This document shows, piece by piece, positions 1 to 32,000 of a DNA stretch of 32,000 nucleotides. The position numbers and the translations under genes are program-made. Every line of letters starts with the position of its first letter. Positions within the stretch are counted from its first letter, which is position 1. The DNA comes from Thiothrix winogradskyi (GTDB lineage: Bacteria; Pseudomonadota; Gammaproteobacteria; Thiotrichales; Thiotrichaceae), in assembly GCF_021650935.1 (NCBI RefSeq), contig NZ_CP091244.1:3305230-3337229 (forward strand), in the 5' to 3' direction. The notes below the pieces were generated by a model. It was not told where the DNA came from. It was given only the letters and a program-made list of their open reading frames with translations, and did not search any database.

Positions 1-26
1 TCCTGGGTGGTGGCGATCAGTAAAAG

Positions 27-52
27 GTGTACTACAAAAAGAAAGGGGTAAC
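27..52 (+). repeat. Copy 1 of TACTACAAAAA-core repeat (candidate recombination site)
   Basis: Sequence is GTGTACTACAAAAAGAAagggGTAAC. It is identical to 4218-4243 over the first 17 bp and the last 5 bp. Confidence 0.6.
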
Positions 53-69
53 TTTTTACAGTTACCCCT
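31..69 (-). terminator. Rho-independent terminator ending the minus-strand recombinase operon
   Basis: Perfect 9-bp stem AGGGGTAAC (44-52) / GTTACCCCT (61-69) with an 8-nt loop. On the minus strand it is followed by TTCTTTTTGT. Confidence 0.6.
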
Positions 70-94
70 CTTCTGATCCCAACAACGTTAGTGG

Positions 95-295
95 TTAATG
101 AAAGGTTTTATCCCGTGGCTGTGGAATGGGCGGGTATTGCTGCCAACCCTCCGCCTCTGGGTAATCGTTCAGTGCTGGAATCCGCCAGAGTGTGCCGTCA
201 TTGCACAGCGCAACGAGCCACATCCCATCCTCTGCATCAGAGGTCACGCTGATTTGCACCGGCACACGGTTGTTAGGCTTAGATGTCATTGCCAA
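95..295 (-). CDS. Hypothetical small protein (66 aa), last gene of the recombinase operon
   Basis: The ORF overlaps the 3' end of the recombinase gene by 17 nt and is followed by the terminator hairpin. No family was recognised. Confidence 0.45.
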   Translation of the reverse strand: MAMTSKPNNRVPVQISVTSDAEDGMWLVALCNDGTLWRIPALNDYPEAEGWQQYPPIPQPRDKTFH

Positions 296-1415
296 GCCCC
301 CCCATCATGTTGCGCATTTTGCCCATATTGACTTGGATATAACCCATTGTCGTGGATAGGTTGGTATGCCCTAGCAACCGCTGCACCTCCTTGATACCCT
401 CTATGCCGCCATCACCGTTAGCCAGTTTGGTAGCAAACGCATGGCGGAAACGGTGGGGACTGATTTCTACGCCCGCCAGCTTGCCAATGCGTTTGAAACC
501 GCCGGAAACGTGGTCTACGGTCATCGTTTTGGCGATGTTGCCGTCAGTGCGGTAGCGGTTGTTAAACAGAGTCACATTAAACACCTGGTCATCCAGATAG
601 ATGCTACGGCGCAATGCCTCTTCGGTTTTGCGTTGCAGTTCGGAAAATCCCGCTATTAACTGGTCGGGTAGGGGAATGTCCCAGCCGCGTTTGGTTTTGG
701 AGTGCGCCGCTTGCAGGTGGATGATGCCGCTTTTGAGGTGAATATCGCCCCACGTCAACCCAACAACCTGACGACGACGCATACCGGTGTAATACAGCGT
801 CCGAATCAGTACTTTCCAAAACCATGCAGGAAATACAGCGAGGTTGCCGGGGCTGTCCAGCCATTCCATTACCGTTTTTATCGAACTGTCGGTGATGGCC
901 TTGGGCGCGTTATCGTAGATGACGATGGTTTTAATGCCGTCCATGATGGGCTTCAGATCAAACCCCCACGGTTTGGCAGCATTGAGCAGCGCCCGGAAAT
1001 GGCGCACCCAGATGTTATAGGTATTCGCCGCGTTTTTGCGTACATCCAGAATTTCCGTTTTCACCTGCAAAAAATGCTCACGCTCAATCAGGTGGATATA
1101 CCAAACACCCGTCACCTCGACAAAAAGCTTGATAGCAGCTTCCAGCATAACAACGTAGGAAGTGGAGGGGCGGCGCTCCGCCATGAACAGATCCAGCAGG
1201 CTATACAGGGTTAAATCTGTGTGCTGGCGGTCGGTGTATCGAGTGACAGAGAATTGACCATAATTACTGCTGGCGACCACAGGAACGGAAATGCCACCCT
1301 CACAGCCAATGGCTGCCACTGGCTGAACCTTGTTTAGCCGCCCCTTCTTCCGCAGGATTTTGGGCATTTGCCGGGATGTTGGCTGTTCTGGGGTGTCGAT
1401 GATTTCAAAAATCAT
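279..1415 (-). CDS. Tyrosine recombinase / phage-type integrase (378 aa)
   Basis: The catalytic signature is visible: GMRRRQ (Arg), HRFRHAF (His-x-x-Arg), LLGHTNLSTTMGYI (His and the nucleophilic Tyr). The start overlaps the upstream ORF in an ATGA arrangement. Confidence 0.9.
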   Translation of the reverse strand: MIFEIIDTPEQPTSRQMPKILRKKGRLNKVQPVAAIGCEGGISVPVVASSNYGQFSVTRYTDRQHTDLTLYSLLDLFMAERRPSTSYVVMLEAAIKLFVEVTGVWYIHLIEREHFLQVKTEILDVRKNAANTYNIWVRHFRALLNAAKPWGFDLKPIMDGIKTIVIYDNAPKAITDSSIKTVMEWLDSPGNLAVFPAWFWKVLIRTLYYTGMRRRQVVGLTWGDIHLKSGIIHLQAAHSKTKRGWDIPLPDQLIAGFSELQRKTEEALRRSIYLDDQVFNVTLFNNRYRTDGNIAKTMTVDHVSGGFKRIGKLAGVEISPHRFRHAFATKLANGDGGIEGIKEVQRLLGHTNLSTTMGYIQVNMGKMRNMMGGLGNDI

Positions 1416-1717
1416 GCTGCACCCCCGTTAGTCCGCGAACTGAACAGCCCGTCAAGATCGTCGTGGATTCGGTCGATAGCACAGGAAAGTTCCTGCACCT
1501 GACGGTGTACCAGTGACACGGAGGAAACGACTTTGCTCCAATCAGCCAGCCGGGTACTGGTTTCATCCAGCATCCATGTGACGGATTTCAGTTCCTCGAT
1601 TTGCTGGCAAACATCCTGTAAGCGCCCAAATGCGGCGCGGTGTTTGGCGGTGATGTTGGTTAGATTGTCTGAATTTGGGCGCACGGACGGGCGCAAGTTG
1701 TTATCATTCGGTTTCAT
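1412..1717 (-). CDS. Hypothetical helical protein (101 aa), translationally coupled to the recombinase
   Basis: The ORF has a 4-nt overlap with the recombinase start. No family was recognised. Confidence 0.5.
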   Translation of the reverse strand: MKPNDNNLRPSVRPNSDNLTNITAKHRAAFGRLQDVCQQIEELKSVTWMLDETSTRLADWSKVVSSVSLVHRQVQELSCAIDRIHDDLDGLFSSRTNGGAA

Positions 1718-1812
1718 TTACTGGTATCTCCAAAGTAGTCAGTAAGTGGGCTGTTTGGTGTTCCACCACCTTGCAACCCTTAAGCGCCCCGCATTGTTGG
1801 GGCGTTTTCGTT

Positions 1813-2463
1813 TCAGTGAATTGTATTCAGGGTGATGTTGCTACCTATGCGGGTTATCACGCCTCTCTGTTCAAGTTCCGCGATGGTTTCCCGCATTACT
1901 TGCCCAATGGCTGATTTAGGGCGTATTAATGCCCACGGTTTAGCCTTGCTCTTGGTTTGTTGAAAATGCCGCGCTGTCATTTCTTTATGCTTCATCAGGT
2001 ACTTGATTACATCCGCCGCACGTTCATCTTGTGGGGGGAGTTGTGCGGGTGTGCAATGGGAAAACGCACGTTCAAGACGGCTTGCCACTTCCTCAGCATT
2101 CGCCATGCTTGCCCGAAGGCTTGCTACGGCATTAATTGCCGCTGATGCAAGGGAATACTGTTGCTCTTCGAGTTCCTGCCAGCGGTCGACAATCCGCATG
2201 AGAAGGGAAGTGTTTAACCGTGCTGATACTGCGATGGATTGGCGCTTGTTCAGTTGGTAGGTTTTTGTGGTCTGTCCCTTGTCGTTGTATACGATGTCCA
2301 AAATGGACACCGTGCCAAAATCAGGACTTTCAGCCATTGCCGCTACCTTCAACATTGCCTTGTCATGGCGAACGTCTAACAGATCGGTGATTTCTTTCAG
2401 GGTCATGGTTTGGGCGTTTCCGCCAGTTGTGGTTAGTGCAAAGCTCATTACTGGTGTCTCCAT
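1813..2463 (-). CDS. Rha-family phage regulatory protein (antirepressor-like)
   Basis: The N-terminus MTLKEITDLLDVRHDKAMLKV...YNDKGQTTKTYQLNKRQSIAVSARLNTSLLMRIVDRWQELE matches the Phage_pRha pattern. The start is either ATG 2463 or ATG 2448; the latter has a GGAG 9 nt upstream. Confidence 0.8.
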   Translation of the reverse strand: METPVMSFALTTTGGNAQTMTLKEITDLLDVRHDKAMLKVAAMAESPDFGTVSILDIVYNDKGQTTKTYQLNKRQSIAVSARLNTSLLMRIVDRWQELEEQQYSLASAAINAVASLRASMANAEEVASRLERAFSHCTPAQLPPQDERAADVIKYLMKHKEMTARHFQQTKSKAKPWALIRPKSAIGQVMRETIAELEQRGVITRIGSNITLNTIH

Positions 2464-2479
2464 TGGGTTGGGTTATGGC

Positions 2480-2650
2480 TTACGCCGCCTGCTTCTGTTC
2501 TGTTACCTCCTCTATCTCCTTAATCTTTTTGATAAAACGATTAATTTGCGCATTAAAGCTGCGATCTTCTGCTTTAGCTTTCTCCTTAACCCACTGTTTT
2601 AACTCTGGCTCAAGCCGTAGCGGATATGATTTCTGTTGCATTTCTTTCAT
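2480..2650 (-). CDS. Arc-type ribbon-helix-helix repressor (56 aa; below the ORF-track cutoff)
   Basis: Manual translation gives MKEMQQKSYPLRLEPELKQWVKEKAKAEDRSFNAQINRFIKKIKEIEEVTEQKQAA. The SYPLRLEPE...RS.N..I pattern is Arc/Mnt-like. The gene lies 16 nt upstream of the Rha gene. Confidence 0.7.
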   Translation of the reverse strand: MKEMQQKSYPLRLEPELKQWVKEKAKAEDRSFNAQINRFIKKIKEIEEVTEQKQAA

Positions 2651-2677
2651 TATGCTTCCCCTTCAAAGAACTTAAAA

Positions 2678-2735
2678 GAATCTTAGATTCAGAATCTTAA
2701 AGTGTCAACTAAATTCTTTGATTCAATAAGAATCT
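2678..2735. promoter_or_regulatory. Operator cluster between divergent Arc-type genes
   Basis: GAATCT/AGATTC half-sites form overlapping palindromes: GAATCT-T-AGATTC (2678-2690) and AGATTC-A-GAATCT (2685-2697). Further half-sites are GATTC (2720-2724) and GAATCT (2730-2735). Confidence 0.55.
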
Positions 2736-2753
2736 TCTTAGAGAATAAATACG

Positions 2754-3353
2754 ATGAAAAAAGAATATCAGCAGTTGCCCTCTTATCCCTTGCGCCTTGA
2801 ACCTGAAACACGCGCAAAGCTCGAAGCCATAGCCAAGGCTAACGGTCGGTCATTGCACGCAGAAATTTCTATGCGGCTTGAGGACTCTCTACTTCCCCGA
2901 CCCACAGCCGAGTGGAAACAGATTCTCGATCCTGCCGTGTATTCCCTGTTGGAAGGTGAGTCGTCCAGATGGAGTCAAACGTTTGAAGAGGCTCTTAACT
3001 ACAGGTTACAGCTAGCTTTCGACAAGCGGCTTACTGGGTTACTTCTTGACGACCTATCTTCAGAAGCAGAAGCTTTGAAGATGTCAGAGGGCAGGACTGT
3101 TTCAATAGGAGCTATATTGGATAGGCGGGTGCGGGATGGCTACCTGAAAATGAAACAAACTGCTTACCCTTTCTCAGACCCAGAAAACCTACAAGAGCAG
3201 AAATATGACGGGTCTAAGTTTGATAGCTATGCTGATGAATTTATGAAAGAACTCGTAGCGCAAACTGTCCGTGACCAACTTGCCAAAGCAGGTATCGTTG
3301 TTCCTGGCGGGCAATCTAGCCAAAACGAGAGCGATCACACAAACGAAGGATAA
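2754..3353 (+). CDS. Arc-type RHH N-terminal domain protein with ~150-aa C-terminal extension (199 aa)
   Basis: The N-terminus SYPLRLEPETRAKLEAIAKANGRSLHAEISMRLEDSL fits the Arc family (L/F-x-L-R-x-P ... NGRS.N.EI). The C-terminal part was not recognised. Confidence 0.75.
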   Translation: MKKEYQQLPSYPLRLEPETRAKLEAIAKANGRSLHAEISMRLEDSLLPRPTAEWKQILDPAVYSLLEGESSRWSQTFEEALNYRLQLAFDKRLTGLLLDDLSSEAEALKMSEGRTVSIGAILDRRVRDGYLKMKQTAYPFSDPENLQEQKYDGSKFDSYADEFMKELVAQTVRDQLAKAGIVVPGGQSSQNESDHTNEG

Positions 3354-3364
3354 GTTTTATAACC

Positions 3365-3556
3365 ATGACAGAGCCTAAACAACCCGTCGATTTGCCAGAA
3401 GACGATATTTCTGATGAGCAGTTAGAAGCAATCACTCAACGAATGATCAAAGCGGTGATGGAACGTAAAGCTATTGCTCAACGTAAGTTGAACGACGATC
3501 TTACCGCCGCCATGTTGCAAGCTGAAGCCTACTTTCACCACACGAAAGCAAGCTGA
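3365..3556 (+). CDS. Small acidic protein (63 aa), candidate antitoxin of the downstream kinase
   Basis: It sits 8 nt upstream of the zeta-like gene. The N-terminus is acidic (DLPEDDISDEQLE) and the protein looks helical. No family was recognised. Confidence 0.5.
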   Translation: MTEPKQPVDLPEDDISDEQLEAITQRMIKAVMERKAIAQRKLNDDLTAAMLQAEAYFHHTKAS

Positions 3557-3564
3557 GGTCTAGC

Positions 3565-4170
3565 ATGAAACCAAGGTTGATCATCATTGCCGGGCCGAAT
3601 GGCTCAGGTAAAACGTCGGTAACAAGTGAAATTCTGCTGGATAAATGGGCGCAAGGCTGTGATTACATCAACCCCGACAATATCGCCCGTGATGTCTTTG
3701 GTGACTGGAACGACCGCGAAACGGTGCTGAAAGCTGCTCAGTATGCAGAGGACTGGCGTGAACGCTGCTTGCGTGAAGGGCGTGACTTCATTTTTGAAAC
3801 CGTACTTTCTGTGCCTGATAAGGTGGAATTCATCCAACGCGCCAAAGATGCGGGGTTTTTTGTGCGTTTCTTCTTCATTGCGACGGATACGCCATACATC
3901 AATGTGGCACGTATCGCCCAGCGGGTTGTGGAAGGCGGGCATACCGTACCAGCAGATAAGATTGTTGCCCGCTATTTCCGCTCCATTGCCAATGGGGTGG
4001 AGGCTGCAAGGTTAGCTGACCGTGGATATTTCTTCGATAACTCAGTTGATGATCACTCCCCAAGTCTATTGCTCCGTACTGTGGATGGCATGGTTGCAAA
4101 ACAGTATCCAGCGTTGCAACTTCACTCTTGGGGGCAACAAGTGGCTACTAGATTAGCAACCACGGTTTAA
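3565..4170 (+). CDS. Zeta-toxin-like P-loop kinase (201 aa)
   Basis: It has a Walker A motif IIAGPNGSGKTS, followed by YINPDNI, FETVLS and GGHTVP blocks. These are typical of short zeta-toxin/COG4185-type ATPases. A GAGG ribosome-binding site lies 7 nt upstream. Confidence 0.8.
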   Translation: MKPRLIIIAGPNGSGKTSVTSEILLDKWAQGCDYINPDNIARDVFGDWNDRETVLKAAQYAEDWRERCLREGRDFIFETVLSVPDKVEFIQRAKDAGFFVRFFFIATDTPYINVARIAQRVVEGGHTVPADKIVARYFRSIANGVEAARLADRGYFFDNSVDDHSPSLLLRTVDGMVAKQYPALQLHSWGQQVATRLATTV

Positions 4171-4217
4171 CATTGGGTAAAACCACACCTTCTGATATTC
4201 ACGCCCCTCAATAGTTT

Positions 4218-4243
4218 GTGTACTACAAAAAGAAGATCGTAAC
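4218..4243 (+). repeat. Copy 2 of TACTACAAAAA-core repeat
   Basis: Sequence is GTGTACTACAAAAAGAAgatcGTAAC. It is a direct repeat of 27-52. Confidence 0.6.
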
Positions 4244-4247
4244 CGCC

Positions 4248-4327
4248 CCTCCATAGCACCGCACAAAACCTTCAGAGTACCTCCAAGCAATTCAACATAC
4301 CTCCAACGTGCCTCCATACACCCTCCA
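4248..4327. repeat. Iteron array A: five CCTCCA(A/T) repeats
   Basis: CCTCCA starts at 4248, 4280, 4300, 4311 and 4322; the last three are spaced 11 bp apart. The outer copies share CCCTCCATAGCA. Confidence 0.6.
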
Positions 4328-4364
4328 TAGCAAAAAAGGCGGGTTTTGGGGGTAAAAACGGTTT

Positions 4365-4467
4365 GGCAGGAAAACGGCAGGCTTTTGGCAGGCGTTTTCC
4401 CAGTTCTGACGAGTGATTTTGCCACCCCTCAACCCCGTGGCAGGATTTTGGCAGAGCGAAAAGCAGG
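4365..4467. repeat. Iteron array B: (TTT)GGCAGG repeats in two 11-bp-phased clusters
   Basis: GGCAG(G/A) starts at 4365, 4376 and 4387, and at 4439 and 4450, with a degenerate copy at 4462. Spacing within each cluster is 11 bp. Confidence 0.6.
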
Positions 4468-4485
4468 CAAAACAAAGGCAATAAT

Positions 4486-4533
4486 TGTATAATGTAGTAA
4501 ATAGTAGTATTATACAAAATACTACATTATACA
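4486..4533. promoter_or_regulatory. Promoter/operator of the kfrA-like gene: perfect 14-bp inverted repeat
   Basis: TGTATAATGTAGTA (4486-4499) and TACTACATTATACA (4520-4533) are exact reverse complements. The left arm contains TATAAT. The element ends 12 nt before the ATG. Confidence 0.55.
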
Positions 4534-4545
4534 GAGGCGTTACAC

Positions 4546-5451
4546 ATGGCGATTACCAAAGACCAGATTTTCCAAGCCGCTGACCAGCTCACCGCAGCCG
4601 GTGAATCCGCGACAATGGCAGCAGTACGCAAACTGCTAGGCGGTGGCAGCTACACCACCATCAACGAGGGTTTGAAGGAGTGGAAAGCCAAACAACACAC
4701 CACCAACACCCTGATACGTGAACCTGCTCCACCAGCGGTAGCCACCCGCCTAGAGGAATTGGGCGCTGATATATGGGCGGTAGCCTTGGAACTTGCCAAT
4801 ACACGCCTCACCACTGAACGTGAGGCACTGGAAGCCACCCGTATTCAGGTCGAAACCGCACAACAGGAAGCCACCGAATTAGCCGACCAACTGAGCGTAG
4901 AGCTGGAAACCCTGCAATCGAACTGCAAGCAAGTCGTGAGCGATCTACAGACCGCCAATGCCGCGCTTGAACAGCTACGGCAGGAAAACGCCACTCTTAC
5001 CCGCCAACTGGCAACCACTGAAGCACGGGCAGAAGAAACCACCAAACGTGCCGACGATCTAAAAGCGGAACTACAACACGCTCATGCTGAAAACAAAGCG
5101 CAGCGGGAACGCCACGCCAACGAAACCCAAGCCCTGCAAGACCAGCTCAACACCACTGAAAAAGCCCTACAAACCGAAGTAGCCAACGGGGTACGTCTGA
5201 CACTGGAACTCACCCATGCGCAAACCCAAGCGCAAGCGGCACAGCAGCAGCAACAAGCCCTACAGGAACGTAGTGCCACCGAGATTCAACGGATGAACGA
5301 GCGCCTTACCCAAGCGCAAGCGGAACGGGAGCAAGCTCTACAAGCCGCGAGGGCTACCCGCGAAGATGCGGCGGGATTGCGGGGTGAATTGGAAGCGTTG
5401 CGGGTACAAAATGCGGCATTACTTGGAGCACTTAAACAGACAAGTCATTGA
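4546..5451 (+). CDS. kfrA: KfrA-like DNA-binding coiled-coil protein (301 aa)
   Basis: The N-terminus ITKDQIFQAADQLTAAGESATMAAVRKLLGGGSYTTINEGLKEWKAKQ matches the KfrA_N pattern. The rest is a long Q/A/E-rich coiled coil, as in plasmid KfrA. Confidence 0.75.
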   Translation: MAITKDQIFQAADQLTAAGESATMAAVRKLLGGGSYTTINEGLKEWKAKQHTTNTLIREPAPPAVATRLEELGADIWAVALELANTRLTTEREALEATRIQVETAQQEATELADQLSVELETLQSNCKQVVSDLQTANAALEQLRQENATLTRQLATTEARAEETTKRADDLKAELQHAHAENKAQRERHANETQALQDQLNTTEKALQTEVANGVRLTLELTHAQTQAQAAQQQQQALQERSATEIQRMNERLTQAQAEREQALQAARATREDAAGLRGELEALRVQNAALLGALKQTSH

Positions 5452-5595
5452 AATTCCTCACGATCTTGAAAGGCGTAGGGGAAAAGCAAGAACACTCAAC
5501 ATAAACATAAACATAAGTCATTGAAATTCCTCACGATCTTGAAAGGCGCAGGGGAAAGACAAAGACAATCAACATTATCATAAGCCATTGATTTT
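5443..5595. repeat. Tandem 73-bp direct repeat overlapping the kfrA-like stop codon
   Basis: AAGTCATTGAAATTCCTCACGATCTTGAAAGGCG(T/C)AGGGGAAA begins at 5443 and again at 5516. A partial third copy (TAAGCCATTGATTTT) is at about 5581. An (ACATAA)3 microsatellite lies within unit 1. Confidence 0.7.
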
Positions 5596-5604
5596 ACTTG
5601 CGAC

Positions 5605-5625
5605 CTTTTTTTGTAGTAAAACTTT
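5605..5625 (-). repeat. Copy 3 of TACTACAAAAA-core repeat (inverted relative to copies 1 and 2)
   Basis: CTTTTTTTGTAGTAAAACTTT is 21/21 identical to 6295-6315. Its reverse complement contains TACTACAAAAAAAG. Confidence 0.6.
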
Positions 5626-5882
5626 TTACCGACCATCACCACCACGCGGGCGGGTAGTCTGTATGGTGGTGGTGCGGGTCTTGGGATTGGCTGGTGAAGG
5701 CGGTACGGGCTGGCGCTGTTCCTGCAATTTTTTCAGTTCTGCCATGTTGATGACTGAGGTCACAAGTAAAATCAATAGTTTATGTTGATTTGATGAAAAA
5801 TTCACGTATATTGTGATTGACATAATCAGTCAAATTGATGTATTAATAATCAAATAATTTTATTCATCATTGAGGAGGCACT

Positions 5883-6248
5883 ATGCACCCTGTTATTAAA
5901 AAAACATTCGGTGGATTGACACGTCAATATTTTCTGAGACAGTTATTTTTCGGTGGACTTATCGGTGCTGCTGCAACTGCTTTTGTAGTTTCTGTAGGAA
6001 GAATCAATCCGCTGATTCCTGTTTTATTGATTATATTAGCAACATTTCTCTATCCATACTCTAGATTCGTCTATGAAACCATCATTGATTTCATTTTAGG
6101 GAAAAATATTATTTTTTTTAACGCTGTTCTGTATTTCTCTACCAAAGCGGTCACTATGTTGTTATGTTGGGCGTTTTCATGGGCAATTGCTCCTTTAGGA
6201 CTCGTTTATCTATATTTCCATAACAATAGAATTGAACAGACTCAATAA
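5883..6248 (+). CDS. Small integral membrane protein (121 aa, about 3 TM), possible pore-forming-colicin immunity-like protein
   Basis: It has a strong GAGGAGG ribosome-binding site and three hydrophobic segments. The gene is visibly AT-rich compared with its neighbours. The LYPYSRFVYETIIDF segment recalls colicin Ia/Ib immunity proteins, but that comparison is from memory only. Confidence 0.65.
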   Translation: MHPVIKKTFGGLTRQYFLRQLFFGGLIGAAATAFVVSVGRINPLIPVLLIILATFLYPYSRFVYETIIDFILGKNIIFFNAVLYFSTKAVTMLLCWAFSWAIAPLGLVYLYFHNNRIEQTQ

Positions 6249-6270
6249 CACATCAAAATATGGCAGGATA

Positions 6271-6302
6271 GAAGGGTGCTAAAAATGCCCCCTTCTTTTT
6301 TG
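6271..6302 (+). terminator. Rho-independent terminator of the membrane-protein cassette
   Basis: Stem GAAGGGTGC (6271-6279) / GCCCCCTTC (6287-6295) has one mismatch and is followed by T7 (6296-6302). Confidence 0.6.
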
Positions 6303-6315
6303 TAGTAAAACTTTA
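6295..6315 (-). repeat. Copy 4 of TACTACAAAAA-core repeat
   Basis: CTTTTTTTGTAGTAAAACTTT is identical to 5605-5625. Its reverse complement TACTACAAAAAAAGAAGGGGG resembles copy 1 (TACTACAAAAAGAAAGGGG). Confidence 0.6.
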
Positions 6316-6329
6316 TTCTGCTTCATTTA

Positions 6330-6671
6330 TTATAACCGCATGACTTTTTGCTTTAACAAGTCTTTTAACGCCGTTAACTCATTTACTAATTTTGGAATGC
6401 TATAGTTAAAGGCTTCATTCTTTTTTGATTCAGTGGATAGCCATAATTTTAATAAGCCGACTACCCGCCCCATATCCCCATTGATCTTAGCCATTTCGAT
6501 AATGGCTTGTGCATCCAACGTGGATTTAGGGGTGTAGCTGAGTGCCATCCGGCGCATGAATTCTGGCACGGACAAGGAGCAGGTTGCTGCTAGGGCGGCA
6601 ATCTCTTCCCGTTCCTCTGGTGTCACGCGCACCATGACCAATACTGTTTTCTTTCTGGTTTCTGAACCCAT
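6330..6671 (-). CDS. MobC-family / TraJ-position relaxosome accessory protein (113 aa)
   Basis: VRVTPEEREEIAALAATCSLSVPEFMRRMAL is the characteristic MobC (RHH-like) N-terminal motif. The gene diverges from traK across the candidate oriT. Confidence 0.75.
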   Translation of the reverse strand: MGSETRKKTVLVMVRVTPEEREEIAALAATCSLSVPEFMRRMALSYTPKSTLDAQAIIEMAKINGDMGRVVGLLKLWLSTESKKNEAFNYSIPKLVNELTALKDLLKQKVMRL

Positions 6672-6746
6672 TGCCGCTCCCTGCCTGTGGCGCTCACTCC
6701 CGCTAGGGCAAGATCGTTGAGCCGCAGGCGAATAAGTTACCTAGTA

Positions 6747-6795
6747 TTTGCTGTGCCGTCACTTGTGGCGGTATAGCAAATACACATCTTGCCAT
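6747..6795 (+). other. Candidate IncP-type oriT core (inverted repeat plus nic-like site)
   Basis: An imperfect inverted repeat TTTGCTGTGCCG...CGGTATAGCAAA (6747-6780, 10/12) is followed 5 nt later by CATCTTGC (6785-6792). The IncP/MOBP nic consensus is YATCCTG|Y, so there is one mismatch. The position between the traJ-like and traK genes matches RP4. Confidence 0.4.
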
Positions 6796-6901
6796 CTCTG
6801 TATGGCAGTAATATTTCGTATAGATAACGGATATTTTTCGGAATTTGAAATGGTTTCCGATGTTCTGGAAAAATCTAGCATCAGTACAGTTAGTTACATT
6901 A

Positions 6902-7891
6902 ACCTGAGTTCGGGATAAGGTAAGGCGCAGCCTTTCATGGGAGAATGTGAGTAACCACACACAACATTGACCCCACCAAAGGCTGCTACTGAGATGCTAA
7001 CACGGTTATTCTGTGCCATTGACGATTTTTGTCAGGACTTTCATCCCGAATGGAACAAAACGTTATTGACCCCGAAAGGCGGGCATCGTCGTCGCCACAG
7101 TGGTCTTGGCGATAGTGAAATCATGACGATTTTGGTGCATTACCACCAAGTGGGGTATCGTACTTTCAAGTGGTATTATGAGCGTCATGTCAAAGTATTT
7201 CTTAAGGGTCATTTCCCGCAACTCCCTAGTTATCAACGTTTTATTGAGTTAATGCCGCGTGTTCTTTTGCCACTAACCCTGTTTATGCAGCAACGCTGTG
7301 AAACGGGGCGAGGTATTGCCTTCATAGACTCTACCCCTTGAAAGTCTGTGAAAATTTGCGTATTCCACGTCATCACACCTTTCGCAAAGACGCAGGCGGG
7401 GTAAATCGTCAACAGGCTGGTTTTATGGGTTCAAACTTCATTTGGTCGTGGATGACTGCGGCAATATTTTATCGTTTGCCATTACTTCGGGTAATACCGA
7501 TGACCGTAAGCCCGTTCCCACGTTGCTGAAAAAAGTGGTCGGCAAAGTCTTTGGTGATCGTGGCTACATTTCCAAGGCATTGACAGAATCGTTGGCAGAG
7601 CAAGGGGTTGAATGGATTACCTCGCTGAAGAAAAACATGAAACCCGTGGCGCGTGACACGTTCGATACACTGATGTTGCGTAAACGGAGCATCATCGAAA
7701 CCATCAATGATCAGTTGAAAAATATTTCACAAATTGAGCATTCACGCCACCGTTCACTCACTAACTATATGATTAACATCATTGCTGGCTTGGTGTCATA
7801 TGCCTATCAAGATAAAAAACCAGCACTGGATTTAAAAACATCAGCATTGGTTGTGATCTAAATTGAGGGATGGCTTATCCCGAACTCAGGT
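6902..7891 (+). mobile_element. IS982-family insertion sequence (990 bp)
   Basis: The terminal inverted repeats are perfect over 18 bp: ACCTGAGTTCGGGATAAG (6902-6919) and its reverse complement (7874-7891). A 7-bp target-site duplication TACATTA flanks the element (6895-6901 and 7892-7898). Confidence 0.9.
6994..7861 (+). pseudogene. IS982-family DDE transposase interrupted by two frameshifts
   Basis: Three ORF pieces join into one IS982-like protein: (1) MLTRLFCAIDDFC...FIDSTP; (2) LKVCENLRIPRHHTFRKDAG; (3) RGKSSTGWFYGFKLHLVVDDCGN...DRGY...IETINDQLK. The frame changes at about 7338 (CCCCTTG) and about 7397 (GGCGGGG), each equivalent to one missing base. Confidence 0.8.
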
Positions 7892-8056
7892 TACATTACT
7901 AATCCAGTTCGGAACACTACAAAACAGAATAAACCCATTTAAAACCAAATTTTCCGTTTATTATCCAGTACCTTCCATAAATTCTATTGATGACTTACAA
8001 AGTAAGTAGTAGGCTAGATTCCATCAAACCCATGAATACAAAAAAAGAGGCATCCA

Positions 8057-8527
8057 ATGTCCTTGGTGGACGAAATTAAGCAAGAAGACAAACAGTCGTC
8101 ATCTGCCCATAAAATAAAAGGGCATGGTAAGCGCTTGTTTATCGCTCACAAAGAGGAAATCAAAGCGGCTTTGGATGAGGGGTATTCTATAAAACGCATC
8201 TGGGAGCATCTTTACGCCAAAGGAAAAATCTTTATCAAGTACAGCGGATTTGCAACGTATGTGTACCAATACATAACGGCAAAAGAAGAACATGCACTTG
8301 ATCAGCCACATCGAGAATTAAAGAACTCCATTGCCGATAGAACTACTTTGGAAAAGGAAAAGCCGCTTTCCGTTAATACCAATGTTCATGAAGGTGCTAT
8401 AGCCAAACAGGAAAGATTGCCTCGCGGGGTTGGTGTTAACTCCCCGATCAATGCAGAAGCAGAAGATGCAAGGAAAAATAAAAAGTGGCGCAGCAATGAC
8501 AAGCCAGAAAAAGAATCTCTCGTTTAA
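8057..8527 (+). CDS. traK: TraK-like oriT-binding protein (IncP leader operon)
   Basis: IKAALDEGYSIKRIWEHLYAKGKIFIKYSGFATYVYQYI parallels RP4 TraK (AALASGYALVTIWEHMRETGKVKFSYETFRSHARRHI, recalled from memory). It is followed by traL and traM as in RP4. Confidence 0.7.
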   Translation: MSLVDEIKQEDKQSSSAHKIKGHGKRLFIAHKEEIKAALDEGYSIKRIWEHLYAKGKIFIKYSGFATYVYQYITAKEEHALDQPHRELKNSIADRTTLEKEKPLSVNTNVHEGAIAKQERLPRGVGVNSPINAEAEDARKNKKWRSNDKPEKESLV

Positions 8528-8555
8528 CATTTTACAATATCCTTAAGGTCAACAC

Positions 8556-9308
8556 ATGAATACTACGGTACATTTTATATTGCAGGGCAAAGGCGGAGTA
8601 GGGAAAAGCCTTATAGCCTCCTTACTAACACAACATCGTATCGACTCCGGCTGCAACACTCTCCCAGTTGATACCGACCCAGTTAATAAAACATTGGCAG
8701 CTTATAAATCACTTAATGTTCACGAGATACACCTACTTGCTAAAGATAGCACCAACATTGATCAGTCAAAATTTGACAAACTAATTGAGCTTATACTTGA
8801 ACATGAGGGTTATGAAATAATTGTTGATAACGGCGCTTCAAGCTTTATTCCTTTGTCAAGCTACTTGGTCGAAAATGATGTTATAAACATACTGCATGAT
8901 AATGGAGTGAGGATTGTTGTCCATGTCATTATCTCCGGCGAATCTAATCTATTAACTACGTTGCAAGGCTTCAAGGAGATTTCCGAACAATTCCCCGTAG
9001 AAACAGACATTATTGTTTGGCTGAATCATTATCACGGTGAAATAATAGCAAACGGCAAGCCATTCGAGGAAATGAAGGCATATCAAGACAATAAACATCG
9101 GGTCTTTGGGATTGTCACATTACCTAAACAGCCAGATTTGTTTGAGCGGGATATTAGCACCATGCAAACCGAACGATTAACCTTTGACGAGGTTGCAGGC
9201 TTTAAAGATGGCTCCATTTTCGGAATCATGAATAAAAGCCGGATTCATCGCTTCAGAAAGCAAGTATTTTCCCAGCTTTCCGTTATCTTTGGTGGGACGA
9301 GTGGTTAA
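8556..9308 (+). CDS. traL: TraL-like ParA/MinD-type P-loop protein (IncP leader operon)
   Basis: ILQGKGGVGKS...VDTDPVNKTLAAYKSLNV...DNGASSFIPLSSYL...ERLTFDE matches the RP4 TraL blocks. Confidence 0.85.
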   Translation: MNTTVHFILQGKGGVGKSLIASLLTQHRIDSGCNTLPVDTDPVNKTLAAYKSLNVHEIHLLAKDSTNIDQSKFDKLIELILEHEGYEIIVDNGASSFIPLSSYLVENDVINILHDNGVRIVVHVIISGESNLLTTLQGFKEISEQFPVETDIIVWLNHYHGEIIANGKPFEEMKAYQDNKHRVFGIVTLPKQPDLFERDISTMQTERLTFDEVAGFKDGSIFGIMNKSRIHRFRKQVFSQLSVIFGGTSG

Positions 9309-9310
9309 TT

Positions 9311-9736
9311 ATGCAAATTGATAAAAAAGCAATGATTTCTGATTTAGCAAGCAAACATGGCATTATGTTGACAGAAAAAGACCCGGTTTTTTCCATATTG
9401 GCTATTCATGACATTATAATAAATCAGTATCAAAACATTATTTTTCAAACATTGGATGGGTTGCAGGTTAATTTGGATGAGATTGCAGAACGGCAGCAGC
9501 AGGCTACGCGCTTGGCGGGTGAGCGCTTGGCAATCCAAACGCTGAACGCCTTGAAGGTAGAACACGGGGGGATTCAGCAGCGCTTTGAGGATATGTTGGT
9601 TAAGGAACGGCAGTCTTATCTAATTGCGCTGGATGATAAGGTTCAGTTACTCCAAAAATGGGGCTGGGTGAATCTTGGTGCTGCGATGTTGAGTGTTGCG
9701 AGTTTGTTGGTGACGGTGGTGGTGTTGGCTGGTTGA
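9311..9736 (+). CDS. traM: TraM-position protein (141 aa, C-terminal TM helix)
   Basis: The assignment rests on its size and on its position immediately after traL (3-nt gap). It has a coiled-coil region and a C-terminal hydrophobic helix. No diagnostic motif was recognised. Confidence 0.5.
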   Translation: MQIDKKAMISDLASKHGIMLTEKDPVFSILAIHDIIINQYQNIIFQTLDGLQVNLDEIAERQQQATRLAGERLAIQTLNALKVEHGGIQQRFEDMLVKERQSYLIALDDKVQLLQKWGWVNLGAAMLSVASLLVTVVVLAG

Positions 9737-9828
9737 ACTTAACCCATCGTAAATTTGAAATTGATAAAAGTGGCGATCATCTCATTAATTTTCCAGATTC
9801 CCGCATTTTTAAATAAACAAGGATTTTT

Positions 9829-10614
9829 ATGAATACCTCAAAAATATTACCTATTTACTTTTCAGTAGCTTTATCGTTAAGCGCTTTGCCATTACATTCC
9901 TATGCTGCTGGTGGTGGAGTTAGTGCCTTGACTGGTGCTAAAGAATGGACTCAGTTGGCGAATAACGCCGAGTTGATTGCTATTTATGGGCAGGAAGCGA
10001 AAAACTTGCTGGAGTCCATCAAGCAAACAGAAACCATGTTAACAAATTTAAAGACATTGCCGGATTTTGCAAAAACTGGCTTGAAAGCGGATGTCATGAA
10101 ATTACAGGCTATTGTCCAAGCTGGCAACGCTTTAAGTTATGCAGCAGCAAATATTGAAGGCGATTTTAATACCGCTTTTAAAGGGGCATTTGGTTATGAC
10201 GCTCCGATGACTCGTCAGGAATGGGTTGATCAGCACCAATCCCTTACTATGACTACACAAGATACAGTGCTTGCATCCCTGAAAGCGGCGAACTTGCAGA
10301 ATTCAATGTTTGATAGTGAGGCGGCATTGCTTGAAGGTCTTGAGGGGCAACTCTCTAGTGCCGAAGGTACAAACGAAATTTTGCAAGCGGCTGGCGGCAT
10401 TGCGGCGCAACAGGTGGCGAGCCTGAACAAGATGCGCCAGTTGACTGCTAGTAATATGCAAATGCAGGCGGCAAAAATTGCGGCGGACGAGGATCGGCAG
10501 GCGGCAGCACTCGCTGAAGAGGAGCGTTTTAAAGGGCGGACGGGAGCGGGGAATAAAATCACTGTTGATCCTAATAATGCTGAACGGGTAGTACCAACGT
10601 TCCAATTCAAATAA
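9829..10614 (+). CDS. trbJ: TrbJ/VirB5-type conjugative transfer protein (261 aa)
   Basis: It has a signal peptide (…LHSYAAGG). The motif GAKEWTQLANNAELIAIYGQEAKNLLESIKQTETMLTNL is typical of P-type TrbJ. It directly precedes trbL. Confidence 0.75.
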   Translation: MNTSKILPIYFSVALSLSALPLHSYAAGGGVSALTGAKEWTQLANNAELIAIYGQEAKNLLESIKQTETMLTNLKTLPDFAKTGLKADVMKLQAIVQAGNALSYAAANIEGDFNTAFKGAFGYDAPMTRQEWVDQHQSLTMTTQDTVLASLKAANLQNSMFDSEAALLEGLEGQLSSAEGTNEILQAAGGIAAQQVASLNKMRQLTASNMQMQAAKIAADEDRQAAALAEEERFKGRTGAGNKITVDPNNAERVVPTFQFK

Positions 10615-10634
10615 AACCCACATAGGCTCTAACA

Positions 10635-12938
10635 ATGACAATGAAAATAAAAAATATCGTGATTTTGTTGGTATTGACCAGCAGCATATGGGTACTGCCC
10701 TCAATTGGTTTTGCTGCTGATCTTGTGGCGACAGTCAATGACCTACAAAACAGTTTTTATGACGCTGTTTCAAATTGGGTAGGGCCTTTGCAACAGGTGG
10801 CGGGGTGGTTGTTGGTAACGTTAGCGACCATCTCATTTATTTGGCAGGCTAGTTTTATGCTGCTGCGGGGTACTGACATTCAGGAATTAACGGTTGAACT
10901 GGTTCGTATGATTCTATTTGCGGGCTTTTTCTATTGGCTGATCCAGAATGCGCCCGACCTTACCAGCAGATTGATCAATGGTTGGATTTGGCTGGCTGGA
11001 GAGGCAGGAGGTTCTTCTGTATCACCCAACATTAGCCAAATACTGGCGCGGGGTGTCGATCTCGCGGGCACAATGTACGAGGTCAGTTCGGGATTCACGG
11101 TCATAGTGGCGGGTATCTTGGGTGTTATTATTGTTGTTTTATACGTGCTGATCGCTGCCAAGGCATTTTTGGTTACTCTGGAAATGTATACCGTCACGGC
11201 TGCTGGAGTCATTCTGTTGGGGTTTGGCGGTAATCAATGGACTGGGGATTACGCAAAACGTTACATCACCTACACAATGGCAACGGGAATGAAACTGTTT
11301 GTCATGTATTTGATTGTAGCGACCGGCGAGAATTTCATTAATTCGTGGGCAGCAGATAGCAAACCTGAAACATTTAACGATATGTTATCGGTGGTTGGTG
11401 TCGTGTTATTGATGTTGGTTCTGGTGTGGCAACTGCCAGATACAGTACAGGGATTGTTGTCAGGCGCAAGCCTTGGCAAAACAGAGCAGCAAGGTTCTGC
11501 TGCTGTTATGAGTTCATTCGGACAGACTGGTTCAGCCGCCGCATCGGTGGCAAGCGGTTCTGTTGGAGCTGAATTAGCAATCCGCGAGGCGCTGAAAAAC
11601 TCTGAGGGAATGCCGGGGAGCAGTTCTGGCTACCAATACAAAGCCGCCAACGCAATGAGCAATCTAGCCAATGCGGGTGCTGAGGTGCTGGGTAATCGGA
11701 TTATGGGTGACTTCAACGCTTCCAGCGGCGGCATGATGGCTTCAATGGCGCAACACATGCGCCAGCAACGTACCGGCGGTAGTGGTTTGTACGGCGGTAC
11801 GTCGTCGGGTAATGACCATATTGGTGGGTCTGCGACGGGTGGCAGTTTTGGGGCGGGTGATCCTACTACAAAACAAGGAACAGGGCCGGAAGAGGCTGAA
11901 AATGCTTCCCATGATTTTGGTGGTGATGGTGACGCAGGTGGTTCTGAGGCTGGGGCGGGTGCTGCTTCTTGGGATACGTCTAAGGTTGGCGGTAAAGAGC
12001 ATGAGTTTGGGGCGGATGATGGCGGTTCGTGGTCTTGGGATGCGTCCGGGGTAGCGGCTGCGGGTGGTGCGGGTGAGTCTGATAACCCGGCAACTCGCTA
12101 CCGTTCGCCTGCGGTGGATTTAACGCGGGGCGGTGTGCCGAGTTTTGGTGGTGGTGCTGAAAGTTCTACTGCAAAAAGTGAATCTGGGGTAGCGCCTACG
12201 TCTGCTGCTAGTGGTATTGCTGGCGGTATGGTGGGTAGTGGCAATATGGCTTCTGGTGTTGCGGCTTCTTCGCCTTCGGCTGCGTCTAGTGCTGATGAAC
12301 AAGTCTCTACTGCAAAAGGAATGACGGGTGCGGATCAAAGCGCAGGGACTTCCAATTCTTCAGGCGGCAATTCATCCAATGCTATTGGGTCAATGGTTGG
12401 GGCTGACAACATGACTTCTTCTATGGGTTCTTCCATTGGTGCTGATGCACAAGGTTCTACTACAAAAGGAATCATGGAGGTGGCGGCTGTTTCGCCTTCG
12501 GCTTCTTCATCGGTTGCGTCTAGTGCTGATGCACAAGTTTCTACTGCAAAAAGTGAATCGGTTTCTGTGGGGAATACGTCATCTGGCTCTGGTGCTGCTC
12601 CTGTTAGTTCGGCGGGGTATTTGCGTTCTGAGAGTGGGGCATCTGGCGGTTCCATGAATCAAGTACCTACTGTTAGTGCTGCTCAAAGTGTTACAGCAAG
12701 CCCTGATTTGGCGGGGACTGTGGTTGGTTCCAGCGTGGTTCAGGCTGCTACTGTTGGTGGGTTGGGTGAGCCTTCAGTGGTTTCAAGTACCATTGGTGGT
12801 AGCATGGTGGGTGCTGACAACATGGCTTCTGGTGTTGATCAAAGTTCCCTACAAACGGATGCCGAAACTTCGGACGATCCTGCAACGCGCTACCGTTCGC
12901 CTGCCGTCGATTTGACTAAGAGCAAGACGAACAGTTAG
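10635..12938 (+). CDS. trbL: TrbL/VirB6-type polytopic membrane protein with ~480-aa repetitive G/S/A-rich tail (767 aa)
   Basis: The N-terminal ~290 aa have a signal sequence and multiple TM helices with the TrbL-like block ELVRMILFAGFFYWLIQNAPDL. The C-terminal part is low-complexity with internal repeats. Confidence 0.8.
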   Translation: MTMKIKNIVILLVLTSSIWVLPSIGFAADLVATVNDLQNSFYDAVSNWVGPLQQVAGWLLVTLATISFIWQASFMLLRGTDIQELTVELVRMILFAGFFYWLIQNAPDLTSRLINGWIWLAGEAGGSSVSPNISQILARGVDLAGTMYEVSSGFTVIVAGILGVIIVVLYVLIAAKAFLVTLEMYTVTAAGVILLGFGGNQWTGDYAKRYITYTMATGMKLFVMYLIVATGENFINSWAADSKPETFNDMLSVVGVVLLMLVLVWQLPDTVQGLLSGASLGKTEQQGSAAVMSSFGQTGSAAASVASGSVGAELAIREALKNSEGMPGSSSGYQYKAANAMSNLANAGAEVLGNRIMGDFNASSGGMMASMAQHMRQQRTGGSGLYGGTSSGNDHIGGSATGGSFGAGDPTTKQGTGPEEAENASHDFGGDGDAGGSEAGAGAASWDTSKVGGKEHEFGADDGGSWSWDASGVAAAGGAGESDNPATRYRSPAVDLTRGGVPSFGGGAESSTAKSESGVAPTSAASGIAGGMVGSGNMASGVAASSPSAASSADEQVSTAKGMTGADQSAGTSNSSGGNSSNAIGSMVGADNMTSSMGSSIGADAQGSTTKGIMEVAAVSPSASSSVASSADAQVSTAKSESVSVGNTSSGSGAAPVSSAGYLRSESGASGGSMNQVPTVSAAQSVTASPDLAGTVVGSSVVQAATVGGLGEPSVVSSTIGGSMVGADNMASGVDQSSLQTDAETSDDPATRYRSPAVDLTKSKTNS

Positions 12939-13039
12939 AAAAAAACATTATAAATAAGTCATTATTTACACAAACATGATTATTAAAATCTAAACCAATC
13001 GGCTTGCATACTTGCATGAATCTTTCCAATACAGTGAAA

Positions 13040-13217
13040 CACTTCCTGCACGCGCAAAACTGACAAAATTAAAATAATCATGCACTTAATTATTCTGGCG
13101 TGTAGGAAATGCAGGAAGTTTGCAGGAAGTTTTTCCTACACGTTTAAAATTAATAACTTAGCATGTAACAATCAATGACTTACAAGCGTTTTTTGCCGTG
13201 TAGGAAATGCAGGAAGT
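13040..13217. repeat. Array of TGCAGGAAGT-type 11-bp units with an embedded 44-nt hairpin
   Basis: CGTGTAGGAAA (13099-13109) and TTTCCTACACG (13132-13142) are perfect inverted repeats around two tandem TGCAGGAAGTT units. CGTGTAGGAAATGCAGGAAGT recurs at 13197-13217. A reverse-orientation copy, ACTTCCTGCA, is at 13041-13050. Confidence 0.65.
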
Positions 13218-13267
13218 GTAGAGGGATGGAGGGGGGAGAGGGAGAAATCAGAGGGGATAATTTGAGG

Positions 13268-13297
13268 GAAAAAACCGGGTAAATCATCCCGGCTTAA
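13268..13297 (-). terminator. Weak Rho-independent terminator downstream of the P4-type integrase
   Basis: The minus strand reads CCGGG-atgattta-CCCGG followed by TTTTTT. The stem is only 5 bp. Confidence 0.35.
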
Positions 13298-13329
13298 TGG
13301 GTTATTTTAACGGAATTAAATAGCGAGTT

Positions 13330-14604
13330 TTACTTATTGTTTTTAATTTCTGGATTGCGCAAGCCGTCGAGATAATCCGCCCACGCTTGCAGCATTTCAC
13401 GCCGTTGCCGGATAGCGTCTGGACTATCCGCCCGATTGTATGCGCCCCTGACTGTTCCATCAGTGTGTGCAAGCTGTTGCTCTATCAAGTCATCATCCCA
13501 CAGCCGCTTACCCATTGGGTCGGTCATGCGATTAAGCAGCGTTGATGCCATGCCCCGGAATCCGTGCGGGGTCATGGTGTCGTTGTCATAGCCCATCGTG
13601 CGTAGTGCTGCCCTGATGCCATTGTCTGAGAGTGGCTTGCTTGCGCCGCGCTCACTAGGGAACACGTAGCGGAATCGCCCGGAATACGGTTGTATCTCCC
13701 GGAATACTTCCACGGCTTGACGGGGTAGCGGTACGGTGTGGGTTGATCGGTTCTCTTGCTTAATGTGTGTGGGTGCTTTCATCTTGGCAATCGGGATACG
13801 CCAGACAGCCGCGTCTAGGTCTATGTCTGCCCATTCCGCCGCCCGAACATTGCCGGGGCGTAACATCACCAAAGGGGACAATTTCAAGGCGCATCTAACG
13901 ACAAACGTACCTTGATAGCCGTCTATATCACGCAACAGTTGCCCGACCTGCACCGGGTCGGTAATCGCGGCATAGTGCTTCTTACTGCGGGGTTTCAGAA
14001 TCACTGAGGTGTCAATATCCGCCGCCGGGTTACGTTCTGCCAGTTCCAGCGTGACCGCGTAACGGTAGACCTGCTGAATGTATTGCTTAACCCGCCGTGC
14101 AGCATCACCAGCGCCGCGTTCTTCCACGCGCATAATCACCCTGATTATATTGGTAGGAGTAATCGCGTTTATGTTCAGGCTACCCATGAAGGGGAATACA
14201 TCCCGCTCTAAGTAGCTGATCGTGCGGGTTGTGTGGCTTTCCGACCACTGCGGTTTCATCCTCAAAAACCATTCACGCGCTATGGATTCAAAGCTATGCG
14301 CTTCAATGTCGGCTTGTGATGCCTTCACCGACTTTCGATGCTCTGAGGGGTCAACATCACGCGCCAGCAATGCCCGTGCCTCTCGGTGGCGTTCTCGTGC
14401 CTCTGCCAGCTTGATTTCAGGGTACGTGCCGATCACTAGCGTATTGCGCTTGCCGGTAGCAGGTCGGGTGTAATCGTAACGCCAGCCTTTCGCCTCTTTG
14501 CTCACCCAAAGGTATAAACCGCCGCCATCGGTGTACTTGGCTGTCTTGCCGTCTGGTTTCGGTTTGGCGTTGCGTACTGCGGTATCGGTCAAGCGGGTTT
14601 TCAC
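13330..14604 (-). CDS. int: P4-type (DUF4102 arm-binding domain) tyrosine integrase
   Basis: The N-terminus LTDTAVRNAKPKPDGKTAKYTDGGGLYLWVSKEAKGWRYDY is typical of P4-family integrases. The C-terminus has HGFRGMAST ... LAHTDGTVRGAYNR (His-x-x-Arg, His, Tyr). The likely start is GTG 14604, with a GGAG 8 nt upstream. The ORF track extends to a TTG at 14628. Confidence 0.9.
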   Translation of the reverse strand: MKTRLTDTAVRNAKPKPDGKTAKYTDGGGLYLWVSKEAKGWRYDYTRPATGKRNTLVIGTYPEIKLAEARERHREARALLARDVDPSEHRKSVKASQADIEAHSFESIAREWFLRMKPQWSESHTTRTISYLERDVFPFMGSLNINAITPTNIIRVIMRVEERGAGDAARRVKQYIQQVYRYAVTLELAERNPAADIDTSVILKPRSKKHYAAITDPVQVGQLLRDIDGYQGTFVVRCALKLSPLVMLRPGNVRAAEWADIDLDAAVWRIPIAKMKAPTHIKQENRSTHTVPLPRQAVEVFREIQPYSGRFRYVFPSERGASKPLSDNGIRAALRTMGYDNDTMTPHGFRGMASTLLNRMTDPMGKRLWDDDLIEQQLAHTDGTVRGAYNRADSPDAIRQRREMLQAWADYLDGLRNPEIKNNK

Positions 14605-14760
14605 GGTATCGACTCCATTGGGATGCAAAATGCCGTACAGAATACCGTAAAAAATGTGGGCTGGTATGGTTCTAGTGGTACTGCATGGGAAAGTAAGGGC
14701 AGTGAATGCCGTTACTTTTCATGAATTTAAGCACCGTATGGCACTCATGGAACTAATGAT

Positions 14761-14837
14761 TGGTCGGGACGATAGGATTTGAACCTACGACCCCCACACC
14801 CCCAGTGTGGTGCGCTACCAGGCTGCGCTACGCCCCG
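14761..14837 (-). tRNA. tRNA-Pro (anticodon GGG)
   Basis: The reverse complement folds as a cloverleaf. The acceptor stem is CGGGGCG/CGTCCCG, the anticodon stem CCACA/TGTGG, the anticodon loop CTGGGGG, and the T-arm GTAGG-TTCAAAT-CCTAT. The 3' CCA is encoded. Confidence 0.92.
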
Positions 14838-14888
14838 ACTTGAAGGGGAGAGAGCATACCGTAATCACACCGCAAGCTCAAGCTGAAA

Positions 14889-15272
14889 TCAGTGTTTGAG
14901 GACAAACAGAATGCGTTCCAACTCTTCAACCAGCGGTGCAACGTCATTGCCATTCACCACAATCGGTTCTAATGGCAAGGTTGCAGGTGGTGGCGTATGC
15001 ACATCATCCAGCAATTTCTGCCGCGCCCCGCTAATCGTATAGCCTTGCTCATACAATAAACCGCGAATCTGGCGGATCAACAACACATCTTCGCGCTGAT
15101 AATAACGGCGATTACCACGCCGTTTCATCGGTTTGAGCGAGGGAAACTCACCCTCCCAGTAGCGCAACACATGCGTTTTTACGCCACACAAATCACTCAC
15201 CTCACCAATGGTGAAGTAACGCTTACCGGGAATGGGAGGCAGTTGACTGCTAAGCGGCGTCGCTGCTTCCAT
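14889..15272 (-). CDS. MerR-family transcriptional regulator
   Basis: [67 protein letters not shown] is a MerR helix-turn-helix domain. Its position downstream of ihfA is conserved. Confidence 0.85.
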
Positions 15273-15558
15273 ATTCCTCTACCCGTTGCTTGAGTTTTTG
15301 CCCCGGACGGAACGTCACCACCCGGCGAGCCGTTACCGGAATTTCTTCCCCGGTCTTCGGATTACGCCCCGGGCGCTGGGTTTTATCACGCAACATAAAG
15401 TTACCAAAACCCGACAACTTCACATGCTTGCCGGTTTCCAAAGCATCACGGATTTCCTCAAAAAACATTTCCACCAAATCCTTGGCTTCACGTTTGTTTA
15501 AACCCAACTCTTCAAAAAGGTGTTCAACCATATCTGCTTTGGTTAATGTTATTGTCAT
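15250..15558 (-). CDS. ihfA: Integration host factor subunit alpha
   Basis: [86 protein letters not shown] is closely IHF-alpha-like. Confidence 0.95.
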
Positions 15559-15573
15559 GCACTTTCTCCCTGT

Positions 15574-17961
15574 TTAACGCAACACCGCACCGACTTCATC
15601 CCGAAGTGAAGCGACGACTGCATCGACGATCTGATTGATTTCCGCATCCTCAAGAGTGCGCGAAAAATCCTGTAAAATCAAGCTTAAAGCAACGCTTTTT
15701 TGACCTTCCGGTATTCCTTTTCCAGTATAGACATCGAATAAATAATAGGACATCAATTGCGGAATTGCTGCTTTTTCTACGGCATTTTCCAATGCAACAG
15801 CCAAGGCATCCTGCCTGACCAATAAAGCCAGATCACGCCGGATTGCCGGAAACTTAGAAACTGCCTGATACTTGGGTAATACCCGCTGCATCAATAAACC
15901 CATATCCAATTCAAACACATACACAGGTTGTTCCAAACCCAACTGTGCTTCAATTTTAGGGTGCAACATCCCCATCCAACCAACCACCGCCGTATCGGTC
16001 ATGATCTGAGCAGACTGACCGGGGTGTAAAGCAGCATGGGCAACGGGTGCAAAATGGAAACGAGTACCCGTCACCTGACCTAGTAAGGCTTCCACATCCC
16101 CTTTTAGGTCGTAGAAATCCACCGGGCGGTTCACCTGCCCCCACTGTTCCGGGTAAAGATTGCCGGTCAGCACACCGGATAACATGGTTTGTTGCTGGGG
16201 CTTGCCATCTTCGCTCATCGAAAACGCGGGGCCAATTTCAAACAAACGTACACGGTTTTGTTGACGGTTCACATTATAAGCAACCGCACGCAATAAACCA
16301 GACCACAAGGTACTACGCATCACCCCCAAATCGGCAGAAATGGGGTTAGCCAAAGCAATGTTCTCTATCGCAGGCGCTAAGATTTGCTCCATTTTGGGAT
16401 CAACAAAGCTGAAGGTAACAGCCTCCTGATACCCCCGTGCTACCAATGTGTAACGCAGGTTTTCACGCTTTACGGCAGTTTCACTCGGCTGGGTAATACG
16501 CGGCGCACGCGGGCGTAATTCCGCCGGAATCGAATCGTAACCCCGTACCCGTGCCAGTTCTTCGATCAAATCTTCTTCGATATTCAAATCGAAACGTGCC
16601 AACGGCGCTTGCACCTGCCAACCTGCATCGCTACTGGTGAAAGAGCAATTCAAACGTGCTAACACGCCTTCAACCGTCGCCGCATCCATCGTCACGCCTA
16701 ACACACGGCGGATACGTTCAGGGCGTAACACAATCGTTTTGCGTTGCAATACCTCAGCATCCGCCAGCGTATCCACCAAGGTACCGACTTCGCCACCGCA
16801 AATGCTCACGATCAACTGTGTCGCACGTTCCATTGCCTTAACCGGCATATCGGGGTCAACCCCACGCTCAAAACGCGCCGAAGAATCGGTTTGCAAGCCG
16901 TAGCTACGCGCCTTACCCATGATACTGGCAGGGCGGAAATGCGCACTTTCTAGGAACACATTGCGTGTCGCAGCCGTCACTGACGTAGGTTCTCCGCCCA
17001 TAATGCCCGCCATTGCCACCGGCTGGGCTGCATCAGCAATCACCAGTGTATCATCGCGCAAGGTGGCGGTTTGCCCATCCAGCATTTTCAGGGTTTCGTT
17101 TGCCTTGGCATAACGCACCACAATGCTACCTTGCAGCGTATCGAGGTCGAAAGCGTGCATTGGTTGACCGAGTTCCAGCAACACATAATTAGTCACATCG
17201 ACCATAGCAGAAATGCTGCGCACACCGGCACGGCGCAGTTTTTCCTGCATCCACACCGGGGTAGCGGCTTGTGGGTTGATATTGCGGATGATGCGTCCGA
17301 CATAACGTGGGCAAGCATCCGTCGCTTGCAGTTCAACCGGGAATGTATCGGTATGCTGGGCGGTTTGCGCAGGAATTTCCGGCACGTTGAGGGGCACATC
17401 CATCACCAAGGCGGTTTCACGCGCCACGCCGATCATGCTCATGCAATCGCCACGGTTCGCGGTAATCGCCAGCTCAATCACTTCGTCGTCGAGCTTTAAA
17501 TACTCGCGGATGTCCATGCCCACGGGCGCATCATCCGGCAATTCCAACAAACCATCAGATTTGTCCGACATGCCCAATTCGGTCGAGGAGCACAACATGC
17601 CGAACGATTCCACACCGCGCAGCTTGCCTTTTTTGATCTTTAAATCCGAGCCATCCGGCAATGGCAAGACTGCGCCGATCAGTGCCAACGGCACTTTAAT
17701 GCCTGCACGCACGTTGCTTGCACCGCAAACGATTTGCAGAATTTCGCCACGCCCATTGTCGACTTTGCAGACGCTGAGCTTATCGGCATCGGGGTGTTTT
17801 TCGCGCTCAACAACGTGACCCACCAGGATGCTGGTGAACGCGGTGGCTACGGCATCACGCGCTTCCACTTCGCAGCCCGACATGGTGAGTTTGTCGGCTA
17901 TTGCATCTAACGTCAGCGGGGTATCAATCCACTCACGCAGCCATTTTTCACTGACTTTCAT
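15574..17961 (-). CDS. pheT: Phenylalanine--tRNA ligase beta subunit
   Basis: The 795-aa ORF begins MKVSEKWLREWI and has an N-terminal tRNA-binding domain plus B3/4 and B5 regions. It sits downstream of pheS. Confidence 0.95.
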   Translation of the reverse strand: MKVSEKWLREWIDTPLTLDAIADKLTMSGCEVEARDAVATAFTSILVGHVVEREKHPDADKLSVCKVDNGRGEILQIVCGASNVRAGIKVPLALIGAVLPLPDGSDLKIKKGKLRGVESFGMLCSSTELGMSDKSDGLLELPDDAPVGMDIREYLKLDDEVIELAITANRGDCMSMIGVARETALVMDVPLNVPEIPAQTAQHTDTFPVELQATDACPRYVGRIIRNINPQAATPVWMQEKLRRAGVRSISAMVDVTNYVLLELGQPMHAFDLDTLQGSIVVRYAKANETLKMLDGQTATLRDDTLVIADAAQPVAMAGIMGGEPTSVTAATRNVFLESAHFRPASIMGKARSYGLQTDSSARFERGVDPDMPVKAMERATQLIVSICGGEVGTLVDTLADAEVLQRKTIVLRPERIRRVLGVTMDAATVEGVLARLNCSFTSSDAGWQVQAPLARFDLNIEEDLIEELARVRGYDSIPAELRPRAPRITQPSETAVKRENLRYTLVARGYQEAVTFSFVDPKMEQILAPAIENIALANPISADLGVMRSTLWSGLLRAVAYNVNRQQNRVRLFEIGPAFSMSEDGKPQQQTMLSGVLTGNLYPEQWGQVNRPVDFYDLKGDVEALLGQVTGTRFHFAPVAHAALHPGQSAQIMTDTAVVGWMGMLHPKIEAQLGLEQPVYVFELDMGLLMQRVLPKYQAVSKFPAIRRDLALLVRQDALAVALENAVEKAAIPQLMSYYLFDVYTGKGIPEGQKSVALSLILQDFSRTLEDAEINQIVDAVVASLRDEVGAVLR

Positions 17962-17979
17962 AAGGTTACTCCGCCTTGT

Positions 17980-19119
<1,140 letters not shown>

Positions 19120-19129
19120 TTAATGCAGC

Positions 19130-19489
19130 TTAAGCAGCTAGGGCAGCTTTTGCCTTTTCTGCGACTGCACCGAACGCCGTGATGTCGTGGACTGCCAAAT
19201 CAGCCAAGACCTTACGGTCAAGACTAATGTTAGCTTTCTTCAAACCATTCATCATGCGGCTGTAAGACAGACCGAACATCCGTGCACCGGCATTGATACG
19301 CACGATCCACAAAGCGCGGAACTGGCGTTTTTTCTGACGGCGGTCGCGGAATGCGTATTGACCAGCCTTGATGACTGCCTGATGCGCAACCCGGTAGACC
19401 CGGCTGCGGGCACCGTAGTAACCTTTAGCCAGCTTGAGGACTTTCTTGTGACGGGCATGTGCCGTTACACCACGTTTAACTCTTGCCAT
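19130..19489 (-). CDS. rplT: 50S ribosomal protein L20
   Basis: [35 protein letters not shown]... is canonical L20. Confidence 0.97.
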
Positions 19490-19506
19490 GTTTTAAATCC
19501 TCCTGA

Positions 19507-19707
19507 TTATGCGTAGGGCAGCATTTTTTGCACATTGCCGTGATCGGCTGCAACAACGAAGTTGTCGCCTGAACGCAAATGACGCTTACGCTTGGTGGAT
19601 TTTTTAGTCAAGATATGACGCAGGTGTGACTGCTTGCGTTTAAACAAGCCACTGCCGGTTTTCTTGAAACGCTTAGCCGCAGCACGGCTACTTTTCATCT
19701 TAGGCAT
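19507..19707 (-). CDS. rpmI: 50S ribosomal protein L35
   Basis: [44 protein letters not shown] is canonical L35. ATG 19707 is preceded by an AAGGAGA ribosome-binding site. The ORF-track N-terminal extension is rejected. Confidence 0.95.
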
Positions 19708-19738
19708 CTTGGTCTCCTTTTCGATCAGGTAGATAAAA

Positions 19739-19771
19739 CATCCTGCAAGAGTGCCTTGCCTTAACAGGATG
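19739..19771 (-). promoter_or_regulatory. Structured rpmI leader hairpin (candidate L20 translational operator)
   Basis: CATCCTG...CAGGATG forms the outer stem and CAAG/CTTG the inner stem. The hairpin ends about 30 nt upstream of the rpmI start. Confidence 0.3.
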
Positions 19772-19800
19772 GTGTTGGGGAATACCCCCAATTTTTATGC

Positions 19801-20331
19801 TTAGGCTTTTTTCTTCGCGCCCAACATCATGACCATTTGACGGCCTTCCAGACGCGGGAATTGCTCGACAACCGCCAGTTCTTCCAGCTCTTTTTCAACA
19901 CGCTTGAGAACATCCATCCCCAGCTCTTTGTGAGCCATTTCACGGCCTTTGAAGCGCAGGGTGACTTTAACCTTATCGCCCTCTTCCAGAAACTCTTTCA
20001 GTTTGCGCAATTTGATCTGGTAATCGCCTTCATCCGTTGCCGGACGCATCTTGATTTCCTTGACCTGCACTTGTTTCTGGTTTTTACGGGCTATCGCCGC
20101 TTTCTTACTTTCATCGAAACGGAATTTACCGTAATCCATGATCCGGCAAACCGGTGGCTTCGCATTGGGTACGATTTCCACCAGGTCGAGTTCGGCGTCG
20201 TAAGCCATTTCCAGCGCGTCCCGCAGGGAGACAACACCTTGATTTTCACCTTCCGCATCAATCAGACGAATTTTCGGAACGTTAATATCGTCATTAATAC
20301 GGTGTTCTTTTTCGAGAGCGATAAGTTTAAT
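19801..20331 (-). CDS. infC: Translation initiation factor IF-3 with a non-canonical start
   Basis: The sequence is IF-3-like from [26 protein letters not shown] to the C-terminus. No ATG, GTG or TTG lies in frame between the thrS stop and the conserved region. ATT at 20331-20329 overlaps the thrS TAA. ATC 20322 is an alternative start. Confidence 0.9.
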
Positions 20332-22255
20332 CCTCAGATAGTGATAAGCGACGTGACGCAATTTCCGCTGACAGACGTTGCTGGACTTCCGCCAATGGGA
20401 AGGTTCCTACGTCTTTACCGGAACGTGTGCGCATAGCCACAGATTGTGTTTCCACTTCGCGATCCCCGACTACTAACAGGTACGGGACACGCTGCATAGT
20501 GTGCTCACGGATTTTAAAGCCAATTTTTTCATTTCTCAAGTCTGATACGGCGCGAATACCCGCGTCAAGCAATTGCTTAGTGGCATCTTGCACGAAATCG
20601 GCTTGTTTGTCCGTGATATTCATCACGACAGCTTGCGTTGGTGCTAACCAGAGCGGGAAACGCCCTTCGTAATGTTCAATCAGAATGCCGGTGAAGCGTT
20701 CCAATGAACCGAACAGCGCACGGTGCAACATGACCGGACGTTTACGGGTATTGTCTTCCGCCACGTAAGTCAGGTCAAAGCGTTCTGGCAAGCTCATATC
20801 CACTTGCAAAGTGCCGCACTGCCAATCACGACCGATGGCATCACGCAACACGAATTCCAGTTTAGGGCCGTAAAATGCACCTTCGCCGGGGAACAGCGTG
20901 TACGGCAGATTCATGCTATCCAGTGCATTGCCGAGGGCGTGTTCCAACAAATCCCAGCTCTCATCCGAACCGATGCGGTTTTCAGGGCGAGTCGAGAGTT
21001 TGATGTGCACATTTTCAAAGCCAAATTCTTTGTAAATGTCGAGCACTAACGCCACCACGTCTTTGCACTCTTGCGCCATTTGGTCTTCAGTACAGAAGAT
21101 ATGTGCATCATCCTGCGTGAAGTGACGCACTCGCATTAATCCGTGCAATGCGCCGGACGGTTCGTAGCGGTGTACTTTACCGAATTCAGCCATCCGCAAT
21201 GGCAGGTCACGGTAGCTTTTCAAGCCCTGTGAAAACATCAACATACCGCCGGGGCAGTTCATGGGTTTCAGGGCGAAAACGCGCTCGTCTTCAGTCGTGG
21301 TGGTGAACATATTGTCACGGTAGTTGAACCAGTGACCGGAGGTTTCCCACAGGCTACGATCCATGACATCCGGGGTATTCACCTCAACGTAACCTGCGCG
21401 TTGCTGGCGTTGACGCATGTAGCCAATCAAGGCTTGGAATACTGTCCAGCCTTTAGGATGCCAGAAGACTGCACCGGGGGCTTGTTCGTCGAAATGGAAC
21501 AAATCCAGTTGGCGACCAAGTTTACGATGATCACGCTTTTCAGCCTCTTCCAACATCGTCAGGTAGGCTTGCAAATCTTTTTTGTTTGCCCACGCCGTGC
21601 CGTAAATGCGTTGCAGCATTTCGTTGTTGGAATTGCCACGCCAGTACGCACCTGCCACCTTCATCACTTTGACGGAGGGGATTTTGCCCGTGCTAGGAAC
21701 GTGGGGACCACGGCACAAGTCGATAAAATCGCCTTGACGGTAGAGGGAGAGCGTTTGGTCGGCGGGAATGCTTTCGATGATTTCCGCTTTGTACTTTTCA
21801 CCCATGTTCAGGAAGAAGCTCACGGCTTCATCGCGTGACAGGGTTCTGCGCTCAACGGGGATGTCTTGCTTGATTAAATCTTGCATCCGCGCATCAATCG
21901 CCTGTAAATCTTCGGGCGTGAACGGGCGTGGGGAGGCAAAATCGTAGTAAAAGCCGTTTTCGACCGTGGGGCCAATGGTGACTTGTACTTCAGGGAATAA
22001 TTGTTTGACCGCTTGAGCCATCAAATGCGCGGCGGAATGGCGGATAATATCCACGCCTTCGGCATCTTTTGCGGTGATGATACTCAGGGAAACATCGTGA
22101 TCAATGACATAGCTGGCATCAACCAATTGATCGTTTACTTTGCCAGCCAAGGTAGCTTTAGCCAGACCTGCGCCAATATCGGCAGCAACGGCAAGCACAG
22201 AAAGCGGGGCATCGTAAATACGTTGACTTGCGTCGGGAAGAGTAATAATAGGCAT
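20327..22255 (-). CDS. thrS: Threonine--tRNA ligase
   Basis: [15 protein letters not shown]...[31 protein letters not shown]...GFYYDF closely parallels E. coli ThrRS. Confidence 0.97.
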
Positions 22256-22317
22256 ATTGTGCTCCAGTGGTGGCCTATACGAGGGGTCACGTGGTTATAG
22301 TGGTTGTAATATGAAAG

Positions 22318-22394
22318 TGGTAGGCGTAATTGGACTCGAACCAACGACCCCCACCATGTCAAGGTGGTGCTCTAACCAACTGAGCTATACGCCT
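22318..22394 (-). tRNA. tRNA-Val (anticodon GAC)
   Basis: The reverse complement is AGGCGTATAGCTCAGTTGGTTAGAGCACCACCTTGACATGGTGGGGGTCGTTGGTTCGAGTCCAATTACGCCTACCA. It forms a cloverleaf with anticodon loop TTGACAT. Confidence 0.92.
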
Positions 22395-22489
22395 GTCGCT
22401 GAAGGAGGCAGAGTATAGCGTTATTAAAATCAAACGCAAGATTTTTTTGTACTGGCGTGACGGGTACACTGCAAAAATCATCAATACCC

Positions 22490-22517
22490 CTTGAAATCCT
22501 CCTGCCATCCCCCATCT
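22490..22517 (+). promoter_or_regulatory. Sigma-32 (RpoH) heat-shock promoter of htpG
   Basis: CCCTTGAAA (the -35 element, CTTGAAA at 22490-22496), a 13-nt spacer, then CCCCATCT (the -10 element, 22510-22517). It lies 42 nt upstream of the htpG ATG. Confidence 0.75.
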
Positions 22518-22558
22518 TGCCGACATCGAAATATACAAGATATGAGGACGCATACCCC

Positions 22559-24448
22559 ATGACGGCAACAAGCAACAAAGAAAACCTGCAATTTCAAACC
22601 GAAGTGAATCAACTGTTACACCTGATGATTCACTCGCTGTATTCCAACAAAGAAATTTTCCTGCGCGAACTCATTTCCAACGGTTCGGATGCGTGCGACA
22701 AGCTGCGTTTTGAAGCCATCGGCAACGATAGCCTTTACGAAACCGACAGCGAATTGCGCGTAGAAGTCGAATTCGACGCGGCAGCAGGCACGATCACTGT
22801 GCGCGACAACGGTATCGGCATGAGCCGCGATGAAGTCGTGACCAATATCGGCACGATTGCCAAATCCGGCACCAAAGAATTCTTGAGCAAACTGACCGGC
22901 GATGAGAAAAAAGACTCGCACATGATCGGGCAGTTCGGGGTAGGTTTCTACGCCTCCTTCATCGTTGCCGACAAAGTAACGCTAACCACGCGCCGCGCTG
23001 GGGATGCCGCTTCCGAAGGCGTGCGCTGGGAATCGGATGCGCAATCTGGCTACTCACTGGAACAAGTCGAAAAAGCTACCCGTGGTACAGAAATCGTCCT
23101 GCACTTGAAAGAAGACGAAAAGCTGCTGGCAGACGGCTGGCGTTTACGCAATATCATCCGCCAATATTCCGACCACATCCCACTGCCGGTAAACATGCGC
23201 AAAACCGAAGCCGGTGAAATCCAAGATGAATGGGAAACCGTCAACAAAGCCAACGCGCTGTGGACACGCGCCAAATCCGAAGTGAAGGACGAGGAATACC
23301 AAGAATTCTACAAGCACGTTTCGCACGACTGGGAAGACGCGCTGGCATGGTCACACAACCGCGTCGAAGGCAAATACGAATACACGTCCCTGCTGTACCT
23401 GCCTTCCAAAGCCCCGTTCGACATGTTCGACCGCGATAACACCCACGGCTTGAAGCTTTACGTACAGCGCGTTTTCATTATGGAAGACAAAGAATTCAAG
23501 CTGATGCCACGCTATTTGCGTTTCGTGCGCGGTGTGCTGGATTCCAACGACCTGCCGCTGAACGTATCGCGTGAAATCCTGCAAGGCAACAAAATCATCG
23601 AGAACATGAAAAATGCTTCGGTGAAAAAAGTCATTGGTTTGCTGGAAAACATGATTGCCAACGAGCCAGACAAGTACCAAAAATTCTGGAAAGAATTCGG
23701 CAAAGTCCTCAAAGAAGGCCCAGGCGAAGACTTCAGCAACCGCGAACAAATCGCCAAACTGCTGCGTTTTGCCTCCACAAACAACGATAGTGCTGAACAA
23801 ACCGTTTCCTTGCCGGACTACATGGCTCGCATGAAAGAAGGTCAGGACAAAATCTACTACATCACTGCCGACAGCCACACCGCTGCGAAAAACAGCCCAC
23901 ATCTGGAAGTGTTCCGCAAAAAAGGCATCGAAGTGCTGTTACTGTCTGACCGCGTAGACGAATGGCTGGTACAGCATTTGATGGAATTTGAAGGCAAATC
24001 GCTGCAATCCGTCGCCAAAGGCAACCTTGACCTTTCCAAACTCGAAAGCGAGGAAGATAAAAAAGAACAAGAAAAAATCGAGGCAGAAGCCAAAAACATG
24101 GTCGAACACATCAAAACGGCATTGGGCGAAAAAGTCGGCGAAGTGCGCGTATCGCACCGTCTGACCACCTCACCATCGTGCATCGTGCTAAACGACCACG
24201 ACATGGCGTTGTACATGCAGCAATTGATGAAACAAGCCGGTCACGAAATGCCTGACACCAAGCCTGCGCTGGAAATCAACCCAACACATCCGTTGCTCAA
24301 GCGCATGGAAGCCGAAACCGATGACGAGCGTTTTGGCGAATGGTCAAGCATCTTACTCGATCAGGCAATTCTGGCAGAAGGCGGACAACTCGACGATCCG
24401 GCAGGCTTTGTTAACCGCTTGAATAAGCTGATGTTGGCAATGGGTTAA
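22559..24448 (+). CDS. htpG: Molecular chaperone HtpG (Hsp90)
   Basis: [34 protein letters not shown] is nearly identical to the E. coli HtpG N-terminus. The start was moved to ATG 22559; the ORF-track start at 22457 lies upstream of the promoter. Confidence 0.96.
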
Positions 24449-24496
24449 GAACCCCTCACCCCAACCCCTCTCCCTCAAGGGGCGAGGGGCTAGATA

Positions 24497-24522
24497 AAAG
24501 CCCCGTTATTGGGGCTTTTTTG
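24497..24522 (+). terminator. Rho-independent terminator of htpG
   Basis: AAAAGCCCC-gttatt-GGGGCTTTTTT. Confidence 0.75.
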
Positions 24523-24679
24523 TGTCCCGACGCTTTTCGATAAAAATTTCTAATGAATCTGCTCTGAAACTGTTTCATTCATCACACAACTTTGCTCTAA
24601 TAGCACAATCGTCATTCTCATACAAAAATCTAATGAATGATGTATGGCTACCCCGTATTTCCTTTGTCGAGTCAGCAAC

Positions 24680-25096
24680 ATGGCTATTTACCGATTGTTA
24701 ATCTGCGCAACCCTTTTGGTGAGCCTAAACGGCTGTCAATCCAGCACCAGCGACTGCCCGCCTGTCCCTCTTGCCAAACAAGATGCAGCAAGTGAAACAT
24801 TGCCCCAACAGCTTCAGCAGCAACAGCTTACCCTCGAAACGTTGCAAGCCAAATTGAATGACACGGAACAACGTCTGCAACAAAACCAGCAACAGCTTGC
24901 CGATAAAACCCAGCAACTGGATGCGCTAACCCAAGACAAGAGTGCCCAGCAAGTCGCCACCACCACCAGCACGCTCACCGACTTAGAAGAGCAGCTAGCG
25001 AAACAGCAACAAGAAATCGAGCGCTTGAATACCGCACTGCGCCAAGCCGAGGATGCCAAGGCAGCCGTTGCCCCTGCATCCATGCCCGCATACTAA
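24680..25096 (+). CDS. Q-rich coiled-coil lipoprotein (138 aa)
   Basis: MAIYRLLICATLLVSLNGC has a signal peptide and a lipobox-like LNGC. The rest is Q/L-rich heptad-like sequence. The gene ends 15 nt before the giant ORF. Confidence 0.6.
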   Translation: MAIYRLLICATLLVSLNGCQSSTSDCPPVPLAKQDAASETLPQQLQQQQLTLETLQAKLNDTEQRLQQNQQQLADKTQQLDALTQDKSAQQVATTTSTLTDLEEQLAKQQQEIERLNTALRQAEDAKAAVAPASMPAY

Positions 25097-25111
25097 CAAC
25101 GAGGGTAAACC

Positions 25112-28100
25112 ATGACTAAGCGCCATTACCTGCACAAGGGATTGCTACTTATCCTGATGCTGCTGACGTGTTTACTGCCTGCTGCCCATGCCGCAGTTAC
25201 CGCGAACCTAACCGTGCAAGTCGTCGATGGCACCAACGCTGATGCGCCCTTAGCCAATCATGAAATCCACGTCCGCGAAGTCTTAGCCGACGGCAGCAAT
25301 GTGTGGCGCACTAAAGCCAAAACCGATACCAATGGGCAAGTCGCTTTCACGTTGGATGGTTTGGGCGCTGGCAAACGCTATGTCTTACAAGCCAAAAGCT
25401 CCCGTGCCAATAAAAATCGACAAAGTGCCGTGATCGACACCGCTGGCGCGATGACATTCCGGGTTGGTTTTCCCCTGCTAAACGTCACCTTATTGGATGC
25501 ATTGACTCAACAGCCGCTGTCTGACATCAGCGTCACGGCTTACAAACAGGAAAACGGCAAAGCCATCTGGTTAGACAACCTGAAAACGAACAGCAGCGGG
25601 CTGGTCATATTTGAACTCGAAGCACTCAGCCAAGGTATCCCCGTCACCTTGAATGCCAAGGTATTCAACGGCTTTACTGCCACGCAAACCCACACACAAC
25701 CCGGCTCAGCAAAGTTCACCTTGGGCGACACAGTTGCCACCCTGGTTGATGGTATTCAAGCCGGATTACCGCCATTAGCTAATTACGGCGTACAAGTCCG
25801 GGAATTGTTAAGCGACGGTAAAACAGCATGGTTTGCCAGTGTTACCACGGATGCGAAAGGGCAATTACGCCTGAATCTACCGCCCAACCGCCAGTTCCGT
25901 CTCGAAGCCAAAAGCACGTTCAACAACGCTTACAAATTCAGTCAACCGTTGCAAGCCGGGCAGCAACAGACCTTTCAAGTTGGCACGCCTTTGCTGCAAG
26001 CCACGCTGAAAGACGCGGTTTCTGGCGCAGTACTTCCGGCAGTAAAAGTCACCGCTTACCTCATCAAAGCCGACGGTAAAAGTGTTTGGCGCACCGAAAC
26101 CAGCACAGATGCCAACGGTCAAGTGCGTTTCGACCTTCCCGAACTGCTGGAAGGTGACAAAGCACAATTATTTGCCGCCCCCTACAACGCCTACCGTGCT
26201 GCCAGCCCTATTGTCAGTCAACCCGGCAATCTGGAATTCAAGGTGGGGGAAACACGGGTGAAAGTAATGGACAGCACCCAAACACCTGCCAAACCCTTAG
26301 CCAACCAAAAAGTGACAATCGCCGAAAAAATGGCAGATGGCAAAGAAGTGTGGCGCAGCGAAGCTACCACCGATGCCGCCGGTCTATTACGCCTAAGCCT
26401 GTTTGCGCAGAATGATAAACGCACTTACGTTCTCAAAGCGAAAAGCCCGTTTAACCAAAGCTGGAAAACCAGTCAACCTTTGCAACAAGCGGGTGAATAT
26501 ACGTTTACCGTAGGTAGCCAACCTTTGCCCGTCACGCTCAAAGACCTTAGTACCGGCAATCCGTTAGCCAATATCCAAATCACCGCCTATCGCGTAGTCG
26601 CAGGCGGCAAACCGGAATGGATTACCCGCCAAACCACCGATGCTAACGGGCGCACCGGCTTTGACTTACCCGAATTAAGCAATGGCGGCACGATTCGCCT
26701 GCAAGCCACCGCCTTCAACAACTTCGGCGCGTGGAGTCAAGACATTACCAGCACCGCCGCGTTTGAATTCGGCGTCGGTAGTATGCAAATTAGCGTCAAA
26801 GACGGTACACAAGCCGATGGCGTATTGCTACCAAATCTGGAGGTGCATATCCGTGAAAACATGGCAGATGGCACGACGGCTTGGTTCAACAAAGCAATAA
26901 CAGATACGCAAGGTAATCTAAAAATCGACCTGCCGGGGCTGGATAAAGGGCGCAAATTTTTCCTGCAAGCCATGCACCCCGTGACCAAGCGCTACAAGAG
27001 CAGCCAAACGCTCGAAAAAGCGGGTGCGCATACCTTCATGGTCGGTACACGCCTCATGGCGGTAACACTCTACAATGCCATTACTGCTGCCCCTTTAGCC
27101 GATAAAGACATTACCCTGCAAGAAATACAAGCCGGAAACACTAGCACTTGGCCTTACGTTTGGCGCAGCTCTGCCAAGACTGATGCCAAGGGTATTGCAA
27201 TCATTGATTCCGAATTACTGTCACAAGCAGGCTTGAATTTTGTACTGAGTGTCACGCCTTACAACACCGGCAGGATCATGACTGCACCGTTTCCAGCGCA
27301 AACCTATAGCGTTGATTTTCCGGTAGGGACAATCCCTGTCACCCTCGTTGACCGCGATAATGGCAACGCCATCATGCCGAATCAGCGCATTGATGCTTAT
27401 GAAATTTCCAGCGATGGCAAACTCACTTGGCTCAAAAACGGCACAACCGATACTAACGGGCAAGCCATTTTCGATCTGGAAACCCTACGCAAAGGCACGC
27501 GCCATGTGTTCAAGGCATATAATCCCTTTGGCAACAAACAATACCCGTACAGCCGCATTATCACCACAACCGGTGCGGTCACTTTTGCTATCGGGCGCAC
27601 TGACAAAGGTGAGTTGGATCTCAAACCACCTGCACTGGAAATCCTCTCCCCTAGCAAAGCCAGTGTTGGCACTATCGGCTTTGAACTCAGTGGTAAAGCC
27701 AGCGATGACAAAGCGCTGGACAAAGTTGACATTACCCTCGTGAGTGGCAGCCTCACTGCCACGCATACTGCGACGTTGGATAAAATCACCGGCAACTGGA
27801 AACTCGCAGTAAGCAGCACTGCCCTGCAAACCGGGCAAACCCTCAACGTCACCGCCATAGCCGTTGATGCAACCGGCAATACCACCTCTGTCACCCGCAG
27901 CTACCAAGTGCTCGCGGATAAGGATGCGCCCAGTATTACCATCAGTTCGCACCACGCCGATGAAACGGTGTTAAAAACCGGCTTCCTGCTGCAAGGCACT
28001 GTCACCGATGACACTGAGGTCAGCACCTTGCAACTCTCGGTTACACAAGATAGCGGTAAAGTCTTGGTAACACCCAAAAACCTCACGCCAACCCCGGCAG

Positions 28101-29548
28101 GTCATTGGGCGTATGCCTTGCCCAACGGCATTCTCAGCCAAGACAGCAAAATTACCGTTAGCCTCACCGCTACCGACACCAGTGGCAAACAAAGTAGTAA
28201 TACACTGGCGCTCAACGTAGCAGGCGCACACGAAGAACACCGGCAATTACTCAGCCGCACCACGTTTGGCATCACCGATGCACTGTTGCAGGAAGTCACG
28301 CAATTAGGCACAACCGAGTTCCTAGAGCAACAATTGAATCCAAATAAACTGGATGACAGCGCGTTTGATGCTCGCCTGACCAACGCCAATCCAGCTACCC
28401 TCACGGAATTCCAGACCGCTACTCTGCAACGCATGATCGGTAGCCGCCGCCAGTTGCAGGAAGTAATGACCTGGTTCTGGGAAAACCATTTCAACACCGA
28501 TTTCCGCAAAACCGGCAATAAGCTGCTGTATGAATTGGCAGAAAACGACGTATTCCGTGCTAACGCACTCGGTAATTTCCATCACTTACTCACGGCTAGT
28601 GCCAAAAGTCCGGCGATGTTGTATTACCTCGATAACGTGAAAAACGTCAAAGCCAATGCCAACGAAAACTACGCCCGCGAATTACTGGAATTGCATACGG
28701 TCGGTGTGGATGGTGGTTACACCCAAAAAGAAGTGGATACGCTGGCAGAAGTCTTCACCGGCTGGCAAGTGCAGAATGACCGCTTCTTCTTTAATGCCGC
28801 GCAACACAACAGCAGTGCCAAAGTGTTCTGGGGCAATGCGATTCCCGCAGGTGGTGTGGATGAAGGCGAACGGGTGCTGGATATTCTGGCGCGTCACCCT
28901 GCTACGGCTAACTACCTGTGTTCCAAACTGGTCACGTATTTTGTCAGCGATCAGCCCGTTAACAGCCTGCAAGCACGTTGTGCCAGCACGTTTTTGGAAC
29001 AAGATGCTGCCCCGGATCAAATCGCGCAAGTGTTGCGGGTTATCCTGACTTCGCCGGAGTTTTACGCGACAGCAAACATTAATAGCAAAGTCAAAACACC
29101 CCTGGAATTCGTCACCGCCAGCGTGCGTGCTACCCACGCCCAAGGCACTCACGCTGACTTACCAGCAGCCCTGAAACGCATGGGTATGGATTTGTACCAA
29201 TACCCCCTACCGACCGGCTACTCCGATACCGGCGATGACTGGGTAAGTTCAGCCGCGCTGCAAGAACGGGTGCGCTTCGTCAATCTGTTAGCCAATGCGC
29301 GTAGCGGTGCAACCTATCTGGATACCACTAAGCTTTTCAACGCCCAACAAGCTATCACCGCCGAAAGCATTGCCAGCGATTTACTCAACTGGACGATTGG
29401 CGGTTATTACGCTGAACTGGAATGGCAAACCGCGCTGGAAGTCTTGAACGCTGAAGGTGCTTTCAACCCGAATGCCAGCAATGCTGATGCGCGGATTCGC
29501 GAAACCGTGGGCACTGTTTTGAGTTACCCGGAATTCAACTACCAATAA
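25112..29548 (+). CDS. Secreted 1478-aa protein: nine tandem ~90-aa repeats + two Ig-like domains + C-terminal DUF1800 domain
   Basis: It has a signal peptide ending AAHA|A and repeats carrying a recurring TD(T/A)(N/K)GQ..F.L motif. The C-terminal blocks LLSRTTFG, VMTWFWENHFNT and ELHTVGVDGGYTQKEVDTLAEVFTGW are typical of DUF1800. Confidence 0.85.
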   Translation: MTKRHYLHKGLLLILMLLTCLLPAAHAAVTANLTVQVVDGTNADAPLANHEIHVREVLADGSNVWRTKAKTDTNGQVAFTLDGLGAGKRYVLQAKSSRANKNRQSAVIDTAGAMTFRVGFPLLNVTLLDALTQQPLSDISVTAYKQENGKAIWLDNLKTNSSGLVIFELEALSQGIPVTLNAKVFNGFTATQTHTQPGSAKFTLGDTVATLVDGIQAGLPPLANYGVQVRELLSDGKTAWFASVTTDAKGQLRLNLPPNRQFRLEAKSTFNNAYKFSQPLQAGQQQTFQVGTPLLQATLKDAVSGAVLPAVKVTAYLIKADGKSVWRTETSTDANGQVRFDLPELLEGDKAQLFAAPYNAYRAASPIVSQPGNLEFKVGETRVKVMDSTQTPAKPLANQKVTIAEKMADGKEVWRSEATTDAAGLLRLSLFAQNDKRTYVLKAKSPFNQSWKTSQPLQQAGEYTFTVGSQPLPVTLKDLSTGNPLANIQITAYRVVAGGKPEWITRQTTDANGRTGFDLPELSNGGTIRLQATAFNNFGAWSQDITSTAAFEFGVGSMQISVKDGTQADGVLLPNLEVHIRENMADGTTAWFNKAITDTQGNLKIDLPGLDKGRKFFLQAMHPVTKRYKSSQTLEKAGAHTFMVGTRLMAVTLYNAITAAPLADKDITLQEIQAGNTSTWPYVWRSSAKTDAKGIAIIDSELLSQAGLNFVLSVTPYNTGRIMTAPFPAQTYSVDFPVGTIPVTLVDRDNGNAIMPNQRIDAYEISSDGKLTWLKNGTTDTNGQAIFDLETLRKGTRHVFKAYNPFGNKQYPYSRIITTTGAVTFAIGRTDKGELDLKPPALEILSPSKASVGTIGFELSGKASDDKALDKVDITLVSGSLTATHTATLDKITGNWKLAVSSTALQTGQTLNVTAIAVDATGNTTSVTRSYQVLADKDAPSITISSHHADETVLKTGFLLQGTVTDDTEVSTLQLSVTQDSGKVLVTPKNLTPTPAGHWAYALPNGILSQDSKITVSLTATDTSGKQSSNTLALNVAGAHEEHRQLLSRTTFGITDALLQEVTQLGTTEFLEQQLNPNKLDDSAFDARLTNANPATLTEFQTATLQRMIGSRRQLQEVMTWFWENHFNTDFRKTGNKLLYELAENDVFRANALGNFHHLLTASAKSPAMLYYLDNVKNVKANANENYARELLELHTVGVDGGYTQKEVDTLAEVFTGWQVQNDRFFFNAAQHNSSAKVFWGNAIPAGGVDEGERVLDILARHPATANYLCSKLVTYFVSDQPVNSLQARCASTFLEQDAAPDQIAQVLRVILTSPEFYATANINSKVKTPLEFVTASVRATHAQGTHADLPAALKRMGMDLYQYPLPTGYSDTGDDWVSSAALQERVRFVNLLANARSGATYLDTTKLFNAQQAITAESIASDLLNWTIGGYYAELEWQTALEVLNAEGAFNPNASNADARIRETVGTVLSYPEFNYQ
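25193..27610 (+). repeat. Nine tandem ~90-aa coding repeats (prealbumin/carboxypeptidase-regulatory-like) within the giant ORF
   Basis: Residues 28-833 divide into nine units. Two subtypes alternate: V.V.DG...PLAN..V.VRE..ADG...W and LL..TL.DA.....L....VTAY. All carry the motif W.....TD..G...FDLP.L. Confidence 0.7.
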
Positions 29549-29562
29549 GGCGGGGAAACACT

Positions 29563-30783
29563 ATGCAACGTCGTGATTTTTTAAAGTACATGCTGTCATC
29601 CACCGTCGCGGGGAGCGCTTGGTTCGCTAACAACGCCCATGCCGCAGCAGCCCCGAAAAGCTTGATCGTGATTTTCCAGCGTGGTGGCTGTGATGGCTTG
29701 AACGTCGCAGTACCTTACGGAGAAGCCGCGTATTATCGCCTGCGCCCTACCCTTGCGATTCCCCGCGCCGGGCAAAGCGATGGCGCGTTGGATCTGAACG
29801 GCTTTTTGGGGCTACACCCCGCGATGAGTGCGTTACACAAGCTGTATCAGCAAGGCAATGTGGCGGTCTTTCCGGCAACACATTACCCCAATGCCAGCCT
29901 CTCACATTTCGACAGTGAGCACTTTATCGAAAGCGGTGTTATCAGCAAAACCAGCAACGGCTGGCTAAACCGCCATTTAGAAACCACCAGCCATAGCAGC
30001 GGAATGCGCGGGGTAAGCTTCGGCACAGAGATTGCGCAAGCGTTACGTGGCAATGTGCCGGTGTCTTCCTTTAGTGACTTAGCAGCCTTCGACTTGGATA
30101 TGGCCGCCAGTGCCGAAGCACGCATGACCGCACGTTTGCAAAAAATTTACGCACAAAGCCCCCATCTGGGTGGCAATAACGGAGTACGCATCCAAAATGC
30201 GGGGCGTACCTTGCTTGCCGACCTTGGGCTGGTGCAACAGCTTGATGTGAAAGGCTACCAACCTGCAAATGGCGCAATTTATCCCAACAATAGCTACGGC
30301 ACACAATTACGCCAAGCCGCACAATTAATCAAAGCGGGGGTAGGGTTGGAACTGGCAACTGTGAATATCGGCGGTTGGGACACCCACCAAACACAAGGCA
30401 ATCAAGTGGGTTATCAAGCCAACATGCTAAAGATTTTTGCGGACGGCATCGCCGCACTGTATGCGGATTTAGGCACAGCCATGCAAGATGTCATGATCCT
30501 GACCATGACCGAATTCGGGCGCACTGCTGAAGAGAACGGCAGCCAAGGCACTGACCACGGCAACGCAGGGTGCTGGTTTGCGCTCGGTGGCGGGGTACGC
30601 GGCGGTATATACGGGCAATGGCCGGGGCTGGAAACAGCGCAACTTTACAAAGGGCGCTATCTGGCACATTCAGTCGATTTTCGCGATATTTTCGGGGAAA
30701 TTGCCAGCAAGCATTTGCACAATAACGGGCTAGCTAGTTTATTACCTGGGCATAGCCACACGCCTCTGAATTTTCTGGCATAA
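29563..30783 (+). CDS. DUF1501-family (sulfatase-fold-like) protein with Tat signal
   Basis: It has a twin-arginine leader MQRRDFLKYM...AHAAAAP. The block EFGRTAEENGSQGTDHGNAGCWFALGGGVRGGIYG is typical of DUF1501. Confidence 0.85.
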   Translation: MQRRDFLKYMLSSTVAGSAWFANNAHAAAAPKSLIVIFQRGGCDGLNVAVPYGEAAYYRLRPTLAIPRAGQSDGALDLNGFLGLHPAMSALHKLYQQGNVAVFPATHYPNASLSHFDSEHFIESGVISKTSNGWLNRHLETTSHSSGMRGVSFGTEIAQALRGNVPVSSFSDLAAFDLDMAASAEARMTARLQKIYAQSPHLGGNNGVRIQNAGRTLLADLGLVQQLDVKGYQPANGAIYPNNSYGTQLRQAAQLIKAGVGLELATVNIGGWDTHQTQGNQVGYQANMLKIFADGIAALYADLGTAMQDVMILTMTEFGRTAEENGSQGTDHGNAGCWFALGGGVRGGIYGQWPGLETAQLYKGRYLAHSVDFRDIFGEIASKHLHNNGLASLLPGHSHTPLNFLA

Positions 30784-30789
30784 ACACCA

Positions 30790-31260
30790 TCACCCGCCCA
30801 ATGCCAGCAAACGCGCCTTGACGTCCGCCAGTTCGGTCTGCAAGGCGACCAATTCGGTCACATCTTTTTGCACCCCGATGTAATACATCACGCCATCTTC
30901 CTTATCGAAAAATGGGCTGATGCTTAAATCATTCCAGAATAAACTGCCGTCTTTACGGTAATTGCGCAAGATCACTCTGACCGACTGTTCGGCTTCGATA
31001 GCAGCGCGAATTTTCTGCAATTCTGCCTGATCACGGTCGGCGTTTTGCAGGAAACGGCAGTCCTGGTACAAACACTCTTCCGCGCTGTAGCCTGTCATTT
31101 GTTCAAAAGCATGGTTAACATACAGCAAAATCGTATCATTGCCTTCGCGTTCCGCAATCGTAATACCGTGCTCGGCATAGTCGATCAGGGATTGCAGCAA
31201 TTCCGGGCGAATGGCAGAATTTTTAGTGGGTTCCATAGCGCGTATCCAATCATGAATCAT
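30790..31260 (-). CDS. Short LOV-domain blue-light photoreceptor (PpSB1-LOV-like)
   Basis: GITIAEREGNDTILLYVNHAFEQMTGYSAEECLYQDCRFLQNADRDQ...ILRNYRKDGSLFWNDLSISP...YYIGVQKDVTE contains the LOV motif CRFLQ. The photoactive Cys codon is at 31057-31059. There is a C-terminal J-alpha-like helix and no effector domain. The start is ATG 31260 or ATG 31236. Confidence 0.85.
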   Translation of the reverse strand: MIHDWIRAMEPTKNSAIRPELLQSLIDYAEHGITIAEREGNDTILLYVNHAFEQMTGYSAEECLYQDCRFLQNADRDQAELQKIRAAIEAEQSVRVILRNYRKDGSLFWNDLSISPFFDKEDGVMYYIGVQKDVTELVALQTELADVKARLLALGG

Positions 31261-31326
31261 GGGTTATGCAAAATGATAACATTAATCCATGACAAAACAC
31301 CTATCCAGAACCATGCAGCAGGGGAA

Positions 31327-31530
31327 ATGATCATGATGAATTTACTGGCAGCCATTGGCCTCATGCTAGTGCTAGGGGGAGTCACCGCACTGATTATCGG
31401 TAGCGTGCGCTACTTTTTTCCGTTTGTGGATGAGTACATTCCAGAGGAATTCAAAAAGCCGCTCACCATCCAGTTTGCCGCCTATTATCTGCTGGCAGGG
31501 CTGCTGCTATTGCTGATTCAGCCCACCTGA
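31327..31530 (+). CDS. Small two-TM membrane protein (67 aa)
   Basis: MIMMNLLAAIGLMLVLGGVTALIIG...AAYYLLAGLLLLLIQPT. The ORF-track version starting at 31045 is antisense to the LOV gene, so it was trimmed to the first ATG after it. Confidence 0.45.
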   Translation: MIMMNLLAAIGLMLVLGGVTALIIGSVRYFFPFVDEYIPEEFKKPLTIQFAAYYLLAGLLLLLIQPT

Positions 31531-31540
31531 GGCTCTATGC

Positions 31541-31789
31541 TTAATGCACCACGGTATGCAATACAGTACGCCGCTCGAAATACACCGAGAACGTGCCATA
31601 ATTCCACACTGTAATCCGGGGCCAGCGCTTCTTGATGGGGCCAGCAGACTGGCGAACCGACTGCGGTTCACCGTATTGTGCCTTCACGCTGCTCATACTC
31701 ATGCCATTATGGGGGTAGCCTGCGAATGCGCTATTGGCGAAAAAAGCAATAGCCAGTAACAAAGCACTAAACCATTTAGACAAACGCAT
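31541..31789 (-). CDS. Small exported protein (82 aa)
   Basis: It has a cleavable signal peptide MRLSKWFSALLLAIAFFANSAFA|G. No family was recognised. Confidence 0.55.
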   Translation of the reverse strand: MRLSKWFSALLLAIAFFANSAFAGYPHNGMSMSSVKAQYGEPQSVRQSAGPIKKRWPRITVWNYGTFSVYFERRTVLHTVVH

Positions 31790-31848
31790 GTCTGATCTCC
31801 CGATACTTTACTATTAAACGACACTCATCATCTGTACAATCGCCACCC

Positions 31849-32000
31849 ATGTTTACACCACTCGAATTATTTATCGGACAGCGCTACACGCATTCACGGC
31901 GGCGTAACCGTTTCATCTCGTTCATCTCGTTCGCCTCGATGCTCGGCATCCTGCTGGGGGTCATGGTGCTGATCACGGTTTTGTCGATCATGAACGGGTT
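31849..32000 (+). CDS. Lipoprotein-release ABC permease LolC/LolE family, 5' partial
   Basis: MFTPLELFIGQRYTHSRRRNRFISFISFASMLGILLGVMVLITVLSIMNG parallels the LolC/LolE N-terminus. The gene runs off the window. Confidence 0.8.
   Translation, partial: MFTPLELFIGQRYTHSRRRNRFISFISFASMLGILLGVMVLITVLSIMNG

Follow-up and report, generated by a model that had tools for sequence, protein, structure and literature searches.

A short box shared among Thiothrix mobile replicons and its possible role at transcription-unit boundaries

Results

The window, i.e. the whole 32,000-nt stretch of Thiothrix winogradskyi DNA analysed here (contig NZ_CP091244.1, positions 3,305,230 to 3,337,229), is a decayed mosaic island at tRNA-Pro. 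At its left end lie a recombinase module, a zeta-toxin module, iteron-like blocks, a kfrA module, a membrane-protein gene and pieces of relaxase and relaxosome genes, among which four copies of a short box are dispersed (Table 1).

Table 1. Features of the left part of the window
Feature	Position	Strand	Basis or remark
Relaxase-like gene 3' end (…LGGGDQ*), running off the window	1-23	+	Translation, relatives; convergent with recombinase operon
Box copy 1	27-52 (core 30-40)	+	Exact match
GC hairpin, intrinsic terminator of recombinase operon; T-tail is copy 1	42-71	-	Terminator scan; fold -20 kcal/mol, z = -2.7
Recombinase module, three genes	95-1717	-	Pfam and NCBIfam
64-aa DUF551 protein	95-289	-	Recombinase module; name from source annotation
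378-aa Xer-like tyrosine recombinase	279-1415	-	Recombinase module
101-aa protein	1412-1717	-	Recombinase module
Box copy 2	4218-4243 (core 4221-4231)	+	50 nt past zeta-toxin stop; without hairpin
Two iteron-like blocks (CCTCCA type, then TGGCAGG type)	4244-4481	+	Read directly; no adjoining rep gene
kfrA module: operator, kfrA (4546-5451), three 24-nt repeats	4482-5606	+	KfrA_N Pfam match
Box copy 3	5605-5625 (core 5608-5618)	-	7 nt past relaxase-remnant stop; without hairpin
Relaxase-gene 3' remnant (…TTRPRGGDGR*)	5626-5750	-	C-terminus identical to L055 MobA
121-aa membrane-protein gene, AT-rich, between copies 3 and 4	5883-6248	+	GC 0.33-0.36
Terminator hairpin of membrane-protein gene; T-tail is copy 4	6270-6296 (GC hairpin 6274-6290)	+	Terminator scan; -19.6 kcal/mol, z = -3.4
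Box copy 4	6295-6315 (core 6297-6307)	-	22 nt past nikA stop
nikA/traJ-like relaxosome gene	6330-6671	-	Pfam NikA-like

A whole-window exact-match search returned four TACTACAAAAA matches, all within 6.3 kb (~0.015 expected in the window), and the repeat, which had first been noticed in a sequence-only reading of the locus, is real and non-random. Direct sequence comparison confirmed that copies 1 and 2 have GTGTACTACAAAAAGAA in common over 17 of 17 positions, followed by four differing bases and GTAAC, and that copies 3 and 4 are inverted relative to copies 1 and 2, which are direct repeats. Copies 3 and 4 had been described as identical over 21 nt; they are not in register, since copy 3 consists of C, seven T and GTAGTAAAACTTT and copy 4 of C, six T and GTAGTAAAACTTTA, and their longest common exact string is the 19-nt TTTTTTGTAGTAAAACTTT. 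A proposed degenerate copy at 7916-7929 is a two-mismatch match, and with 13 such matches in the window it is not distinguishable from chance. Overall, the earlier observation is partly confirmed and its interpretation partly supported.

Eleven more exact copies are present in ~52 kb of related elements (~0.025 expected), i.e. three in L048, three in L049 together with one copy carrying a single mismatch, two in L050, one in L055 and two in L058. They comprise conjugative elements of an IncP-like NikA/TraI type together with small plasmid-like contigs of a MobA/Rep3 type. No copy was found in ~38 kb of chromosomal Thiothrix DNA (the L007 and L008 stretches and the chromosomal portion of the window), in which many gene ends are represented, or in ~144 kb of other Thiothrix plasmids (four plasmids, 40 kb of pTfr153). 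Matches are all-or-none: exact copies stand out and two-mismatch matches occur at chance level. Between L048 and L050 (NikA identity to the window protein 89% and 69%, respectively), the spacer separating the traD-like and traC-like genes is unalignable except for the box, which forms an identity island (CTTTTTTGTAGTA). Box copies are intergenic with one exception, the L048 copy at 4933, which lies inside the T4CP coding region and is read as codons FFVV. In intact conjugative relatives, the sense strand of the neighbouring genes carries the box as TTTTTTGTAGTA in every case, a rule that is based on only five copies from two elements; in L050, where the genes on either side of oriT run in opposite directions, the box is reversed accordingly. 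The dyad symmetry of Xer-, Cre- or integron-type tyrosine recombinase sites was not found in the box.

The caveat, raised earlier, that copies 1 and 4 coincide with the T-tracts of terminators was borne out by terminator scanning and folding. The hairpin at copy 1 is also a 12-8-13 palindrome (GAAAGGGGTAAC / TTTTTACA / GTTACCCCTCTTC) and is kept, with substitutions, in L055; the copy 1 ortholog at L055 2840 has this hairpin by sequence and was not folded. Copies 2 and 3 have no adjoining hairpin (fold z-scores -0.7 and -0.5). A hairpin adjoins only 3 of the 13 copies, namely copy 1, copy 4 and L050 18664, each with a different hairpin on the T-run side; because the other ten lack one, termination alone cannot be the function of the box.

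Each copy in the window arrived with a different backbone fragment. Alignments to relatives indicate that (i) copies 1 and 3 are relaxase-gene 3' flanks, (ii) copy 2 travels with the zeta module, and (iii) copy 4 corresponds to a traI-traG spacer. Window positions 6-44 align at 85% with the relaxase end plus box of L058, the MobA_MobL gene of L055 ends in …RPRGGDGR* at the position equivalent to window 1-23, and the copy 1 ortholog in L055/L056 has both flanks conserved. Positions 5608-5655 are 94% identical to L055 2830-2877 and positions 5608-5695 are 97% identical to L058; the relaxase remnant past copy 3 has 42% identity over 26 aa with the L048 TraI tail. Copy 2 is identical in L057-L059, and its ortholog in L049, TACTTCAAAAAA at 7099, keeps only ~12 nt of the left flank and 8 nt of the right. 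Homologous iteron blocks are found in L058 and, in permuted order, in L049. At copy 4, ~50 nt match the L048 traI-traG spacer in the opposite orientation relative to nikA, and in the L049 ortholog (6277) the nikA-side flank is common and divergence begins directly past the A-run. The window nikA is not followed by a relaxase gene, as opposed to L048, L050 and L051, in which traI follows nikA. Homologs of the 121-aa membrane protein occur on PromA plasmids, on Xanthomonas plasmids and, as an integron cassette, in pVgang.

The proposal that the copies partition the island was upheld insofar as L049 or L058 homology breaks at, or within ~12 nt of, copies 2, 3 and 4. Breakpoints fall repeatedly 0-12 nt from the end of the A-run, at +0, +4, +8 and +12 on one side and from -3 to beyond -40 on the other. 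The kfrA module, the operator of which is 53/53 identical to that of pTfr21, is an insertion relative to L058, where window …4481 is joined straight to 5608…; its right edge adjoins the T-run of copy 3. It is the one recent indel readable at base resolution, and a box is present on one side only. Canonical oriT nic regions lie away from the box, in L055 as a MOBQ-type inverted repeat plus CGCGCC|CTG upstream of mobA and in the window as an IncP-type ACATCTTG|CC adjoining a traJ-II motif.

Discussion

Combining the positions, the orientation and the distribution of the copies, we tentatively suggest that TACTACAAAAA(A) is a backbone box that acts in cis, depending on its orientation, at the boundaries of transcription units, and that rearrangement joints cluster beside it. 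Its carriers would, with the same reserve, be a small group of Thiothrix mobile replicons comprising conjugative elements (IncP-like, NikA/TraI) and the small MobA/Rep3 plasmids that accompany them. The box would keep one orientation with respect to transcription, the sense strand presenting a stop codon and, ~15-60 nt further on, a (C-rich) TTTTTT GTAGTA. Where a GC hairpin lies ahead of the box, the T-run could serve as the U-tract of an ordinary intrinsic terminator, and the invariant GTAGTA may be where a putative sequence-specific factor docks to mark or control the boundary of the transcription unit. The island would then be a patchwork of at least three such backbones, each piece bringing its own copy and together giving four. 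Joints of exchanged or inserted modules would survive and build up next to the box owing to its place at gene ends and its identity across co-resident replicons.

The box resembles the dispersed global operators of IncP-1 plasmids (RK2/RP4), i.e. KorB OB, KorA OA and TrbA sites, which are short, strictly conserved between related plasmids and present in several intergenic copies, some far from promoters. The Thiothrix box is likewise short, conserved and present in several intergenic copies across a conjugative backbone, and the relatives are syntenic with IncP Tra1 (traM-L-K, oriT, traJ-I-G-F-topo-traD-traC-like). However, the KorB and KorA sites are palindromic and dimer-bound, whereas the box is asymmetric and its binding factor putative; moreover, unlike IncP-1 operators, the box also occurs on small MobA/Rep3 plasmids and coincides with rearrangement joints. 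Several observations fit a boundary box less well: the spacing between copy and downstream start codon is irregular (33 to ~425 nt), one copy lies in the T4CP coding region, perfect identity across 11-12 nt is stricter than is usual for operator sites, breakpoints approach the A-run end closely, and the orientation rule comes from five copies.

Alternatively, the box could be a joining or recombination site of some enzyme, not necessarily the 378-aa recombinase, that recognises TACTACAAAAA and links DNA at the 3' end of the A-run to other copies or to non-specific partners, with co-resident replicons swapping modules. We consider this unlikely. It does explain the breakpoints 0-12 nt from the A-run end more directly than selection plus chance: the TACTAC-side flank and the core are kept and the sequence switches right past the A-run in relatives (copy 3 versus L058, copy 4 versus L049 6277, and L055 versus L058 with the switch at +4). 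It is also in line with the use of one junction point twice, first for the joint of TGGCAGG block and box (L058) and later for the kfrA module (window), with the circular permutation of the iteron blocks by the copy 2 position between L058 and L049, and with a core that is strictly identical across at least eight unrelated flank contexts. Conversely, the breakpoints are not at one fixed bond, the kfrA indel lacks a second box, the box lacks dyad symmetry, an insertion site would hardly account for the copy that diverged elements have kept within their tra operon, canonical nic regions lie away from the box and no candidate enzyme is common to all box-bearing contigs. Known systems of this kind have sites at every module boundary, as in the pdif modules of Acinetobacter plasmids and integron attC cassettes, or precise one-sided boundaries by HUH-enzyme genes, as in ISCR/IS91 oriIS and relaxase nic sites. 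Like pdif and attC, the box occurs in both orientations at boundaries of exchangeable modules, and relatives differ between or next to the sites; unlike them, it has neither an 11-6-11 dyad nor an R''/L''/L'/R' structure, its breakpoints are not at a fixed position, no integron integrase is present and only one side of the recent kfrA indel has a box. The order of relaxase gene, short conserved box and then unrelated DNA, with the enzyme gene on the conserved side (class R copies), is reminiscent of HUH boundaries, but the box is also found far from any relaxase gene.

A further and more doubtful alternative is that the box is an old terminator tail with no function of its own: an ancestral bidirectional terminator (A-tract, hairpin, T-tract) would have been copied with gene ends and mostly lost its hairpin. 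Like intrinsic (bidirectional) terminators, copies 1 and 4, L055 2840 and L050 18664 represent a U-tract or upstream A-tract, with GC hairpins between gene ends; copies sit just past stop codons, and the flank beyond the A-run is purine-/G-rich (ARARRnGG), resembling the 5' half of a GC stem. However, the hairpins at the box copies are unrelated to one another and TACTAC, i.e. GTAGTA beyond the T-run, which a terminator does not need, is invariant, the reverse of what terminator decay predicts. Likewise, most copies lack a hairpin, the box is kept in an otherwise unalignable spacer between diverged elements, and none was found at the gene ends of the sampled chromosomal DNA.

Far less probable is the original interpretation, in which the 279-1415 recombinase acts on all four copies: copies 1 and 2 would be attL and attR of a 4.2-kb integrative unit, copies 3 and 4 would bracket a cassette and copies 2 and 3 would allow a shufflon-like inversion. 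The box does follow immediately on the recombinase operon, both in the window and in L055, L049 has the recombinase plus box copies, and the direct and inverted geometry is as described. The enzyme has an Xer-like catalytic domain; an integron integrase was not found (score 44 versus a cut-off of 265). The module is also present, with differing flanks, in L005, L049 and L055. L055/L056 have an uninterrupted stretch, 94% identical to window 22-1694, that runs from the recombinase operon through hairpin and box into the convergent MobA relaxase gene; copy 1 thus belongs to the interior of a plasmid and does not mark a junction. L005 has a 99% identical recombinase and no box, its homology to the window stopping at ~112, ~60 nt from copy 1, and the L049 module breaks off at window 254 and 1659, away from the box. 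The box was not found at ten more distant recombinase loci and, vice versa, is present in 12.7-kb and 20.3-kb stretches of intact conjugative relatives in which such a recombinase was not seen. Xer-like enzymes use two-arm sites, an architecture that the box does not have. The AT-rich membrane-protein gene indeed lies between copies 3 and 4, but so does the relaxase remnant, and the segment is no clean cassette; similarly, copies 2 and 3 are inverted, but an inverted segment between inverted copies was not seen in any relative compared. With the L055 contiguity and the L058 kfrA comparison, this interpretation is already largely refuted, and the evidence does not make the copies attachment or cassette sites of the neighbouring recombinase.

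Finally, GTAGTA/TACTAC hexamers are, as reported earlier, present in the kfrA operator (4486-4533), and it is a very remote prospect that KfrA, or a protein like it, recognises the box as a single half-site: TGTAGTA is in both operator arms (TGTATAATGTAGTA and TACTACATTATACA) and the L001 operator contains TTTGTAGTAAA, which matches copies 3 and 4 over 11 nt, but no box lies outside the operator on three Thiothrix plasmids that share it and have a homologous kfrA (~80% nucleotide identity), L058 has boxes and no kfrA module at the corresponding locus, the invariant A/T-run is not part of the operator arms and a dimeric operator protein would need two half-sites.

Allowing up to one mismatch, the window contains nine matches to the box (0.45 expected; nine were reached in 0 of 100 shuffles). 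The five with one mismatch lie at 9648-12552, four of them within the TrbL gene (10635-12938) and three of these in coding repeats; they are outside the region of the sequence-only reading and are regarded as unrelated to the box.

A conserved asymmetric repeat in the island

The repeat that the sequence-only reading had recognized at four places stands up, with one correction. This box, TACTACAAAAA(A), is present in four exact copies, numbered 1 to 4 from left to right, where ~0.015 exact matches to the 11-mer are expected by chance per 32 kb on both strands. With up to one mismatch to TACTACAAAAA allowed, the window holds nine matches versus 0.45 in shuffles; the other five lie elsewhere in the island, four of them within the TrbL gene and three of these four in its coding repeats; the Ser-Thr-Ala/Thr-Lys codons of these repeats account for most one-mismatch matches. 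As had been claimed, copies 1 and 2 have 17 of 17 bases in common, followed by a 4-nt gap and then GTAAC. Copies 3 and 4 had been described as identical over 21 of 21 bases, but the identity extends over 19 of 19 (TTTTTTGTAGTAAAACTTT) because their T-runs differ in length (T7 versus T6). The supposed degenerate copy at 7916 is a two-mismatch match and no better than background.

A position-by-position tally of 13 aligned copies describes a core of 11-12 nt that is asymmetric and essentially invariant, with conservation confined to TACTACAAAAA, a G/T-rich 5' flank and a purine-rich 3' flank. Every copy but one is intergenic. At 4923-4933 of L048, a contig with a NikA relative, the box lies inside the T4CP gene and codes for Phe-Phe-Val-Val in transmembrane helix 1, a stretch for which the L050 ortholog uses other codons.

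Features of the window
Feature	Position	Strand	Remarks
Island	1 to ~14.7 kb		adjoins tRNA-Pro
Copy 1 core, TACTACAAAAA	30-40	+	exact match
Recombinase module	95-1717		101-aa protein, 378-aa Xer-like tyrosine recombinase, 64-aa DUF551 protein
Rha-like and Arc/TraY-type regulators	island		
Divergent promoter region	2651-2753		between a 56-aa Arc-like gene and a 199-aa TraY/Arc-domain gene; several AGAATCTT repeats
Zeta-toxin gene	island		
Copy 2 core, TACTACAAAAA	4221-4231	+	exact match
Two iteron-like blocks	4244-4481		CCTCCA type and TGGCAGG type; no rep gene
kfrA module	4482-5606		operator, gene, downstream repeats
Three direct ~24-nt repeats	5442-5606		CATTGA(A/T)(A/T)TT.C…GA(T/C)C
Copy 3 core, TACTACAAAAA	5608-5618	-	exact match
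Inverted ~24-nt repeat	5757-5789		one copy
121-aa membrane-protein gene	5883-6248		AT-rich, GC ~0.34
Copy 4 core, TACTACAAAAA	6297-6307	-	exact match
Rfam traJ-II (RF01760)	6697-6794	-	
nikA/traJ-like gene, then IS in oriT region, then traK/L/M-like genes, trbJ, trbL			
IS	6900-7893		between nikA and the traK-like gene; perfect 20-bp terminal inverted repeats (6900-6919, 7874-7893)
IS transposase, DDE_Tnp_1_3	6967-7341, 7442-7861		broken into two ORFs
C-terminal part of TrbL	12018-12916		degenerate coding repeats, periods ~84-150 nt
Two 34-nt direct repeats and nearby inverted repeat	13093-13224		direct repeats 85% identical; immediately downstream of the P4-type integrase gene, on the trbL side
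P4-type integrase	13330-14628		
tRNA-Pro	14761-14837		
Chromosomal genes	right of island		merR, ihfA, pheT, pheS, rplT, infC, thrS
Several window proteins			records UJS23517-UJS23526

Confinement of the box to a few mobile replicons

The relatives of the island, all compared as partial contigs, contain 11 exact copies in ~52 kb versus ~0.025 expected. The 9-mer TACTACAAA is absent from the chromosomal part of the window and from the chromosome stretches L007 and L008 (~21 kb each), and its first three 8-mers are likewise absent from the chromosomal part of the window. No copy is present in four Thiothrix plasmids (104 kb together), in pTfr153 (40 kb), in the more distant NikA relatives L051-L054 or at ten loci of more distant recombinase relatives in viral contigs. 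A search of 185,579 reference genomes with a 19-mer gave 35 single matches, none of them in Thiothrix, in AT-rich taxa such as Bacteroidota and Clostridia; these matches have no flanks in common and are chance-like. The 26-nt pattern of copies 1 and 2 had no match in metagenome contigs, a degenerate 17-mer had single chance matches only in viral contigs, and no Rfam family overlaps any copy. Literature searches with the two box strings returned unrelated primers and sequences only, and those on Thiothrix conjugative elements nothing relevant. As for the proteins, the recombinase query found no relative among reference-genome contigs, a NikA profile had no match in metagenome contigs, and PLSDB is without a close relative of the element relaxases (TraI at most 36% identity; MobA matched in its N-terminal domain only). 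The box is abundant in related elements and absent from the sampled chromosome and other plasmids; its occurrence is therefore restricted to a small group of mobile replicons, and it is not a host-wide repeat. Candidates of the latter kind (REP, uptake sequence, Chi-like) were rejected on the zero copies in sampled chromosomal DNA.

Box-bearing relatives, all partial contigs
Contig	Description	Box copies
L048	T. lacustris MAG; intact IncP-like Tra1-type region; traM-L-K-like, nikA, traI, T4CP, traF, topoisomerase, traD-like, giant traC-like	3, exact
L050	NikA 69% identical to that of the window; synteny as L048	2
L049	NikA 90% and recombinase module ~97% identical	3, and TACTTCAAAAAA
L055/L056	small plasmid-like contigs; Rep3, 106-aa gene, recombinase, 64-aa gene, convergent MobA relaxase, FtsK/T4CP-like	1
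L058	contig with zeta gene	2

Ancestry of the copies and of the island

The island is a decayed mosaic, and the window provides a worked example of an island assembled from parts of at least three replicons: (i) a Rep3/MobA plasmid with an Xer-like recombinase module, (ii) a zeta/iteron plasmid, and (iii) a relaxase-less conjugative element at tRNA-Pro. The adjacent recombinase did not build it as a cassette array.

L055 shares 94% identity with window 22-1694, the region of copy 1, in an alignment that passes from the recombinase module over hairpin and box to the stop of the convergent MobA gene (…RPRGGDGR*). The ORF cut by the left window edge has the C-terminus …LGGGDQ*, and 6-44 is 85% identical to the relaxase end and box of L058. 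Around copy 3, window 5608-5655 is 94% identical to the same L055 segment and 5608-5695 is 97% identical to L058; a small ORF (5626-5750, minus strand) ends …RPRGGDGR* and is similar to the TraI tail of L048. Copies 1 and 3 therefore both have the arrangement relaxase stop, 6-7 nt, box, and they are mutually inverted. Copy 2 accompanies the zeta module and is identical in L057-L059; in its L049 ortholog the retained flanks are just ~12 nt and 8 nt long. Copy 4 is orthologous to the copy at 6277 of L049, directly past nikA, and a surrounding stretch of ~50 nt matches the L048 traI-traG spacer with the orientation relative to nikA reversed. The island has no relaxase gene 3' of nikA.

One recent event is readable at the level of single bases: L058, with flanks that are 96-99% identical, lacks the kfrA module that the window has. 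The left joint, GGCAA|TAATTG, is without a box, and the right edge adjoins the T-run of copy 3. The 53-nt kfrA operator/promoter is 100% identical to that of pTfr21 of Thiothrix fructosivorans. Given this identity and the absence of kfrA from the near-identical L058, kfrA behaves like a separate unit that Thiothrix replicons exchange.

A putative boundary signal or, less probably, a joining site

Based on the placement of the copies, we tentatively suggest that the box acts in cis, in an orientation-dependent manner, to signal the boundaries of transcription units, where a putative sequence-specific factor would recognize it. In the intact elements L048 and L050, all five copies (two elements only) read TTTTTTGTAGTA on the sense strand, and the box strand changes along with gene direction across oriT; in rearranged contigs the box is placed between convergent gene ends. 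As with dispersed backbone operators of the KorB/KorA kind, several intergenic copies are conserved and occupy orthologous sites even in relatives that have diverged: the one in the traD-like/traC-like spacer has kept its position in elements in which the rest of the spacer is unalignable. No gene is common to all box-bearing contigs in the portions read. Rearrangement joints would gather beside such a signal because gene ends tolerate joints and because co-resident replicons share an identical box. Should the box prove to act as a boundary or operator signal, it offers a handle on how the IncP-like elements of sulfur-oxidizing Thiothrix, a poorly known family, organize and insulate their transfer genes, and a metagenome tag for members of this family and their satellite plasmids.

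Alternatively, the box could be the recognition sequence of an undescribed one-sided joining system. Relatives repeatedly retain the TACTAC-side flank together with the core and switch sequence 0-12 nt past the A-run, the same joint is used twice, and core identity is stricter than usual for operators; for these reasons we retain this reading, although we consider it unlikely, and if anything slightly more so in the specific form of an enzyme that cuts at the A-run end and joins it to another box or to unrelated DNA. If true, Thiothrix conjugative elements and mobilized small plasmids would swap whole modules for replication, stability, kfrA and accessory functions at gene ends. This would be a new way of shuffling plasmid modules and a plasmid counterpart of integron/pdif module exchange, but with an asymmetric site that has no dyad.

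Terminator hairpins at some of the copies

The possibility raised earlier that the copies are T-tracts of terminators holds in one respect: copies 1 and 4 adjoin strong hairpins, as had been noticed, and supply the U-tract, whereas copies 2 and 3 do not adjoin such hairpins. Among the 13 copies folded, a hairpin lies directly against the T-run in three (copies 1 and 4 and L050 18664) and is lacking in ten (copies 2 and 3 and eight copies of relatives); L055 2840, the ortholog of copy 1, retains the hairpin by sequence and was not folded. The stems of the three hairpins are mutually unrelated, most copies are without one, and the invariant part of the box is the sequence past the T-run. Thus, the box gives a U-tract in some places and is not simply a terminator tail.

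The adjacent recombinase

That the copies are sites driven by the 378-aa recombinase, as the sequence-only reading had proposed, is in our view highly improbable. Copies 1 and 2 had been interpreted as attL and attR; however, copy 1 is not a junction, because both flanks are contiguous in L055, and likewise in L056. Recombinase and box occur together in the window, L049 and L055. The 99% identical recombinase of L005 has no box, its contig diverging from the window near 112 and carrying another palindrome there, and the recombinase module of L049 stops matching at window 254 and 1659. Over 12.7 kb of L048 and 20.3 kb of L050 the box is seen and the recombinase is not, and L005 and ten distant loci have the recombinase but no box, all of these being partial contigs. 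Insertion of cassettes between two boxes does not describe the kfrA module, which has a box at its right edge only, and the proposed 0.69-kb cassette between copies 3 and 4 is a composite of a relaxase remnant and the membrane-protein gene. Nor is there a sign of shufflon-like inversion among these relatives: the window, L049 and L058 agree in the strand of the blocks between inverted copies, and only the order of the iteron blocks differs, by circular permutation.

Known site types were rejected as well. In core sites of tyrosine recombinases, a 6-8 bp overlap region is flanked by inverted binding arms, one on each side, and the 13-copy tally has no dyad that would fit Xer/dif, lox or attI/attC. 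An integron comprises an IntI-type integrase, attI, and attC with a GTTRRRY core; the best integron-integrase model scored 44.3 versus a cut-off of 265, and the box is without this core. The recombinase is Xer-like in its catalytic domain only and lies below every curated cut-off.

Downstream of the 64-aa gene, L005 (Logan SRR21942386) has a perfect 22-bp palindrome, AGATTATTTGTACAAATAATCT, at 1690-1712, in the position that hairpin and box occupy in the window and L055. The window hairpin is itself a 12-8-13 palindrome, and either palindrome could be the real site of the recombinase.

Other candidates

A relaxase nic site was rejected, since canonical oriT-like regions are located away from the box: L055 4262-4310 reads GTTTCTCAGCTACGCCGAGAAAC followed by ACCGCGCCCTG, a MOBQ-type inverted repeat and nic upstream of mobA, and window ~6780-6800 reads ACATCTTGCC, with an IncP-like ACATCTTG|CC adjoining the traJ-II motif. 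This Rfam motif is also present at L048 2258-2355 and L050 9812-9909, upstream of and overlapping the nikA/traJ-like gene in all three elements, with scores at or just above gathering. The kfrA operator has TGTAGTA in common with the box, but plasmids with the same operator are without the box elsewhere. The remaining candidates failed for simple reasons: a sigma-70 promoter (no usable -10/-35 at a consistent distance), IHF, Fis, CRP, Ter and hix half-sites (poor resemblance by inspection), a transposon end (partner ends absent, inner flanks unrelated), 3'UTR sRNA and target pairs (hairpin U-tract on the wrong side for a TACTAC-sense transcript), a programmed frameshift at A6G (copies outside ORFs), and arm-type sites of the P4-type integrase (copies 7-14 kb from the att end).

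Further features of the island

The order of the iteron-like blocks is circularly permuted in L049 (6592-6832) relative to L058 (1340-1853) and the window. Because of this permutation and the absence of a rep gene nearby, the blocks suggest a captured plasmid origin opened at differing points. The third direct and the inverted copy of the ~24-nt repeat form a 33-nt inverted repeat (85% complementary) enclosing copy 3 and the relaxase remnant, and a related copy lies in the iteron region of L058 in the opposite orientation. The 121-aa membrane protein carries the UniRef name SxtJ, and PromA and Xanthomonas plasmids have homologs of it (44-50% identity) among their backbone genes. The most similar plasmid homolog (49%) is a gene cassette in an integron of Vibrio gangliei pVgang, which shows that the gene is mobile, but not that its mobility depends on the box. 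The AGAATCTT repeats are likely own operators of their divergent promoter region and unrelated to the box, and the repeats between the P4-type integrase and trbL may be integrase-related sites or a remnant joint.

What the first reader, a model, noticed from the sequence alone, without database searches (positions are those of the whole stretch)
24680..30783. Operon of lipoprotein + giant repeat-decorated DUF1800 protein + Tat-exported DUF1501 protein
DUF1800/DUF1501 gene pairs are widespread but functionally uncharacterised. In my experience DUF1800 proteins are about 450-500 aa. Here the DUF1800 domain (about nt 28232-29545) is the C-terminal third of a 1478-aa secreted protein. The N-terminus consists of nine tandem ~90-aa prealbumin/carboxypeptidase-regulatory-like repeats of two alternating subtypes, followed by two Ig-like domains.

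The gene is preceded at 15 nt by a Q-rich coiled-coil lipoprotein. It is followed at 14 nt by the DUF1501 partner, which has a twin-arginine signal. The architecture suggests a cell-surface or periplasm-spanning stalk presenting the DUF1800 module to its sulfatase-fold partner. This is an unusual, possibly informative variant of an unknown-function system.
Basis: partly seen in the sequence, partly recalled or inferred. Interest (0 to 1): 0.65.

Follow-up and report, generated by a model that had tools for sequence, protein, structure and literature searches.

The report
Giant repeat-bearing DUF1800 with DUF1501 partner
A Thiothrix chromosome carries a real three-gene operon for exported proteins: a small coiled-coil lipoprotein, a 1478-residue protein made of nine beta-sandwich repeats and two Ig-like domains ending in a DUF1800 domain of unknown fold, and an alkaline-phosphatase-superfamily enzyme; it is a well-populated but unstudied variant of a widespread gene pair whose function is still unknown.

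Summary
Three co-directional genes lie 15 and 14 nt apart. They encode a Gln-rich coiled-coil lipoprotein, a 1478-aa Sec-exported protein and a Tat-exported DUF1501 protein. The large protein has nine diverged ~90-aa prealbumin-like repeats, two Ig-like modules and a C-terminal DUF1800 (394 bits). There is no DNA-level repetition, and orthologues occur in complete Thiothrix genomes, so it is not an assembly artefact.

New findings:
- The array is family-wide, SP-[B](AB)n-B-Ig-Ig-DUF1800, with 0 to 17 repeats, mostly even numbers.
- It grows by duplicating whole AB pairs. A 17-repeat relative is R1-R2-(R3R4)x5-R5..R9.
- Sister DUF1800 proteins carry PA14, LamG, Calx-beta or cadherin-like arrays instead.
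- The DUF1800 model (pLDDT 94) has no PDB structural relative.
- DUF1501 has the alkaline-phosphatase-superfamily fold, with Ser114, DxH and DH motifs and no sulfatase CxPxR.
- The lipoprotein occurs only in the Thiotrichales-type clade.
- The array's N-terminus has no anchor.

Best reading (about 0.4): an extracytoplasmic two-protein esterase or transferase acting on an envelope or extracellular polymer, with an interchangeable spacer or targeting array. The "anchored stalk" idea is only partly supported. This is a new variant of a known, uncharacterised kind, of moderate interest.

The parts
24499..24522 (+). Intrinsic terminator of the upstream htpG gene (AGCCCC-gttatt-GGGGCT followed by a T run). 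It marks the upstream boundary of the operon.
   Evidence: Read directly from the sequence. The consensus scan did not list it. htpG was identified by Pfam and NCBIfam.
24680..25096 (+). Gene 1: a 138-aa lipoprotein precursor. It has a signal peptide with lipobox LNGC (Cys19) and a mature part that is about 21% Gln with a heptad-repeat coiled coil. The longer ORF from 24644 is probably not used.
   Evidence: The Cys is aligned and the lipobox is canonical in four orthologues. Heptad z=4.9. There are only sub-threshold hits to coiled-coil families.
25112..25192 (+). Gene 2, Sec (SPase I) signal peptide, aa 1-27 (…LLPAAHA|AV).
   Evidence: The same layout is seen in all full-length giant homologues.
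25193..27619 (+). Gene 2, nine tandem prealbumin/transthyretin/CnaB-like beta-sandwich repeats (R1-R9, aa 28-836) in the pattern A-B-A-B-A-B-A-B-B. Unit boundaries start at nt 25193, 25472, 25730, 25988, 26252, 26519, 26783, 27050 and 27332.
   Evidence: The best PDB sequence hit is the collagen adhesin 6fwv (E=1.6e-6). Pfam hits are all below the gathering thresholds.
27620..28225 (+). Gene 2, two Ig-like modules (aa 837-936 and 937-1038). They are retained even in family members that have no repeats.
   Evidence: Big_7 at 25.7 bits, above its cut-off; Big_3_3 at 22.7 bits, below; 0-repeat members have DUF1800 starting at about residue 245-390, which is inferred to be room for these two modules. 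Consensus.
28226..29548 (+). Gene 2, C-terminal DUF1800 module (aa 1039-1478) plus the stop codon. It is mostly alpha-helical with a few short beta strands. Conserved motifs are FWxNHF and NENYxRExxEL; H194, R301 and R348 (domain numbering) are also conserved.
   Evidence: (394 bits), (AF2 pLDDT 94, pTM 0.93; no PDB structural match; all family-wide conserved residues kept).
29563..30783 (+). Gene 3: a DUF1501 protein of 406 aa. It has a Tat signal (MQRRDFLK…AHA|AAA, about aa 1-27) and an alkaline-phosphatase-superfamily core. Invariant residues are C43-D44, S114-H115-F116, D273-x-H275 and D331-H332.
   Evidence: AF2 pLDDT 85; Foldseek hits to sulfatases, alkaline phosphatases, EptC and LtaS; no CxPxR.

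Best explanation
This is a self-contained operon for an extracytoplasmic protein set.

Gene 3 (DUF1501) is a Tat-exported metallo-enzyme of the alkaline-phosphatase superfamily. Its conserved residues fit a Ser-nucleophile, two-metal phosphoryl- or sulfuryl-transfer site.

Gene 2 is Sec-exported. It ends in a canonical DUF1800 module, a mostly helical fold with no solved relative and a cluster of invariant His, Glu, Asn, Arg and Lys residues. I infer that this module works as the obligatory partner of DUF1501, either as a substrate-binding or specificity subunit or as a co-catalytic subunit. The inferred substrate is an anionic ester-bearing polymer of the envelope or the surroundings, most likely a glycan.

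The N-terminal nine prealbumin-like repeats plus two Ig-like modules are not catalytic. They form an interchangeable, length-variable spacer or targeting array that evolves by duplication of A-B repeat pairs. In sister lineages the array is replaced by lectin- or adhesin-type arrays.

Gene 1, a coiled-coil lipoprotein, is a Thiotrichales-clade accessory that probably tethers or organises the complex at a membrane.

Shown: the export signals, the domain identities, the fold class of DUF1501, the array grammar and its mode of growth, the modular swapping, and the conservation of the pair.

Inferred: a physical DUF1800-DUF1501 complex, the chemistry, the polymer substrate and the role of the lipoprotein.
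For: Pairing of the two genes:
- DUF1800 is followed within 500 nt on the same strand by DUF1501 in 66 of 85 loci from many phyla. Gaps are often 3-30 nt, and five loci have 4-nt overlaps.
- The pair is kept while the flanking genes differ completely.
This indicates that the two genes have diversified together.

DUF1501 as an enzyme:
- Foldseek places the model in the alkaline-phosphatase superfamily.
- Invariant D44 follows strand beta-1. S114 sits at the N-cap of helix 115-124 after strand 100-107. D273xH275 follows strand 264-271, and D331H332 is also invariant.
- The Tat signal is invariant.

DUF1800 as a functional module:
- All residues that are at least 90% conserved in both 64 ordinary and 138 giant DUF1800 proteins are present in the window protein. 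Many are charged or metal-ligand types: H88, R111, N146, E147, N148, R151, E152, E155, H194, K234, K288, R301 and R348.

The array as an interchangeable, non-catalytic module:
- Repeat numbers run 0, 2, 4, …, 17 on the same Ig-Ig-DUF1800 body.
- The A/B alternation is family-wide.
- The 17-repeat P0004 is R1-R2-(R3R4)x5-R5..R9, with internal copies 64-86% identical.
- Relatives about 50% identical in DUF1800 carry instead cadherin-like/Big_9 with LamG, CHB_HEX_C and PKD; or Calx-beta x5; or PA14 x5 with InlB-B repeats x10 and GLEYA.

Polymer or glycan hints:
- Those lectin-type modules.
- Neighbourhoods with glycosyltransferase and rhamnose genes (L086) or porphyranase and sulfatase genes (L085).
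- Published linkage of the pair to bacterial chitin-synthase operons (PMC5122149).
- In the parallel PSCyt/PSD1 + DUF1501 module, the partner protein carries LamG or F5/8-C domains (PMC3542564).

Extracytoplasmic location of the family:
- Ordinary DUF1800 proteins carry Sec, Tat or lipobox signals.
Against: - No direct evidence of a DUF1800-DUF1501 complex was obtained.
- DUF1800 has no structural or sequence relative of known function, so its role as partner, enzyme or binder is open.
- The geometry of the DUF1501 catalytic residues was not inspected. TM-scores to known enzymes are only 0.3-0.42.
- The window's own array contains no recognisable lectin module, and its genomic context (htpG, LOV) gives no functional clue.
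- Nineteen of 85 DUF1800 loci had no adjacent DUF1501, though this is partly a contig-end effect.
Confidence: 0.4

Rival explanations
1. Anchored stalk. The coiled-coil lipoprotein anchors the N-terminal end of the repeat array to a membrane. The eleven beta-sandwich domains form a rigid rod that spans the periplasm or projects from the surface. The rod holds the DUF1800 head, with bound DUF1501, at a set distance, acting as a molecular ruler.
For: - The repeats are closest to CnaB/prealbumin stalk domains of adhesins.
- Array length varies in discrete AB steps while the terminal repeats R1-R2 and R5-R9 stay orthologous, as expected if the ends have docking roles.
- A heptad coiled-coil lipoprotein is encoded 15 nt upstream and is conserved in the clade.
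- Some ordinary DUF1800 proteins are themselves lipoproteins, so membrane tethering recurs in the family.
Against: - No giant member has an N-terminal anchor or lipobox.
- The lipoprotein is absent from giant loci outside the 9/17-repeat clade (0 of 4), so anchoring cannot be the general role of the array.
- Eleven to nineteen extended beta-sandwich domains would exceed a typical periplasmic width. This is an inference from a domain size of about 4 nm and was not measured.
- No interaction between the lipoprotein and R1 was tested.
Confidence: 0.2
2. Surface or secreted adhesin or polymer-binding protein. The beta-sandwich array together with DUF1800 binds a surface or matrix polymer. DUF1501 is an independent enzyme that is merely co-transcribed.
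For: Sister proteins carry classical adhesion and lectin modules such as cadherin-like, PA14, GLEYA, Calx-beta and LamG. Thiothrix and Leucothrix are attached, filamentous bacteria (general knowledge, not tested here).
Against: - The near-universal tight linkage, sometimes with overlapping stop and start codons, of DUF1800 with DUF1501 argues for a joint function. This holds even for short DUF1800 proteins without any array.
- The DUF1800 conservation pattern, with invariant His, Glu, Asn and Arg motifs, looks like an active or ligand site rather than a generic adhesive surface.
- No outer-membrane or secretion-system signal was identified.
Confidence: 0.12
3. Alpha-2-macroglobulin-like protease trap, or a redox (cytochrome-linked) module as proposed for the PSCyt/PSD1 + DUF1501 systems of PVC bacteria.
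For: The whole protein gives an E=1.1e-17 summed hit to the bMG3 macroglobulin domain, with MG2/MG4 traces. The PVC paper suggests electron transport for the analogous module.
Against: - There is no thioester CxEQ motif. The protein has only three Cys residues and no TED or bait region.
- The bMG3 score is the sum of nine weak beta-sandwich matches, each below threshold.
- None of the three proteins has a CxxCH haem motif.
Confidence: 0.03
4. Assembly or annotation artefact: the long ORF is a concatenation or collapse of repeats.
For: None was found. In one Thiothrix subterranea assembly the orthologue is split into fragments of 602, 749 and 763 aa, so frameshifts do occur in this gene.
Against: - There is no DNA tandem repeat in the gene.
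- The repeats share only 20-45% amino-acid identity.
- Proteins of the same 1478 aa length, 91-98% identical to the window's, occur in several independent assemblies. The window's exact sequence is on record from a 4.34-Mb chromosome. Positional orthology of all nine repeats holds in Thiothrix nivea and Leucothrix.
Confidence: 0.01

Closest known systems
Canonical DUF1800 (PF08811) + DUF1501 (PF07394) gene pair, widespread in bacteria and uncharacterised
   Same: - Same gene order, with a tight gap.
- DUF1501 carries a Tat signal.
- DUF1800 is exported.
- All family-wide conserved residues are present in the window protein.

   Different: - The DUF1800 protein is about 2.5 times the usual length (1478 aa against a median of 577).
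- The extra length is an SP-(AB)4-B prealbumin-like array plus two Ig-like modules.
- An additional coiled-coil lipoprotein gene lies upstream.

PSCyt1/PSCyt2/PSD1 + DUF1501 modules of Planctomycetes and Verrucomicrobia (PMC3542564)
   Same: A Tat/signal-bearing DUF1501 enzyme is paired with a large exported partner that is often decorated with carbohydrate-binding or Ig-like modules. Its function is also unknown.
   Different: The partner here is DUF1800, not PSCyt/PSD1. There is no CxxCH cytochrome motif. Whether DUF1800 and PSD1 are homologous was not tested.
Alkaline-phosphatase superfamily enzymes (type-I sulfatases, alkaline phosphatase, NPP, phosphonate monoester hydrolase, EptC, LtaS)
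   Same: - The DUF1501 model matches their core fold. There are 90 PDB hits at E<=1e-3 with probabilities of about 1.0.
- A conserved Asp follows strand beta-1.
- A nucleophile-position residue sits at a helix N-cap.
- DxH and DH motifs are present.
   Different: - No sequence-level similarity to any solved member.
- TM-scores are only 0.3-0.42.
- The sulfatase C/S-x-P-x-R motif is absent.
- There is an invariant Cys43 next to the metal-ligand Asp.
- It appears to need a DUF1800 or PSD partner gene.
CnaB/prealbumin-like stalk repeats of Gram-positive adhesins and pilins (e.g. collagen adhesin 6fwv; Pfam SpaA, CarboxypepD_reg, bMG3)
   Same: Tandem beta-sandwich units of about 90 aa. The best PDB sequence match is a collagen adhesin (E=1.6e-6). 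Pfam hits are weak.
   Different: - Every repeat is below the Pfam gathering thresholds.
- There is no conserved isopeptide Lys or Asn/Asp triad.
- The host is Gram-negative, with no sortase signal.
- The repeats follow a strict two-subtype A/B grammar.
Braun's lipoprotein (Lpp)-type coiled-coil lipoproteins; PA2816-family Gln-rich protein (NF041511)
   Same: A small lipoprotein whose mature part is a heptad coiled coil. There is a weak compositional hit to NF041511.
   Different: - There is no C-terminal Lys for peptidoglycan linkage; the protein ends …SMPAY.
- NF041511 scores 16.2 bits against a cut-off of 50.
- It is about twice as long as Lpp, and is Gln-rich.

Membership tests
DUF1800 (PF08811) | Profile match above Pfam's gathering score | tested here: met
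   394 bits against 26.1, aa 1045-1476, covering profile positions 1-418 of 419.
DUF1800 (PF08811) | Family-wide conserved motifs (FWxNHF, NENYxRExxEL, H194, R301, R348) | tested here: met
   All positions that are at least 90% conserved in both 64 ordinary and 138 giant members carry the same residue in the window protein.
DUF1501 (PF07394) | Profile match above Pfam's gathering score | tested here: met
   120.7 bits against 27, aa 32-379.
DUF1501 (PF07394) | Twin-arginine export signal | tested here: met
   MQRRDFLK is present. R3 and R4 are invariant in 43 homologues, with consensus MxRRDFLK.
Alkaline-phosphatase superfamily (for the DUF1501 protein) | Core alpha/beta fold | tested here: met
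   AF2 model pLDDT 85. Foldseek against the PDB gives 90 hits at E<=1e-3, all sulfatases, alkaline phosphatases, PMH, EptC, LtaS or YejM.
Alkaline-phosphatase superfamily (for the DUF1501 protein) | Metal-ligand Asp after beta-1, nucleophile at a helix N-cap, and downstream Asp/His ligands in the correct geometry | tested here: inconclusive
   Invariant D44, S114, D273/H275 and D331/H332 lie at the expected secondary-structure positions. Three-dimensional geometry and metal binding could not be examined.
Type-I (formylglycine) sulfatase | C/S-x-P-x-R signature at the nucleophile | tested here: not met
   The window protein has no [CS]xPxR or [CS]x[PA]xR. Only 2 of 43 homologues contain any such string anywhere.
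Pfam prealbumin-like repeat families (CarboxypepD_reg PF13620, bMG3 PF11974, SpaA PF17802, Transthyretin PF00576) | Single repeat scoring above the family's gathering score | tested here: not met
   The best per-repeat scores are 12-21.5 bits against cut-offs of 23-35. Whole-protein scores exceed the cut-offs only by summing nine weak matches. The fold class is supported, but family membership is not.
Bacterial alpha-2-macroglobulin | Thioester CxEQ motif / thioester domain | tested here: not met
   No CxEQ. Cys occurs only at positions 20, 1270 and 1290.
CnaB-type isopeptide stalk domain | Conserved Lys / Asn(Asp) / Glu(Asp) isopeptide triad | tested here: not met
   The invariant repeat columns are W, T, G, F and G only. 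No Lys column is conserved in more than 6 of 9 repeats.
PSCyt/PSD1 + DUF1501 module | Cytochrome-c CxxCH motif and PSD1 domain in the partner | tested here: not met
   None of the three proteins has CxxCH. Pfam finds no PSCyt or PSD domain. Remote homology between DUF1800 and PSD1 was not tested.
Bacterial lipoprotein (gene 1) | Signal peptide ending in a lipobox with an invariant Cys | tested here: met
   The window has LNGC. Orthologues have LASC, LSAC, LAAC or CAAC at the aligned Cys. No dedicated predictor was available.
Lpp (Braun's lipoprotein) | C-terminal Lys for covalent peptidoglycan attachment | tested here: not met
   The C-terminus is …ASMPAY.
PA2816-family Gln-rich protein (NF041511) | Profile score above NCBIfam's cut-off | tested here: not met
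   16.2 bits against a cut-off of 50.

The most novel reading that the evidence does not exclude
The [B](AB)n-B array is a genetically tunable molecular spacer. In Thiotrichales it is docked by a dedicated coiled-coil lipoprotein. It positions a previously unrecognised two-protein envelope enzyme at a defined distance within or beyond the cell envelope. That enzyme consists of DUF1800, a fold with no solved relative, and DUF1501, a Ser-nucleophile member of the alkaline-phosphatase superfamily. Repeat number would then be matched to envelope or sheath architecture. The pair would define a new, very widespread class of exported polymer-modifying esterases or transferases, with more than 14,000 DUF1800 clusters.
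Probability: 0.15. Interest if true: 0.7.

Novelty: new variant of a known kind. Interest (0 to 1): 0.45.

Why it matters
DUF1800/DUF1501 is one of the more abundant uncharacterised exported gene pairs in bacteria.

The giant subfamily offers three handles on the problem:
- The DUF1800 module tolerates wholesale swapping of its N-terminal array, including for lectin-type modules. This points to a polymeric, probably glycan, target outside the cytoplasm.
- The DUF1501 motifs predict testable chemistry: a Ser114 nucleophile and two Asp/His metal sites, without a formylglycine sulfatase signature.
- The AB-pair expansion series from 0 to 17 repeats is a natural experiment on spacer length.

The high-confidence DUF1800 model with no PDB neighbour also marks it as a worthwhile structural target. 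None of this yet amounts to a function, and the locus itself is already annotated in public databases, so the value is as a lead rather than a discovery.

Tried and rejected
- Self-BLASTP of the N-terminal 1045 aa found only the identity hit. The repeats are too diverged for BLAST, so I used manual boundaries with MAFFT and HMMs instead.
- Tandem Repeats Finder on the DNA found nothing in the gene. This rules out a recent or assembly-derived repeat.
- PDB sequence searches with the DUF1800 domain, the DUF1501 protein and a 43-sequence DUF1501 profile gave no meaningful hits.
- Foldseek of the DUF1800 model against the PDB gave a best E of 1.1 and a TM-score of 0.13. Against viral models it found only another DUF1800.
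- The sigma-70 promoter scan found nothing upstream of gene 1, and it did not list the htpG terminator that is visible by eye.
I used it for the adjacency statistics instead.
- I looked for an intrinsic anchor (lipobox or TM segment) at the N-terminus of giant homologues and found none. This weakened the anchored-stalk idea.
- I looked for DUF1800-DUF1501 fusions among 210 DUF1800 proteins and found none.
- I considered Tat 'hitch-hiking' of DUF1800. I rejected it because ordinary DUF1800 proteins carry their own Sec, Tat or lipoprotein signals.
- I considered the macroglobulin, cytochrome and isopeptide-stalk readings. I rejected them because the defining motifs are absent.
- Genomic context gave no consistent neighbour beyond the cassette.
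- A complex prediction could not be run.

Full report

Yes. The window has three co-directional ORFs:
- 24644/24680-25096, 150 or 138 aa.
- 25112-29548, 1478 aa.
- 29563-30783, 406 aa.

The gaps between them are 15 and 14 nt. Upstream, the htpG gene ends at 24448 and is followed by a hairpin and T-run terminator at about 24499-24522. Downstream, a convergent short LOV/PAS gene ends 6 nt after the DUF1501 stop codon. Genes 2 and 3 have GAGGG and GGGGA Shine-Dalgarno sequences. The unit is therefore a compact operon in core chromosome, with G+C of about 0.52 like its surroundings.

Pfam confirms DUF1800 at aa 1045-1476 (E=1.3e-117) and DUF1501 in the neighbour (E=1.1e-34).

The nine N-terminal repeats are real. 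They are 86-96 aa long and 20-45% identical. Each scores between 1e-17 and 1e-35 against a repeat HMM, though that HMM was built from these same repeats. There are two subtypes. Odd units resemble each other (35-45%), and so do even units (30-41%), more than odd resembles even (20-34%). R9 is B-like, so the pattern is (AB)4-B.

There is no DNA-level repeat. The identical protein is on record from a 4.34-Mb chromosome, and 74-91% identical orthologues occur in complete Thiothrix subterranea, T. lacustris and T. nivea genomes. An assembly artefact is excluded.

**2. What are the parts?**

*Repeats.* As single units the repeats fall below every Pfam gathering threshold. They hit CarboxypepD_reg, bMG3, SpaA, Transthyretin and Big_1 at 12-21 bits. 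A profile of the nine units finds a collagen adhesin (6fwv, E=1.6e-6) and transthyretin-like proteins in the PDB. They are prealbumin/CnaB-class beta-sandwiches of an unclassified family. They lack an isopeptide triad, and the protein has no thioester motif.

*Ig-like modules.* Two modules of about 100 aa follow the repeats. The first passes Big_7 and the second is sub-threshold for Big_3_3.

*DUF1800 module.* It models with high confidence as a mostly alpha-helical domain with a few short beta strands (pLDDT 94, pTM 0.93). It has no structural neighbour in the PDB (best E 1.1, TM 0.13) and no sequence neighbour. Its only match in the viral model library is another DUF1800. It keeps every residue that is at least 90% conserved across both ordinary and giant DUF1800 proteins. 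These include FWxNHF, NENYxRExxEL, H194, K234, K288, R301 and R348. So it is a canonical and presumably functional DUF1800.

*DUF1501.* The protein has an invariant twin-arginine motif. Its model (pLDDT 85) matches the alkaline-phosphatase superfamily only. The matches include carrageenan, steroid and choline sulfatases, E. coli and Vibrio alkaline phosphatases, phosphonate monoester hydrolase, EptC, LtaS and YejM, with 90 hits at E<=1e-3.

The invariant residues sit where that superfamily places its catalytic machinery:
- D44 follows strand beta-1.
- S114 is at the N-cap of the helix that follows strand 100-107.
- D273-x-H275 follows strand 264-271.
- D331-H332 is also invariant.

The formylglycine sulfatase signature C/S-x-P-x-R is absent. 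I therefore read it as a Ser-nucleophile, probably two-metal, phosphoryl- or sulfuryl-transfer enzyme. This is an inference, because the geometry could not be checked.

*Lipoprotein.* Gene 1 encodes a lipoprotein precursor. The Cys aligns with canonical lipoboxes in the orthologues. The mature part is 21% Gln, free of Pro and Gly in its core, and significantly heptad-periodic (z=4.9; z is 3.5-4.6 in the four orthologues). It is not Lpp, because it has no C-terminal Lys. It is not a PA2816-family member either, at 16 bits against a cut-off of 50.

**3. How unusual is it?**

An exhaustive search with the DUF1800 module finds 14,434 cluster representatives at E<=1e-3 and 3,372 at E<=1e-30. Among the 150 nearest:
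- 79 are at least 1000 aa long.
- 101 have DUF1800 starting at or beyond residue 240.
- 75 contain at least two of these repeats.
- DUF1800 is always at the extreme C-terminus.

Searching with the array alone retrieves almost exclusively DUF1800 proteins. The only exceptions are four hits of 569-1330 aa with no DUF1800 match, probably fragments. So this repeat family is dedicated to DUF1800.

Named hosts include Thiothrix spp., Leucothrix arctica and Saccharobesus litoralis, plus MAGs of Deltaproteobacteria, Binatia, Gammaproteobacteria and Methylomarinum. Ordinary DUF1800 ORFs from 76 other genomes have a median of 577 aa and a range of 425-916.

**4. New structure in the data**

*(a) The array has a grammar.* DUF1800 starts at roughly 30 + 90n + 210 residues. 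The architecture is SP-(repeat)n-Ig-Ig-DUF1800, with n = 0, 2, 4, 6, 8, 10, 12, 14, 16 or 17. Even counts outnumber odd ones 93 to 30, and 22 of the odd cases are the 9-repeat Thiotrichales-type clade. Subtype HMMs give dominant patterns of BABABABABABB, BABABB, BABABABB and ABABABABB, which generalise to [B](AB)n-B.

*(b) The array grows by AB pairs.* The 17-repeat relative P0004 is 62% identical overall. Its repeats map onto the window's as R1, R2, (R3,R4)x5, R5, R6, R7, R8, R9. Its internal copies 5-8 and 9-12 are 64-86% identical to each other. Length therefore changes by internal duplication of whole AB units, while the terminal repeats stay orthologous.

*(c) The array is interchangeable.* Relatives about 50% identical in DUF1800 carry other N-terminal arrays:
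- Big_9/cadherin-like x6 with LamG x2, CHB_HEX_C and PKD.
- Calx-beta x5.
- Big_13/fn3.
- PA14 x5 with InlB-B repeats x10 and GLEYA.

These are typical extracellular glycan-binding or adhesion modules.

*(d) The array's N-terminus is free.* Every full-length giant has an SPase-I signal, repeat 1 begins a few residues later, and none has a lipobox or TM anchor.

*(e) The lipoprotein is clade-specific.* It is present upstream in the window, T. nivea, Leucothrix and two metagenomic relatives (5 of 5). It is absent in Saccharobesus, a Binatia MAG and two others (0 of 4).

**5. The pair as a unit**

In 85 DUF1800 loci, 66 have a DUF1501 ORF within 500 nt downstream on the same strand. Gaps are commonly 3-30 nt, and five loci have a 4-nt overlap. 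The flanking genes differ completely between giant loci:
- htpG and LOV in the window.
- lolCDE and comEC in T. nivea.
- TRAP transporter genes in Leucothrix.
- Glycosyltransferase and rhamnose genes in L086.
- Porphyranase and sulfatase genes in Saccharobesus.

Many of the closest DUF1501 homologues are encoded on the same contigs as giant DUF1800 proteins, as judged by matching contig lengths. This indicates that the two genes have diversified together.

Ordinary DUF1800 proteins have their own Sec, Tat (13 of 77) or lipoprotein signals, so the family is extracytoplasmic in general. No DUF1800-DUF1501 fusion was seen.

The literature offers no function. Sixteen papers mention either DUF. The most relevant ones note linkage to bacterial chitin-synthase operons (PMC5122149) and a parallel PSCyt/PSD1 + DUF1501 module whose partner also carries LamG or F5/8-C domains (PMC3542564).

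**6. Most likely mechanism (confidence about 0.4)**

I propose an exported two-protein enzyme system. DUF1501 supplies alkaline-phosphatase-type ester chemistry and is loaded or folded in the cytoplasm, which explains the Tat signal. DUF1800 supplies a conserved charged pocket for substrate binding or co-catalysis. The N-terminal array gives reach or targeting towards a polymeric, probably glycan, substrate in the envelope or outside the cell. In Thiotrichales a coiled-coil lipoprotein additionally tethers or organises the system.

Shown: the signals, the folds, the conservation, the array grammar, the modular swapping and the linkage of the pair.

Inferred: the complex, the chemistry, the substrate and the lipoprotein's role.

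It is not general, because the array has no anchor and the lipoprotein is not conserved outside that clade. The adhesin-only reading (about 0.12), the macroglobulin or redox readings (about 0.03) and the artefact reading (about 0.01) are less likely, for the reasons listed with each.

**7. Novelty and score**

The locus is already annotated in public databases as 'DUF1800 family protein' and 'DUF1501 domain-containing protein'. It belongs to a known but uncharacterised kind. The giant (AB)n-array subfamily, its pair-wise expansion, the modular replacement by lectin-type arrays, the clade-specific lipoprotein and the lack of any solved relative for DUF1800 are not described in the searchable literature.

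I rate it a new variant of a known kind, with interest 0.45. It is a useful lead into an abundant unknown system, but it is not in itself surprising, and no function has been established.

Noticed in passing
window 1-14840: An integrative or conjugative genomic island sits next to tRNA-Pro(GGG) at 14761-14837. A tyrosine integrase with an Arm-DNA-binding domain (13330-14628, - strand) abuts the tRNA. The island also has a second integrase (279-1415, -), a weak Rha-like match (below threshold), a TraY/Arc protein, a zeta-toxin kinase (3565-4170), KfrA (4546-5451), a DDE transposase fragment (7442-7861), DUF5338, a ParA-like ATPase, TraM and a 767-aa TrbL/VirB6 protein (10635-12938). G+C drops to 0.40-0.43 at 6-10 kb, against about 0.52 elsewhere.
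   Followed up: partly
window 30790-31260 (- strand): A stand-alone short LOV/PAS protein of 156 aa converges on the operon, ending 6 nt from the DUF1501 stop codon. It matches the YtvA-family blue-light photoreceptor model at 152 bits, below the cut-off of 250, and PAS_9 at E=4e-21. It has no output domain.
   Followed up: no
Thiothrix subterranea assembly with a 4,204,657-bp contig (cluster members P0333, P0335, P0340): In this one assembly the orthologue of the giant gene is split into products of 602, 749 and 763 aa. This is either a frameshifted pseudogene in that strain or a sequencing error in a long gene.
   Followed up: no
L086 4616-5056 versus the gene called from 5001 (GCA_000372885.1): The ORF called as a separate 146-aa upstream protein actually encodes the signal peptide and first repeats of the giant DUF1800 protein in another frame. 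The cause is a frameshift or a mis-called start. This locus lies inside a glycosyltransferase and dTDP-rhamnose gene cluster.
   Followed up: partly
BFVD entry A0A6J5M749: A DUF1800 family protein of 568 aa is annotated on an uncultured Caudovirales phage contig. It matches the window's DUF1800 model at TM 0.78. It may be an auxiliary gene or host contamination of the viral bin.
   Followed up: no
L002 939-5696 (Binatia MAG): Instead of the small coiled-coil lipoprotein, this giant DUF1800 locus is preceded by two other lipoproteins. One is 233 aa. The other is 1325 aa, has a poly-Gly linker after the lipobox Cys, a repetitive sequence that looks beta-rich, and a Pro/Thr-rich tail. Neither has a Pfam hit on record.
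   Followed up: no
window 22457-24448 (+) and 22318-22394 (-): The htpG ORF as listed starts at a GTG and gives 663 aa, but the HtpG profile match begins at residue 43, so the true start is probably downstream. tRNA-Val(GAC) lies between thrS and htpG.
   Followed up: no
DUF1501 protein, residue 43 (window 29689-29691): An invariant Cys sits directly before the putative metal-ligand Asp (motif GGCDGxN) in all 43 homologues aligned. Typical alkaline-phosphatase-superfamily members, as I recall them, do not have this feature, and its role is unexplained.
   Followed up: no
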